This document shows positions 1-64,000 of a stretch of 64,000 nt of DNA, in pieces. Positions within the stretch are counted from its first letter, which is position 1; every line of letters begins with the position of its first letter. The translations under genes and the position numbers were made by a program. This DNA comes from Phycisphaerae bacterium (GTDB taxonomy: Bacteria; Planctomycetota; Phycisphaerae; UBA1845): NCBI GenBank assembly GCA_963666835.2, contig CAXXGO010000006.1:2400001-2464000 (forward strand). Direction: 5' to 3'. A model generated the notes under the pieces. It was not told where the DNA came from. It worked only from the letters and a program-made list of their open reading frames with translations, and ran no database searches.

Positions 1-71
1 GCGAGACGTGCTTCTCGGTGGTGCTGCCGGTGCGCTTTCCGCGTTCTTTCGAGGAAGAGGCGAAATCATGA
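1..71 (+). CDS. 3' end of a probable sensor histidine kinase (partial)
   Basis: The frame from position 3 reads ETCFSVVLPVRFPRSFEEEAKS*, resembling the terminal GT-F-V-LP strand of HATPase_c. Its TGA (69-71) overlaps the ATG (68) of a receiver gene. Confidence 0.55.
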   Translation, partial: ETCFSVVLPVRFPRSFEEEAKS

Positions 72-559
72 GCAACTTGGTAATTCTGAGCGTCGAGGAC
101 GAGGTCGAGGTCCGCGATGCGCTCTTACGCGACATTCAGCCCTTTGCAGAGATCTGCCGGATCGAGGAAGCGGAAGATGTGGCCGATGCGCGGGATGCGG
201 TCGCCGACTGTCACGAAGCCGGTGAGCAGTTGGCCCTGGTGCTTTGCGATCACATGTTGCCCGGGGAGTCCGGCGTGGATTTTCTGGTATCGCTCAAGAG
301 CGACGAACGAACGCGCGGCTCACGGAAAGTGCTAGTTACCGGACAGGCCGGGTTGGATGACACGGTCAGAGCGGTGAATCAGGCGGGTCTCGACTACTTC
401 ATCGCCAAGCCCTGGGAGCCGGAGGATCTTCTGGCGATCGTTCGCGCTCAGTTGACCACCTACGTGATCGAAAACGTGGATGATCTTCTTCCGTATGTTC
501 AACTGCTTGACGGCGAGCGGCTGATGGAGGCGATCAAGCACCGCGGGCAGGCGGAGTGA
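68..559 (+). CDS. Single-domain response regulator (receiver)
   Basis: VEDE acidic pocket, phosphoacceptor in VLCDHMLP, conserved T in LVTG and KPW. ATG 68 is preferred over GTG 8 (ATGA overlap, GAGG upstream). Confidence 0.9.
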   Translation: MSNLVILSVEDEVEVRDALLRDIQPFAEICRIEEAEDVADARDAVADCHEAGEQLALVLCDHMLPGESGVDFLVSLKSDERTRGSRKVLVTGQAGLDDTVRAVNQAGLDYFIAKPWEPEDLLAIVRAQLTTYVIENVDDLLPYVQLLDGERLMEAIKHRGQAE

Positions 560-1085
560 GTCTTCGCGCATCGCACGCCGTTGTGGCAGGTCTCGTGCCT
601 CGACCATGCCCTACGGGAGTTCCGAAGACCTATGTAACGCGCGATCAGGTCTTCGCGCAATGCGCGCCGTTGTGGCAGGTCTCGTGCCTCGACCATGCCC
701 TACGGGAGTTCCGAAGACCTATGTAACGCGCGATCAGGTCTTCGCGCAATGCGCGCCGTTGTGGCAGGTCTCGTGCCTCGACCATGCCCTACGGGAGCCC
801 CGAAGACCCGTGTAACGCGCGATCAGGTCTTTGCGCATCGCGCGCCGTTGTGGCAGGTCTCGTGTCTCGACCATGCCCTACGGGAGCCCCGAAGACCCGT
901 GTAACGCGCGATCAGGTCTTCGCGCAATGCGCGCCGTTGTGGCAGGTCTCGTGCCTCGACCATGCCCTACGGGAGCCCCGAAGACCCGTGTAACGCGCGA
1001 TTAGGTCTTTGCGCATCGCGCGCCGTTGTGGCAGGTCTCGTGTCTCGACCATGCCCTACGGGAGTTCCGAAGACCTGTATGACGC
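560..1085. repeat. Tandem array of six 89-bp units, each containing a 30-bp GTAG-type REP-like palindrome
   Basis: Core GGCAGGTCTCGTG(C/T)CTCGACCATGCCCTAC at 585, 674, 763, 852, 941 and 1030. The linkers are nearly identical, and the array lies between convergent genes. Confidence 0.92.
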
Positions 1086-1098
1086 GGCATCAGAATAA

Positions 1099-2043
1099 TC
1101 ACTTGCTGATTGGCTCCACCGCGGTTTGGGCGAGTAGCCTGTCGGCTGCGGCCGGGTCGAATCGTCCCGGGAGCGGGTCGACCGCCGCCGCCGTGGCCGC
1201 GGCAAGCGCCTGGCGATACGAACCGATGACGTCCGCGCCGTGCTGTTGCGCGGCGACAAACGCGCCCAACATGCAGTCGCCGCATCCCACGGTGCTCTTG
1301 ATTCGCCCAGGGGCTACTGCGACTTGTCCGATGAAGGCGGACTCTGCGGTGAACAGATAGCCACCGGCCGCACCGCAGGTGATTATCACCACGTTGATCT
1401 TCCGCGCCAGGTTCCGCCCCAGCCGGACCAGGTCGGAGTCGGCGAGTGTCGTCTGCCCGCTCATCTCGGATAACTCGGCGACATTCGGCTTGATCAGCTC
1501 CAGCTTGCGATCGCTGAGGTTCTGAAGCAGCGCGCCAGGGCCGTCGACCACCACCTTCGCTCCGCGCGAGGAGGCCAAGTCGATAAGCTCGAGGGCGTAG
1601 CCTACGGAAATGCCCGGCGGCAGCGATCCCGAAAGGATCACGATGCGATTGGGCCGGGCGAGGAGCTCGAGCTTGGCGCGGAGCCGATCGAGATCGGTTG
1701 CAGTTGGTGTAACCCCGCGGTCCCGTACGTGGGTTTCCACGTCGCTGTCCGGGTCGATGATGGTGATGTTCTCGCGGGTGGTCCCCTTAACAGCGAGAAA
1801 CTGAGGTTGGACGAGCGTGCCGGAGAGGGATTGCTCATACTCTTCGAGCTGGTCGCGCCCAACGAACCCCAGCGCTATGCTCGCTGCTCCGAGCAGATGC
1901 AGGGTACGACTGACGTTCACGCCCTTGCCGGCCGGTATCCGAGACAACGTCCGACCCTTCAGATGTCCGCCGACCTGGAATCCGCGGACTTCCACGATGC
2001 GATCGATCGCGGGGTTCAACGTGATGGTGACAATCTGGTCCAT
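1099..2043 (-). CDS. 1-phosphofructokinase-family hexose kinase (PfkB)
   Basis: TITLNPAID, AGKGVNVS, LSGSLPPG, IKPNxxE and STVGCGD are PfkB/FruK signatures. Confidence 0.9.
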   Translation of the reverse strand: MDQIVTITLNPAIDRIVEVRGFQVGGHLKGRTLSRIPAGKGVNVSRTLHLLGAASIALGFVGRDQLEEYEQSLSGTLVQPQFLAVKGTTRENITIIDPDSDVETHVRDRGVTPTATDLDRLRAKLELLARPNRIVILSGSLPPGISVGYALELIDLASSRGAKVVVDGPGALLQNLSDRKLELIKPNVAELSEMSGQTTLADSDLVRLGRNLARKINVVIITCGAAGGYLFTAESAFIGQVAVAPGRIKSTVGCGDCMLGAFVAAQQHGADVIGSYRQALAAATAAAVDPLPGRFDPAAADRLLAQTAVEPISK

Positions 2044-2142
2044 GGTCTGCAACTGAGCAAGCTGTGGGATACAAGGTGGTTCGTTCTACGCCTGCGAGCC
2101 CGGGTGCTACATTAGCGGGACGGAATCGCGTACGATAATGCC

Positions 2143-2877
2143 ATGGCGAATATTCGTGATTCCGCCGTGGTTCTCAAGCGTCTCGATTACTCAGAGACGT
2201 CTCAGGTCATTGTGTTCTTCACCAAAGCTCACGGCAAGGTCCGGGCGATTGGCAAGGGAATAAAGCGGAGTACCAAGACCCGCTTCGCCGTTGGAATCGA
2301 TCTTCTCGACCTCGGTGAATTGGTGGTCAGCCATCGGTCGGACCGGGCCGCGGCGTTGGCGAACGTCATCGAGTGGAAGCAGACCCGAAGCCTCTCCGGA
2401 CTGCGCGAGCGGCTCAATCGCACCTACGGTGCCCAGTACGCGGCAGAGATCTCCGGGCATCTGACCGAGGATTGGGATCCGCACCCGGAGCTGTTCGATG
2501 CCCTGGTAGCGGCTCTGGAGGAACTGGCCGATGCCACGGATGTGCTGGGGGCCGTCGTAGGCTATCAGTTGGCCTTGCTTCGTTCGATTGGTTCGCTACC
2601 CCGGTTCGATGCGTGTGTTCTCTGTGGTCGGACTGGGGATCTTACGCATTTCTCGTCGTTTGAGGGGGGCGTGGTTTGCCGTCATTGTGAAGCGGGGCAG
2701 ATCGAGAAGCGAGAGGTTACCGTGGCCACTTTGGGGGTATTCCAGGGCATGGAGGGCGCGGCATCGATCGTTGGGCCGTTCGATCTGCTCAATTACCACA
2801 TTTCCCATTTGATGGGGCGCGAGCCTGCTCTGGCCGCGAAGTTGGTCCCTCCCGCAAGACGCCGCACGCTTGATTGA
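2143..2877 (+). CDS. recO: DNA repair protein RecO
   Basis: N-terminal OB fold (DYSETS...FTxxHGKV..IGKG) and a CxxC...GGxxCxxC zinc finger. Confidence 0.9.
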   Translation: MANIRDSAVVLKRLDYSETSQVIVFFTKAHGKVRAIGKGIKRSTKTRFAVGIDLLDLGELVVSHRSDRAAALANVIEWKQTRSLSGLRERLNRTYGAQYAAEISGHLTEDWDPHPELFDALVAALEELADATDVLGAVVGYQLALLRSIGSLPRFDACVLCGRTGDLTHFSSFEGGVVCRHCEAGQIEKREVTVATLGVFQGMEGAASIVGPFDLLNYHISHLMGREPALAAKLVPPARRRTLD

Positions 2878-3234
2878 CGTTACGGTTCACTGACCCCGGC
2901 CACTGAATTTGCCGGACTTCCGCTTTAACAATGCCGTGAATCTGGGGGGACGAGATAGTCGGGGGCGTTGTCTCTCCAGGTTGAGCGTCCGGTGCGGATA
3001 GGGCCTGCAAGGTTGTTGTGGCGAAAGGTTTGTGCCGGATACACCGATGATCTCACCACTGGCTTCATCCAACAAAGGAGGTATGATATGCCCGTCGCGA
3101 CCCAAGCACGCAGGCCCTATGGCGGTTCGTCTGTTCCCGAGGATGTAAGTGCGAAGCACGGGGAGCGTCCTGCGAAGAACCGCAGGTCGTCGGGGGGGGC
3201 ACGATCCAGATACCAAAGTGATTTCGGAGTAGGC

Positions 3235-6200
3235 ATGGCAACTACCAAATACGTGTACGCATTCGGCGGCAAGAAGGTTGAGGGTAAGGCAGACCAGAAG
3301 GAGCTGCTGGGTGGTAAGGGCGTCGGGCTGGCGGAGATGACGCGCATCGGGTTACCGGTGCCCGCCGGGTTTACCATTACTACCGAGGCGTGCGCCGTCT
3401 TTAATGACCAGGGGCAGACCTGGCCGGCGGGCTTGGAGAAGGAGATCCGCCTGGCTATCGCAGGTTTGCAGCGCACCACTAAGAAGAAGCTGGGTGATGC
3501 CGATGACCCGCTCTTGGTTTCCGTACGCTCCGGAGCGGCGTTGTCGATGCCGGGGATGATGGAGACCATTCTGAATCTCGGGCTGAACGATAGGTCGGTC
3601 GAGGGTCTGGCCCGCGCCGCGTCCAATCCCCGGTTTGCTTTCGATGCCTACCGTCGCTTGATCATGATGTACGGATCGACGGCTCGGGGGATCGATCGGG
3701 AGCTGTTTGACACGGCCTTTGACGACGTGAAGGAAACCCGCACGGCCGTGCGTTTGGGACGGGCTCCCGGTGAGAAGGTCGTAGATACTGACGTCAACGC
3801 CGACGAGCTTCGCCATTTGGTCGACGTGTTCAAGTCCATCTATCGAGAACATTGCGGAGAGGAGTTCCCGCAGGACCCGTTCGATCAGCTTGCCGGAGCA
3901 ATCGACGCGGTGTTCAACAGTTGGATGGCGGAGAAGGCTGTCACCTATCGTCGGGTGGAGAACATCCACGGTCTGCGCGGCACGGCCGTCAATGTCTGCC
4001 AGATGGTATACGGCAACATGGGAGACGACTGCGGGACGGGCGTGTGCTTCACGCGCGATCCGAGCACGGGCGAAGCGACGTTCTACGGCGATATGCTGAT
4101 TAACGCTCAGGGCGAGGATGTGGTAGCCGGTATCCGGACGCCGCTGCGCCTGGCGGAACTGCGGAACATCATGCCGGAAGTGTACGAGCAGCTCGAGGCC
4201 GTGCGCGTGATGCTCGAATTGCACTACGGGGACATGCAGGATCTGGAGTTTACGATTGAGCGTGGCAAGCTCTACATGCTGCAGTGCCGGACGGGGAAAC
4301 GCTCTCCGCGGGCGGCGTTCAGGATCGCAGTGGATCAAGCTACGCAAGGTCTGATGACCGCGGCCGAGGCGAAGCAGTTGGTGAAGAAGAAGTACCTGCC
4401 GAAGAAGTACGAGGTGCCGGCGAGCAAGCCGATCATCACCAAACAAGATGCCATCCGGCGCATTGCTGCGACGGATATCGAGCGGTTGTTCTACCCGATT
4501 ATTGATGCGGGCGTACCCCGCGCGGAGTTGGACGAGAAGCGACTCGGCGAGGGGATCGGGGCGGTTCCCGGGGCGGCGTGCGGTGAGGTTGCGTTCTCGG
4601 CCGAGGATGCGGAAGCTCGTTCGCAAACCGGGGCACGCGTAATTCTCGTGCGCAAGGAAACGTCGCCGGAAGATGTCGGTGGGATGCACGTGGCGACCGG
4701 AATTCTGACGGCTACCGGTGGGAAGACGTCCCACGCGGCCGTCGTGGCCCGAGGCTGGGGAAAATGCTGCATCGTCGGCTGCGAGGCGCTGACGGTTGAT
4801 TATGATGCCAAGGAACTGTCGCTGAATGGCCGGGTGATCAGAGAAGGGGAATCGCTCACCCTCGACGGTGGGACGGGCGAGATTTACGAGGGCGAAGTTC
4901 CGCTGGAACGGCCGAGCGCTCCGCCGGAATATGACACGATCATGTCATGGTGCGACGAGATTCGCCGGCTCCGGGTGCGGACGAACGCCGATACACCGGC
5001 CGATGCCCGGCGGGCGGTCGAGCTTGGGGCGGAAGGGATCGGTTTGTGTCGTACCGAACACATGTTCTTCGATCCAAGTCAGCCGCAGCGGATTCGGGCG
5101 ATGCGCGAGATGATCCTGGCGGATCGTACGGAGAGTCGCCGACAGGCCTTGGACAAGCTGCTGCCGTTCCAACGTGGTGATTTCGAGGGCGTTTTCGAGG
5201 CGATGGACGGGCGTCCGGTGACCGTACGCCTGTTGGATCCGCCGTTGCACGAGTTCCTGCCGCATCATGACAATGCGGAGGCTCAGCAGGACCTGGCCGA
5301 CGACCTGGGCATCTCCGTTGAGGCCGTTCAGCGTCGCGTCGACCTGCTGGCCGAAGCCAACCCCATGCTCGGGCATCGCGGTTGCCGACTATCGATCACC
5401 TATCCCGAGATTCTGGAGATGCAGGTCCGGGCGATCATGGAGGCGGCGGTCAACTGTACGCAGCGCGGTGTCACCGTGGTTCCGGAGATAATGATCCCGC
5501 TCAGTATCGACGCCCGAGAGCTGGCGATTCTGATCGAAAGAACGCGGGCCGTGGCCGATGGCATCCTCAAGGAGCGGGAGTGCGATCTGAAGTACCTCGT
5601 GGGGACCATGGTGGAGACGCCGCGGGCGGCGCTGGTCGCCGGGCGGATGGCTGAGGTGGCCGAGTTTTTCAGTTTCGGAACCAACGACCTTACGCAGTTC
5701 ACCATGGCATTGTCCCGTGATGATTCCGGCCGCTTCCTGCCGGAGTACGTCGATCAGGACAAAGACGCGATCTTCCCGGACCAGCCGTTCCACTCGATCG
5801 ACATCGACGGCGTGGGGGCGCTGGTTCGCATGGCCTGCGAGAACGGGCGGGCGGCACGCAAGAGCATCAAGCTTGGGATATGCGGCGAGCACGGGGGCGA
5901 GCCGGCGTCGATCGCGTTCTGTGAATCGGTCGGGCTCGACTACGTTTCGTGTAGCCCCTTCAGGGTCCCGATCGCCCGGTTGGCCGCTGCGCAAGCCGTG
6001 ATTGCGGCGAAGGGTGCGGCTCCCAAGGCGAAGAAAGCCGCCGGCAAGAGCCCCGCTCGGGCTGCCAAGAAGAAGTCAGCTAAGAAGACGGCAAAGAAGC
6101 CCGCGAAGGCCAAGAAGGCGGCGAATAAGAAGGCCGGCAAGGCCAAGAAGACCACCAAGAAAGTAGCGAAGTCCAAGAAGACTGCCAAGAAGAAGGTGGC

Positions 6201-6291
6201 GAAGAAGGGGACCGCTAAGAAGAAGGCCGTCACGAAGGTGGCGAAGGCTAAGAAGGCGGCGAAGAAGAAGGCGAAACGGGCTCGTCGTTAG
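3235..6291 (+). CDS. ppdK: Pyruvate, phosphate dikinase with a Lys/Ala-rich C-terminal tail
   Basis: LLGGKG, VSVRSGA, GEDVVAG, catalytic His motif GGKTSHAAVVARG, GLCRTEHMF, FSFGTNDLTQ and ICGEHGG. ATG 3235 has GGAG upstream; there is an alternative in-frame ATG at 3088. Confidence 0.97.
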   Translation: MATTKYVYAFGGKKVEGKADQKELLGGKGVGLAEMTRIGLPVPAGFTITTEACAVFNDQGQTWPAGLEKEIRLAIAGLQRTTKKKLGDADDPLLVSVRSGAALSMPGMMETILNLGLNDRSVEGLARAASNPRFAFDAYRRLIMMYGSTARGIDRELFDTAFDDVKETRTAVRLGRAPGEKVVDTDVNADELRHLVDVFKSIYREHCGEEFPQDPFDQLAGAIDAVFNSWMAEKAVTYRRVENIHGLRGTAVNVCQMVYGNMGDDCGTGVCFTRDPSTGEATFYGDMLINAQGEDVVAGIRTPLRLAELRNIMPEVYEQLEAVRVMLELHYGDMQDLEFTIERGKLYMLQCRTGKRSPRAAFRIAVDQATQGLMTAAEAKQLVKKKYLPKKYEVPASKPIITKQDAIRRIAATDIERLFYPIIDAGVPRAELDEKRLGEGIGAVPGAACGEVAFSAEDAEARSQTGARVILVRKETSPEDVGGMHVATGILTATGGKTSHAAVVARGWGKCCIVGCEALTVDYDAKELSLNGRVIREGESLTLDGGTGEIYEGEVPLERPSAPPEYDTIMSWCDEIRRLRVRTNADTPADARRAVELGAEGIGLCRTEHMFFDPSQPQRIRAMREMILADRTESRRQALDKLLPFQRGDFEGVFEAMDGRPVTVRLLDPPLHEFLPHHDNAEAQQDLADDLGISVEAVQRRVDLLAEANPMLGHRGCRLSITYPEILEMQVRAIMEAAVNCTQRGVTVVPEIMIPLSIDARELAILIERTRAVADGILKERECDLKYLVGTMVETPRAALVAGRMAEVAEFFSFGTNDLTQFTMALSRDDSGRFLPEYVDQDKDAIFPDQPFHSIDIDGVGALVRMACENGRAARKSIKLGICGEHGGEPASIAFCESVGLDYVSCSPFRVPIARLAAAQAVIAAKGAAPKAKKAAGKSPARAAKKKSAKKTAKKPAKAKKAANKKAGKAKKTTKKVAKSKKTAKKKVAKKGTAKKKAVTKVAKAKKAAKKKAKRARR

Positions 6292-6398
6292 GCATACACG
6301 CGCGCTGGGGTGGTTGGTTTGAGCCGCTCAGCACGGAACGTCGTTGTGCAACTACCGCCTATGGTTGGGTGGTGCGCCGACGCTGCTCCCCTCAAGGT

Positions 6399-6730
6399 GC
6401 TGGTGACCCCTGTGCTATCGATGGCAGGTCTCGTTCCTCGACCGTGCCCTACCAAGCCGGCGTCGCGAGGCGTATTCGACGAAGCTGGTGACCCCTGTGC
6501 AATCTGATGGCAGGTCTCGTTCCTCGACCGTGCCCTACCAAGCCGGCGTCGCGAGGCGTATTCGACGAAGCTGGTGACCCCTGTGCAATCGATGGCAGGT
6601 CTCGTTCCTCGACCGTGCCCTACCAAGCCGGCGTCGCGAGGCGTATTCGACGAAGCTGGTGACCCCTGTGCAATCTGATGGCAGGTCTCGTTCCTCGACC
6701 GTGCCCTACCAAGCCGGCGTCGCGAGGCGT
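6399..6730. repeat. Tandem array of four 85/86-bp units carrying the same GTAG REP-like core
   Basis: Core GGCAGGTCTCGTTCCTCGACCGTGCCCTAC at 6423, 6509, 6594 and 6680. The linker is unrelated to that of the first array. Confidence 0.92.
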
Positions 6731-6744
6731 TTCGCCAAGGCCAT

Positions 6745-6824
6745 TTGACCCTCACCTTCTTGACAAATGTCAAGATCAGCAGGGCCAAGCAGATTGCCTT
6801 GACCTTTCCGGTGACGGCAATCTG
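6745..6824. terminator. Two consecutive stem-loops between convergent ppdK and peptidase genes (possible bidirectional terminator)
   Basis: TCTTGACA-AA-TGTCAAGA (6758-6775) within a longer stem, followed by CAGATTGCC...GGCAATCTG. There is no clear U-tract. Confidence 0.35.
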
Positions 6825-6863
6825 TCTCGCTTCGCTGGTCGGCGGTGCGAATCCCGTTCCGTC

Positions 6864-8318
6864 TTACGGGCAAGCACTGGGGTCACTGAACGGGTAGGCT
6901 TGCCCCTGGAACCCTTGCACGGCCAGCATTACATCCGTCATGTTGGCCACCTGGTTCGGGATTTCTCCGTCGAGGTCTACCCATGTCAAGGGAGGTGCGC
7001 TCGCCAGCACCTGGAAGCCCTGGAGGGTCGCCATGATATCATCCATGCTCACGATGCCGTTGGGCGCGCTCCAGGTAACGCCCCCGAATGCGCCCACCAC
7101 GTCCGCCCAGTTCTTCGGAGTCGGCTGGCCAACGGTTTCAAACTCTGCCGGCTCGCCGAGATGGATACCGTCCGCCGATACCGCAATTGCGTATGTCGCG
7201 GCGGGGACGATCTCGCAGTCGCCCACATTGACCAACGCGGGCCAGGCATCGCTGAAGAACGGCGTGTCTTCGACTGTGGAGAAGCCGTCCATGTCCGGTT
7301 CGGATACCCAACCCACAGACCCGGTCGACGTCGGGAAATGCGCACTCGAGGTCATCTCCACATGGTAAGCCACCGGCACGGCGTTGCTCCCCGGTACGAA
7401 TGACAGGTACCGATTCTTCGGCGTGTTGTCCGGGGATGCGGGCTCTTCGGCCGGGAGCAGGCTCCAGGCATCCAAATGATCGGTCAGAGTCCGAATGGTT
7501 GCTTCCGCCGCGTCGCTTGCTTCGGCTAGGCTCAGGGCGGATCCGACGTGCACGTGGCCCGAGGCGGCGACCCAGGCGGGATCGCTACGGTCGGAATGCA
7601 GTACGCGGTACCAGCACGCGTGGTACCCGAGGAAATTGCACAGGAACCTGCTGGTATCGATTGTCGTTGAATAGACGGTCAGCGTTGGCACGTCGGCAAC
7701 GACCGCGTCGATGATCTCCTGAAACGGTAACGTCGACCACCGCTCCGTGCCGGATGGCTCAGAGGCGATGGGCAGTTCCGGCGTCGGATCGAACGGGGCG
7801 AGGTAGTCGTCAGTCCAGATGCTCAACGCATACATCCGCGCGCCGCCCTCGAGTTCCCAGTCCATATCGTCGTCGGCGCGGCCGAACGTGATGATGGCGA
7901 TGGGCTCGACCTGTGCGACGATATCCCAGAAGTCTGCGGACGTATCCTGATAGTCAACCTCGAAATCGCCTTCGCCCTTGCCCAGGCCTTCCGGAAACTC
8001 CGGGAAGAAGGCGTAGACGTTGTAGCCGCGGCCCTCCCAGTCTTCGCCGATCCAGCCGTCCGGGTTCTGTTCGGCGTTGTTGCTGAACGGGCGGAGCATC
8101 TCATTGGTGGGCGGCCAGTAGCCGGTGACCATGATGTTGGGCAAGTCGTTGTCGGCCAGATCAACCGGGCCGCGCTCGCCGCTAAGCTGAATCGCGCGGG
8201 CATAGTCCGGTAGCGGGGTCCCTTCGCGTTCCTTATACTTCTGGGCCAAGGACGTTTCCTCGGCGGCGATCATCACGATTGCGGCAAGCGCTGCGATACG
8301 GAAGAGGTGCGACTGCAT
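6864..8318 (-). CDS. Secreted pyroglutamyl-peptidase-I-like (C15) protein with a C-terminal dockerin-like domain
   Basis: AAGGAG RBS and signal peptide MQSHLFRIAALAAIVMIAA. IMVTGY, WELE, FLCN and GHVHV mirror the C15 VTGF / E / CN / FIHVP motifs. The C-terminus has DVVG..PNGIVSMDD and DLDG..NMTD calcium-loop-like repeats. Confidence 0.65.
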   Translation of the reverse strand: MQSHLFRIAALAAIVMIAAEETSLAQKYKEREGTPLPDYARAIQLSGERGPVDLADNDLPNIMVTGYWPPTNEMLRPFSNNAEQNPDGWIGEDWEGRGYNVYAFFPEFPEGLGKGEGDFEVDYQDTSADFWDIVAQVEPIAIITFGRADDDMDWELEGGARMYALSIWTDDYLAPFDPTPELPIASEPSGTERWSTLPFQEIIDAVVADVPTLTVYSTTIDTSRFLCNFLGYHACWYRVLHSDRSDPAWVAASGHVHVGSALSLAEASDAAEATIRTLTDHLDAWSLLPAEEPASPDNTPKNRYLSFVPGSNAVPVAYHVEMTSSAHFPTSTGSVGWVSEPDMDGFSTVEDTPFFSDAWPALVNVGDCEIVPAATYAIAVSADGIHLGEPAEFETVGQPTPKNWADVVGAFGGVTWSAPNGIVSMDDIMATLQGFQVLASAPPLTWVDLDGEIPNQVANMTDVMLAVQGFQGQAYPFSDPSACP

Positions 8319-8631
8319 GTCAGGCTCCTTTCCACTGAGGTTTGCCGGGCGTGCCCGGTGCCCTCCGTTTTTCGTTCCGGCGGCGACTGGAAGAACCGCC
8401 ACTGAGCGGGGAGCCCGGTGACGGAGTTGGTTCGGCCGGAATCCCGGCGCGCAACCCCACCTGGGCGACCCGCTGCTCGCCCAGTGTACCAGCTTATAGG
8501 TCCCGATTGAAACCTTTTCTTGGGGATCGTTGTCCCCGACGAGCGGGGTGGCGGGTTGGGCCGGTAATAGGGCGGCCAGGCGGCCCGACACCGAGCGAAA
8601 GGCGGCTGCTATGGGTCAGTCCGGCGCTATC

Positions 8632-9948
8632 CTAACCGCCAAAGCCACGCCGGGAGCTGAGCCAATACACCGGGAGCCCGAGCAGGATCAGGATTCCGGA
8701 GGCGGCCGCGATTTGCGGCTTGTAGGTCACGGCGCTGTAGATCAAAAATGCGCACACGGCGCAGAACACGATTGTAGTAAGCGGGTAACCGGTCACGCGG
8801 TAGGGGCGGTCCGTGGCGGGCTCTTTGACCCGCAGGACGATCACGGCCAGGCTCGTGGCCAGATAGAACGAGTACACGGCCGCGGCGGTGTAGAGGATTG
8901 TGTCTATGAAGGAGCCGAGCGCGACGATCAGCACGACGGCGATTCCAGCTTGGAGCACTAACGCCCGGACCGGCGTTTCGGTGCGCCGGTTCCATCGCCC
9001 CAAAGCCCTGAACACGCGATGCTCGGTGCCTACCGCGTAGGAAATCCGGGCCCCGGCGAAGATCAGACCGCTCACCGCGCCCAAGGCCGAGACGCAGATC
9101 AGCGCGCTTATCAGACGTCCGCCCAGCTTCGGGAACATCGCCGATACTGCGTCCGTCGCCACCGCGTCGGATGTGGCTACGCCGGAATAGCCCAGTGTGT
9201 AGAGGAAGGCTCCGTTGGCCAGGACATACAGCACGGTGACCGCGGCCGTGCCGAGGACTAACGCGCGGACGATGTTCTGCTTCGGGTTGTGAACCTCGGC
9301 GGCGACGTAGGCCATTTCGTTCCAACCGCCGAACGTGAACAGTACGAGAATCAGCGCTACACTGGCGGGGAACGGTTCTACCGGACTGCCGGCGGTAGCG
9401 GTGGTTGGCGGTGGGGCGACTACTGCCACGATGATGACAGCCAGCAAACCGATCACTTTGGCAACGGTCAGTACGTTCTGCGTCCATTTGCCTTGTCGGA
9501 CGCCCACGATGTTGATCGCCGTCAGGACGACGACGGCTGAAGCGGCATAAAGCTGCTGAGTGAGGTTTAGTGATGAATCTGCGAACGGGTCATAGAGAGG
9601 CCGGGCGTAAGTGGCGAACGCGAATGCCATGACGGTAATGTCGCCCGGCCGGACGACGACGGTCTGGATCCAGCCGAACAAAAAGCCGGCGAGCCGGCCG
9701 TAGGCTCGGGTAAGATAGACGTAGTCGCCGCCCTCTTGCGGAAACGCGGTGGCCAGTTCGGCGTATCCCAACGCGCCGCAAAGGGAGAGCAGTCCGCCAA
9801 GGACCCAGATGGCCAATGCGCCTTCCCAGCACCCAACCCCGCGGGCAACGTCCGGAGCCGTCTGGTAAAGCCCGACGCCGACGATGATCCCCACGATCAG
9901 GCACGTGGAGTCGAAGAGCGTCAGTTCCTTTCTCAGGGGCGTCGGCAA
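8632..9948 (-). CDS. APC-family amino acid permease
   Basis: GIIVGVG, YAELATAFPQEGGDYVYL, FTFGGW..AEVHNP and RPYRV; about 12 hydrophobic segments. Confidence 0.92.
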   Translation of the reverse strand: MPTPLRKELTLFDSTCLIVGIIVGVGLYQTAPDVARGVGCWEGALAIWVLGGLLSLCGALGYAELATAFPQEGGDYVYLTRAYGRLAGFLFGWIQTVVVRPGDITVMAFAFATYARPLYDPFADSSLNLTQQLYAASAVVVLTAINIVGVRQGKWTQNVLTVAKVIGLLAVIIVAVVAPPPTTATAGSPVEPFPASVALILVLFTFGGWNEMAYVAAEVHNPKQNIVRALVLGTAAVTVLYVLANGAFLYTLGYSGVATSDAVATDAVSAMFPKLGGRLISALICVSALGAVSGLIFAGARISYAVGTEHRVFRALGRWNRRTETPVRALVLQAGIAVVLIVALGSFIDTILYTAAAVYSFYLATSLAVIVLRVKEPATDRPYRVTGYPLTTIVFCAVCAFLIYSAVTYKPQIAAASGILILLGLPVYWLSSRRGFGG

Positions 9949-9965
9949 GTTATCCTCGCAGCCTG

Positions 9966-10940
9966 CTATTTCGCCTTATAGACGACGAAGTACTGCTCCG
10001 GGAGGAAGTCAAACACCTGGGCGGGCTTCAACCCGGCTTCGGCCATATCGGCGTCAATCTGTTCTCTCGATACCTGTTGCTCAGGCGACGGCCCCCACGG
10101 TCGCTCTGACCATGGTTTCGGAGTGTAATCGATGATGACGATCCGTCCGCCGGGAGCAAGTCCGGCCCGCATCTTGTTGGCGTAGTCCGACCGGTCCTTG
10201 ACGTAATGGAGCGTGTCCACCATCAGAATCGTATCGACGCTGCCGGGTGAGAGCTGTGGGTCGTCCCGGGGCACTTTGACGAGTTTCACGTTGGTGATGT
10301 TCTCGGCTTTGAGCCGTTTCTCGATGTGATCGAGCATGGCCTGGACGACGTCAATTGCCAAAACGACCCCGCCGGGCTCAACGGCTTTGGCCGCGCGCAG
10401 GGTGAAGTAGCCGGAGCCCGCCCCAATGTCCGCCACGCGCTCGCCGGGTTTGAGGGCCAACGCGGCCATAACCTGATCGGGTTTCTGGAAATCCTCGCGT
10501 TCGTCGCGTTCCAGCATCGCGATATACCCGGGAGCCCAGATACGCCCGAGCAGTTCACGAAACCGGTCCTCTTTGCGGATGCTCTCGAAGTCCGGGTCCT
10601 TGAGGATCTGCTGCAGGTCCCAGAAACCGGCGTTCACGGCCCGTTCGAGCCAGGTGTATGCCTCCTCCTTGTGTCCGAGGCGACAGTGCAGGCAGGCGAG
10701 GTTGTAGAGGCAGTTGATGTGCCGGGGCTCGACGATCTCGTTCATCTTCTCGGCGATCTCGATCGCCTCGGCTATTCTTTCGCCCTTGTAGGCCTCTTCG
10801 AGCTGCTGATGTAGTTTCTCGTATTCGGTTATGGGTTCGTTCTGGGCGTGTGCCCTTAGCGCGGTCGGACCGGCAATCATCGCCGCCGTCAGCATCAGCA
10901 GACCCGCCTCGAGGCCTCGGTTTCGTTCTCTGTTCCGCAT
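9966..10940 (-). CDS. Signal-peptide-bearing TPR plus class I SAM-dependent methyltransferase
   Basis: Signal peptide ending AHA, TPR-like YNLAC...WLERAVNAG, and SAM motif VADIGAGSGYF. AGGAG RBS. Confidence 0.85.
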   Translation of the reverse strand: MRNRERNRGLEAGLLMLTAAMIAGPTALRAHAQNEPITEYEKLHQQLEEAYKGERIAEAIEIAEKMNEIVEPRHINCLYNLACLHCRLGHKEEAYTWLERAVNAGFWDLQQILKDPDFESIRKEDRFRELLGRIWAPGYIAMLERDEREDFQKPDQVMAALALKPGERVADIGAGSGYFTLRAAKAVEPGGVVLAIDVVQAMLDHIEKRLKAENITNVKLVKVPRDDPQLSPGSVDTILMVDTLHYVKDRSDYANKMRAGLAPGGRIVIIDYTPKPWSERPWGPSPEQQVSREQIDADMAEAGLKPAQVFDFLPEQYFVVYKAK

Positions 10941-11155
10941 ATCGTTCTCCTGTTGACGCGGCCGCTAAAGGCGACCGCAAGCGTCAACTTACGGAGTTAG
11001 ACTGCCTTGCGGCAAGCAGAGTGCTGTCGAATCCTGTATGAGCTTGTACGGCGGCGCTCGTCACGTTGAGACGATTGGCAGGTGGTTATGGGCTCGCGGC
11101 GAGTGGCATGGGTCAACTGGTTGCCCCGTGGAGCGTAAGAGGCGGGCGGGTGCCG

Positions 11156-11663
11156 GGTGGCCGGGGTTCTCTTGAGGCACGGGCATGGTCGAGGTACGAG
11201 ACCTGCCGCCAAGGCGTGCGTCGCGCAGAGGTTGCGGCAGGTCTCGTAGCTCGACCATGCCCTACGAGAGCCAATCTCGGTAGGGTCCGCTGTGCGGACC
11301 ACAGGGCCTCGGAAGTTGCATGGCCCGGCGGGGTGGTAAGGGCTCCCGTCGCGCCGGGGGTCGGCTTATCGTGTGACACCATGTAGGCATCGCGGCAGGT
11401 CTCGTACCTCGACCGTGCCCTACGAGGGCCAATTGCCAGGCTGCCTGTTGATCATCGGCTCCCCCACGTCCAGTGGGGACAGGGTCGGATGACCCGCCAG
11501 GATTCGGAGCACACGCCAAACTCAAAAGGACGTGGGCCACCCTGCCTAAACTCAAAAGGACGTGGGCTACCCTGTCGGTCCGCACAGCGGATCCCACGGA
11601 GGCTACTTTGTCCGTGCGTCACGCAGAGGTCGCGGCAGGTCTCGTGCCTCGACCGTGCCCTAC
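11156..11663. repeat. Mosaic cluster of palindromic REP-like elements (three sequence types)
   Basis: Type-1 core at about 11178-11207 (inverted), 11236-11265, 11394-11423 and 11634-11663. Type-2 GTAGGGTCCGCTGTGCGGACC at 11280-11300, with an inverted variant at about 11577-11597. A 30-bp direct duplication AAACTCAAAAGGACGTGGGC(C/T)ACCCTG at 11518-11574. Confidence 0.85.
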
Positions 11664-11674
11664 CGGCTTACGCG

Positions 11675-11986
11675 TCATACCTCCTCGACGAAGATCACGC
11701 GGACCAGGTCTGTGAGGGTGCGGCCCATGTGTTTGTCTTTCGGGCCGGAGGGAATGAAGACGCCGTCGCCGGGACCGTAGTTGACCACCTCGTTTTCGTA
11801 GCGGATCTCGAATCGTCCTTCCAAGACCATGCCGATGTGGCCCTTCTCGCACCAGTGGGGCTCCATCTCACCGGTGTACTCGACCATCCGTAACTGCTTC
11901 CCGTCGTGTCGGTGGGCCTTGAAACGCAGGCCCGGCATCGGCGATTGCCACTCGATCGAATCGAAATCTACCAGGTATTGACTCAT
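11675..11986 (-). CDS. Cupin-domain protein
   Basis: HWCEKGHIGMVLEG...GPGDGVFIP...H. The ATG at 11986 overlaps the upstream stop (ATGA). Confidence 0.8.
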   Translation of the reverse strand: MSQYLVDFDSIEWQSPMPGLRFKAHRHDGKQLRMVEYTGEMEPHWCEKGHIGMVLEGRFEIRYENEVVNYGPGDGVFIPSGPKDKHMGRTLTDLVRVIFVEEV

Positions 11987-13563
11987 CGTTGTTCTTCCTT
12001 TTCTTGGGGAGGTTTTGCATTTTTGAGAACCAGGGCGCCGGTCGGACACGCCTCGACGCACTGCCGGGCGGTCTTAGCCAACGCCTCGGCCATCGACTTG
12101 TTGAGCGGCACGCCGACCCGGACGTCGAATCCGCGGCCGATGAATGTGAGCCCGATGTCCTCGCCGGCTTCCGCCGCGATCCGCACGCACAATCCGCAGA
12201 GGATGCACTTGCCCGGTTCGTAGATGACGTCGCCGTGTTGAGCGTGCCGTTGCAGCTTCTGCCGGTATCCGGAGAACCGCTTCCCCTTCACGCCATAGGC
12301 CTCGGCGTAACGCCGCAGCCGGCAGTCGTTCGGTTTGCCGCAGTCACAGTGCAGGCACCGGGCCGCCTCGGTGCGGGCTTGTTCTTCCGTAAGATCTTGG
12401 CCTTCAGCCGCCCGGCCGCTACGGTTGGATCCGGCGGCAAGTTGCTCGATTTCCTCTTCCGCCAGACGCCCGGCCCGCACGTTGTATATTGCCCGAGAGC
12501 CCGTCACGGGATCGCCCCGCAGGTATTGGCAGATGCTCGCTACGGCGGCTTTTGCGTCGGCCAGGGTACGGATCACCAGCTTGCTGCTGTGTCGAATTTC
12601 CCCGGCCGCGAAGACTCCGGGCTGGTCGGTCTCGTGATTCTCAGCGTTTACCGTGACGCCGACGCCAACCGGCGCGCCTGCGCTTCCATCCTCATCTGGT
12701 TTCGGCGCGCCGGTGGCAATCAGAACGGCGTCGTATTCAGCTCGCAGATCTGCAAGTTGCTTCTTCCCGTTGACCTCCGTATTCAAATGGAAGACCGCAC
12801 CCATTCGCTCGATTACGGCGATCTCGGCGTCCACCACCGACTGAGGCAGTTCGTCGGCGTCGAACCGAGTTCGGAGCGTGCCGCCCGGTTCATTCCGGCG
12901 ATCAAACAAGGTACAGTCATGCCCTTCCTGGAGCAAGTGATAAGCGGCCGTCAGACCCGCCGGACCTGCTCCGACGATTGCTATCTTCTTACCGCTACTC
13001 GGCTTACACGGCGGCAGGTAGGGCGACGCCGACGCCAGATCCAGGTCGGCCACGAGTCTCTTGATCAGGCAGATCGCCGGGGCCGAGTCGAGATGGCTGC
13101 GGTGGCAAGCGCGCTCGCACGGCTCCGGGCAGATTCGCCCAAGCACCGCTGGTAGGGCGATGTCCCGCTTGACGGTGACGATAGCCTCATCGAACCGGCC
13201 GGCGGCCACCTGGCGGAGCATTAACGGGATGTCCAGATGGGCCGGGCAGGTGCTCTGGCAGGGGGCTACGCAGTCGCCGACGTGATTGCTCAGCAGCAGC
13301 TCCAAACCGATCTTGCGGATCCGGCGGATCTCGGCGGTCTCGCTCTCGATTCTCATGCCCTCTTCGGCTTTGGTTGCGCAGGACGGCACGAGTCGATCCG
13401 ATCCTTCCGCACGAACCACGCAGAGCATGCAGGCCGTGGCCGGGGGGTGTCCGGGGCGATAGCAGAGCGCGGGTATGTCCACGCCGAGCTGCCGCGCCGC
13501 GTCCAACACAGTGCCACCTTCGGGCACTTCTACCTCTCGACCGTCAATGTGCAGGCGGGGCAT
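11983..13563 (-). CDS. 2Fe-2S / GltD-like Fe-S flavoprotein with a C-terminal ferredoxin domain (NuoG/HydA N-terminal-like, no catalytic domain)
   Basis: IPALC...CMLCVV...SC 2Fe-2S; APCQSTCP...GRICPEPCERAC; GAGPAG FAD motif; RCLHCDC, CILCGLC and CVEACPTGAL. Confidence 0.85.
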   Translation of the reverse strand: MPRLHIDGREVEVPEGGTVLDAARQLGVDIPALCYRPGHPPATACMLCVVRAEGSDRLVPSCATKAEEGMRIESETAEIRRIRKIGLELLLSNHVGDCVAPCQSTCPAHLDIPLMLRQVAAGRFDEAIVTVKRDIALPAVLGRICPEPCERACHRSHLDSAPAICLIKRLVADLDLASASPYLPPCKPSSGKKIAIVGAGPAGLTAAYHLLQEGHDCTLFDRRNEPGGTLRTRFDADELPQSVVDAEIAVIERMGAVFHLNTEVNGKKQLADLRAEYDAVLIATGAPKPDEDGSAGAPVGVGVTVNAENHETDQPGVFAAGEIRHSSKLVIRTLADAKAAVASICQYLRGDPVTGSRAIYNVRAGRLAEEEIEQLAAGSNRSGRAAEGQDLTEEQARTEAARCLHCDCGKPNDCRLRRYAEAYGVKGKRFSGYRQKLQRHAQHGDVIYEPGKCILCGLCVRIAAEAGEDIGLTFIGRGFDVRVGVPLNKSMAEALAKTARQCVEACPTGALVLKNAKPPQEKEEQR

Positions 13564-13634
13564 TCAGGTTGAACTCCGGTTTCGCTTGCTATTGGCCGTT
13601 CGGGTCATTGTCCGCCGTCTCCAATCCTCTGGAA

Positions 13635-16439
13635 TCAGACCACCTCAATGGCGTCTTCCGGACACTTCGTTCTGCAGATGTCACACCGCGTGCATTTCTC
13701 GGCGTCGATTTCGTGTTTCCGGTATGGGGTGAAACCGATGGCATCGTCCGGACAGTGCTGCGCGCACAACGTACAACCGGTGCAAGCGTCCGTTACGCGG
13801 TACGTGATCAGAGCCTTGCACTTGCCGGCGGGGCAGCGGCCGTCGAGATGTGCTTCGTACTCCTCGCGGAAGTACCGCAGGGTGGAGAGCACCGGGTTCG
13901 GCGCGGTCTTGCCCAATCCGCAGAGGCTTGCTTTCTTGATGGCGTGGGCGAGTTCTTCGAGCGTGTCCAGGTCGCTCGGATGCCCACGGCCCTCGCAGAT
14001 GCGGTTCAGGATGTCCAACATACGGCGCGTGCCGATTCGGCAGTACGTACACTTGCCGCACGAGTGGTCTTGGGTGAAGGCCAGGAAGTACCGGGCGATG
14101 TCAACCATGCAGTCGGTATCGTCGAGCACCACGAGCCCGCCGGACCCCATGATCGCCCCGACCTCGGCCAGGGCTTCGTAATCCACTGGCGTATCGGCCA
14201 GGAATGCCGGCACGCATCCGCCCGAGGGCCCGCCGATCTGGACGGCCTTGAACTGGCGATCGTCCTTGATGCCTCCGCCAATCTCCTCGACGATCCGGCG
14301 GACGGTAACGCCCATGGGCACTTCGATCAGCCCGCCGCGTTTGACCTTGCCGGCTAGGGCGAAAACTTTCGTGCCTTTGCTCTTGTCCGTGCCGAGTGCA
14401 GCGAAGGAGTCGGCTCCGTGGCGGATAATCCACGGCAGGGTGGTGTAAGTTTCGACGTTGTTGACCAGGGTGGGTTTGTTGCGCAGGCCCTGATCGGCCG
14501 GGAAGGGTGGCCGCAGCCTCGGCGAACCGCGCTTGCCTTCGATGGACGCGAGTAGAGCGGTTTCCTCTCCGCACACGAACGCCCCGGCGCCCTCCATAAT
14601 ATTGAGCCGCAGACTCAACCCGGTTCCGAGGATGTTGTCGCCGAGATACCCGCGCTGTTCACACTCGTGAATCGCCCCGCGGATTCGTTCCACGGCCAGC
14701 GGGTACTCGGCCCGGATGTAAAGGTAGCCCTCGCGGGCTCCAACGGCGAAGGCTGCTATGGCGATCCCCTCGATAACTCGAAACGGGAATGATTCCATCA
14801 ACATCCGGTCCATGAACGCCCCGGGGTCGCCCTCGTCGCCGTTGCAGATGATGTACTTCAGTTCGCCCTTCGCTTCGCGCACCCGCGACCATTTCAACCC
14901 GGTGGGGAATCCGGCGCCGCCGCGTCCGCGCAGCCCGCTTCGGGATACTTCGGCGATGACGTCTTCCGGTGACATGTCATTGACGCAATGCGCGAGAGCT
15001 TTGAACCCGTCGTTTCTCAAATACTCGTCAAGATCCGTCGGGTCGATCTGCCCGCAATGTTCCGTGGCGATGTGTTTCTGAGGACCGAGAAACGCCGCAA
15101 CCGGGGGGTCGCGAAGTTCGATAGCTCTTTCAGTGATCGGTGTCGCTTGCCCGTCCCGGCGGACCTTCTGAGCTACGGTCGTCAACGCGGCCGTGATCCG
15201 TCGGCGGGTACCGGTTGGGCGAAAATGTCGGAGGACGATTGCCGCGGCGTTTTCCGGACCGACTCCCGCATACAACGCGGCCGGCTTCCCCGGGATCACC
15301 GTCTCGACTAAGGGCGTCTGATGACACATTCCCACGCAACCGACGCGTTTGATGTGGACCCTCGATCCCGTGGCCGCAACCGCTTGTTCGAGTGCTTGAT
15401 GAACCTTGCCGCTGCCGCCGGCCACGCAACACGAGCCCAGCCCGATCCGGATCTCTCCGAGCAGGGGGGCGGTCTCGCGGTCCTCCGAAGGAAGAGGCGG
15501 ACGGGGACGACAAACATCGCCGTCGGCGGCAGCGCGGGCGGCGTCCAAAGCGTCCGGCACGGCATCGGGGGACAGGTGGCCGAACGTGGCGTCGTCGATC
15601 TGGGCGACCGGAGCCAGCGTGCAGCACCCCATGCACGCCACCTGCTCAACGGTAAACTCCCCGGTCGGATCCGTGTCAGTATCGGCAGCAATGCCCAACT
15701 CGCGACGCAGCTCGTCCGTGATGGCCTGGGCCCCGGCGACATGACAAGCAGTTCCATGGCACACCTTGACGATGTGCCGGCCCACCGGCGAATGCCGAAA
15801 CTGGGTGTAGAACGACGCGACCCCGGCGATCCGCGCCGGAGTGATCTCGGTGAGGGCGCAAATACGGGCGATGGCGTCCGGGTGCAAGTAACGGTAATGA
15901 TCCTGCACGGCCTGCAGGATGGGGATCGTCGCCTCGGGCGATCGCCCGAACCGGCTGATGACCTCGTCGACAAACCCCAAGTCGATTGCCTGGGCCTTGC
16001 AGGCATCGCACGGTTTGTGTGCCTCGGCCGGGCCGGTGGTTCGCCTCCGGCGCGTGGAGGCACGTTTCTCCCAGATGGCTCGGTGGGCGGCGATGGCCTT
16101 TGCGGTTGGAACCCGTCGGCCACCCAACCGGACCGACCACTTGGCGCCAATCAGCAAAAGCACGGCCGATATGACCAGGACGCGGGTCTCCTTGGCGACA
16201 CGCTTGTCTCGTTCGAGGGAGGCTTCCGTCTGGCGGTCCCACTCGGCCACTAACGCGGCGGATTGGGAGTCGTCTTCTCGGGCAAGTTCGGTTAGCTCGT
16301 CGATCCGCTGTTTCTCCGCTGCGATTCGGCCGACGGCGGCGGAATAGCCGACGATCATCACGCCGATGGTCGCGAAGGTGGCGATTGCTGCCGCCCCGGC
16401 CAGCAGGCGAGCGATAAGCCGTTGGGTGTCGCGACTCAT
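13635..16439 (-). CDS. Membrane-anchored NuoE-thioredoxin-like 2Fe-2S-NuoF-2x[4Fe-4S] fusion (HydC/HydB-like NADH oxidoreductase)
   Basis: Two N-terminal hydrophobic helices; VCHGTAC...CMGCC; GSCC...GCVGMC; GRGGAGFP, NGDEGDPGAFMD, CGEETAL, GGPSGGC, SCGKCTYCR; CTGCTLC..CP and CTRCDIC..CP. Confidence 0.92.
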   Translation of the reverse strand: MSRDTQRLIARLLAGAAAIATFATIGVMIVGYSAAVGRIAAEKQRIDELTELAREDDSQSAALVAEWDRQTEASLERDKRVAKETRVLVISAVLLLIGAKWSVRLGGRRVPTAKAIAAHRAIWEKRASTRRRRTTGPAEAHKPCDACKAQAIDLGFVDEVISRFGRSPEATIPILQAVQDHYRYLHPDAIARICALTEITPARIAGVASFYTQFRHSPVGRHIVKVCHGTACHVAGAQAITDELRRELGIAADTDTDPTGEFTVEQVACMGCCTLAPVAQIDDATFGHLSPDAVPDALDAARAAADGDVCRPRPPLPSEDRETAPLLGEIRIGLGSCCVAGGSGKVHQALEQAVAATGSRVHIKRVGCVGMCHQTPLVETVIPGKPAALYAGVGPENAAAIVLRHFRPTGTRRRITAALTTVAQKVRRDGQATPITERAIELRDPPVAAFLGPQKHIATEHCGQIDPTDLDEYLRNDGFKALAHCVNDMSPEDVIAEVSRSGLRGRGGAGFPTGLKWSRVREAKGELKYIICNGDEGDPGAFMDRMLMESFPFRVIEGIAIAAFAVGAREGYLYIRAEYPLAVERIRGAIHECEQRGYLGDNILGTGLSLRLNIMEGAGAFVCGEETALLASIEGKRGSPRLRPPFPADQGLRNKPTLVNNVETYTTLPWIIRHGADSFAALGTDKSKGTKVFALAGKVKRGGLIEVPMGVTVRRIVEEIGGGIKDDRQFKAVQIGGPSGGCVPAFLADTPVDYEALAEVGAIMGSGGLVVLDDTDCMVDIARYFLAFTQDHSCGKCTYCRIGTRRMLDILNRICEGRGHPSDLDTLEELAHAIKKASLCGLGKTAPNPVLSTLRYFREEYEAHLDGRCPAGKCKALITYRVTDACTGCTLCAQHCPDDAIGFTPYRKHEIDAEKCTRCDICRTKCPEDAIEVV

Positions 16440-17404
16440 ACGCCACCTCGGTCCGGCTGGGGCACCGTGGAGGGCAGGTTGATCGGCTCACGGGGGCACG
16501 AGGCAAAGCAGCGGGCACAGTAAAGGCACGATGACGGCACCGCCCGCATTTGCTCGATGGCGCCAAGAGGGCACGATTCAACGCAGAGGCCGCAGTCCAA
16601 CTCCTTGTCCGGGGTGATGGTTACGCCCTTCCACGAAAAACGTGCGAGAATCGCCAGGATCGCTCCGTATGGACAAAGATACCGACAGTACGGCCGGCCC
16701 ACGAACAGACCGAGCGCGAGCAGCCCCCCTCCGACGAGCATCATGTTGCCCGGGCCCGCAAACCGGAAGAAACCTACAAACGGGTCGAACCGGCAGATGA
16801 TGAACTCGCGATCGACCGCCGGGGCGACGGCATACCACACGGCCAGGATCAGGTAAGCATACTTCAACGTCCCGAGAGCCTTGTCCAACCGGCGTGGAAC
16901 CTGCACCGGTTTGAGCAGCACCAAATCCTGGATCGCTCCGAGCGGACACACTCCGCCGCAGAACACGCGCCCGATCAGCAAAGCCGCAATGAGCGGCAGA
17001 AAGAAGAACACCAGCACGACGAACGGGACCGTGTAACTTGCGTCCGTAAGGGCCACCGTGACGTTTTGGATAGCGCCAATCGGGCACACGCAACCCTCTC
17101 GATAGAACCCGAAGTACAGCAGGCAGCCGACGGTCAGGACTACGAGCCAGTTGCGGCTGCGGCGGCCGAGCACTATCCAGGCCGAGAGCCCCATCGCCAG
17201 GGCCAAGAGCAGAGCGTCCACGGCGCTCCACCAAGCCGCCTTAGGCTGCGGATGCTGCACCGGGGGCGTTACATATCCGTTGCCGATGTCGGCATCCGGC
17301 GGAACGACGTCCACCTCTCGCGTATACTCGGCGCCGAACGAGCCGATCGGAGTTATGAAGGAGATTGCGAGAATGAGCAAGACCGCCAGAGATACCTGTT
17401 TCAC
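16436..17404 (-). CDS. Membrane 4Fe-4S-binding protein (NapH/MauN/RdxA-like)
   Basis: About 5 TM helices after an N-terminal hydrophobic leader; CVCPIG, FCGGVCPLG, YCRYLCPYG and C-terminal ferredoxin motifs. Confidence 0.85.
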   Translation of the reverse strand: MKQVSLAVLLILAISFITPIGSFGAEYTREVDVVPPDADIGNGYVTPPVQHPQPKAAWWSAVDALLLALAMGLSAWIVLGRRSRNWLVVLTVGCLLYFGFYREGCVCPIGAIQNVTVALTDASYTVPFVVLVFFFLPLIAALLIGRVFCGGVCPLGAIQDLVLLKPVQVPRRLDKALGTLKYAYLILAVWYAVAPAVDREFIICRFDPFVGFFRFAGPGNMMLVGGGLLALGLFVGRPYCRYLCPYGAILAILARFSWKGVTITPDKELDCGLCVESCPLGAIEQMRAVPSSCLYCARCFASCPREPINLPSTVPQPDRGGV

Positions 17405-18066
17405 TCGGTGCCCCCTGTTACGTCGATGTGCGGATCATCCGTGCCGTGCGGCGCTTCGTTTGCGCGGGTGACGGTTAGAGCCATCTTCTCCTTTGATGTC
17501 ATAGCAATGGCATCTTCCGGACAGGCCATGGCGATGGCACAGCGGTTGCAATCGACACAAAGGTCATACCGCACTTCCAGACGAAGCGATCCCAACCCGG
17601 CGGGCTCCTTACACGCCATGACGCACTTGCCGCATCCGTTGCACAGCTTCTCGTCGATCGTGTAGTCGTAGAAGTTGTTCAGCGGGTCGTCCGGGTCGAC
17701 GTCTCCGATCGGGTTGCGGCGGATGGCGTCTCGCGGGCAGAGTCGGCGAGTGGGTAGACCGTCGCGGCCTATCTCGCTGGTTACATCGAAATACCCCGGG
17801 CAAATGCAGCAGCGCCCGCACTTGGCGAACTCGTTGACGGCGCGCACGGCTGACAGCGGCAGAACGCAGGTCGTAGCGCATTTGTCGCAGAAGGGGACTC
17901 CCGTCGCTCCAAGCCGGATATTGATGCACTTGGCCGGGTCGATCAGCCAGACGCCCTCGGCCCCGGCGCGGTTGGCCAGGTAGATGAGCGGTCCGCCGAC
18001 CGCGAGTGCACCCACCCCGCGCGCGGCATACTTGAGAACGTCCCTGCGGGTCGGCTCTTCGTTCAT
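17401..18066 (-). CDS. Tat-signal polyferredoxin (NapG/MauM-like)
   Basis: TRRDVLK twin-arginine leader with a hydrophobic stretch; multiple Cys motifs (CDKC..TC, CGRCCICP, CNGCGKC..AC, CVDCNRC..ACP). Confidence 0.8.
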   Translation of the reverse strand: MNEEPTRRDVLKYAARGVGALAVGGPLIYLANRAGAEGVWLIDPAKCINIRLGATGVPFCDKCATTCVLPLSAVRAVNEFAKCGRCCICPGYFDVTSEIGRDGLPTRRLCPRDAIRRNPIGDVDPDDPLNNFYDYTIDEKLCNGCGKCVMACKEPAGLGSLRLEVRYDLCVDCNRCAIAMACPEDAIAMTSKEKMALTVTRANEAPHGTDDPHIDVTGGTE

Positions 18067-18947
18067 GGCTGAGAGACCTCCTCATTAGTTTGGGTTGAGC
18101 CTTTCGGCTCGACTCCTTCGCTCTCGCTGAGCGGGGCGAACACGTGAATGCGAAGCTGCACCGTGTCAACCACGTATATGCGGTTCTGAGAATCGATGGC
18201 CACGTCCATGTTCTTGCACACGGGGTCGAACTCTTGGGAGGCTACCACTGCGCGGAACTCCCCCGCCCCGGTATAGAGCTTCACGCGCGGGTTAGCTTTC
18301 TCGGTTACGACCACGTCTCCGTTCGCGGCGAGCGTTATATTCGATGGATTGCAGCACCCGGGGAAGTCCCCCGGGCGGCGAGTACCGAAACGCCCGAAGA
18401 AACCGAGAAGTTCGCCTTCCATAGAGTATCGTTCGATTCGGTGTTTAGCCGGGTTGGCGGCGTGGATGGTTCCCTTGTCGTCGACGCTGAAATCCAACCG
18501 GCCGTTGGGGATCATGAAGCCCTTGGTCCGGTTGTCCTTGCCGATGTTGTTTTGCCACTGTCCGGTCTTGTCGAAGCGGCGAATGCAACGGTCGCCGGAG
18601 TCGGCGACCAGGACGAAGTCGCCGTAGAACCCGATCGCAGTGACTAACCGGAGTCGCTCCTCGTCTTGCCAGAGATCAATGCGGTTGCCGGCGGCGTCGA
18701 ACATCTCCAGTTGGCCCGGTTCGCCGACGAAGACGGTGCCGTCGGCGCGGACCGCGACGCATTGGGCCGGCCTATCCGTGGACCAGCTTCGCTGCAGTTC
18801 GCCAAGGTTGTTGAACACCTTGATGGAGCTGTCACCTGCGGCATACACGAGCCCGGGGCTGTCGACCGCGATGCCCCGCAGCGCCTGTGCGAACTGCTCC
18901 GGACCGGAGCCCTTGCCGCTGATGGTCAACACCTGGCGATATTCCAT
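18063..18947 (-). CDS. NHL-repeat beta-propeller protein
   Basis: GxGPEQF..GIAVD..G.VY.AD-type repeats; GCCNP motif. Confidence 0.8.
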   Translation of the reverse strand: MEYRQVLTISGKGSGPEQFAQALRGIAVDSPGLVYAAGDSSIKVFNNLGELQRSWSTDRPAQCVAVRADGTVFVGEPGQLEMFDAAGNRIDLWQDEERLRLVTAIGFYGDFVLVADSGDRCIRRFDKTGQWQNNIGKDNRTKGFMIPNGRLDFSVDDKGTIHAANPAKHRIERYSMEGELLGFFGRFGTRRPGDFPGCCNPSNITLAANGDVVVTEKANPRVKLYTGAGEFRAVVASQEFDPVCKNMDVAIDSQNRIYVVDTVQLRIHVFAPLSESEGVEPKGSTQTNEEVSQP

Positions 18948-18965
18948 CGCATCTCTCCGAACCCG

Positions 18966-20231
18966 CTAATCCGCCGTCTTGCCGACGTCGAGGCACATTA
19001 GCTTGCGCATGTTTCGAATGATGAGCTTGCCGTCCGACAGACTGAGCGGGGCCCACACGTCCGGACCGGTTAGGAGCTGGGCGCTGGCCAGCTCGCGATA
19101 CTCCGATACGTTTGCCTCGAGCAACCGGAGCATTCCGGTTTTACCTTCGAGAATGTAGAACATCCCGTCGGCCAGGATGTAGCTGCCCAATCCGAACGAG
19201 GCGTGCCCCTGGCTGGTCCAGACCTGTTCCCCTTTCACGTTCAGGCAGGTGAACAGCCCGCGGCGCTTCTTGCCGACGGCAAACATGTGGTTCTCGAACA
19301 CGATCGGAGTGTGCGTCTCTGAGTTCCACTCGTCCGTTTTCAGGGTGAAGACGTGCTCGGGTTTAAACTCGTCACCGTCTTTCTTCACCCGGATCATCAC
19401 GGAGTCCGCCTCGTAGCAACTGGTCATGAACACCAGATCATCACCGACGATCAGCGGGGAAATCGGCACGGACAGGTTGAACTTCCAGGGGAACGACCAG
19501 AGCAGTCTTCCATCGTCGGCGGCAACCCCTACGATTTTCGTCAGCGTGCTGTATAGATACTGCTTGACGCCGTCAATCGTCGCGGGCATTACCGAGGCGT
19601 GAGACATCGGATCACCCTCCGGGTTGGGGGTCTTCCAGATTACGTCTCCGTTGGCCTTGTTGAACGCTACAAGCAATGCATCTCCGCCGGTAGCGATAAT
19701 CACGCGATCATCCTCGATGAGCGGGCATTGCCCGTTGTACCAGGCCGGGATGAGCGTGTTATACTCGCGCACCATGCTCTTGCGCCAGAGTTCTTCTCCA
19801 TTCTCGGCTTTAAGGCAATGGAGCACGCACTTGGGGTCCAGCGAGAAGACATATTCTCCGTCGACCGCCGGCATGGTACGCGTGATCCCGTGATTGGGCC
19901 GGATGCGTTTCTTATCTCGATAGCACCAGATCTCCTTTCCGTCGGAAAGGGCAAGGCACCGCAACAGCCACTCGTTCGTATTACGGTCGTAGTCGTTGAG
20001 ATACACCCTTCCGTCGAAGATGGCCGGTGCCGAGTAGCCCTCGCAAACCTCTGTGGTCCATAGAGTCTTCGGGCCGCCTTCCGGCCACGACCGCAACAGC
20101 CCCGTTTCAGCGGAGATCGCGTTGCGGTTCGGGCCTCGGAACTGCGGCCAGTTGTCCGCCATTGCCGTTGCGGCTGTCAGGGCGCTCCAGATTGCCAGGG
20201 CTGCCGCGTAATGCCGCGGTTGTCTGCTCAT
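18966..20231 (-). CDS. Secreted PQQ/BamB-like beta-propeller protein (P1)
   Basis: Signal peptide, NWPQFRGPNR, repeated DGKxxW Trp-docking motifs, WAPLSLSDGKLIIR. GGGAG RBS before ATG 20231. Confidence 0.88.
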   Translation of the reverse strand: MSRQPRHYAAALAIWSALTAATAMADNWPQFRGPNRNAISAETGLLRSWPEGGPKTLWTTEVCEGYSAPAIFDGRVYLNDYDRNTNEWLLRCLALSDGKEIWCYRDKKRIRPNHGITRTMPAVDGEYVFSLDPKCVLHCLKAENGEELWRKSMVREYNTLIPAWYNGQCPLIEDDRVIIATGGDALLVAFNKANGDVIWKTPNPEGDPMSHASVMPATIDGVKQYLYSTLTKIVGVAADDGRLLWSFPWKFNLSVPISPLIVGDDLVFMTSCYEADSVMIRVKKDGDEFKPEHVFTLKTDEWNSETHTPIVFENHMFAVGKKRRGLFTCLNVKGEQVWTSQGHASFGLGSYILADGMFYILEGKTGMLRLLEANVSEYRELASAQLLTGPDVWAPLSLSDGKLIIRNMRKLMCLDVGKTAD

Positions 20232-20264
20232 CAGGTTTCTCCCGTTCGCCACGTCGTTGCCGGC

Positions 20265-21575
20265 CTAGCCCAGATCGAATGCCATAATGTGCTTGCGGTC
20301 ACGCACGTAGAGCGTCTTACCCACGAGCGTCGGCGCCGCCCAGGCGTACGGCTCCGCGATCTTGCATTTTGAGTGAATGGTCAATCCATCCTCCGTTGCC
20401 GTGCCCAAGGCCAGGTAGCCTTCTTGATCGAGGATGATGACCTTGCCGTCGGCAAGTACGCAGGTGGCTTTGCCGAAACCGCGTGCGATCCACTCCCGTT
20501 TCCCGGTCTTCACGTTGAGGCACGTGATAAAGGCCGGATCTGCGCCGCTGGAGCCGAATACCAGGTCGCCGATGTGTATCGGATTGGCGTGGTTGATCCT
20601 CAGGCGTTTGCTCTTCCACAGCTCCTCGGGCACGATCTCGCCGTTTTTCTTGGTGAGCTTCAACATGCGGCTGCCGCTCGGGTTCGAATAGAAGATCAGG
20701 TCGTCGTCTATCTTGAGCGGCGTCGCCATGTTCCCCTCAGGCTTCTCGAATACGTCACTCCAAAGCAGCTTGCCGGAATGCGGGTCTACTCCGACGATCG
20801 CTTCAGCCATCAGCAGAACGAGCTGCTTCTGCCTGTCGAAATCGATCAGAATCGGCGAGGAGTGCGCGATCGCATGGTCCTGGGTCTTCCAGACCACTTC
20901 CCCGGTTGCCTGATCGAACGCGATCAGCGATTGTCCGACCGGGGCCTTCTCAGCTTCACCTTCGGCCTTTTCGTCGTCGTTCTCGCGAACCCGGTCTACG
21001 GGAATGATCACCATGTCGTCATAGGCAATAGCACTGCACGAATAGCTCCAATGCGGAGTGGGGGCGTTGAACTCGGCGGCGAGATCGTGCTTCCAGATGA
21101 CCTTTCCCGTGTCCTTGGCCAGGCAGTGCAGGACCGCGTTGGCGCCCAAGGTGAAGACTCGGCCGCCGGTTATCAAAGGAGAGGAGTTGGGGCCGAATCC
21201 GAACTGCTCCGTTCCCGTGCGGGGGGGCGAAGGGTTGCGGTGCTCCCAGACGGTCGCGCCGGTTTCGGCATCCAGGGCCACGCTGACTTCGTCCTCTCCC
21301 GATCGATACATGGTGAACAGCATTCCGCCGTCCGCCGTGATCGTGGCATAACCATCCCCGAGTTCCCGGTGCCAGAGCCGCGGCGGTCCGTCTTCAGGCC
21401 AGGAATCGGCCAGTCCCTGCGCTTCGACCATGAAGTCTCGGTTCGGACCGCCCCACTGATTCCACCCGGTCGACGTCGCACATCCGGCCGGACCCGCCAA
21501 AAAAAGAGCTGCAACCGCCGGGACCGCGACGATTCCCCAACCGCCTCGAGGTTTGTTATTCGTTAGCACAGTCAT
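20265..21575 (-). CDS. PQQ/BamB-like beta-propeller protein (P2), possible lipoprotein
   Basis: LAGPAG-C then WNQWGGPNRDF...LWHRELGDGY; C-terminal APTLVGKTLYVRDR..IMAFDLG. Start uncertain (21575-21623). Confidence 0.88.
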   Translation of the reverse strand: MTVLTNNKPRGGWGIVAVPAVAALFLAGPAGCATSTGWNQWGGPNRDFMVEAQGLADSWPEDGPPRLWHRELGDGYATITADGGMLFTMYRSGEDEVSVALDAETGATVWEHRNPSPPRTGTEQFGFGPNSSPLITGGRVFTLGANAVLHCLAKDTGKVIWKHDLAAEFNAPTPHWSYSCSAIAYDDMVIIPVDRVRENDDEKAEGEAEKAPVGQSLIAFDQATGEVVWKTQDHAIAHSSPILIDFDRQKQLVLLMAEAIVGVDPHSGKLLWSDVFEKPEGNMATPLKIDDDLIFYSNPSGSRMLKLTKKNGEIVPEELWKSKRLRINHANPIHIGDLVFGSSGADPAFITCLNVKTGKREWIARGFGKATCVLADGKVIILDQEGYLALGTATEDGLTIHSKCKIAEPYAWAAPTLVGKTLYVRDRKHIMAFDLG

Positions 21576-21619
21576 TCTCACTTGGTCACTCCCGTTAGTT
21601 AGGACTATCTGCCTGTGGC

Positions 21620-22387
21620 TCAAGGGGCGAAATCGTCGGTCTTCTTGAACCCCTTCGGTACGACCAACTCGAACATCGCCGTCTTCATGGTCGGGCTGGC
21701 AACCAGGTTATCCAGAACGAGCGTGGTAGAGCCCTCCGTTCCCTCGGGATTATGGTAGATACGATCGACGCGGCGCGGCAGCCAGTCCTTCTTGGAGATA
21801 TACCACGTTGTTTTGGGGTCTTCACCGCGATCAACGACGACCGTGTGGCATGCTTCACCGCTGACGTCCGCCTCGTCGGTCAGTTGGACGTTCTCCACCT
21901 TCAGGTCCTCGGCCAGCGGTTCCTTCTCAGCCAGCTCGCGAAGCAGAAGGCGCTGCAGCCCGCGCTGGTGGCTACCGAGCACGGCCGGGTCGATATCCGC
22001 ATACGCAATCTTCGCCTGCATGTCGATGAGGTAGAACAACTCCCCATCAGACCCGGCCGTAAGTTCCAGGGCCTCGTCCGCGCCCTGCGGAGTGAGTTTC
22101 GCCTCGCATTGGAAGCGGGTGATGTCGTACTTGGACGGCTCGCCGATCTTCGTATTTCCCTCGACGGTTGGAACATACTGCTTCACCCAGCCGGTTCCTT
22201 CGTAGCGCCCGTAGTAGCTGGCGGACTTAACGTCCTTCAGAGCCGCCTCGGCTTTCCGTAGGATCTTCTTGGCTTCGTCCTTTGTGGCACTTCCGGATTC
22301 CGGTTCACCCGCGACGACATTTGCGAGCCCGGCAGACATCGCCAGCGCAAGGCCGAACGTAATCGTGGCCTTTGTTGTCCTTCTCAT
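21620..22387 (-). CDS. Secreted LolA-like (lipoprotein-carrier-fold) protein
   Basis: Signal peptide, beta-rich, WYISKKDWLPRRV and F.L..P.G C-terminus typical of LolA/DUF2092-like folds. It is a paralog of 43136-43888. Confidence 0.55.
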   Translation of the reverse strand: MRRTTKATITFGLALAMSAGLANVVAGEPESGSATKDEAKKILRKAEAALKDVKSASYYGRYEGTGWVKQYVPTVEGNTKIGEPSKYDITRFQCEAKLTPQGADEALELTAGSDGELFYLIDMQAKIAYADIDPAVLGSHQRGLQRLLLRELAEKEPLAEDLKVENVQLTDEADVSGEACHTVVVDRGEDPKTTWYISKKDWLPRRVDRIYHNPEGTEGSTTLVLDNLVASPTMKTAMFELVVPKGFKKTDDFAP

Positions 22388-22501
22388 TTGCGGTTTCCTT
22401 CCTTCTGCGAATATTGGATTGCAGCCTGCTACCCTTGTTATTTCGGTCCGCCGCGGCGGGCGGATTCGCATACGCTCCACGGCGCCGGACGATATCACCA
22501 T

Positions 22502-23797
22502 CTATCCCAGGTCGAACGCCATGATGTTCTTTCGGTCTCTGATAAACAGCTTCGTTCCTGCCAGAGTCGGCGGTGTCCAGGACTCATGTTCCGACACCAT
22601 GCAATGCGAGTGAATCTTAAGGCCCTCCGGGCTCAGCGTCGCCAGGACCAGCCGGCCGTGCTCCTCGAGGGCGATGACCTTGCCGTCGGCGTAAACACAA
22701 GTGGCCTTTCTGAGACCCCGCTCCCGCCACGCTACTTCACCGGTGTGGATGTCAACGGCAACGAACAGGGTTGTGCCGAAGTCGCCGCTGGACCCGTAGA
22801 CGTAATCGCCGACCCGGATTGCGTTACCGTGGTGGACGCGTAACTTGCGATCATACCAGACCTGCTTCGGGACGGTTCTGCCGTTCTCTCGGGTGAGCTT
22901 AATAACCCGGCTGCCCGAAGCGTAGGCTGCGGAAAGGAAAATCAGGTCGTCGCCGGTCCACAACGGTGTGGCAATGTTTTCCTCCGGGGAAGGGAGGCAT
23001 TCCAGATGCCACAGCAACTTTCCGGTGCGCGGGGCTACCGCGATTACTTCTCTCCTCATGAACAGGACAAGCTGATCTTCACCCGCGAAGTTGATCAAAG
23101 CCGGTGATGAGTAGTCGATCGGGTAGTCCTGGCTCTGCCAGACAAGTTTGCCGGTCTCCTGATCGAAGGCCATGATCGATTGCCCGTCCGAGTCTTTCGA
23201 GGCACCGGCGCCCTCATCGCCGCCTCCGCGCGAACGGTCCCGGTCAACCGGAACGATGATGAGGTTCTCGTATGCAAGCGGACTGGGGGAATACCCGAAA
23301 TGCGGCAGCGGCGCTGCGTAGTCTGAGATGAGATCGTGTTTCCAGATGACCTTGCCGGTGTGCCTGTCGAGGCAGTGTAGCATCGCCTTTGCCCCGATCG
23401 TGAACAACCGATCGCCAACGAGCAGGGGCGTGGCGTGGGGACCGGGGCCGTATTCGGTCCCGGTGAATCCGTCCGGGTTTCGGTGTTCCCAGATTGTACG
23501 CCCCGAACGGGCGTCGAGGGCGATTGTTACTTCCGCCTTCCCCGCCGTGTACATGGTGTAGAGGGTGTCGCCCTCTGCGAGGATAGATGAGTACCCGTCG
23601 CCCAGCTCACGATGCCAGAGCTTCTTCGGGCCGTCTGCGGGCCATTCGTCCGCCAGGCCCGTGGCCTCCACCATGAAGTTGCGGTTAGGCCCACCCCACT
23701 GCAGCCACTGCCCGCTCGCGAAAGCGGTCTCCGCCGCCGCGGAGAGAAGCAGAAGGCCTAACACCGCCGACCGGCCGATGCGTCGTTTCCAGTACAT
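22502..23797 (-). CDS. Secreted PQQ/BamB-like beta-propeller protein (P3)
   Basis: Signal peptide AFA; WLQWGGPNRNF, GPHATP, PTLAGTKLFIRDR. Confidence 0.88.
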   Translation of the reverse strand: MYWKRRIGRSAVLGLLLLSAAAETAFASGQWLQWGGPNRNFMVEATGLADEWPADGPKKLWHRELGDGYSSILAEGDTLYTMYTAGKAEVTIALDARSGRTIWEHRNPDGFTGTEYGPGPHATPLLVGDRLFTIGAKAMLHCLDRHTGKVIWKHDLISDYAAPLPHFGYSPSPLAYENLIIVPVDRDRSRGGGDEGAGASKDSDGQSIMAFDQETGKLVWQSQDYPIDYSSPALINFAGEDQLVLFMRREVIAVAPRTGKLLWHLECLPSPEENIATPLWTGDDLIFLSAAYASGSRVIKLTRENGRTVPKQVWYDRKLRVHHGNAIRVGDYVYGSSGDFGTTLFVAVDIHTGEVAWRERGLRKATCVYADGKVIALEEHGRLVLATLSPEGLKIHSHCMVSEHESWTPPTLAGTKLFIRDRKNIMAFDLG

Positions 23798-23852
23798 ACC
23801 GTCCCCCAACTGGCCATACCGTCTCGCGCCGCAAGCCGCGCCGACGGGCTCG

Positions 23853-25190
23853 CTAGCCGAGATCGAGGGCCATTATATGCTTGCGGTCACGTATGTAGAG
23901 GGTCTTTCCTGTCAAGGTTGGTACAGTGAACGAGTGTCGTTCGGCCACTTTGCAGTTTGAGTGGACGGTGACGCCCTCGGGCGTGACGCTCGCCAGGGTG
24001 AGCTGTCCGTTCTCATCCAGGACGATTATCTTCCCGTCGGCGAACACGCATGACGCGTTCGGGAAGCCGCGTTGGACCCACTTCCGCTCTCCGGTCCGGA
24101 AGTCGAAGCCAAGTAAAACTTTGTCGGTTGCGCCGACCAGTTGGTTTCCAACGACGACCGGCGTCGGCTGGGACACTCGGATCTTGCGGTTATTCCAGAG
24201 TTCCGTCACGGAGGTCTTCCCGTCCTCCGTAGCAAGCCTAAGCGCGCGCCCCTGTGCCTGAGTCCCGGCTTCCGAGAAGAACAGCAGGTCCTTACCATTC
24301 CACACCGGGGTGACGCTCGTGTACTGCTGGCCGGTGCGATGATGCCAGAGCAGATCGCCGTTTATGGGGTCGACGCTGATTACGCCTTCATTGACGCACA
24401 AGACGAGCTGATCGCGCCCATCGAATTCTATCAGGATGGCAGAGGAGTACGTCGTTCCGAACTCCAGGGCTTTCCAGATCAACTTTCCTGAGTGTTGATC
24501 GAAGGCAATGAGCGTGTTCCCGGTGGCAGCCTCATGGTTCTCAGTCTGGCTCTCGGGAGGTGTCTGACGGCCGCCCGGCACTATGACCATGTTGCGGTAG
24601 GCGATGGGACTGCCGCACTGCCCGACATACCGGTCCTGCTGAGCTTCGTATTCGCGAATGAGGTCGTGCTTCCAGACGATCTTGCCGGTTTTCTTCTCGA
24701 AGCAGTGCAGGGCCGAGTTGGAGCCCAGCGTATACAGATAATCCCCGACAAGCAGCGGCGTGGCGTTCGGTCCTTGTCCGCCGTGTCTTTGATCCGGGGG
24801 TTCGAGCGTCGGCGCCGCGATCTTGTGTTCCCAGACAGTCCGGCCGGTCTTGGCGTCCATCGCAACCGTTATCTCGTACCGGCTCGTGATCTCCTTACGG
24901 TACATCGTGAAGATCAGATCATCGTCCGCCACAATAGCCGAGTAGCCGACGCCGAGTTCACGGTGCCAGAGCCTCGTTGGTCCCGACTCAGGCCAGGCGT
25001 TCGCCAGGCCCGACGTGTTCACCGTAAAGTCGCGGGTCGGACCGCCCCATTGAGGCCATTCTGCATGCGCTATGTTGCAGACCTCAACGGCGATAGCCGC
25101 AACGATCAGCCGCCGGCTCCAAATGGAGCGGTTGCGAATCGTGCCGATTGCCGAAGCAGCGGATGCCCCGCCGTTTTCGTCACGATGCAT
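23853..25190 (-). CDS. Secreted PQQ/BamB-like beta-propeller protein (P4)
   Basis: AHA-EWPQWGGPTRDF, GPNATP, PTLTGKTLYIRDR. Confidence 0.88.
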   Translation of the reverse strand: MHRDENGGASAASAIGTIRNRSIWSRRLIVAAIAVEVCNIAHAEWPQWGGPTRDFTVNTSGLANAWPESGPTRLWHRELGVGYSAIVADDDLIFTMYRKEITSRYEITVAMDAKTGRTVWEHKIAAPTLEPPDQRHGGQGPNATPLLVGDYLYTLGSNSALHCFEKKTGKIVWKHDLIREYEAQQDRYVGQCGSPIAYRNMVIVPGGRQTPPESQTENHEAATGNTLIAFDQHSGKLIWKALEFGTTYSSAILIEFDGRDQLVLCVNEGVISVDPINGDLLWHHRTGQQYTSVTPVWNGKDLLFFSEAGTQAQGRALRLATEDGKTSVTELWNNRKIRVSQPTPVVVGNQLVGATDKVLLGFDFRTGERKWVQRGFPNASCVFADGKIIVLDENGQLTLASVTPEGVTVHSNCKVAERHSFTVPTLTGKTLYIRDRKHIMALDLG

Positions 25191-26481
25191 TACTGCTACC
25201 TCCCAGGTTCAGGGCCATGATGTGTTCCTCATCACGTACATATAACGTGGAACCTACAAGGGTCGGGGCGGTGAAGGACCACTCTTTGGTCAGTTGACAA
25301 TGCGTGTTGACGATCGGCCCTTCCCGAGTAACGGTTACCAGGCCGAGATTCCCGGCGTGATCCAACACGATGAGTTTCTCGCCGCCGATCGCGACTCCTG
25401 ACGGGACAAGTCGCTTGACCCACAAACGCTCGCCGGTGTTAACGTCCAAGGCTGCGAAGAGCGACTCCCTACCGTCGCCCCGTTTGGCACCGACCAGCAT
25501 GTCGCCGACGAGTATGGGGGTAGCCATGCCCAGCGGCGCTTTTTTGTTGGACCACAGGGGTTCGGCTACGGTCTTACCGTCACGGTCAACCAGGCGGACG
25601 GCGCAGCCGGATTCACGCGACGAGAAGAAGATCGTATCAGCCCCGTTCCAGACTGGAGTGGCGAATGCGCCTGCGGTTTCCGCCTCGGCGAGCGGATGTT
25701 TCCAGATAAGCTCGCCGTTGGCCGGGTCGACACCAATGAGACCCTCTTTGGTGAACAGGACGAAGTGATCTTTGCCGCCGAAAGTGATTAGAATCCCGGA
25801 CGAGTGTTGGAGGTGGAATGTCTGGCTTCTCCACACCACCTTACCGGTTGCCTGGTCGAAGGCGGCCAGCGACTTCCCCTCGCTCTTATCGTCCGCGGCC
25901 CGCCCCAACGGGACGATGATCGTGTCGCCGTAGGCAAGAGGGCTGCAGGAATAGCCGCAGGTCTCGATCTGCGCTCCGAAGTCCTTGAGAAGCTCGTGCT
26001 TCCAGAGGATCTCACCGTCGGCTTTTTGGAAGCACTGCAACAAGGCGTTCCTGCCGAGGGTGAACAGCCGGTCCCCGACGACCAATGGTGTGGCGTTGGG
26101 CCCGGAGAACTCCTTGCCGTGGTCCGGAGTCGACTCCGCAATCGTGGCGACGTTCCGCTTTCTCCAGATTGTCTTCCCTGTTTGGGCGTCGAGGGCGACG
26201 ACGAACTCATGTCTGCTCGACTTGTTCTGCCGGTATTGGGTAAAGAGCATATTCCCATCCACAGTGATCGCAGAGTATCCCGTGCCCAGGGGACGATGCC
26301 ACAGCTTCTCCGGCCCGCCTTCGGGCCAGGAGTCGGCGAGTTGGGATGTATCTGCCGTGAAGTTGCGATTCGGCCCACCCCACTGGAGCCATTGGGCGTT
26401 AGTTGGTTGGGCCGATAGAATGGCGGTCAGGGCCGCCGCGATGAGGATGGCTATATCGCGTTTCGTTGAAGGTGCATTCAT
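25180..26481 (-). CDS. Secreted PQQ/BamB-like beta-propeller protein (P5)
   Basis: GGAGACTGAC-ATG start; signal peptide; WLQWGGPNRNF, GPNATP, APTLVGSTLYVRD. Confidence 0.88.
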   Translation of the reverse strand: MNAPSTKRDIAILIAAALTAILSAQPTNAQWLQWGGPNRNFTADTSQLADSWPEGGPEKLWHRPLGTGYSAITVDGNMLFTQYRQNKSSRHEFVVALDAQTGKTIWRKRNVATIAESTPDHGKEFSGPNATPLVVGDRLFTLGRNALLQCFQKADGEILWKHELLKDFGAQIETCGYSCSPLAYGDTIIVPLGRAADDKSEGKSLAAFDQATGKVVWRSQTFHLQHSSGILITFGGKDHFVLFTKEGLIGVDPANGELIWKHPLAEAETAGAFATPVWNGADTIFFSSRESGCAVRLVDRDGKTVAEPLWSNKKAPLGMATPILVGDMLVGAKRGDGRESLFAALDVNTGERLWVKRLVPSGVAIGGEKLIVLDHAGNLGLVTVTREGPIVNTHCQLTKEWSFTAPTLVGSTLYVRDEEHIMALNLGGSSNAS

Positions 26482-26536
26482 GTCAGTCTCCATACAGGTC
26501 GGGTTTCGAGAGATCGATTCTCGAGTCGGCCCCGGA

Positions 26537-27850
26537 TTACCCCAGGTCAAAAGCCATGAGGCGTGTGCGGTCACGGACATAGAGCGTGGTGCCCACAAGC
26601 GTCGGAGCCGTGAAGGTCTCTGTTGACCACTCCGGGATCTGCCACGTCGAGTGCAAAGTCAGGCCGTCCGATGTTGCTGTGGCCAGGGCGAGTTGCCCGT
26701 GATCGTCGAGGAGAATGATCTTCTCGTCGCCGGTTACCATCGCTGTCGAACCGAAACCTCGTTTGATCCACTCGCGTTTTCCCGTTTTGATGTTGACGCC
26801 CAGGATGAGCGGAGCCTGCCCGTGTTTGGGAGCGACGAGGAGGTCGCCGATGCGGACCGGGTTGTTGATACCGCTGGTGATCTTGCGATTGGTCCACAAC
26901 TCGTTCGCCACAGTCTTCCCGTCTTTTGTTGTCAGCTTCAGTACTCGCCCACTTTCCGCGGTCGAGCAGAACAGGAGGTCTTCGCCGTTCCAGACGGGTG
27001 TCATACTGTGATTGGCGTTTTCGGCGAGCCGGTGACTCCACAGGACCTCTCCATTGGCCGGATCGACACTCAAGACCTCACCCCGGGGAAGGGTGATAAG
27101 CTGGTCCCTTCCGCCGTGGTTGATCAGGATTGGTGAGGAGTATTGGAATCTGAAGCTCCGGTTCTTCCATATCAGCTTGCCCGTCTGTTGGTCAAACGCT
27201 ACGAGGGACGGGCCATCGTCGTGCGCGGGCGCCGGTGCCAGCCCGCCGACCGGCATGGGGGTTCCGTCGGCGGCGCCTAGGCGGCCAACCATGGCGATCA
27301 CCATGTTCCGATACGCGATGGGGCTGCTGGAATAGCCCCAATTGGGAAGATTCGCGCCGAATTCGGCGACAAGGTCGTGTTCCCAGACAAGCGCACCGTC
27401 GCGCCGGTTCTGGCAGCGTATGACTGCGTTGCGGCCTACCGAGACGAGGAAGTCGCCGGCCACCAGTGGCGTCGTGTTCGGTCCCGGAAATGCCTTGCCG
27501 TCGTCGGGGACCGCCGAGGGAAAACTCTTTTCCCAGAGGGTGTTTCCAGTCTTCGCATCAATGGCGCTGACCCATTCGACCTGATCCGCACGGTGCTTAC
27601 GGTGCATCGTGTAAAGTTCGCCACCGTCATAGGCCACGGACGAGTAGCCGTCCCCAAGTTCCCGTTGCCATAGCCTCGATGGACCATTCTCAGGCCAGGA
27701 AGCAGCCAGCCCCGCGGTTTTCACAGAGAAGTCTCGGTTAGGGCCACCCCATTGAGGCCACCCGGCCTGTGCCGCACTGGATAATGCCGCTACACTCAGC
27801 AACGCGACAACTGAGACGCTTCGGGAAGATGCGGGTCGAGGTAACCTCAT
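26537..27850 (-). CDS. Secreted PQQ/BamB-like beta-propeller protein (P6)
   Basis: AAGGAGACTGAT-ATG start; AQA-GWPQWGGPNRDF, GPNTTP, APTLVGTTLYVRDR. Confidence 0.88.
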   Translation of the reverse strand: MRLPRPASSRSVSVVALLSVAALSSAAQAGWPQWGGPNRDFSVKTAGLAASWPENGPSRLWQRELGDGYSSVAYDGGELYTMHRKHRADQVEWVSAIDAKTGNTLWEKSFPSAVPDDGKAFPGPNTTPLVAGDFLVSVGRNAVIRCQNRRDGALVWEHDLVAEFGANLPNWGYSSSPIAYRNMVIAMVGRLGAADGTPMPVGGLAPAPAHDDGPSLVAFDQQTGKLIWKNRSFRFQYSSPILINHGGRDQLITLPRGEVLSVDPANGEVLWSHRLAENANHSMTPVWNGEDLLFCSTAESGRVLKLTTKDGKTVANELWTNRKITSGINNPVRIGDLLVAPKHGQAPLILGVNIKTGKREWIKRGFGSTAMVTGDEKIILLDDHGQLALATATSDGLTLHSTWQIPEWSTETFTAPTLVGTTLYVRDRTRLMAFDLG

Positions 27851-27973
27851 ATCAGTCTCCTTTGCGATCGTAGTGTTTTAGGTATTCAGCGCGACCATGT
27901 TTCACGTGGATGGCCGCAAGGCGACCTTACACATTATGAACACCAAGGCGATGGGCTACTCGAGATATTTTCT

Positions 27974-29269
27974 TCAACTCAAGTCCAGTGCCATGACGTG
28001 ATGTTGGTCGCGCACATAGAGTGTTGTGCCGACCAGAACCGGCGCGGCCCACGACCGACGCCTGGTGATTTGACAGGCTGAATGCACCGTCAGCTCTTCC
28101 GGGGTTGCGGTTGCGAGACCCAGTTGCCCGTCCTGATCGAGAATGACCAGCTTGCCGTCACCGTATACACAGGTCGCCAGAGCGAAGCCGCGGCGAACCC
28201 ATTCGCGTTTTCCTGTGGATACATCCACTGCTACCATCATTGACGTTCCATCGACGCCACCGCTTGAGCCGAAGAGGTGGTTCCCGATGAGGACCGGATT
28301 ATTTTGAGGAAACTTGATCTTCATACTCGCCCAAACTTCCTCAGTAGTAGTCTTGCCGGCCTTGTTGGTCAACCGAAGCACCCCGGTCTGCCTGCCATCG
28401 GGCAAGACCAGCAAATCTTTGCCGTTCCAAATCGGCGTTGCGTCTTTGCTGTACCTGTCCTGCAGTTCGTGATACCAAAGGAGGGCGCCGTCGTTAGGGT
28501 TGACCGCCATGATTCCCTTATTGAGATACTGCACGAGTTGATCCTCTCCCGCGAAGTTAATGAGAATCGGCGAGGAATGGCACAGCGCCAGATCCTGACT
28601 CTTCCAAACGACCTTCCCGGTCGCCTGGTCCAGGGCAATGAGCGTTGGGGCTCCGGTTGGTGTCCGCCCCGGGGCTCCGTAATCCTCGTTCTGGCGCGGC
28701 CGGTCGACGGGTGCGATTACCAAGTGGTTGTATGCGATGGGGCTTGCCGCGTATCCCCATGTGTAAGACCGCCCGCCCATCTCCTTGACGAAATCGTGTT
28801 TCCAAAGGACCTCGCCGGTCTTCTTGTGGAAGGCGTAGATTACCGAGTCCGTGCCAACTGTGAACACGCGGTCGCCGGCTATCAGCGGCGTGGAATTCGG
28901 GCCCGCGCAAAGCTGGTCACGCTCATCCCTGGGGTCATACGGAGACGAATTGCGATGCTCCCACAGGGTCTTTCCGGTCTTGGTATCCAACGCGACAGTG
29001 AATTCGTTGGTGTTGGCGCGGTACATCGTATACGCGACGCCGTCATCGACCACGAGGGATGAGTGCCCGTCCCCAAGCTCTCGATGCCAGATCTTGCGAG
29101 GGCCGTCGTCCGGCCAGGAGTCTGCGAGGCCCCGGGTGTCGACGGTGAAGTTGCGATCCGGGCCACCCCATTGCGGCCACTGCGCCTCGACGCGGTCGGC
29201 GCTGACATAAATGAGCATGACCGCGGCGAACGCGGTTGTGATTCCGGGCAACGAACTCTTGTGTAACAT
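27974..29269 (-). CDS. Secreted PQQ/BamB-like beta-propeller protein (P7)
   Basis: AAGGAG RBS; VEA-QWPQWGGPDRNF, GPNSTP, APVLVGTTLYVRD. Confidence 0.88.
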   Translation of the reverse strand: MLHKSSLPGITTAFAAVMLIYVSADRVEAQWPQWGGPDRNFTVDTRGLADSWPDDGPRKIWHRELGDGHSSLVVDDGVAYTMYRANTNEFTVALDTKTGKTLWEHRNSSPYDPRDERDQLCAGPNSTPLIAGDRVFTVGTDSVIYAFHKKTGEVLWKHDFVKEMGGRSYTWGYAASPIAYNHLVIAPVDRPRQNEDYGAPGRTPTGAPTLIALDQATGKVVWKSQDLALCHSSPILINFAGEDQLVQYLNKGIMAVNPNDGALLWYHELQDRYSKDATPIWNGKDLLVLPDGRQTGVLRLTNKAGKTTTEEVWASMKIKFPQNNPVLIGNHLFGSSGGVDGTSMMVAVDVSTGKREWVRRGFALATCVYGDGKLVILDQDGQLGLATATPEELTVHSACQITRRRSWAAPVLVGTTLYVRDQHHVMALDLS

Positions 29270-29333
29270 GTCGAACGTTCTCCTTGCCTGAACAGCGGAG
29301 TACTGTCCGCGGCGGATCGTGCATAAGGCGATA

Positions 29334-30491
29334 TCAACTTCCACGCGCCGGCGCGGCACCGAAGCAATACAGGACCCCGTCGTCAGTGCCGATCACCATG
29401 CAGTCGGGTCCAATCGCCGGCGAGGCGGTGACCGGCGCGCCGGTCTCGAACCGCCAGGTCTTCTCCCCGGTTTCAAGGTTTATCTCGTAGACATTTCCGT
29501 CGGACGAGCCTACGAAAACGCGGCTTCCCACAACTACCGGAGACGAGTCAATCCGCGCTTTCGCCACGAAGGTCCAGATGGGGCGTCCCGTCAGCGCATC
29601 CAGCGCCCGCAGGCGCTTGTCGCGCCCGCCGACTATGATCTTCTTGGCCGTGACCGCGGCCGAGGCCATGAAAGGGAACTCGCGGTCGGGGTCCTCGTAC
29701 GTCCAGATCGTCTGCCCTTGCTTCCAGTCGACCGCCAGGACTCGTCCACCGTACGTTCCCACGAAGGCTACAGACCCGCGGATCGCGGCGGACGCGCCGG
29801 ACGGAGCTCCCATGGCGACGGTTGCCGTGGCTTTGCCATCGGACAGACGCACAACGTGGAAACGCTCGTCACAACCGACTGCGAAGGCGTGCCCCTCGGC
29901 GATTGCCGGAGAACCGTGGACGTAACCGTCGGTTCCGTACTTCCAAACCAACTCCCCAGTGTCGGCGCGGAGGCAGTAAAGGGAGCCGTCGTACGACCCG
30001 ACGAGGATGCGGCCGGCGTCGTGGTTCGGCGAGGAGATCACCTGCCCCTCAGTCTCAAAGGTCCATTGGACCTTTCCGTCCGAACGTCGGACAGCGTGAA
30101 CGAGCCCCTCGTCGTCGCCGAACACCACGAGCTCCCCAACGACCAGCGGCGACGACTGGATCGGCCCCTTCGCGGCGTACTTCCATTTGAGACTACCGTT
30201 GGTCAGATCGAGGGCGTAGAAGTGCTCGTCGTGACAACCAACGTACACGGTTGTGTCGGCGATGGCCGCCGTCGCCGTGAACGGTTCCGTTGCCTCATAC
30301 TTCCATCGCACCACCAACGTCTCGGGGAGCCTGTAACTGACCACGCCGGTTAGCGCGGGATCGCCGCGAAAGCCGGGCCAAACTGCGTCAACCGATGAGC
30401 GTTCGTCGGCGGACGCCTCCGCGCCGTTCGGACTCTGCGTAGTGGCGACCAACGCAAGCCACCCGATTGTGTTGAGCATAATCCAGCTCAT
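29334..30491 (-). CDS. PQQ-repeat beta-propeller, regular BamB/AfsK-type repeats (P8)
   Basis: WPGFRGD followed by regular SSP...V.VGS.DG.LY.L...TG...W repeats. Confidence 0.88.
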   Translation of the reverse strand: MSWIMLNTIGWLALVATTQSPNGAEASADERSSVDAVWPGFRGDPALTGVVSYRLPETLVVRWKYEATEPFTATAAIADTTVYVGCHDEHFYALDLTNGSLKWKYAAKGPIQSSPLVVGELVVFGDDEGLVHAVRRSDGKVQWTFETEGQVISSPNHDAGRILVGSYDGSLYCLRADTGELVWKYGTDGYVHGSPAIAEGHAFAVGCDERFHVVRLSDGKATATVAMGAPSGASAAIRGSVAFVGTYGGRVLAVDWKQGQTIWTYEDPDREFPFMASAAVTAKKIIVGGRDKRLRALDALTGRPIWTFVAKARIDSSPVVVGSRVFVGSSDGNVYEINLETGEKTWRFETGAPVTASPAIGPDCMVIGTDDGVLYCFGAAPARGS

Positions 30492-30804
30492 GATGCCCCT
30501 GCCTCTCGCCTGAATGTAAGACTGTAAAGAAGCCCGGTCCTACCTGCCGACTCGCAAAGTGCCGACAGAAGAGCCCGGCAAACCAAGCAACCCTAAGATG
30601 AGCATTCTGGCGGCCTCTGTGATTTCGGGCCAGCCGGTCGGGTCGGTCATCGAGGCTCAGCCCTCCGTGCCGAGGCTCAGTCTACAGTCTCACCGGTGGA
30701 CAATCCGCACTTTGCCCGCCGATGCCTGCGCGCCGGATTGCCCGTGGGATGTGTTTTCTTGTCGGATGTTGCCCGTCGGAGCGACGTCGACCGTTCGTTC
30801 GTGT

Positions 30805-32262
30805 CTATGGGGCGGTTTTCGAAATAGCCAATAAGGCTCGGCGGTTAGAGATGTACATCACGCCGCTTGACACCACCGGAGTGCTGTACACTGTACTCCC
30901 GACGTCGTTGACGGCTACCTCCACCAGCTCCTTCCCGTGCTTCAGAACGATGATCTCTCCGTCGGTCGTCCCGAGATAGACATTCCCGTCCGCCACAAAG
31001 GGAGAACCCCATACCGCGGCGAAAGCGTCGTGGCGCCAGTATTGTTGCCCGGTCTTTAAGTCCAGGCACTGCAAGTACCCGCTCAGCTCCGCGGCGTAGA
31101 CCAGCCCGTCAGCGATGGCCACGGTCGATAGCGTTCTGCCGAACTTGTCATCGCCCACATGCCAGACGCGCCCCGTTTTGGTAATGTCGCCGCGACCCGT
31201 AGCGTCGATGGCATAGAGATGCCCCGGCCCGTCCCCATGTTCCGGGTCCTGGCCTACCCCCACGAATACCTTGTTGTCGTACACCACCGGAGTGCCGATG
31301 ATCCCGCTCTTCGTACCGCGCCCGTGCGGTACCCACTTGGCATCCGCGGGGTTGAGATTGAACTTCCAGATCGGCTCTCCGGTTTTCGGTTCATAAGCGT
31401 AACACCAACCGTCCCCCCCGGCGAAGATGACCTGGGGCTTGCCCTGAATCATGCCCAGCGCCGGAGAAGACCACTGGCCGTGGAGCACGTTTGCCCCCGC
31501 GTCGTTCCGTTGCCACACGACTTCACCGGTGTTCTTGTTGGCTGCGAGCAGGTCGGGGGCGTTCGGAAACTCCACCTTCTCATGAGTCTTGTCGACGCCG
31601 TTGGAAGTAGTCACGAAGAGTAAGTCACCCCAACCAACCGGCGAGCAGGTTGCCAGATTGTGCGGGCGGACCTTAAGGTCCTTGAACATGTCCAGGATCC
31701 AGACAAAGTCAGCGTCTTGCTTCTGATGGTGCTTTTCGTCGCGGAGCGGGCCGTCGTTCTCCCCGTCGGTGAAACCATTTACGTCGGCGCAGACGAGCTG
31801 ACATTGGTTGCTGACGTAATAGAGCCGGTCGCCTTCCACCCAGGGTGCGGAGACGATTCCCTGCTCGGGCCAGTCGTTAACGCTCCCGGTGGGCAGTTTG
31901 TCGTGCGTGGCCTGCCACAGGAAGGCGCCGGTCTTCTCATCGAGGCAAACCAGCACGCCCTTGTCTCCCTTAATCTCCGGGCGCAGCTCACCTCCATTAT
32001 TGGTGCCCACGAAGATCTTACCGCCGGCGACAACGGGCACCCCGTACGTCGTTGTTCCCAACGCGGTTGTCCATTTCACGTTCTTGCCGCTCTCAATGTC
32101 CCACGTGACCGGCAGGCCGGTCTCGTCGGAGACCATGTTCCGGTCGGGGGCGCCGCCCCACATTGGCCACTCTCCGCGTTTGGGCTTGCCCGGCGTATCC
32201 GCCCAACACGGTAGGGTTGCACTCAGCAGAACGACCGTCAGTGCCATCAGACATCGAGTCAT
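30805..32262 (-). CDS. Secreted PQQ-like beta-propeller protein (P9, distinct subfamily)
   Basis: Signal peptide; EWPMWGG.PDRN, HGQWSSP, GQDPEHG and Trp-docking repeats. Confidence 0.85.
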   Translation of the reverse strand: MTRCLMALTVVLLSATLPCWADTPGKPKRGEWPMWGGAPDRNMVSDETGLPVTWDIESGKNVKWTTALGTTTYGVPVVAGGKIFVGTNNGGELRPEIKGDKGVLVCLDEKTGAFLWQATHDKLPTGSVNDWPEQGIVSAPWVEGDRLYYVSNQCQLVCADVNGFTDGENDGPLRDEKHHQKQDADFVWILDMFKDLKVRPHNLATCSPVGWGDLLFVTTSNGVDKTHEKVEFPNAPDLLAANKNTGEVVWQRNDAGANVLHGQWSSPALGMIQGKPQVIFAGGDGWCYAYEPKTGEPIWKFNLNPADAKWVPHGRGTKSGIIGTPVVYDNKVFVGVGQDPEHGDGPGHLYAIDATGRGDITKTGRVWHVGDDKFGRTLSTVAIADGLVYAAELSGYLQCLDLKTGQQYWRHDAFAAVWGSPFVADGNVYLGTTDGEIIVLKHGKELVEVAVNDVGSTVYSTPVVSSGVMYISNRRALLAISKTAP

Positions 32263-32547
32263 CAGTTCCTCGCTTTCGTACCCGTCAACAGCCGCTCGCG
32301 GGTTCCTTTTGTCACCCCGTAATCCTCCTGCCGCCCGTTTCGCGCTCAGGCGGCAAGATTCTGCGCAAGCTCATTGTATTCTAGGGCAGGATCCGTCTGC
32401 TGCGAGAGCGGCAGCGGCGTTTCACGGCGGGTCTGACATCTTCTGATAACTTCGTGAACGCCAGTTGCCCGGTTGTGCTCGGCACGTGGTCCCTTACCAT
32501 GATCCGCCGGATGCGTCGTCCCCAGTCGGCTTGAGGATTGAGTGCCT

Positions 32548-33231
32548 ATGGCAGTCGGCTTACGTGCTGAGGCAGTTGAGAAGAGTTTTCCCGCTCGTAG
32601 CGGAGATCTCGCGGTTCTGCGCGGAGCGTCCCTGTCGCTGGCGACCGGGGAGTCTGCGGCAATCATGGGTCCGTCCGGCTCGGGTAAGAGTACCCTGTTG
32701 AACATCTTGGGTACGCTGGAAGTACCGACCGCCGGACGGGTCACTATTGACGATCGTGATCCGTTCCGCCTCGATGCACGTGAGCTGGCGCGGTTTCGCA
32801 ACGAGCGGATCGGGTTCGTTTTCCAGGATCAACACCTCCTCGCGCAGTGCTGTGTGCTGGAGAACGTTCTTCTGCCGACTCTTGCGGTACCGGGTCGACC
32901 CGACGCGTCGGATCGCGCGACCGCACTTCTCCAGCGCGTCGGTTTGGCGGATCGCCTGGACCATCTGCCGGCTGAACTCTCGGGGGGGGAGCGCCAGCGG
33001 GTCGCGATTGCTCGAGCTCTGATAAACCGGCCGGTGGTTCTTCTGGCCGATGAACCAACCGGGAACCTCGACCGGCGAACGGCCGAGAGCATCGCCGCGC
33101 TCCTCTGCGAGATCCACCGTGATGAAGGAGCCACGCTGGTAGTCGTAACCCACAGCCCCGAGTTAGCCGGCCGGTTTAGCCGCAGGTTTGAAGTTGTTGA
33201 CGGGACTCTCGTCGAACGTCAGGGGGCGTAA
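32548..33231 (+). CDS. ABC transporter ATP-binding protein (LolD/MacB-type)
   Basis: GPSGSGKS, LSGGERQRVAIARAL, LADEPTGNLD and VTH. Confidence 0.93.
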   Translation: MAVGLRAEAVEKSFPARSGDLAVLRGASLSLATGESAAIMGPSGSGKSTLLNILGTLEVPTAGRVTIDDRDPFRLDARELARFRNERIGFVFQDQHLLAQCCVLENVLLPTLAVPGRPDASDRATALLQRVGLADRLDHLPAELSGGERQRVAIARALINRPVVLLADEPTGNLDRRTAESIAALLCEIHRDEGATLVVVTHSPELAGRFSRRFEVVDGTLVERQGA

Positions 33232-33232
33232 G

Positions 33233-36200
33233 GTGCGGCTGACGACCTACATTCGTCGCAGCCTGGGCTACTACTGGCGGTCGCACCTTGCCGTTGCCCT
33301 CGGGGTGCTCACGGCCACGGGGACGTTGACCGGGGCGTTGCTCGTGGGTGATTCCATGCGGGCAAGCTTACGCGCTGAAGCGCTTGCTGGTCTGGGCAAG
33401 GTCGATTACGCGGTCACCGCTACCACGTTCTTCAACCAGCGCATGGTCCAGGGGCTCGTCGATGAGGCTGCGTCCGGAGTGGAGGTCATCCAGGCCTGTC
33501 CGGCCATTCGCGTGCGTGGCGGAATCTCTCACGCGCAGACTGGTGCCCGCGTGAACCGAGTTGGAATCCTCGGCGTAACCGACGATATCTGGGAGTTGGT
33601 TGCCTCGAACAACGGCGATCCGCCGGTCTTGGCTCAGGGAAGGGCGGTTCTGTTGAGTCGGCGTCTTGCCGAGCAACTGGGGGCGCGAGTCGGCGGTGAT
33701 GTACTGCTGCGGCTCGGTACGGTGAGCCCGATTTCGACCGAGACACTGCTTGGTCGCCGAGATGACACATCCCTGACACTTCGTGTGACGGTTCAGGGTA
33801 TTGTCTCTGAGGCGCAAGGCGGCGATTTCACGCTGGAGCCGAGACGCACGGCGCCCTACAACGCCTGGGTACCTCTTTCGGTTCTTCAGCGAGCGCTGGA
33901 CCGCCCCGATCGAGTGAACACCGTCTTGGTGAAGACTCGCACCCAGCTCAGTCCGACGGACGTCGTTGCGGAACTGCAGAACCGGCTCAGGAAGCACCTG
34001 CAGTTAAGTGATCTGGGGTTGTCACTACGAGACGACCAGGATCGCGGCTACCTTGCCTTTGAGAGCGAGGCTGTCTTGCTCGATCCGGCCGTCGAACGCG
34101 CGGCCCTGGCTACCGCCGAGGCGGTGGGGGTCACGGCCGCACCGGTGCTCACTTACTTGGCTAACAGCATTGCTGCGGTTCCCGCGGACGTGGCCTCTGC
34201 CGGCGATGGCGATTTCGGGCGACCGGGGAAGCCGGTGCTAACCGGGGCGCGTTCGATTCCATACTCGACGGTGGCGGCGTTGGATCCGACGGCGATCGGG
34301 CTATCCGGGCTAACGCTGGTTGACGGATCTCCGGCAGCGCGATTAGAGGCGGGGGACATCCTGCTGAACGAGTGGGCGGCCGGTGATCTTGGTGTGGAAG
34401 TCGGTGACCGAATTGCTCTCGATTATTACGTGAATGAACCTATGGGGCGGTTGGAATCGCGCCGTAGCGTCTTCAGGCTTCGCGGGGTCGTTCGCATGGA
34501 CCGGCTTGCGGCGGATGCGGGATTCGCGCCGTCGTATCCGGGGATTACCGACACGGCCAATCTCGGAGAGTGGGATCCGCCGTTTCCGATAGACCTTGAG
34601 CGCGTACGCGACCGGGACGAGGATTACTGGGACAAGTACAACGCGGCTCCGAAGGCGTTCATCTGTCTGAGCGATGGGCGTACGCTGTGGGCCGAAGGGA
34701 GAGAACGACTCGGTCGCGCAACGTCGATCAGGTTCGCTATTCCCCGTGCCCGAGGTTCGAGCGAGTATGCCGAGGCATTGCAGAGTGAGCTGTGCCGACG
34801 TCTTGATCCCGCTGAATTGGGTGTCACGGTTGATGCGGTAAGAGACCGGGCGCTGAAGGCCGGCGCCGGATCGACCGATTTCGGAGTGTTGTTCCTCTCG
34901 TTCAGCTTCTTCTTGATAGCGTCCGCGGCGATGTTGGTGGCTCTGTTGTTCGGCCTGGGCGCCGAACGCCGCGCCCCTGACTCCGGATTGCTGCTGGCGA
35001 CGGGATTCTCCCCACAAACGGTGGGGCGGCTGCTCGTGGCCGAGGGTGCCGTTGTTGCCGCGTTTGGGGCGGTGCTCGGGTTGGGGGCGGCGGTGGGGTA
35101 CGCGTGGCTGATGTTGGCCGGGCTGAAGTCCTGGTGGGCCGGGGCGGTCAACGCCCCATTCCTGCAACTCCACGTTTCGATTCCATCGTTGGCGATCGGT
35201 CTGGTGGCCGGCGTTATCATCGCGGTGTTCTCGATTGCGTGGTCCGTGCGCCGGTTGGTCCGACGGACTCCGTATGCTCTTCTGATGAGGGCGACCGCAT
35301 CGGATCAGCCTGTCGTTCACCGCGGGCAATCGCGTACCACCGCAGTGATCGGCGTGGTAATCTCGGTTGCGGCGGTCGGTTTGATCGGGCTGGCCGCTAC
35401 GACGGAGGTGGTATCGCCGGTTGCCGGTTTCTTCGGCGGGGGAGCTGCTCTGGTGGCTTCCGCGTTGTGCTTCTTCCGGGTCTGGCTCAGCCGGGGTTCT
35501 CGAACGCTGTTCGTACGGCCGGGATATGGCGCGGTCTTGTGGCTTGGGGTCAGGAATGCTCCACGCAATCCGGGGCGGAGTGTTCTGGTTTCCGGGCTGA
35601 TCGCCTCGGCGTCGTTTGTGATTGCTGCCATCGGGGCGATGCATGTGGAACCCGATACAGATGCGACGAGCCGGTATTCATCCACCGGTGGGTTTGCGTT
35701 GGTGGCCGAGTCCGCCATTCCGTTGCCTCAAGATCTCAATACACCGGAGGGACGCGAGGACCTGGGTCTTACCGGGGCGGACGAGATTATCTCACGTGGT
35801 GTCAGGTTCATGCCATTTCGATTGCGTCCGGGAGACGAAGCCGGGTGCCGTGGGCTCTACCGACCGACCGACCCGCGGATCATCGGGGCGACAAATGAGA
35901 TGATCACGCGCGGCGGGTTCAGCTTTGTTGCTTCGCTTGCTCGGACCGATGAAGAGAAACGCAATCCCTGGACCCTGCTGAACCGCAGCTTCGCCGACGG
36001 TGCCGTCCCGGTGATCGGCGAGGAGAACGCCGTCAAATGGCAACTTCACCTGGGGCTTGGCGAGGATCTCGTTATCACCAACGATGCGGGCGAGGATACG
36101 CGTTTGCGGTTTGTGGCGTTGCTGGCGCGCAGCCCTCTCCAGGATGAGCTGATCATCTCGGAGACAGCTTTTGTCCGAGAGTTTCCTTCGATCAACGGTT

Positions 36201-36718
36201 ACGGGTTCGTTCTTGTAGAAGCGCCGGATTCCACCGCTCCCCAACTGGCGCGCGTATTGGAAGAGGAGCTTGGGGCGTTCGCGCTGGATGTCACGACGAC
36301 GAGTCAGAGGCTGCAGGATTACTCTACCGTGCAGAACACCTACCTGCGGACGTTCCAGACGCTCGGCGGGTTCGGATTGGCGCTCGGGACGGTGGGGCTG
36401 GCCGTGGTGCTGTTGCGCAACCTTGTGGAACGCCGGGGCGAATTGGCCTTGATGACCGCATTGGGTTTCTCCCGCTCGGCGGTGCGACGAATGGTGCTGG
36501 CCGAGAACACGGTGCTGGTCGTGGCGGGTCTGCTGATGGGTGTATTGCCCGCAATGGTCGCGATATCGCCTCAGTTGATGGGACGCTCTGAGCACGTGCC
36601 GTGGCTATCCCTGGCAATCACGTTTCTCGCCGTATTCGCAACCGGAATCGGAGCGGGCTGGTTGGCGTGCGGCTGGGCGTTGCGCGGTCCGCTTCTGCCC
36701 GCCCTACGTAGCGAGTGA
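33233..36718 (+). CDS. Large FtsX/MacB-type ABC permease (duplicated FtsX domains)
   Basis: Two 4-TM FtsX-like halves (ERR...LLATGFS; ERRGELALM.ALGFS) with large periplasmic loops. GTG lies 1 nt after the ATPase stop. Confidence 0.88.
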   Translation: MRLTTYIRRSLGYYWRSHLAVALGVLTATGTLTGALLVGDSMRASLRAEALAGLGKVDYAVTATTFFNQRMVQGLVDEAASGVEVIQACPAIRVRGGISHAQTGARVNRVGILGVTDDIWELVASNNGDPPVLAQGRAVLLSRRLAEQLGARVGGDVLLRLGTVSPISTETLLGRRDDTSLTLRVTVQGIVSEAQGGDFTLEPRRTAPYNAWVPLSVLQRALDRPDRVNTVLVKTRTQLSPTDVVAELQNRLRKHLQLSDLGLSLRDDQDRGYLAFESEAVLLDPAVERAALATAEAVGVTAAPVLTYLANSIAAVPADVASAGDGDFGRPGKPVLTGARSIPYSTVAALDPTAIGLSGLTLVDGSPAARLEAGDILLNEWAAGDLGVEVGDRIALDYYVNEPMGRLESRRSVFRLRGVVRMDRLAADAGFAPSYPGITDTANLGEWDPPFPIDLERVRDRDEDYWDKYNAAPKAFICLSDGRTLWAEGRERLGRATSIRFAIPRARGSSEYAEALQSELCRRLDPAELGVTVDAVRDRALKAGAGSTDFGVLFLSFSFFLIASAAMLVALLFGLGAERRAPDSGLLLATGFSPQTVGRLLVAEGAVVAAFGAVLGLGAAVGYAWLMLAGLKSWWAGAVNAPFLQLHVSIPSLAIGLVAGVIIAVFSIAWSVRRLVRRTPYALLMRATASDQPVVHRGQSRTTAVIGVVISVAAVGLIGLAATTEVVSPVAGFFGGGAALVASALCFFRVWLSRGSRTLFVRPGYGAVLWLGVRNAPRNPGRSVLVSGLIASASFVIAAIGAMHVEPDTDATSRYSSTGGFALVAESAIPLPQDLNTPEGREDLGLTGADEIISRGVRFMPFRLRPGDEAGCRGLYRPTDPRIIGATNEMITRGGFSFVASLARTDEEKRNPWTLLNRSFADGAVPVIGEENAVKWQLHLGLGEDLVITNDAGEDTRLRFVALLARSPLQDELIISETAFVREFPSINGYGFVLVEAPDSTAPQLARVLEEELGAFALDVTTTSQRLQDYSTVQNTYLRTFQTLGGFGLALGTVGLAVVLLRNLVERRGELALMTALGFSRSAVRRMVLAENTVLVVAGLLMGVLPAMVAISPQLMGRSEHVPWLSLAITFLAVFATGIGAGWLACGWALRGPLLPALRSE

Positions 36719-36939
36719 CGCGCTGAAGGTCTGGTCGATGCGTGTCGAACCGGCACGCCGGCCAATCCGGCCTTCCGGCTACGCTGCCACGTGTTGCGAT
36801 GTCTTTCCATGTAAATGTTTGTCCTCATTGTCATGGCGTCTGGCAAAGGCTTGCCGGACTGTGCATACTGACAAACCTGGCGATCGACGACGGGGTCCCA
36901 GGCTGGCTTTAGGCAACCGTCGATATAAGGAAACGACAG

Positions 36940-37962
36940 ATGGCCAATCAGGGGATTACCGGATGGGCGACGGTACTGACGGGCACGCTGCTTCTGGCCT
37001 TCACGGCGGAGACGGTTGGCGGCGAGAAGGTGTTGCTGAAACGCAAATATGTGGATGGCCGCAGGGTCTACATCGAGCGTAAGCTCGATACCCATCGTGC
37101 GATCACCGGTCTTCCCATCGGAGACGTTGACCAACTGGCCACGGAACTGACCGGGGTCTGGTCGGAAACGTCTTCACTGGATGACGGGGGTGTCCGACTC
37201 GAGCTTGTCTTTGATCGAATGGCGAGAAGTCTGCGCGACGTCGATGACGGGGGCCTCGAATACGACACGGACGATCCAGAGAACGACGAGGCGGCGCCGC
37301 AGTTCAAGGCCATTCTTGAGCCGATGATCGGTATGCCGGTGAGCATGGAGATCGACAAGGACGGCAAAGTCACCGCGTTCACGGGGTTGGACGCGATCAA
37401 CGAAAAAGTATCGCAGACGGCCACCGTAAGCATGCACTGGCAACAGATGCAGCGCGATTTCACGGATGAGCGGGGCCGCAAGACGTGGGGCGAAGACCCC
37501 TTGCTGATCTACCCGGATAAGGAGGTCGAAGTCGGCGACGTCTGGGAGGCGTCAGCATCGTCCGATTCTCCGGATCTTGGTACGATCGCGCGGGAGCATC
37601 GCTTCAAGGCCGAGAAGATCGGCGTTACGAATGGACGGAAGATGCTCCACATTTCGTCAAGCACGAAGGTCTCGCGAGTTGACAGCCCCGAGGATGGTGA
37701 CGGACAGAAGCCGATTGTCGAGGGCACCTTCACCGGGAAAGCCGTCTTTGACGTGGAGCTGGGGATGGTTGTCAAGCGGACCAGCACCGGCAAGCTGAGG
37801 GTCGAGCGGCCGTTCCCGTTCGGCTCCACGGTCATGAAGGCGGCGCTCGAGATGACCAGTTCCGTCTCCGTTCTGAAAGAGGCTGATCGCCGCCGGCAAC
37901 AGCTCGAAGCCCGCAAGAAGACGGAGCAGAGACGCCGCGAGCTTGAAGAGGACGATGGCTGA
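36940..37962 (+). CDS. Secreted beta-rich hypothetical protein (possibly DUF6263-like)
   Basis: Signal peptide; YPDKEVEVGDVW and FDVELGMV motifs; AAGGA RBS. Confidence 0.6.
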   Translation: MANQGITGWATVLTGTLLLAFTAETVGGEKVLLKRKYVDGRRVYIERKLDTHRAITGLPIGDVDQLATELTGVWSETSSLDDGGVRLELVFDRMARSLRDVDDGGLEYDTDDPENDEAAPQFKAILEPMIGMPVSMEIDKDGKVTAFTGLDAINEKVSQTATVSMHWQQMQRDFTDERGRKTWGEDPLLIYPDKEVEVGDVWEASASSDSPDLGTIAREHRFKAEKIGVTNGRKMLHISSSTKVSRVDSPEDGDGQKPIVEGTFTGKAVFDVELGMVVKRTSTGKLRVERPFPFGSTVMKAALEMTSSVSVLKEADRRRQQLEARKKTEQRRRELEEDDG

Positions 37963-38057
37963 TTGAGCGAGAGTGACCCGCCGGCGGACCGGATGCACCG
38001 GCGCATGTCCCCGGCGGCGGCTCCGATGGTTTCACGAGACGATGTTCCCCCGAAGGG

Positions 38058-39401
38058 ATGAATTCTGCAATGAAGAGACTTATTAACGGAAGGGCCGGGC
38101 GGATTGCGGTTGTCTGTGGGCTTGCCGCGTCGGGTTGGATCGTCGCGGCTTCGGCTTCGGCGGGCGAAGACTGGAAGAAGTGGGGCGGGCCGAACGCCGA
38201 TTTCACAGTCGATGTGAAGGGATTGGCGAAGAAGTGGCCGCAAGAAGGGGCCCCTAAACTGTGGGAACGGGAGCTGGGCGACGGCTACTCCTCGATTACC
38301 AGCGACGGCCGGACTCTGTATACGATGTATTGGGCACCGGACGAATCCGCCGCGGATGCGGAGGGAAAGGACGAAGAGGCCGCAAAGCGCGCAGGCAGCG
38401 AGGTCGTCGTTGCCCTCGATGCCGCGACAGGTAAGACGGTATGGGAATATCGCTATCCGGCCTCGTGGTCGGCCGACATGGACTTGCGGTTCGGCCCCGG
38501 TCCGAACTCGACGCCGCTGATCGTGGGCGATCGCCTTTTCACCGTTGGGGCGACGGCGAAAATGGCCTGCCTGGATCGCCAGACCGGACGGAAGATCTGG
38601 GAACACGATCTGGTCAAGGAGCTCGGCGCCGCAACGATGCACTATGGCTATGGTGCCAGCCATGTGTCATACAAGGACAAGGTTATCCTCCCAATTGGTG
38701 GTGAAGGGAGGGGTCTCGTGGCTTTCAGGATGAGCGACGGCGAGGTGGCCTGGAAGAGGCACGACTTCGCCCCTGCTTGGGCGACTCCGCTTCTGATCGA
38801 TCTTGACGGCGAGGACCAGTTGGTTGTGGTCCTGCAACACGGGGTGGCGGGGCTCAACCCCGATAACGGAGACCTGATCTGGCGCCACGACGGACACCAA
38901 GGCTCGTACATCAGCACTCCAATCTGGGGTGACGACAACATCCTTTTCGTCTCCGGAGCTTACGGGGTTGGTGCCCGGGGGATCAAGCTGACCAGAAGCG
39001 ACGGCAAGACGAACGCGGAGGAGCTGTGGTACAACCCGAAGATGAAGGTCATGCACGGCAGCGCCGTGCGGGTCGGGGATGTCGTGTACGGCTCCAGCGG
39101 AGATTTCGGCCCGACGTTCATCGGTGCTATCGACGTCAAGACCGGTGAGATGCTCTGGAGGAAGCGCGGCTTCTCGAAGGCCAACTGTATATGGACGGGC
39201 GAGAGACTGATCATCCTCGACGAAGACGGCAATCTCGCCCTGGCGAAGCCCACGCCGGATAAGCTCAAAGTCCGCTCCAAATGCGCCGTCTGTACGCGGA
39301 ACTCCTGGACTTCACCCACGTTGATCCGCGACCGGCTGTACCTCCGCGATCGCCGCAATATAATGGCCCTGGATTTGAGCGAGCCCAAAGACACGCCCTG
39401 A
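38058..39401 (+). CDS. Secreted PQQ/BamB-like beta-propeller protein (P10, same subfamily as P2-P7)
   Basis: ASA-GEDWKKWGGP, LWERELGDGYSS, GPNSTP and SPTL..LYLRDR..IMALDL. Confidence 0.88.
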   Translation: MNSAMKRLINGRAGRIAVVCGLAASGWIVAASASAGEDWKKWGGPNADFTVDVKGLAKKWPQEGAPKLWERELGDGYSSITSDGRTLYTMYWAPDESAADAEGKDEEAAKRAGSEVVVALDAATGKTVWEYRYPASWSADMDLRFGPGPNSTPLIVGDRLFTVGATAKMACLDRQTGRKIWEHDLVKELGAATMHYGYGASHVSYKDKVILPIGGEGRGLVAFRMSDGEVAWKRHDFAPAWATPLLIDLDGEDQLVVVLQHGVAGLNPDNGDLIWRHDGHQGSYISTPIWGDDNILFVSGAYGVGARGIKLTRSDGKTNAEELWYNPKMKVMHGSAVRVGDVVYGSSGDFGPTFIGAIDVKTGEMLWRKRGFSKANCIWTGERLIILDEDGNLALAKPTPDKLKVRSKCAVCTRNSWTSPTLIRDRLYLRDRRNIMALDLSEPKDTP

Positions 39402-39529
39402 GTGTTACGGCGCGGCTCGTTACGTTCTGGTTATGACGTGTTATTGTCATGTAACGTGTGTTGTGGGGGTTGAACGGCCGGCGCGGGCTGCGGTGTCCTC
39501 GACGCTGGTACATTGCGGAGAACAAGATC

Positions 39530-39919
39530 ATGACGACGGATCGGCAAGAAGGCAACGCCGAAGGGGAGACGTTGATTTTTACTTGTGCGGGAGCGGCGCA
39601 CGCCGGCCAGGTGGCCAACCGTGCCGGGGTCCAACTCCGTCAGGAGCAGGCCGGGGCGCTCTTCTGTGTGGTCGCGGTAGCGGCGGACGTGCCGGACAAG
39701 GTCGAACGCACGCGCAAGGCTGCCCGCCGCGTAATAATCGATGGATGTGACGACCGTTGTTGCCGCAAGGTCATGGACAAGGCCGGCATGCCGGTCGATT
39801 TGGATGTGCTGGTCACGGATCTTGGAATCGAGAAACAGCCGGATCAGCCGAGCCTGATTAATGACTCCAAGAAGGTTGTGGAGCACGTGAAGGCTCGCCT
39901 GGGTGGTTCGGCGGCTTGA
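39530..39919 (+). CDS. DGC-domain putative zinc-binding protein
   Basis: CAGAAHAGQ...FC...IDGC...CC pattern; GGAG RBS before ATG 39530. Confidence 0.8.
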   Translation: MTTDRQEGNAEGETLIFTCAGAAHAGQVANRAGVQLRQEQAGALFCVVAVAADVPDKVERTRKAARRVIIDGCDDRCCRKVMDKAGMPVDLDVLVTDLGIEKQPDQPSLINDSKKVVEHVKARLGGSAA

Positions 39920-40045
39920 CCGCGGTCAGCGCCGCTGGTCGTGCCCGGTTCGGCTTGGTCCCCTTGGCACGCTGCCTGACCGGCCGGTGGTAGGTTTGCG
40001 GAACTTGGTGATCCGCTCGGCCTTTGCATGTGGAGATTGGAAGCC

Positions 40046-41251
40046 ATGCCAGAAGCGAAACGAGATAACGCCTTGCTCGTTGTGTCTCTGATCGTGGGAT
40101 TGTGCTCGGGGGCGACGTTCGCGGATTGGCCCAACTTTCGCGGCGCTCGCCATGACGGCATAAGCCTGGAGAAGAACCTGAAAACCGCGTGGACCGCTGC
40201 GCCGTCGGCTGTGTGGGACAAGTCGGTCGGTTCCGCGTTCAGCTCCTTTGCATGCGTGGGTGACCGGGTTTTCACGTGTGGAACGGCAAAGGGACGCCAG
40301 GTTGCTCTTTGCCTCAATGCCGATACGGGAGAGACCATCTGGCAAGTGCCGATCGAGGAGGCGTATTCCGAGGACGCGGGAGGAGACGGGCCGCGAGCCA
40401 CGCCCACCATCGACCAAGACCGCGTTTACGTCCTCGGAGCTCTCGGAACGCTGCTTTGCCTCGGCAGCGACACCGGTGAGCAGGTCTGGAAGTCGCGTCT
40501 TACCAATCCGCCGCAATGGGGGTACAGCGGGTCGGTTCTGATTGAAGGCGATCTGGCGATCGCTACCGGAGGGCGCGGCGATGGAGCGTTGGTTGCCTTC
40601 GACAAGATGACCGGCAAGGTAGCCTGGCGCTGCGGCGACGACATTGCCGGGTATGCGACTCCGTACCCCTTCGTTTTCGGCGGGCAGAAGTACATCGTCG
40701 GTTTCACCGGTACGTCAGCGCTGATCGCGGAGGCGAAATCCGGTCGCGAGGTCTGGCGCATGCCCTGGAAGACCGATTGGGACGTCAACGCGGCCGCGCC
40801 GATCTTCTATGAAGGACACCTCTTCCTTTCATCCGGCTACGATACCGGGTGTGCGCTTTTCAAACTGAGCAAAGACGGAGAGCGCATCGCCGCGAAGGAG
40901 GTCTGGCGTAGCAAGGTGCTGATGAGCAAGTTCCAGTCGTGCATTCTGCATGACGGCAGACTCTACGCGAGCGATCAGAAGGCCCTGGTCTGCGTGGACT
41001 TCATGACCGGCAAGGAGAACTGGAGGATCCGGCGAATCAAACACGGTACCGTGGTCCTCGCCGACGGCCACCTGTTCGTACTTACTGAGAAGGGACGGCT
41101 TCAGATTGCCAAGGTCGATCCCGCCGGTTTCCAACCGACCGCCGACGTGCCGATTCTCGACGGACGTTGTTGGACCGTTCCTGTTCTTCATCGCGGAAAG
41201 CTGTATGCGCGCAACCTCGAGCGTGTGGTCTGCCTGGACCTGAGCCGGTGA
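40046..41251 (+). CDS. Secreted PQQ/BamB-like beta-propeller protein (P11)
   Basis: TFA-DWPNFRG, GPRATP, WGYSGS and CWTVPVL..GKLYARN. Confidence 0.88.
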   Translation: MPEAKRDNALLVVSLIVGLCSGATFADWPNFRGARHDGISLEKNLKTAWTAAPSAVWDKSVGSAFSSFACVGDRVFTCGTAKGRQVALCLNADTGETIWQVPIEEAYSEDAGGDGPRATPTIDQDRVYVLGALGTLLCLGSDTGEQVWKSRLTNPPQWGYSGSVLIEGDLAIATGGRGDGALVAFDKMTGKVAWRCGDDIAGYATPYPFVFGGQKYIVGFTGTSALIAEAKSGREVWRMPWKTDWDVNAAAPIFYEGHLFLSSGYDTGCALFKLSKDGERIAAKEVWRSKVLMSKFQSCILHDGRLYASDQKALVCVDFMTGKENWRIRRIKHGTVVLADGHLFVLTEKGRLQIAKVDPAGFQPTADVPILDGRCWTVPVLHRGKLYARNLERVVCLDLSR

Positions 41252-41446
41252 TCGCAGACGGGTTGGAAACCGCGCAGCGCCAAGCCCGGATGCTCCGGAC
41301 AAGTTCTGACATGCGTGCCGGTTGATAGTGCGGTTAGCGGTGCGAAATCGAGTATGGTGTCCGGCGAGGTTTCTGTGCGCGCGGGTCGGCACCGATTGCT
41401 GTACTGAACGAGAGAACGAAGGAGCTATTGGGAGGGAAGCACTTTG

Positions 41447-42802
41447 ATGTCAACGCGAAACGGCGTTCTTGCGGTAGTCGCTATTGTTGGTCTTGCCGCG
41501 CTTTCGCAGAGCCTGACTGCGGCGCCGCCGAACTGGCCGCAGTTCCGCGGTCCCGGCGCCTCTGGGATCGCCGATGGCACTGACGCTCCGGTGACCTGGA
41601 ACGCGGAGAAAGGGACCAACATCCGCTGGAAGACACCCATTCCCGGCCTGGCCCACTCGTCACCGATCGTTTGGGGTGATCGAGTGTTCGTTACCTCGGC
41701 CGTCAGCAGCGACCCGGACCCATACCTGCGTACGGGGCTCTATGGAGAGAGTCCGGAGCATCCGGAACAGCTTATTCACGATTTCCGGGTGTATTGTCTC
41801 GATAGATCAACGGGAAAGATCATCTGGGACAAAGTAGCCCACAGTGGCATTCCGCAGGTCAAACGACATGTCAAGTCCAGCCATGCCAACAGCACTCCAG
41901 CCACTGATGGCAAGCATGTGGTCGCGTTTTTCGGGTCGGAGGGGCTGTATTGCTACGATATGGACGGCAATCTGATCTGGAAGAAGGACCTCGGCTATCT
42001 GGACGCCGGGGCGTTCAATGCGCCTTCTATTCAGTGGGCTTTCGGCAGCTCGCCGATCGTCCATAACGGTCAGGTCATCGTGCAGTGCGATGTGAACAAC
42101 CAGTCGTTTATTGCCGCCTTTGACGTCAACACCGGCGCAGAGAAATGGCGCACGTTGCGCGATAGCTCCCCGAGCTGGGCAACGCCGACCGTTCACGAAA
42201 GCGCTGGGGGCAGCCAGGTTATCGTGAACGGCTATACCCACATGGGCGGCTACGATCTGAAGACCGGGGCGGAGCTGTGGCAACTTTCCGGCGGCGGCGA
42301 TATCCCCATACCTACGCCCTATGTTGCTCACGGGTTGGTCTACATCACCAACGCGCACGGGCCCGCCTCGCCGGTTCTCGCGATTCGCGTGGGAGCCCGC
42401 GGCGACATCTCGTTGAAGGCCGGCGAGAAGTCCAACGAGTTCGTGGCCTGGAGCCTGCCCAAGCGGGGGGCGTACCTGCCGACGACTATCGTGTACGGCG
42501 ACCTGCTATACGTAGGAAACGACCGCGGTATTCTGTCCTGCTATGATGCGCAGTCAGGCGAGAAGGTCTACCGGGAGCGCTTGGCCGGGGCGCGGAGCGC
42601 TTACTCCGCCTCTCCCGTAGGTGCCGGTGGAAAGCTGTATTTCACGAGCGAAGACGGGGATATCCATGTGGTCAAGGCCGGTCCCGAATACGACCTTCTC
42701 GCGTCGAACCCGATAGGCGAGCCGTGTCTGGCCACCCCCGCTATTGCCGACGGCATGATCTTTGTACGATCGGCTAAGCATCTGTACGGTATCGGCGGCT
42801 GA
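41447..42802 (+). CDS. Secreted PQQ-like beta-propeller protein (P12)
   Basis: Signal peptide; NWPQFRGP, HSSPIVWGDRVF, SHANSTPATDG and ATPAIADG. Confidence 0.88.
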   Translation: MSTRNGVLAVVAIVGLAALSQSLTAAPPNWPQFRGPGASGIADGTDAPVTWNAEKGTNIRWKTPIPGLAHSSPIVWGDRVFVTSAVSSDPDPYLRTGLYGESPEHPEQLIHDFRVYCLDRSTGKIIWDKVAHSGIPQVKRHVKSSHANSTPATDGKHVVAFFGSEGLYCYDMDGNLIWKKDLGYLDAGAFNAPSIQWAFGSSPIVHNGQVIVQCDVNNQSFIAAFDVNTGAEKWRTLRDSSPSWATPTVHESAGGSQVIVNGYTHMGGYDLKTGAELWQLSGGGDIPIPTPYVAHGLVYITNAHGPASPVLAIRVGARGDISLKAGEKSNEFVAWSLPKRGAYLPTTIVYGDLLYVGNDRGILSCYDAQSGEKVYRERLAGARSAYSASPVGAGGKLYFTSEDGDIHVVKAGPEYDLLASNPIGEPCLATPAIADGMIFVRSAKHLYGIGG

Positions 42803-42998
42803 TGTGATCCGCGATGCGGATACATCGGCCGGCGAGTCCGGCGTTGTTTTGATGAGAGCTCCGCGTTTAAGGACTTGTCGTAGCGCCGGTGACGGATCGC
42901 GACAAGTTTCGACAATGCACCTAAAGAGGATGATCGAGAAAGTACCTTAAAATAGGCGTTTTCCCGAGGCGGGGACCTGCGCACCGTTGACTCTGCCG

Positions 42999-43029
42999 GT
43001 GCGGGGTTTCGCCCTTTGATTTCGGATTG
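42999..43029 (+). promoter_or_regulatory. Candidate ECF-sigma promoter, copy 1
   Basis: GTGCGGGG-N10-TGATTTCGGATTG, about 105 nt upstream of ATG 43136. It matches 44958-44988 with identical spacing. Confidence 0.55.
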
Positions 43030-43135
43030 TTGTTACGGAGGATCCACTTGCGGATCTGGTGAGGCGAGTCGACTGACTCGGAACAACCTTGATGACTCGT
43101 TCCGCGTTCTGCGGAGCTTGCGAGGAGAAACGGTG

Positions 43136-43888
43136 ATGAGATATGTGGTCTGTATTCTGTTGAGTCTGGCGTTCGTGTCGGCGACGGCCTACGCCGGGGA
43201 CGCAAAGCCCGGTGAGCTGACCGACCCAACCGAGATTCTCAAGCGTGCCGATGCCGCCTGTAAGGCGGTCAAAACCGTCAAGTATGACCTGGCCTTCGAG
43301 GTGCTCGGAGCGGATGCGGCCCGGTCTCCCAAGACCGCGGCAACCGTACTCGTCTCGGGGTTTGCCTATAACAGTCCCGAGAAGTTCTACATTGACATGA
43401 AGATTACCGAGCCGGGAGCCTCCGAGCGACCTTGGTTCACCGCGGGCGGCGATGGCGACATGTTCTTCGCGGTCGACCACGATGCTAAGAAGGCCTACGA
43501 GGACATCGACCCACAGGTAGTCGGGTCGTTCGGGGACCGGATTCGGCGGTTTGCGCTAATGGTCGAGTTCCTTGTGGGTGAGCCATTCAGAGACGAGATC
43601 AACGGCAAGTCCCGGGAGTTTACGGGCAGTGAGGTCATAAACGGCGAGGATTGCTACGTGGTCCACGTGGTTTACGCCACGGAACGCGAGCAGTCCGCAG
43701 TCTGGTATTTCTCGAAAAAGGACTTCCTCCCCCGGCGTCGCGTCGACGAATACCCCCGTCCCAACGCTCAGCCGTTCAGGCAACAGAAGACGGTTGCCAA
43801 CTTGGACGTTCATCCGAAGCTCGACGAGGATGCCTTCAAGCTGAAACTGCCGGAGGGGTACGCGAAGACGGATGATTTCGCCCCCTGA
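43136..43888 (+). CDS. Secreted LolA-like protein, paralog of 21620-22387
   Basis: GAGGAG RBS, signal peptide AYA; WYFSKKDFLPRRR; ends F.L.LP.GY.KTDDFAP, the same KTDDFAP terminus as the paralog. Confidence 0.55.
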   Translation: MRYVVCILLSLAFVSATAYAGDAKPGELTDPTEILKRADAACKAVKTVKYDLAFEVLGADAARSPKTAATVLVSGFAYNSPEKFYIDMKITEPGASERPWFTAGGDGDMFFAVDHDAKKAYEDIDPQVVGSFGDRIRRFALMVEFLVGEPFRDEINGKSREFTGSEVINGEDCYVVHVVYATEREQSAVWYFSKKDFLPRRRVDEYPRPNAQPFRQQKTVANLDVHPKLDEDAFKLKLPEGYAKTDDFAP

Positions 43889-44322
43889 CAATGAGAACCA
43901 CGGTCGGCGGCGGCGGTCTTTCCTTCTCCCGTGCGCCGTCGACCGCGGACCTCTTTCCACTTCTTCTTTCAGACCGAACATGCATCACCCGGCCGTGTAG
44001 ATAGGGCTTGGCGACGGTGGGTGATGCATGCTCGGTCGTATTGTTCCGTTGTGCGCCGCGGCGAGCGGTTTCGACATGCAAAGGACGGTCGGCGCATATC
44101 GGACCATCAGCCGGGTGTGCCCAATGCGGTGTGCTTACGAGCGCATATTCCGCGCGACCGCTGTATTCTCTTGTGGCGCACCCGTATCTTCCCCTACAAT
44201 AGTAGTGTACTCGTGACTACAATGGCTCACGGTACAGGAATGCGGCGGCCCAAGAGCGGTTGCTCATGGATTGGCAGGGGGCATGAGTGGCTCCGCGGGC
44301 TGAATCTACCGGTGGGGGGTGT

Positions 44323-44901
44323 ATGCCGGGCGACCAAGACAAGCCGGTTACTCGCGCGCTATACGCGGCTCTTCATGGCGATCCGAGGGCCGCGGAGAGA
44401 CTTCTGCCTTTGGTCTACGACGAGCTGAGGGCACTCGCCCGGGCAAGGCTCAAGAAGATCCCTCCAGGCCAGACCCTTCAGCCTACCGCTTTGGTCCATG
44501 AAGCCTACCTCCGTGTAGTTGGAAGTGAGGATCCCGGTTGGGACGGACGAGGTCATTTCTTTGCCGCTGCGGCGCGGGCGATGCGCGATATTCTCGTGGA
44601 GCATGCCCGCCGAAAGACAGCCAAAAAACGCGGGGGAGACCGTCAACGAGTTTCCGCAGAACAAGTGGAGCCGACCATGGAACCACCCTCTGAAGACATT
44701 TTAGCCGTCGATGAAGCAGTGAAACGCTTGGAGCGGGATGACCCCCGCAAGGGGCAGATCGTCAACCTCCGATACTTCGCCAGGCTGACCACCGCGGAGA
44801 CGGCCGAAGCCCTGGGCGTGTCCGTCGGCACGGTTGAACGCGAGTGGCGATATATTCGGGCGTGGCTACAGCGGGAATTGACGTGTGACGATCCTGGTTA
44901 G
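44323..44901 (+). CDS. ECF RNA polymerase sigma factor of the kinase-associated Planctomycetes/Verrucomicrobia type
   Basis: LLPLVYDELR, TLQPTALVHEAYLR, HFFAAAARAMR..KRGG, and region 4 LRYF..T..ETA.ALGVS..TVEREW. Confidence 0.93.
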   Translation: MPGDQDKPVTRALYAALHGDPRAAERLLPLVYDELRALARARLKKIPPGQTLQPTALVHEAYLRVVGSEDPGWDGRGHFFAAAARAMRDILVEHARRKTAKKRGGDRQRVSAEQVEPTMEPPSEDILAVDEAVKRLERDDPRKGQIVNLRYFARLTTAETAEALGVSVGTVEREWRYIRAWLQRELTCDDPG

Positions 44902-44957
44902 AGGCTTAGGCGGTCGGGCGGTGCTTCCAAGTCTCTACGCTGGGGAATCCGAACAAC

Positions 44958-44988
44958 GTGCAGGGATCACGACGCTGATCTCGGATTG
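44958..44988 (+). promoter_or_regulatory. Candidate ECF-sigma promoter, copy 2
   Basis: GTGCAGGG-N10-TGATCTCGGATTG, about 70 nt upstream of kinase ATG 45060. Confidence 0.55.
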
Positions 44989-45059
44989 GATAATGGGCGG
45001 ATTGTGCGCGTTGCGACCGAATGGGAAGTCCGCATGTCGTTGCGCCTTGGAGTAGCCGG

Positions 45060-48953
<3,894 letters not shown>

Positions 48954-49141
48954 AGACCGGCGGGTCCGGCTTCTTCCGGGAATTTGAACATCAGGACGGC
49001 TCGGGCGACCTATCGGACGGCGGTTGCAGAACTCTCGGCATCCCGCGAGGAGTCCGCACGAGGAGCGCACTTCAGCCGCCTCCGACGTGGCGCAGTCGTT
49101 ACACCAAAGACGCCGGCAGCAACAATGCTGACGGCGGTGCG

Positions 49142-49597
49142 TCAGCTTTGGTAACGTTCAATGGCGGCGAAGAGTTCGTCCGCGGTTGTCGCCTGGGCCA
49201 TCGCCACTCGGAATCCGTTGGTCTGCCAGAGGCGACTGACGTGGGCCAGCGCCTGAATGTGCGGGCCCGTCTGGTCCGCCGGACTGGCCAGCATCGCCAC
49301 CACGGTTACCGGACGCCCGTCAGCGCTGTCGAACTCGATCGGTTCGGCCGCCTTACCCAGCGCCATTACGAGATTACGACAAGAGGCCGGTTTCCCGTGC
49401 GGCACGGCTAAGCCAAGCCCGATTCCGGTTGAGCGGGTCTGCTCGCGGGCGAGGATGGTCTGCAGGAAGTCCTCGCGGTCCGCAGCGTGGCCGGCTTCAC
49501 AAAGCACATCGACCAGCTCCGCGATGACCGCGTTCTTCTCGGTCGCCTTCAGGGGGACCCGTACACACTGCCGTTCGAGTATCTCCGTTATCTTCAT
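49142..49597 (-). CDS. PTS EIIA (fructose/nitrogen-type)
   Basis: RE...STGIG.GLAVPHG phospho-His motif and FDSADGRPV. Confidence 0.9.
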   Translation of the reverse strand: MKITEILERQCVRVPLKATEKNAVIAELVDVLCEAGHAADREDFLQTILAREQTRSTGIGLGLAVPHGKPASCRNLVMALGKAAEPIEFDSADGRPVTVVAMLASPADQTGPHIQALAHVSRLWQTNGFRVAMAQATTADELFAAIERYQS

Positions 49598-49752
49598 CGA
49601 GGTTGCTTCGTCTCGCTGGAGGAGCAGGTCAAACAGAAAAGTCCATTCTCGGCGACCATCGCCGAATCTCATTCTCCGCGTAGAGTAGTCGCCGGACCGC
49701 AGCTCCGCAATGCGATCCAACACCGCTTGGCCAAGCCGGGTTTCCTCGGGTT

Positions 49753-50634
<882 letters not shown>

Positions 50635-50733
50635 TGTCCGACAGCCCCCCGTAGTGTGCTCAGTGACACCCGACATCACCGCTCGGTGCCTCCACCTTGA
50701 TAATAGCCTCCAGTCGAGCCGGGGCCAACCGGA

Positions 50734-53616
50734 CTACGGCAAATACAGGTTCCCCAGAGATGCCGGGGTGTACGCGTTGCGGACGGCGCCGGACCACGTA
50801 CTGAATTCCTGATTCTCCAGATCGAAGCGGGTGATGTTCAATCCCCAGAAGTCTCGGCTTGGGATTCCCGCTTCGAAGGCGGATAACGGGATGCGCAGCT
50901 CAACCGTCCATTGGTCCGGATGCGCCCGCGTCGCTACCTCGATGTCCGCCGGCCAGGGCTCGCGCATACCGCAAGGCGGTGAGAAACGGATGCCCTTCTC
51001 CGTCAGATCGCTCCCGGTCCGCTTAACCACGATATGGAAAAGATCCGCGGGAGACCGCGTGCCGGTATTGTACGGGTCCAACAGGATCTCGACGAGTTCC
51101 TCACCCATGGGGATCAGATCGTCGTAACGGACGGTCTTCCGCGCCGCCGTAGGGGCGGAGTTTCCGCGGGGCGTGCTGCAGTTCACCGCCAGGTACAGAT
51201 GCTCCGCGTCGCTCATGACCAGCCCCACGGTTGCACTACGCGGACGCGCGTCCGCCGCCGTGATCGGGTCACCTGAGATCGGTATGAATTCGGCGGCGAC
51301 GTTGGTTACCCCGGCCGGCCAGTCTTGAAGATCTCCGTCGACTCGAATCGGTGATTCGATTGGGCGGCTGTGGACACAACAGACCCGCAAGAAGAAGCGA
51401 TGGTTCTCTCCGCGATCGGTGTCGAGCTCCAATGGCAATGCGACGGAGCCGGCTGCCGCCGCTGGGATTGTGTCGGTCTCAGCCTGCAGCCTCAGCCGTC
51501 GGGTCTGTCCGGGAGCCAGTCCCGAGAACGACTGTTCGGAGACCACGCCTCTCCAGCCGTCCGGAAGGTCCCTGAACCGAATACTCCCGCTTATCACTTG
51601 GTCGGTACGATTCACCAGGGTCAGCACGCCCTCGACTTCAGTCGTCGGGGACTGATACGATCCGGATGACCTGATTCTCGCCCCGTCCACGTAAACGCGC
51701 AGCCTCTGGGTATCGTTAGCAAATCGCCGCGATAACGCCGTGCGAACGAGGATTTCGGACCTGCTGAGCGGTTCACCGCGATACGCCGCGTCGAGAAGAG
51801 CCTGAGCCATGATCCGGCGCGCGGCTTCGAAAACGCTCGGATCATCCGGCCAGCCGATAGGTCGGCCGTCGGCGAAGTGGTTTCTCGCCGCGGCCGAACC
51901 GGAGTAACGAACCAGAGACTCGCGGACTATGCGGACCGTGTCTTCAAGGCCGTGCCGGTTCAACAGATCACCATAGGCAGCATCCTGGAGGCTGCGACGA
52001 AGGTACTTCAGACGGACCGACGCAACCGGCTGGGCCAGGCCGAAAGGCCGACCGGGGTAAAGCAGCACGCCCGGATCGAAACGTACGCAGTCGTTCGGAT
52101 CGGGAGCTTCTTCCGCATCGGGCCAGTGGTTGACGGGCCCGACAAATGCCGCGTCGGCCTCCAGTGCTGCCACTTGCTGGCCAAGGACTCGAATGGATGA
52201 CGGGCCGGCATGGATTGCGGTGGATCCGCTGAACGGGGGACGGTCTATTGTCACCCAGGTACGTCGTCCCGCCGCCCGCTCCGCGGCCATGATCTCGGCA
52301 TCAAAGAACTGCGCCGGGGGCATCCAGATCCCCACCGCTTCACGGTAGAGCGGTTGTTCGTAGCCGATCCAGCCGAGCGGAACGAGGTCTTGAGGACAAC
52401 GTCGTGATACCAGGGGGATGCCCTCGGCGGCACGTCTGAGCAAGCCGACCAGTTCAGCGTCGTGCGGAGAGCCTTGCTTGCCCGGAGGCGGTTCCGCGGG
52501 GAGTATCAGATAACTGCGGTCCGACCAGCCCATATCTGCGAAATGGCGGCTGCATTGCCTCAGGTAGTCACCCACAAACTCCGTTGGCGCAGGTCCGAGC
52601 CTTGCCGCCTCTGACTTGTCGGCCGTCCGCATCGGTTCCGCGGGGATGGGCCAATACTGAAGCGGAATCCGGTTAACGAAGCGCTGCCCGTTCAGGCAGG
52701 GTTCCACGATCCGGTCGAATCCCCCCCAGTCGAGCACCAGATCACCTTGCGCCTCAATCCTCATCCGGGGTGTCAGCGTCGGCAGAACCGGATTCAGCCG
52801 ATGATTGCGCAGAAGGCGGATCGTCGAATCGACCAGCAGTTCGATGTTGTCTCGCTGGGCTTGGTCTTGCCAGTCGTTGACGGTAAGTCGAAGGGGGTGG
52901 CCCCGACTTTGCAGATGGTGGCTGCACAGTGCCAGGTGGTCGACTTCGGCGATGAACGCCCGATCCGTCGTTTCCGGCAACACGAACGGCCAGACCGTCA
53001 GTTCGACATTCACTGTGCCCACGGGTTTGCCCCGCGAGGTCAGCTCTACGCCCCCCACATAAGCGCCGGCAGGGACTCCCTTGGGCACGGTTAAGTCGGC
53101 CCAGAAGTAGTAGGTTTCCTCGGGCTTCAGAGCCGCCGGCAGCCCGCCGATCGGGGCGTGCAGGGGGACGAGGGCGTCGAGCGGGGCGTCGACGCGCGCT
53201 TCCGCCGCAAGCGTACGAACGTGCCATCCCGGCCAGTCTTCGATTCGGACTCGGTGCAGGCGAAACAACTGCACCCCGGCGGGGTCTATCGCCGAATCGG
53301 ATGATCGAAGCGGAGTGATGCGAATGTCCGGTTGCTTGAGCTCTGCCCCACCGGATCGCCATGCAAACCGAAAGCTGAGCACTTCCCCGATGGCACCGGC
53401 CAGCCGGACTCGGTTAGTAGTCCAACCAGCGGCGTCATGCACGTCGGGCGCGGACTCGGGCAGCACCCAGACCTTAGCGGCCGGACCTACTACCTGACAA
53501 CCGCCCAATACTGCGATGGCAGCCAATCCGACCGCCAGTCGCATCGGGATAATCGCACGAACGTGTCGGGCGTAAACCCGAACCTGCTCAGCAACGAGCC
53601 GCAAAACTTTGCTCAC
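50734..53616 (-). CDS. Large putative lipoprotein with DUF4091/GH123-like, NEW3-like and CBM9-like regions
   Basis: LGG-C lipobox (if the start is ATG 53544); LLYPG....P.ASVRL..LR..LQD; VDGDL.DW...D.EHLYLA...WTVELRIP. Confidence 0.55.
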   Translation of the reverse strand: MSKVLRLVAEQVRVYARHVRAIIPMRLAVGLAAIAVLGGCQVVGPAAKVWVLPESAPDVHDAAGWTTNRVRLAGAIGEVLSFRFAWRSGGAELKQPDIRITPLRSSDSAIDPAGVQLFRLHRVRIEDWPGWHVRTLAAEARVDAPLDALVPLHAPIGGLPAALKPEETYYFWADLTVPKGVPAGAYVGGVELTSRGKPVGTVNVELTVWPFVLPETTDRAFIAEVDHLALCSHHLQSRGHPLRLTVNDWQDQAQRDNIELLVDSTIRLLRNHRLNPVLPTLTPRMRIEAQGDLVLDWGGFDRIVEPCLNGQRFVNRIPLQYWPIPAEPMRTADKSEAARLGPAPTEFVGDYLRQCSRHFADMGWSDRSYLILPAEPPPGKQGSPHDAELVGLLRRAAEGIPLVSRRCPQDLVPLGWIGYEQPLYREAVGIWMPPAQFFDAEIMAAERAAGRRTWVTIDRPPFSGSTAIHAGPSSIRVLGQQVAALEADAAFVGPVNHWPDAEEAPDPNDCVRFDPGVLLYPGRPFGLAQPVASVRLKYLRRSLQDAAYGDLLNRHGLEDTVRIVRESLVRYSGSAAARNHFADGRPIGWPDDPSVFEAARRIMAQALLDAAYRGEPLSRSEILVRTALSRRFANDTQRLRVYVDGARIRSSGSYQSPTTEVEGVLTLVNRTDQVISGSIRFRDLPDGWRGVVSEQSFSGLAPGQTRRLRLQAETDTIPAAAAGSVALPLELDTDRGENHRFFLRVCCVHSRPIESPIRVDGDLQDWPAGVTNVAAEFIPISGDPITAADARPRSATVGLVMSDAEHLYLAVNCSTPRGNSAPTAARKTVRYDDLIPMGEELVEILLDPYNTGTRSPADLFHIVVKRTGSDLTEKGIRFSPPCGMREPWPADIEVATRAHPDQWTVELRIPLSAFEAGIPSRDFWGLNITRFDLENQEFSTWSGAVRNAYTPASLGNLYLP

Positions 53617-53628
53617 GGAGGTTGAAGA

Positions 53629-54447
53629 CTAAGAAGGATCCTCGACGTCCTCGGTCTCGCCCTCATCGGGATTGACGACCTCGATGGTGCCATCTTCCTT
53701 GGCCCGCACTTTTCTGAGTATCGCCGGAGGCACCTGATCTTCCGAAATCGGCACGGGCGTAATCATCGCCGGGACGTCATCCAAAGAGCTCTCGGTTACT
53801 TCCTCCTCCGGAGGCGCCGAGACGAACCGCACTACCGTGAAAACCTCATCAAGCCGGGCGATACGGTCTTTGGCGAGCTGATAGTACGGCACACCGTTCA
53901 AGGCCGTGTTGTCCAACACAGCCTTGAGGTGCCGACGCGCCGTCTCTTTGTGCTCGGCCTTGCCGTCCCGTGCAAACTCGTTTTCTGCTACCGTAGCGAG
54001 ACCACAGTGGGCTGCACCGAATGCGATCGGGTTGTTGGCGAACCGAGTGAGTAGCGCGTTGAAGGCCTCTCCGGCCTTCTTGTTCCATTCCGCGCTCGGC
54101 GGATCATCTACTTCGCGCGCCAGACGTAGAGCTTGTGCTCCCTGATCGACCAGCGAAGTCAGGACGAAATGTCGATCAGTCGCGTCACTGGTCAGCCGGC
54201 TGAGGCGATCAAGCGACGCCGTGCTGTTCTCCACGGTATCGTACTTGAGCTCGGCCTTCTGCTGCCACAGGTCTTCCAAGGCTACGGCGCGAGACCGTGC
54301 CGTCATGCCCGCGATTATTATTACCACGACCACGACCAGGGCGATCATTAAGATCTTCGTGCCGTGTTCGTTTAGATACGTTTTGGCGACCTCCAGCATG
54401 TGGGACAGGTCGTTTTCCTTCAACTCGTGACGTCGTTCCGATTTCAT
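53629..54447 (-). CDS. Membrane-anchored TPR-like hypothetical protein (YfgM-like)
   Basis: MKSERRHELKENDL, a single TM helix, a helical periplasmic region and an acidic tail. Confidence 0.6.
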   Translation of the reverse strand: MKSERRHELKENDLSHMLEVAKTYLNEHGTKILMIALVVVVVIIIAGMTARSRAVALEDLWQQKAELKYDTVENSTASLDRLSRLTSDATDRHFVLTSLVDQGAQALRLAREVDDPPSAEWNKKAGEAFNALLTRFANNPIAFGAAHCGLATVAENEFARDGKAEHKETARRHLKAVLDNTALNGVPYYQLAKDRIARLDEVFTVVRFVSAPPEEEVTESSLDDVPAMITPVPISEDQVPPAILRKVRAKEDGTIEVVNPDEGETEDVEDPS

Positions 54448-54482
54448 ATTACTGTCTTCTTCGCTGATTCCGCTCCGACCGC

Positions 54483-54965
54483 CTACGGTGCGATCGGCGT
54501 GATGATTACATCAACTGTCACTCGACCGAACATCCCGGGCGGTCGACCTTGGATCGTGATGGTACACGATTCCGCCCCGCGCTCAAACTTCATTGTATAT
54601 CGCCCATGCACATTGCTGTCACTGGTCTCGACCCACCGCACCAATGGCATCTGCTCGCGGTAAAACTGCCGCGTACGCGACTTATCGGCCTTTCCCGTGT
54701 AGCGGTGACGCACATAACGGATCGAGCCCGACGCCCAATCCTCGCTAGACTGATCGACCAAACGGAACCCAACTGGTAACGGAATATCCGCCGTTACCGG
54801 ATGCGGCGAGGCCACCATGCCGCCAGCTTGGTCTCTTACGCCCGAACCTACGCATCCGCAAGTTGCGATGAGCACCCCGGCCGCCAGGGTTTGGGTTATG
54901 CGAATAATCCTGTGTGACACTGCCAGCCCTCGATGTGCGGGCCCCCAACGCTTTGCGGCCCGCAC
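54483..54965 (-). CDS. Hypothetical lipoprotein
   Basis: Hydrophobic stretch ending ATCGC; DIPLP.GF...FY..QM...W pattern. Start uncertain. Confidence 0.55.
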   Translation of the reverse strand: MRAAKRWGPAHRGLAVSHRIIRITQTLAAGVLIATCGCVGSGVRDQAGGMVASPHPVTADIPLPVGFRLVDQSSEDWASGSIRYVRHRYTGKADKSRTRQFYREQMPLVRWVETSDSNVHGRYTMKFERGAESCTITIQGRPPGMFGRVTVDVIITPIAP

Positions 54966-55205
54966 GCAACTGCACGGTGAGAAAGGAGCTTACGACTCGC
55001 CACCGTTCTCGTCAACGACGTGTGCCGTTCCGCGGTATCTCCGCCGGAGACGAGGGGAGTTTATTGCCCCTGGCGAGGTTGAACTACGGTTGTTTTCGGC
55101 CGTACTAACGATAGACTGTTCCGGTCGTTAATCACGCGGTCTCTTCGCGAGGCTCTTTCCGCCCAATTGGGCGCCGGCAACCTTTTCTTATGGAGGCAAG
55201 CAGAC

Positions 55206-55841
55206 ATGGCCGCCGACTCGTCAGAATCAACCGGATCCGCCGATTCGCCCCGGCCGAAGCGACCGTTCATCAGCGCTCGATTGATCATCCTGGTGGTGGT
55301 TGGAGCAGCGATGGCCACCTATTGGGCGACCAGGGAACCCGTGGTGTTCGACCCGAACGATGCCGGAGACCGGGACCAGATCGTCGCCGATGACCTGTCG
55401 GCAGTGGAGGTTGGCCAACAACTTGTTTGGCAACAGCCCTGTGAGGGCGAAGGACCCCCCGAGGACGCCCCGGTCGAACTGTCGATCGATGTCTGGGTAG
55501 ATCCGGCCGACACCAAGAACAGGCTACATTTCAGTATCACTGAGGCGCATGGGTACTACGTTGATACTCCCAGCATGCTGTTCTGGTATCAGGAAGCCGG
55601 TGAGGATATTGGTCCCGAAGAGTCTGGCCTCGTGCTCCGCCAGACGATGTTCAACAACCTGGTGCCGGCCAACGGTGAGATGCGAGATTGTCTTGAGGTG
55701 GTCGCGGCGGAGCTGGAGCTGGTCGGCGGGGACATCGGAACCACCGAGAACTGGCAAGCCGAAGTCATTGATTACCACAGGGCGCGGATCGAAAACTGTG
55801 ATCCACTGCCCACCGTGACGAAGAGGGTCAAGTGCGATTGA
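55206..55841 (+). CDS. Membrane-anchored hypothetical protein (paralog A)
   Basis: GGAGG RBS, N-terminal TM; shares KNRL..EAHGYYVDT and the C-terminal CD with the next gene. Confidence 0.7.
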   Translation: MAADSSESTGSADSPRPKRPFISARLIILVVVGAAMATYWATREPVVFDPNDAGDRDQIVADDLSAVEVGQQLVWQQPCEGEGPPEDAPVELSIDVWVDPADTKNRLHFSITEAHGYYVDTPSMLFWYQEAGEDIGPEESGLVLRQTMFNNLVPANGEMRDCLEVVAAELELVGGDIGTTENWQAEVIDYHRARIENCDPLPTVTKRVKCD

Positions 55842-55917
55842 TGGCCGGCGAACCGGCGCGGGTGTTACTTCGGGGGACGCGTTTCGGCTGCCCTGTCACG
55901 TACTCCTCGGTGGTGTC

Positions 55918-56481
55918 GTGAAAGCGCGGCTGGTCGTATTCGCGGTGCTCGGGGTATCTCTACTGGTCTATCACGTCGTCACGAATGACGATCTCAGGCC
56001 GCAGGTGCCGACACTCGGTCGGGTGTTGCCGGGAGAACCTCCGCATGAAGTGGTTGAGATTCGTAAGCAACTTGTGCGAGAGCAGAAGATCGGCGGGGAA
56101 GAGCCGCCGGAGCCTGTTGATCTCACCGTTCGGGTCTGGACGGATCCCACTGATGGCAAGAACCGGCTCTACTACGAGATATCCGAGGCTCACGGTTACT
56201 ACGTGGACACCTTCAGGCTGCAGTTCTGGTTTGCCGGTGGTGAGGGAATCACCGGGCCACGCAGTTCTCCCCTCGTCGTTCCTGTGTTTTTGAATGATTA
56301 CCTAACCGCCGGCGATGTGCTGCGGAGCTGTGTCGACGTGACGCCGATCGAGCTTCGTGGGGTTGGCGGGAGCCTCGGGTCAAGCGAGGACTGGGCGGCG
56401 CGGGTTGTTAGCTATTACCGGGCGCGCGCCGCCAATCCGGATCCTCTGCCTGAAGCCCCCGTGGGGATTCGATGTGACTAA
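55918..56481 (+). CDS. Membrane-anchored hypothetical protein (paralog B)
   Basis: N-terminal hydrophobic segment; colinear similarity to 55206-55841. Confidence 0.7.
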   Translation: MKARLVVFAVLGVSLLVYHVVTNDDLRPQVPTLGRVLPGEPPHEVVEIRKQLVREQKIGGEEPPEPVDLTVRVWTDPTDGKNRLYYEISEAHGYYVDTFRLQFWFAGGEGITGPRSSPLVVPVFLNDYLTAGDVLRSCVDVTPIELRGVGGSLGSSEDWAARVVSYYRARAANPDPLPEAPVGIRCD

Positions 56482-56543
56482 GCCCGGAAGACTCATCCAA
56501 CCGAAGTACAGGGTGGGGGTCAATTCCGCTTCTGCGGCTGCTG

Positions 56544-57779
56544 TCAGGTGAGTAGCTGGAGGATGTTGAACAGCACCGAGAGCAGCAGGATCACACCCAA
56601 AGCGAGAACGAGTTGGCTTGATACCCCGGTGGTGCCTGCAACGACCTCGTCCTCATCGGGGTCCTTCTCGATTGCCTTGCCTTTCGTGGCCAGCGACTGG
56701 AGCAGTGCATGGTCATACTTCTGCCGGGCTAGGAGCGGGGGTTCTCCTTTGGCGACCGCTTCGATATCGGCAATAGCCTCCTCGGCCGACGGATAACGGT
56801 CGTTAGGGTCCTTCGCCATCATTACTTCGATGATCTCGCCCACGCCGGAGGAGAGCGCTTCGTTCACATGGTCCGGGGGCACCAGCGGCTCTTTGAGGTG
56901 CTTGTGCATCACCGCCGACGGCGTCGCCCCGTCAAACGGGACCTTGCCGGTTACCATGTGGTAGAAGGTGGCCCCGAGTGCATACAGGTCGGCCCGGCAG
57001 TCGATGTCGATATCGCCGCGAATCTGCTCCGGACTGATGTAATACGGTGTGCCGTACGCCCGCCCGGCCTCTGCGGCCGCCGTTGCGTAATCGCCGATCT
57101 CCCTGGCCAAGCCCATATCAGCCAACTTAACCATGCCTTCTTTGGTGAGCATGATGTTCTTCGGTTTGACATCGCGGTGGATCAGATCCATAGAATGGGC
57201 GTGTTGCAGGGCCTGCGCGGTCTGTAGGATGATCCGCAGAGCCTCTGCTTCGGCCATGCACCGACCGTCGGTCAGATGTTCGTAGATCGTGTCGCCGTCG
57301 ATGAACTCCATCACGAAGTAGTGGTAGCCGCTTGACTCGCCCACGTCGAAGGCCTGGACGATGTGCGCGTGGTTAAGCCGCGCGGCAGCCCGACCCTCTC
57401 GATAGAATCGCTCCACGAACTCCGGGTTCTCGCTCAGCCGCTTCGGTAGCACCTTGATGGCCACTATCCGGTCCAGACTCAACTGCTTGGCCTTGAACAC
57501 CACGGCCATAGCGCCCTGCCCGATCTTGCTGATGATCTGAAACCCCGGAATCTGCTGGGCCGGACGGTACATCGAGTCCTCGTCCAGCGACAGATTCAGT
57601 CGTTTGACCTGGGAGTGGGTGGCGTAACCGCGTTGGATGAGAAGCTCAGGCAGGGGGATCTCGGTTCCCTTTTTGGCGAGGGCTTTCTTCTCAGTAAGCA
57701 CGAGATCCACCTCGCTGGCCGTGCATAGCTTCCGTTCGACCACCAAACGGGCGAACTGAGATTCGTCGAGTGTTGACAT
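56544..57779 (-). CDS. Ser/Thr protein kinase with a C-terminal TM anchor
   Basis: GQGAMA, VAIK, HRDVKPKN, DMGLA and GTPYYISPEQ; hydrophobic C-terminus. Confidence 0.93.
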   Translation of the reverse strand: MSTLDESQFARLVVERKLCTASEVDLVLTEKKALAKKGTEIPLPELLIQRGYATHSQVKRLNLSLDEDSMYRPAQQIPGFQIISKIGQGAMAVVFKAKQLSLDRIVAIKVLPKRLSENPEFVERFYREGRAAARLNHAHIVQAFDVGESSGYHYFVMEFIDGDTIYEHLTDGRCMAEAEALRIILQTAQALQHAHSMDLIHRDVKPKNIMLTKEGMVKLADMGLAREIGDYATAAAEAGRAYGTPYYISPEQIRGDIDIDCRADLYALGATFYHMVTGKVPFDGATPSAVMHKHLKEPLVPPDHVNEALSSGVGEIIEVMMAKDPNDRYPSAEEAIADIEAVAKGEPPLLARQKYDHALLQSLATKGKAIEKDPDEDEVVAGTTGVSSQLVLALGVILLLSVLFNILQLLT

Positions 57780-57962
57780 ATTTGAGTCCATCAAGACGGG
57801 GGTGGCTGTCAGCACCGCCGCCAACATGCCGCCGGTACACGATCCACCCCACAATACGGTAGGCGCAGATCCGCGATAGATCGACCGGTCGGCGATATAC
57901 GCGGACGCCTATGCGGAGATCCCCTACAGGTCCTTTCTGCGCTTGGACCCGTGAATCGCGTG

Positions 57963-59177
57963 CTACGTACGAGCTGTGCGCCCGAGGCCGACGCCAATGG
58001 GCTGAGCTCCGATAAGCTCCCGCGCTATGACAACCGTAGCGGCATTCGGTCGCCGGTCAAGTAAACAACGCAGGGCTTGGGCTACCAATGAGTGCTGCCG
58101 CCCTGTGAAAAGGTAAGGGGACCTGTCCGCGATGCGATCGCTCCCCAGGTATGTCGCGATGCGTGTGGTGAGTTCGCCGATACCGGCCCCGGTCTCGGCG
58201 GATATCCAGAGTCCTTGCTTGGGTACGACCCACTCTGGCCGGGCCGCCCCCCGATCGGCTTTGTTTAGCACGATCAGAGTACCGGCGGAGTTTTCCTCGG
58301 CGTCCACGCACGCCTCGATTGTCTTGGTCTCCGAGATGGAAACGCCATCAAGAACGAGAATCCGCAAATCGGCCGCGTTGGCTTCGTTGCACCCCGATTC
58401 GACGGCCAGGCTCTCCAGGTCGTCATCCGGGAGTCGTCGCCCGGCAGTGTCGACGAGGGTTGCGGGGATCCCGTCGAACTCCGTCGAGGCGGTTACCCAA
58501 TCACGAGTTGTGCCCGCCCGGGGAGCTACCATCGCTGCGTTCCGGCCGACGAGACGATTGAACAAGGTCGATTTCCCGCTGTTGGGAGGTCCGACCAGCA
58601 CAACCTTCGCCCCGTGAAGCAGGCGTCGGGCGTCGTCGTACCCTTGCAGCAGACTCTCCAGCTCGGCACGGACCCCCTCCGGATCCGTTGCACACCGCCC
58701 TGCAACCCGCCGCAGGCTGTCGGCGAGATTCTCGCGCTGCCATGACAGGAACCTGACGGCACGGGCGGTTTTCGCCTGAACCAGTGCGTCGAGCGCCTCG
58801 GCCTCGATCCTTCCGGTTGCCGACCACACGTCGCTTGCGGCAGGGGGCGTTTCTACGATTTCCGCCCCATGCTCTGCCAGGCTGCTCAATACGCGTTGCA
58901 GAACCCGGATTCCGCCGTGAGCGGCAATGTCGATCGTGGGAATACCGCTTACGATTGCCAGGCTAACCACTGCGTCGTCGATGCTCTCGGTTTCATCGTG
59001 AATGCTTCCGTACCGGAGCCGGTCGACGTCGGCCTCCGCAAGAACCCGACCTGACCGGCTCTCGAAGACCCGGTTGAGGATGCTCAACGCGCCTTCACCT
59101 ACAACCCGAACGATGCCCAGTGCTCCCATGCCGGCCGGAGTGGTTACGAAGCAGCGCGCCACGTTATCACCGTTCAT
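57963..59177 (-). CDS. MnmE/TrmE-like GTPase lacking the C-terminal CxGK motif
   Basis: TP.G.GA.GIVR..G N-terminal domain and HGG; G1 GPPNSGKS, GTTRD, DTAG, NKAD and ISA. Confidence 0.8.
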   Translation of the reverse strand: MNGDNVARCFVTTPAGMGALGIVRVVGEGALSILNRVFESRSGRVLAEADVDRLRYGSIHDETESIDDAVVSLAIVSGIPTIDIAAHGGIRVLQRVLSSLAEHGAEIVETPPAASDVWSATGRIEAEALDALVQAKTARAVRFLSWQRENLADSLRRVAGRCATDPEGVRAELESLLQGYDDARRLLHGAKVVLVGPPNSGKSTLFNRLVGRNAAMVAPRAGTTRDWVTASTEFDGIPATLVDTAGRRLPDDDLESLAVESGCNEANAADLRILVLDGVSISETKTIEACVDAEENSAGTLIVLNKADRGAARPEWVVPKQGLWISAETGAGIGELTTRIATYLGSDRIADRSPYLFTGRQHSLVAQALRCLLDRRPNAATVVIARELIGAQPIGVGLGRTART

Positions 59178-59974
59178 ACGCCTCTGTCGGAAAGGTATCT
59201 CGCATACGCCAACCCGACACCTTGAAGAGTGAGATTAGCGACGGCGGAGTCGATGAAATCGCATTGGGGGGCCAACAGCTCCAGGCTCCCGCCGGTGGCG
59301 ACGACGTGTGGCCAGGAGCCCAGCTTCGTCGCGTAGGCCTCGACCAAGCCACGCACGGCTCCGGCTACGCCGCGACACACGCCGGTTTGCATTGCTTCTG
59401 CGGTGTTGCGTCCGTAGGGCAGTTCCGGAATCGCGGGCATGACTTTGGGTAGTGCCGCAGTGTGCTCATTTAGTGAGCGCAGTTGTAGTTCGAGCCCCGG
59501 CAGGATCGCTCCGCCTTGCAGGACGCCCTCGTCGTCAACGAGATCGACCGTAACCGCGGTGCCGAAATCCACGATCGTGCATGCCGTATTAAGTTCGCAG
59601 GCTGCGGCGGCGGCGGCGCAGACGCGGTCCACCCCGATTGCTCTAGGATCCTCGACCGCCACGTCGATTGGCAAGGGGATAGTGTCACCGACGATCAGAG
59701 CTCGTTGGCCCAGCTCGACCTGGACCACCTCCGCAATCCGGGCACACGCGGCCGGTACCACTGCTCCGATTATCACGGCGACGGGGCGTTTCTTCGGGAA
59801 AGCCTCGCGATGGGCGGCGAAGGCCTCGGCAAAGGCCTCGTCATCTCCGGTGGCGATGGTCACCGGAGACTTCACCCGGCCCTCGTGCCAGGTTGCGATG
59901 CTCGTGTTTGTATTGCCGACATCGATCGCGAGAGCGGGGGCCAGCGGGTCATATTCGCGAGGTATCTGCGTCAT
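59174..59974 (-). CDS. coaX: Type III pantothenate kinase
   Basis: IDVGNT, IGVDR, VDFGTAVT, GGAILPG and ATGG. Confidence 0.93.
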   Translation of the reverse strand: MTQIPREYDPLAPALAIDVGNTNTSIATWHEGRVKSPVTIATGDDEAFAEAFAAHREAFPKKRPVAVIIGAVVPAACARIAEVVQVELGQRALIVGDTIPLPIDVAVEDPRAIGVDRVCAAAAAACELNTACTIVDFGTAVTVDLVDDEGVLQGGAILPGLELQLRSLNEHTAALPKVMPAIPELPYGRNTAEAMQTGVCRGVAGAVRGLVEAYATKLGSWPHVVATGGSLELLAPQCDFIDSAVANLTLQGVGLAYARYLSDRGV

Positions 59975-61032
59975 GGGTTCTTCCGGTGGGGGGGCTGGGG
60001 GAGTTCGGGCCCCACTTCTGGGGCCTCTTCCCGGGTCTTGAACTCCTGCACTTGCGACCAGAGCCGTTCGGCGAGTTGCGCGACCCCTTCACCAGTAACG
60101 GCGCTGATGGGCAGAACTTCGCAGCCGATTCCCTCCGAGAGTTCTCTGACCGTTTCGCCCGTATCGCCGATCAGATCGATCTTGTTCGCTGCCACAACTT
60201 CGTCCTTCCCGGCCAATTCCTCGCTGTACTTGCGGAGTTCCCGGCGTATCGCCCGGTACGATTCGAGCGGTGACAGATCGGAGTATTCCGAACCGACGTT
60301 CACAAGGTGCAGGATTATGCGGGTTCGCTCAACATGTCGAAGGAAGGCGTCGCCGAGACCCGCGCCCTCGTGGGCTCCTTCAATCAGCCCCGGGATGTCG
60401 GCCATGACGAACCGACGATGCCCGGAGAGTTCAATAATCCCGAGTTGCGGTTTGAGCGTCGTGAAGGGGTAGTCGGCGATCTTGGGCCGTGCTCGTGAAA
60501 GTCGCGCCAGCAACGTGCTCTTGCCCGCATTGGGAAGGCCGACGATTCCGACGTCGGCCATCAGCTTCAAATCCAGGCGCAGCCAACGCTCCTGTCCGGG
60601 TGATCCCGGTTCGGTCTCTCGCGGGATCTGGTGAGTTGCGGTGGCGAAATGCACGTTTCCGCGGCCGCCCTTTCCGCCCTGCGCGATGCAGACCGGCTTT
60701 CCCGGCTCCGAGAGGTCCTTGATAAGTATACCCGTGTCTCTGTCATGCAGCAGGGTGCCGACGGGAAGCTCGAGCACCAGGTCCTCGCCGGACATCCCGG
60801 TCATGTTCTTGCCAAGTCCCGGCTGGCCATTCTTGGCGATCCAGTGATGCCGGCTCGCGAAATCCAACAAGGTTTCGACGTTCGGTGCGGCAACCGCGTA
60901 AACACTGCCGCCGTCGCCGCCGTCGCCGCCGTCCGGACCCCCTTTGGGGATGAACTTCTCACGCCGGAAGCTCAGGCAGCCGTCTCCACCCTTACCCGCT
61001 CGCACGTAGATTTCGGCCTGGTCGGCGAACAT
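59971..61032 (-). CDS. obgE: GTPase ObgE
   Basis: GKGGDG.SFRREK..P.GGPDGGDGG, GLPNAGKS, YPFTT, DIPG and NKID. Confidence 0.97.
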   Translation of the reverse strand: MFADQAEIYVRAGKGGDGCLSFRREKFIPKGGPDGGDGGDGGSVYAVAAPNVETLLDFASRHHWIAKNGQPGLGKNMTGMSGEDLVLELPVGTLLHDRDTGILIKDLSEPGKPVCIAQGGKGGRGNVHFATATHQIPRETEPGSPGQERWLRLDLKLMADVGIVGLPNAGKSTLLARLSRARPKIADYPFTTLKPQLGIIELSGHRRFVMADIPGLIEGAHEGAGLGDAFLRHVERTRIILHLVNVGSEYSDLSPLESYRAIRRELRKYSEELAGKDEVVAANKIDLIGDTGETVRELSEGIGCEVLPISAVTGEGVAQLAERLWSQVQEFKTREEAPEVGPELPQPPHRKNP

Positions 61033-61070
61033 GATGATCCAGTCATTGGGGCACGATTACGACGCCGCAC

Positions 61071-61101
61071 AAAAAAAGAGGATGGTCCGAAAACCATCCT
61101 C
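61071..61101 (-). terminator. Rho-independent terminator downstream of rpmA
   Basis: The minus strand reads GAGGATGGT-TTTCGG-ACCATCCTC-TTTTTTT: a 9-bp stem followed by a U7 tract. Confidence 0.85.
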
Positions 61102-61128
61102 AGTATCGACTTATTCACACCCGGCGGA

Positions 61129-61374
61129 CTACATGCGCTCGGGTAGCACATCCACCTTGCGGCCGCGGAACCGGACATAGCCGTCCGCCAGGGCGAAAAG
61201 AGTGTCGTCCTTGCCGCGCCCTACGTTGTGCCCGGGTAGGTGCGGGGTGCCGCACTGACGCAGGATGATAGTACCGACCGTTACCTCCTGACCGGCATAT
61301 CGCTTGATGCCCCGAAACTGCGGGTTGCTGTCGCGACCGTTCCGCGAGGAGCCTTGCCCTTTCTTATGTGCCAT
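61129..61374 (-). CDS. rpmA: 50S ribosomal protein L27
   Basis: [16 protein letters not shown]...[11 protein letters not shown]. Confidence 0.97.
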
Positions 61375-61446
61375 AAACGTTCACTCCCTGTTCTCGCGCC
61401 CGCTGGGTCCGGGGCGGCTTATCACTCTCAATCGTGGGACTTAGCC

Positions 61447-62094
61447 TCAACGCATTACCCACTCGCGGCTCCGGCGAACGGGCACGGCGCGAGCACGCGT
61501 CGTAACATCGCCGGGAAGATCGTAACGGACGGCCAACGTTCTGCGGAAGAGGAAGACCCGGGCGTTTTGCTCCGACTCCTTCTCGTCCGGCCTGAAGGTC
61601 GGGTTGCCTACTCGCTCAATATCCCCGGAAAGCCCGCTGAAATACACCGTGAAGCTGCTGGCCTCGCTGTCGAACATCCGAAAGACCGCTACGGTTGTCC
61701 GAGCGTTTTCCCGTCCTTGGAGCAACGGCCCCGATGCCTTCGATGGCGGACTGAAAAACGGGTATTCCTTGTTGTGCCTAGCGGCAATTGCGTCGTACAC
61801 GCGGGGGCTGATCATGTCCCCAGCGCGAACGGTCTCAAGCGTATCCGTAACCAGCTCCACACTCGGATAGAAACCCACCTCTTGCCGGCTGTTGTTCGTT
61901 ACCCGGTATAGCACGTACCAGTACATCGTGGGTTCCGTATCTCCCGGCAGAACCACCGAAATCCGCTGGGGATCGTGGAATTCGACGTCCAACTGCCAAG
62001 ACGAGCTAATCAGATCCGCCTCCGGCGCTCCGGCAACCGGACGGGTCACCACGCCGACGACCAATGCGCACAATAACACTACCACTGTTCTCAT
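61447..62094 (-). CDS. Secreted hypothetical protein
   Basis: Signal peptide MRTVVVLLCALVVGVV..VAG-AP; YWYVLYRVTN and YFSGLSG...WVMR. Confidence 0.7.
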   Translation of the reverse strand: MRTVVVLLCALVVGVVTRPVAGAPEADLISSSWQLDVEFHDPQRISVVLPGDTEPTMYWYVLYRVTNNSRQEVGFYPSVELVTDTLETVRAGDMISPRVYDAIAARHNKEYPFFSPPSKASGPLLQGRENARTTVAVFRMFDSEASSFTVYFSGLSGDIERVGNPTFRPDEKESEQNARVFLFRRTLAVRYDLPGDVTTRARAVPVRRSREWVMR

Positions 62095-62234
62095 GGCCGG
62101 TATGCTAGTCGATTTTCGGCGGCCGTCAACCGTCAAGCCGTCGTCAACTCGGTCTATCTGCAAGACTGTACGCGGCTGCCGTGACGGGCCACAATGGGCG
62201 CGGCAAGCTAAACCAGCGGAAGGAGGGACGAGAT

Positions 62235-63035
62235 ATGACTTCCGACGAAAAACCGATACTAGTTGCAAACAAAGAAGGTGTTCGGACTCTCACGCTGAAC
62301 CGGCCGGCGGTACTCAACGCCGTGGATCTAGACCTTATTGACGCCCTCAACCGCGCGATTGCTGCGGCCGGGGCCGATAAGAACATCCGCTGTCTGGTGA
62401 TCACCGGGGCGGGGCGGGCCTTCTGTGCAGGGCAGGATCTGGGCGTGCTGGCCGAGGGGCACCGGGCCAAGAACCCGGTTGATCTCGGGGCGCTGATCAG
62501 AGACCACTATAACCCTGCCATAACCAAGCTGAGAGCCCTGGAGAAGCCGGTGATCGCTGCGGTGAACGGGGCAGCGGCCGGGGCGGGATGCAGCTTGGCT
62601 TTGGCATGTGACTTCCGGATCGTGGCCGAGTCCGCCAGCTTCATCCAGGCCTTCGTAAAGGTCGGCCTGCTCCCTGACGTAGGGAGTACGTGGATGCTCC
62701 CGCGGCTGGTTGGCGAGGCCAAGGCCCTGGAAATGGCCCTCACCGGACGTAAGGTCGGGGCTAAGGAAGCGCTGGAGATCGGCTTAGCTACTCAGGTCGT
62801 TACTGATGCCCAGCTATCCTCAACGGTTGAGGATCTGGCTCGCCGGCTTGCTGATCTTCCGACCAAGGCCATCGGCTTGGCCAAACGTGCGATCCACAAG
62901 GCGTGGACTTCGGAGTTTGGGGATCAGCTTGCTCTCGAGGCCGCTCTGCAGACCGAGGCCGGGCGAAGCCAGGATCACCGCGAGGGTGTAGCGGCGTTCG
63001 TCGAGAAGCGTAAACCTGTCTTCAAAGGGCGCTGA
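62235..63035 (+). CDS. Enoyl-CoA hydratase/isomerase (PaaG-like)
   Basis: LNRP..NA, FCAGQDL, AAVNGAAAGAG, GLLPD.G and EGV.AF.EKR.P.F.G. Confidence 0.9.
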   Translation: MTSDEKPILVANKEGVRTLTLNRPAVLNAVDLDLIDALNRAIAAAGADKNIRCLVITGAGRAFCAGQDLGVLAEGHRAKNPVDLGALIRDHYNPAITKLRALEKPVIAAVNGAAAGAGCSLALACDFRIVAESASFIQAFVKVGLLPDVGSTWMLPRLVGEAKALEMALTGRKVGAKEALEIGLATQVVTDAQLSSTVEDLARRLADLPTKAIGLAKRAIHKAWTSEFGDQLALEAALQTEAGRSQDHREGVAAFVEKRKPVFKGR

Positions 63036-63259
63036 CCTGTCGGTCCGCGCCGACGGGACGACTCGGCGAAGGGCCGGGGAGCGTCATCCATGCCCTCGCG
63101 GGCTCCATGGCGGTTCTGTGGTTTTCCCAGGAGTCACAGTTACGCAAGGGGATAGGGTCTCGTGATGCCGGCGGCAAAGGCTTGACCGTTCGGGCACGAC
63201 GGCTAATCTGCGGGCGAACTTCACCGATTTCCCTGGTCCTACCAACCCTGGAGTATTTC

Positions 63260-64000
63260 ATGACTCGTTTAGATGCCACGATCGGACACGAAGGCTCCAA
63301 CTTCACTGCGAGCGCCGCGCACGCCAAGGCGGTCGAGCTGGGCAAGGCGGTTGTGCGGATGACCACGGCGTCCGGGTCAGGCCATCCGTCGACGGCCCTG
63401 GCTTTGGCCCATGTCATCGTCGAACTGATGTACCGGCAAATGCGCTGGGATCCGTCTGATCCTTGGAACGCCGGCAATGATCGCCTCGTTCTATCGGTCG
63501 GACATGCCGTGCCGATAGTCTACGCCGCCTATGCCGATCTCGGTGGAGCGGTGGGGGTGGACCCCGCCCAAGCGAAGCCGTTGCGGGTCGAGGACTTGGC
63601 GGCTCTTCGTGAGCAGGAGAGCGTTCTTGACGGGCACCCGAACCCGGCCGAGGGCTTCCCGTTCTTCGATGCGGCGACGGGATCGCTTGGTCAGGGGCTG
63701 TCGGTCGCGGCGGGGTTGGCGCTCGCGGCCCGCCGGGACGGAATCGAAAAACGCATCTTCGCGATTGTCGGCGACGGTGAGTCCCGGGAAGGGCAGATCT
63801 GGGAGGCGGCCGATTTCATCGTGGACCACCGGCTGCACAACGTCGGGCTGATCGTCAGTGCCAACGGTCATGGACAGGCGGCCCCGGTCTCAACGCAGCA
63901 GTCTGCGGGCCGGATTTCGGCGAAACTTGTGGCGTTCGGCTGGCGCGTCGTCGAAGTGGACGGCCACGATCCCGCCGCGCTGTCCGAGGTGCTGTCGTCC
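63260..64000 (+). CDS. tkt: Transketolase (5' partial)
   Basis: Not in the ORF track because it has no stop within the window. GGAG-ATG 63260 reads ...SGSGHPS...DRLVLSVGHA...LDGHP...ATGSLGQG...GDGESREG. Confidence 0.9.
   Translation, partial: MTRLDATIGHEGSNFTASAAHAKAVELGKAVVRMTTASGSGHPSTALALAHVIVELMYRQMRWDPSDPWNAGNDRLVLSVGHAVPIVYAAYADLGGAVGVDPAQAKPLRVEDLAALREQESVLDGHPNPAEGFPFFDAATGSLGQGLSVAAGLALAARRDGIEKRIFAIVGDGESREGQIWEAADFIVDHRLHNVGLIVSANGHGQAAPVSTQQSAGRISAKLVAFGWRVVEVDGHDPAALSEVLSS

Follow-up and report, generated by a model that had tools for sequence, protein, structure and literature searches.

A conserved operon joins an NfnABC-type flavoprotein core to a NapH-like membrane protein and two propellers: a candidate trans-membrane electron conduit

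Results

The window, a 64,000-nucleotide stretch of Phycisphaerae DNA, carries on its minus strand an operon that is real and whose gene order is not due to chance. Its six conserved genes combine a NapH-like membrane protein, a Tat ferredoxin and two propellers with a soluble core of the Bfu family that is related to NfnABC/StnABC and retains the bifurcation motifs. We consider it likely that the products form one trans-membrane chain and, given such a chain, favour outward electron flow nearly as strongly; that the six genes are one membrane-attached redox machine working by every step written below has somewhat less than an even chance.

A six-gene unit conserved in two phyla

All seven open reading frames of the initial annotation lie on the minus strand at the positions it gave: the P1 propeller (20231-18966, 421 aa), the NHL propeller (18947-18063, 294 aa), the Tat ferredoxin (18066-17401, 221 aa), the NapH-like protein (17404-16436, 322 aa), a TM-NuoE-NuoF fusion (BfuC-B; 16439-13635, 934 aa), a 2Fe-2S/GltD-like protein (BfuA; 13563-11983, 526 aa) and a cupin overlapping the A gene (11986-11675, 103 aa; Pfam Cupin_2 match). 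The four 4-nt overlaps were verified at 18063-66 (ATGA), 17401-04 (GTGA), 16436-39 (ATGA) and 11983-86 (ATGA), and at the remaining two operon junctions the genes are separated by 18 and 71 nt. The domain assignments are consistent with Pfam and NCBIfam, where the seven proteins give zero hydrogenase, molybdopterin or heme family matches, as the annotation had held.

The expected neighbourhood conservation was found for six families: P1, the NHL propeller with its GCCNP motif, Tat ferredoxin, NapH-like protein, BfuC-B and BfuA follow in unchanged order in 46 of the 50 related loci that have room on both sides. The cupin, proposed as a seventh operon member, drops out; among 53 clade I loci whose sequence continues for at least 600 nt past the A gene, none has it, nor does any of 88 further loci. 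It is a local passenger outside the conserved unit. Carriers comprise 56 Planctomycetota, 21 Acidobacteriota and 3 unassigned genomes, and the six-gene set recurs in all 8 genomes of a second subfamily (clade II). The 4-nt overlap is found at the NapH>C junction in 44/70 loci and at the NHL>Fd junction in 55/79, while P1 is absent upstream in 3/69 loci and the Bfu half in 1/53. In agreement with the earlier claim, no hydrogenase, formate dehydrogenase or other terminal enzyme accompanies the conserved cluster: the 105 nearest co-oriented neighbours are without hydrogenase, molybdopterin or Nuo catalytic families, and the scanned neighbours include no NapA, NosZ or MADH linked to the operon. 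A literature search found no paper describing the six-gene system.

The two halves of the operon have been exchanged, since the BfuB tree intermixes the membrane modules of both clades. One locus (L080) holds the membrane half alone, with the BfuC anchor standing by itself behind NapH, and a BfuCB orthologue was looked for in its genome and not found. Another carrier, Bythopirellula polymerisocia Pla144 (DSM 104841), is a cultured type strain with the same form as the window.

The soluble core and the lost NADP domain

Family membership was judged by published domain criteria, whose InterPro identifiers were mapped onto the equivalent Pfam families. These domain criteria are those of Schut 2022 and the sequence criteria those of Losey 2020. 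The best PDB matches of the BfuC-B fusion are NfnB 9BOV (E 4e-222), 8OH5 and 9N5U. It contains PF01257 (NuoE, E 5e-48) and, above cut-off, PF01512, PF10589 and Fer4_21, with SLBB slightly under its cut-off (E 2e-5, 24.5 bits against 27); an FMN/NADH site and ligands for B1, the Zn site B2, B3/B4 and B5 are present, and BfuC stands in one cluster with a BfuA bearing 2Fe-2S plus 4Fe-4S domains. The A/E-x-M and SLBB GGPSG signatures of Losey 2020 appear in the window as GDPGAFM and GGPSG, and are found in 50/51 classified clade I and 31/31 clade II B subunits, including 30/30 clade I subunits from NADP-less loci; the B3/B4 motifs persist in 48/51. Position 367 of T. maritima HydB (a Phe in Losey 2020) cannot be mapped by a simple offset. 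At all three candidate places the window has Phe, as does the bifurcating Csac NfnB, but at one of these places Tyr is the residue in most relatives (PPYP).

BfuA (Pfam Fer2_4 and Fer4_Nqo3) aligns to Csac NfnA 5-297 and 425-675. The ~130 residues between (297-425) have no counterpart, a probe for them was negative, and neither GGGN nor YRR was found in the window's BfuA, which is without the NADP-binding domain, the A4 cluster and the C-terminal Fdh-like domain. It retains ligands for A1, A2, A3, A6 and A7 and the FAD Rossmann motif. The claim that the locus lacks a catalytic subunit has to be amended; by origin the locus has one: the NADH/FMN site of the core is retained, and an NfnA-type subunit, which here has lost its NADP domain, is encoded by the GltD-like gene.

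Among 87 complete relatives the NADP domain is missing in 61 (30/55 clade I, 31/32 clade II) and kept in 26 full forms (25/55 and 1/32). Of 23 NADP-less copies, 23/23 have the ligands of A1, A3 and A6 and 22-23/23 those of A2, while A7 ligands are down to 17-21/23. Over the FAD region, identity drops from 69-76% to 46-48%; the corresponding change in the B core is from 75 to 70%. The window itself has GxGPAG and C/C/C/K, with AAGE in place of the GGD of full forms, and belongs to a class in which the FAD region is eroding. Two separate branches of the tree have dispensed with the whole FAD fold (6 minimal forms; L084 and L086) and still retain the operon; the A subunit is never dropped, and minimal forms keep the A1, A2 and A3 ligand sets.

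A membrane anchor from a propeller gene

The N-terminus of BfuC (16125..16415, minus strand) is a TM-loop-TM hairpin, with at least one hydrophobic helix in 69/70 and two in 60/70 clade I loci. It is homologous to the N-terminus of the anchored clade II propeller P2 (hhalign 96.2%, E 2.4e-9, 101 columns; control against the NapH insert, 0.7%), and a hairpin HMM matched 5/8 P2 genes at E <= 0.002 among 25,539 segments. The hairpin is derived from a membrane propeller gene of the second subfamily. Clade II BfuCB has no anchor whatsoever, so tethering is dispensable.

Ferredoxin, NapH-like protein and propellers

The ferredoxin has a Tat signal (TIGR01409, 20 bits against 16.7), with RR within the first 16 residues in 77/80 copies, and 17 conserved Cys, which would supply four [4Fe-4S] sites in a NapG/MauM-like role; the host encodes TatC. 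The NapH-like protein belongs to the NapH/NosR family (Fer4_5, E 2e-15), of which our PDB searches returned no solved structure, and stays well under the NapH/MauN family cut-off (TIGR02163, 44.9 bits against 213). A signal-like helix and five further helices are predicted, the topology agreeing with positive-inside counts, with two inner CX3CP motifs and three invariant outer-face Cys (C105, C107, C204). Of its two [4Fe-4S] motifs in the C-terminal ferredoxin domain, the first has Glu268 where its first Cys is expected; ExDCGxC is found in 71/73 clade I copies and canonical Cys in 59/64 of clade II. The pair has the NapGH-type architecture.

P1 is an exported 8-blade-type BamB/PQQ_2-like propeller (Pfam PQQ_2, E 4e-23; Sec-type signal peptide read off the sequence) and is, to judge by identities of 50-75% to operon orthologues against <=30% to same-genome paralogues, a dedicated operon member. 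Its designation as a PQQ propeller holds for the fold and lacks support for PQQ binding. It has in common PQQ_2-type repeats with PQQ quinoprotein dehydrogenases, BamB and tetrathionate hydrolase, but has only ~400 aa and matches them partially (7CQY tetrathionate hydrolase E 2e-11, BamB E 7e-9, ethanol dehydrogenase E 4e-7) and far under family cut-offs (TIGR03075, 30.6 bits against 480; PF01011, 18.9 against 26.7, failing full-length match). In the 92% complete host genome no PqqC was found, a search whose control was also silent, and no TENA-family gene, for which the control rang in 6/14. A host without synthesis genes could take up PQQ.

The NHL protein is a six-blade propeller (AlphaFold pLDDT 95; closest fold matches, six-blade TRIM NHL domains) with vicinal C198 and C199 in a GCCNP motif present in 73/73 full-length clade I copies. 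It is without a signal peptide in the window's subfamily, whereas clade II copies have an N-terminal anchor or lipoprotein-type signal. In-frame P1::NHL fusions in 7/69 loci place the signal-less NHL outside the membrane; we infer that it is exported, probably together with the Tat ferredoxin.

Host and loosely associated genes

The host has a separate canonical NfnABC (C1:148878-155166), a complex I cluster, futalosine-pathway menaquinone genes (PF02621) and FeFe and NiFe hydrogenases; COX1 and Rnf/Nqr were not found at 92% completeness, and by its gene content it looks anaerobic. The cluster stands at 11675..20231 as described, but these limits proved too narrow, with matches to second-subfamily flanking genes at 29.3-42.8 kb. 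Loosely associated are a plus-strand ABC ATPase and 1176-aa FtsX/MacB-type permease (32542..36718), best genome matches to operon neighbours in 15 and 18 of 41 clade II loci, the permease being found in 5/5 operon-bearing and 16/35 other relatives; a minus-strand BamB-like propeller (29334..30491), best match to clade II neighbour c2 (17/41 loci, 35-36% identity); and two plus-strand propellers (40028..42802), best matches to clade II neighbour p3 (16/41 loci) and the P2 propeller domain (38% and 31%).

Discussion

Mechanistically, FMN in the cytoplasmic BfuCB core would be the site of reaction with NAD(H), and B3/B4 the site of reaction with ferredoxin. The third port, which in NfnABC leads through the A subunit to the NADP site deleted here, would most likely run along the A1-A2-A3-A6 wire to the ferredoxin domain that the NapH-like protein has in the cytoplasm. 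Confurcation of NADH and reduced ferredoxin would yield electrons at about -390 mV, halfway between two potentials from Schut et al., -280 and -500 mV. Electrons would then cross the membrane from the inner CX3CP sites to the outer Cys trio, and pass through the four-cluster Tat ferredoxin to the vicinal Cys of NHL; this propeller would work with P1 on a periplasmic substrate. The physical complex, the exit port, the outward direction and true confurcation are all parts that we infer.

Several observations speak for this conduit. The operon is retained despite loss of the FAD fold, and the A1-A2-A3-A6 ligands are near-invariant while the FAD region erodes; the host already has a separate canonical NfnABC; and the membrane-propeller origin of the BfuC anchor and the overlaps at NapH>C and NHL>Fd point the same way. 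NapF is a cytoplasmic protein. By analogy, the first CX3CP of NapH is required for contact with it, according to PMC5928378. Against the conduit, cluster ligands can persist without function, as in the dead-end branch that A4 and A5 form in Csac NfnA (PMC11829005); NHL has no export signal and is separate from P1 in 62/69 loci; and the core is unanchored in clade II, with P1 or the Bfu half occasionally missing. The 26 full forms keep an A wire that leads to an NADP site, so in them the membrane partner must connect elsewhere or through a side branch. Moreover, Pla144 is an aerobic heterotroph (PMC7717034), in which a large reduced-ferredoxin pool is less expected. Taken globally, the earlier idea of an NAD(H)/ferredoxin-to-periplasm conduit with propeller partners survives in its conserved cluster, missing terminal enzyme and fitting anatomy, and needs amending on the catalytic subunit, the cupin, PQQ and the extent of the system.

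An unlikely alternative moves the exit to B3/B4, where the ferredoxin domain of the NapH-like protein would replace ferredoxin; full forms would bifurcate electrons from NADPH, passing some to NAD+ and others, at low potential, to the periplasm, and NADP-less forms would be simple NADH-linked reductases with a structural or vestigial A. A single docking site would then explain both forms, the B3/B4 motifs are widely kept, dead-end NfnA clusters give a precedent, and the aerobic carrier would need no soluble reduced ferredoxin, but AFM and GGPSG are retained in all NADP-less clade I and all clade II B subunits, and A, with its A1-A3 ligands, never disappears. Rather improbable is a menaquinone site in the NapH-like protein, linking the halves through the quinone pool, with the Bfu core reducing quinone or quinol feeding the Tat ferredoxin as in NapGH. 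Quinol oxidation is the role ascribed to NapH and NosH (PMC3475470), and NapGH and NosGH are called quinol dehydrogenases, which together with the host's menaquinone genes makes a quinone step possible; for Nuo-Bfu, quinone is a proposed third substrate. Beside the host's complex I cluster, however, a dedicated NADH/ferredoxin input would be superfluous, and the invariant trio of outer Cys suggests that electrons are relayed through the NapH-like protein.

The same wiring could carry electrons inward, with the propellers oxidising a low-potential periplasmic substrate and the core bifurcating to NAD+ and ferredoxin, energy being conserved. Bfu enzymes are reversible and the host looks anaerobic; this reading is similarly improbable, as neither propeller has a known oxidising cofactor site, no PqqC/TENA-family gene was found, and the neighbours (ABC exporter, glycosyltransferase) point to envelope functions that presumably consume reductant more than they supply it. 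Finally, a Bfu enzyme, soluble or anchored, and a NapGH-like propeller module might share a stimulus and exchange no electrons. The mixed BfuB tree and the lone membrane half of L080 favour such independence, which we regard as very unlikely in the face of fixed order and translational coupling in two phyla, a piece of the membrane module fused to BfuC in 69/70 clade I loci, and NADP-less cores without another evident third partner.

Returning to the outward conduit, its boldest form is a doubtful one: a new Bfu type whose third substrate is a trans-membrane iron-sulfur wire. Electrons confurcated from NADH and ferredoxin would cross the inner membrane without quinone, through a NapH-family protein bearing Cys sites on both faces, and would supply ~-400 mV reductant to periplasmic propeller enzymes of a new class, with vicinal Cys as their active site; the relatives would record a stepwise change in which the NADP domain was lost, the FAD fold was then lost twice and the anchor was captured from a propeller gene. 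If true, the conduit would extend the Bfu family, for which the third partners described so far are cytoplasmic substrates and complex I-type membrane arms, by a branch directed to the periplasm. It would also allow a direct test of the roles of the cytoplasmic Fe-S and CX3CP sites in the NapH/NosR family, a question that PMC5928378 leaves open. Planctomycetes have many BamB-like propellers without an explanation, and some of these would gain a function; the natural deletion series reveals which cofactors are dispensable.

Comparison with known systems

NfnABC/StnABC (9BOV/9BP5, 8OH5, 9N5U; PMC9304861, PMC11829005) are the best PDB matches of both flavoprotein genes. They share the BfuBC cofactor motifs, the FAD motif and the GltD-like insert with A6 and A7 (BfuA C106, C145, C149 and K168 corresponding to C108, C147, C151 and K170), and the T. 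sibiricus enzyme also lacks A4. The window differs from them by its missing NADP-binding and C-terminal Fdh-like domains, its C+B fusion with a hairpin on C, and the fixed linkage of the core to four membrane or exported genes. NapGH, NosGH, MauMN and the NosR/RdhC module likewise set a Tat four-cluster ferredoxin beside a polytopic two-CX3CP protein with a C-terminal ferredoxin domain; here, however, that protein has an extra signal-like helix, three outer Cys and Glu in its first Fe-S motif, and in place of NapA, NosZ, MADH or RdhA there are a cytoplasmic Bfu donor and propellers. The predicted Nuo-Bfu and Mbh-Bfu also place a BfuABC module, fed via the A wire, within an operon of membrane subunits, but in the available text of Schut et al. 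2022 these use complex I-type antiporter subunits, none of them with a NapH-type protein or periplasmic propellers.

Operon layout and neighbouring sequence

The window corresponds to C6:2400001-2464000 of a 6.0 Mb host genome (92% complete), and the nearest relatives of its locus are Phycisphaerae loci. Its seven ORFs and four 4-nt overlaps were found in the sequence as the initial annotation had stated; the two propeller genes, P1 and NHL, are separated by 18 nt, and the genes of the fused flavoprotein BfuCB and of BfuA by 71 nt. Other propeller genes form a long array that ends only 33 nt before P1, so the transcript may start further upstream than P1. A search for a sigma-70-type promoter found none, and terminator-like sites were no commoner than chance (10 observed, 8.2 expected).

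The array holds about eleven BamB/PQQ-like propeller genes and two DUF2092-like genes (window 20265-32262 and 38058-43888); the six propellers nearest P1 are mutually similar, and of 80 related loci only 6-7 have them too. A palindromic REP-like repeat with a core of ~29 nt occurs at 6399-6730, as four tandem copies spaced by 85-86 nt after a pyruvate phosphate dikinase-like gene, and at 11181-11663, as four copies in both orientations downstream of the cupin gene. The dikinase-like ORF (2968-6291; named by eye from the sequence) ends in a long Lys/Ala-rich C-terminal tail, while 6864-8321 encodes an exported protein with no Pfam match at E 0.01, whose N-terminal part resembles, by eye, a pyroglutamyl peptidase.

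Conservation of the six genes

The operon ferredoxin has 748 relatives at E <= 1e-10. A genome scan gave 177 confirmed places, and the best 80 of these 177 were analysed: 56 in Planctomycetota, 21 in Acidobacteriota and 3 unassigned. The gene order, whose recurrence elsewhere had been proposed as a check, is indeed conserved, with the six genes in order in 46 of the 50 loci that have room on both sides; three of the exceptions lack the upstream P1 and one lacks the Bfu half (counts based on tblastn, the ORF caller being heuristic). The cupin, initially counted as a seventh member, is absent from all 53 informative loci and was ruled out, as were a methyltransferase and an APC permease. P1, on the other side, is a dedicated orthologue and no spill-over from the neighbouring array. 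The distribution is patchy: 5 of 40 close relatives carry the operon, as do 8 of the 300 genomes in the phylum sample, where eight candidates were scored in each genome.

A further 402 ORFs were called around the loci. Of those in the same orientation, the 105 closest were compared with Pfam, and none matched a hydrogenase, molybdopterin or Nuo catalytic family. A motif scan of all non-core ORFs returned no H-cluster motif; its one NiFe-like match was in a radical SAM protein, and its multi-CxxCH matches were spread over six unrelated loci.

A flavoprotein core of the Bfu family

The best solved-structure matches of the 934-aa and 526-aa proteins are NfnABC and StnABC (9BOV, 8OH5, 9N5U). The 934-aa protein carries a membrane hairpin, BfuC and BfuB on one chain, with ligands for the metal sites B1, B2 (Zn), B3/B4 and B5. 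It has both AFM and GGPSG, which the sections of Losey et al. available to us list among the sequence marks of bifurcating subunits; the place of the third mark, Phe367, is ambiguous in this protein (PMC7311640). The 526-aa protein aligns to residues 5-297 and 425-675 of Csac NfnA, and lacks the NADP-binding part between those segments and the C-terminal Fdh-like domain. The ligands of A1, A2, A3, A6 and A7 are kept and those of A4 are lost; the electron path in NfnA, as outlined in the accessible part of PMC11829005, is FAD-A7-A6-A3-A2-A1-B1. Since the NADP-binding part is absent, the window module is, as judged from sequence, a Bfu core minus its usual third substrate site. The description of the chain as having no catalytic subunit therefore stands for the scanned neighbours, which include no terminal-enzyme family, but not for the flavoprotein genes themselves.

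At the B5 site, full-form B subunits (those whose A subunit has the NADP domain) present three Cys and a Glu, the same set as at the Csac NfnB Zn site; the fused forms, including that at window 13635-16439, present four Cys and no Glu.

Apart from the operon, the host encodes a canonical NfnABC (C1:148878-155166) whose NADP motif is intact and whose A subunit has 1238 aa, and three other NuoF-type genes, each with its own partners. A BfuABC adjoining 2-oxoacid oxidoreductase-like genes (Por-Bfu-like) lies at C6:934971-940574 and a FeFe HydABC at C5:166807-173312. In Bythopirellula polymerisocia Pla144, the operon BfuCB is the sole NuoF-type match in the genome at E <= 1e-30.

Cofactor losses in the A subunit

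Among the 55 clade I loci (those of the window type) with a complete A gene, a count that omits four incomplete loci, 25 carry the NADP domain, with C and B as two genes, 24 are without the domain and have C and B fused, and 6 lack the whole flavin insert (minimal forms). Fusion and NADP loss coincide in 55/55 loci; their interpretation as one linked event is weakened, as the sequences are related, one locus (L147) is fused yet full, and the two clades are intermingled in the BfuB tree. Clade II has 32 complete loci, of which 29 have lost the NADP domain, 2 have lost the FAD fold as well and 1 is full. BfuB trees (quick IQ-TREE and FastTree runs, with four outgroups all from one genome) group the operon copies in one clade with support 99, beside the host NfnB; minimal forms branch from among the NADP-less ones, apart from the two clade II copies that have no FAD fold.

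The ligand table covers 23 NADP-less clade I copies, with one open-ended copy and four frameshifted full-form loci left out. The A1, A3 and A6 ligands are unchanged in 23/23, while the A7 ligands and the FAD region are eroding. The series says that NADP(H), FAD and A7 are dispensable and that the inner wire (A1-A2-A3-A6) is kept. Retention of the wire is no proof that current flows through it, because NfnA itself keeps A4/A5 as a dead-end branch (PMC11829005).

Clade II and the BfuC hairpin

All eight hits in the phylum sample carry P1, NHL, ferredoxin, a longer NapH-like protein, an anchored propeller (P2), a hairpin-less BfuCB and A; this clade II gene order recurs in metagenome loci. The hairpin of BfuC in clade I has its match in the N-terminus of P2, and on the simplest reading P2 would have lost its propeller and its anchor would have fused to the next gene. 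Derivation from the hairpin inserted in the clade II NapH was ruled out (hhalign 0.7%). One related locus (L080) has the hairpin on its own, downstream of NapH, and no BfuCB orthologue was found in that genome (completeness not given). A search for longer proteins carrying the hairpin returned only four NuoE-type matches. As clade II BfuCB has no anchor, tethering is not required. A model of the NapH-like protein and the BfuC hairpin as a complex scored 0.13, below the mark of 0.32, and carries no weight for or against contact.

The outer half

An RR motif is present in 77/80 copies of the ferredoxin, whose conserved Cys number 17, and the host has TatC. In the NapH-like protein, the alternation of charged loops (one of them ambiguous) assigns two CX3CP motifs, together with the ferredoxin domain, to the inner face, and C105, C107 and C204 to the outer face; its outer Cys motifs are kept in 56/64 and 64/64 clade II copies. 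A fold search with its model gave no match at Z >= 5 among 48,161 chains.

NHL is predicted as a six-blade propeller, with GCCNP in 73/73. The window copy has no signal. NHL most likely works outside the membrane, because in 7/69 loci it follows P1, which bears a signal, on one fused chain, and because a hydrophobic N-terminus is present in 42 of the 71 proteins with GCCNP in the best 150 library matches. We infer that it is exported jointly with the Tat ferredoxin, which fits the 4-nt overlap of the two genes in 55/79 loci. Two library proteins (P0153, P0156) join GCCNP-NHL to a C-terminal domain resembling, by eye, a periplasmic solute-binding domain, which could hint at the substrate. For P1, annotated initially as a PQQ propeller, nothing supports PQQ binding.

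Wider neighbourhood

Several neighbours recur across the 41 clade II loci that span 9 kb or more: an FtsX/MacB permease in 18, a BamB-like propeller in 17, a further propeller in 16, an ABC ATPase in 15 and a glycosyltransferase in 13. For four of these, and for the propeller domain of P2, the best match in the host genome falls inside the window, at 29.3-42.8 kb. Such neighbours are a hint of an envelope function, without naming a substrate.

Terpenoid genes flank five loci; in the host, four genes (radical SAM, DUF116-polyprenyl synthase, prenyltransferase and squalene-cyclase-like) lie at C1:1866156-1871892 (L169). The cyclase-like gene is present in 7/8 clade II genomes, in 5/8 of them on the operon's own contig and no more than ~15 kb away, against 77/300 in the phylum sample. 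With one query, it was found in 0/5 operon-bearing clade I relatives, which rules out the terpenoid link as a requirement for clade I.

Proposed mechanism

The reading that we tentatively favour is confurcation directed outward. Electrons from NADH, at FMN, and from reduced ferredoxin, at B3/B4, would enter the A wire, which would dock onto the ferredoxin domain of the NapH-like protein; electrons would then traverse the membrane to the Tat ferredoxin and reach the vicinal-Cys site of NHL with P1. Its main difficulties are the full forms and an aerobic carrier, B. polymerisocia (PMC7717034, in the part available).

Exit of the electrons by B3/B4, with a vestigial A subunit, is improbable in our view. 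Somewhat less probable still, and on a par with each other, are a linkage to quinone and an inward flow through the same chain, while we consider it quite unlikely that the two halves are separate modules.

Comparison with known systems

Our literature search, with subscription journals outside its coverage, found no description of the six-gene system and no characterised complex matching it, the match that would have undone the initial proposal; the system is real and conserved and, within that literature, undescribed. The accessible parts of the Bfu classification of Schut et al. (PMC9304861) name no type whose partners include a NapH-like protein or a propeller, and leave 17 clades without assigned function; the comparison also drew on parts of PMC3475470, PMC5928378, PMC12018979 and PMC7717034. 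The operon falls within the sequence definition of the Bfu family, but its A subunit fails the NADP-domain test of Nfn-Bfu. The outer half would work like NapGH, and the NapH-like protein scores below the NapH family cut-off. By its predicted proteins, the system is built from two known kinds, Bfu and NapGH-like.
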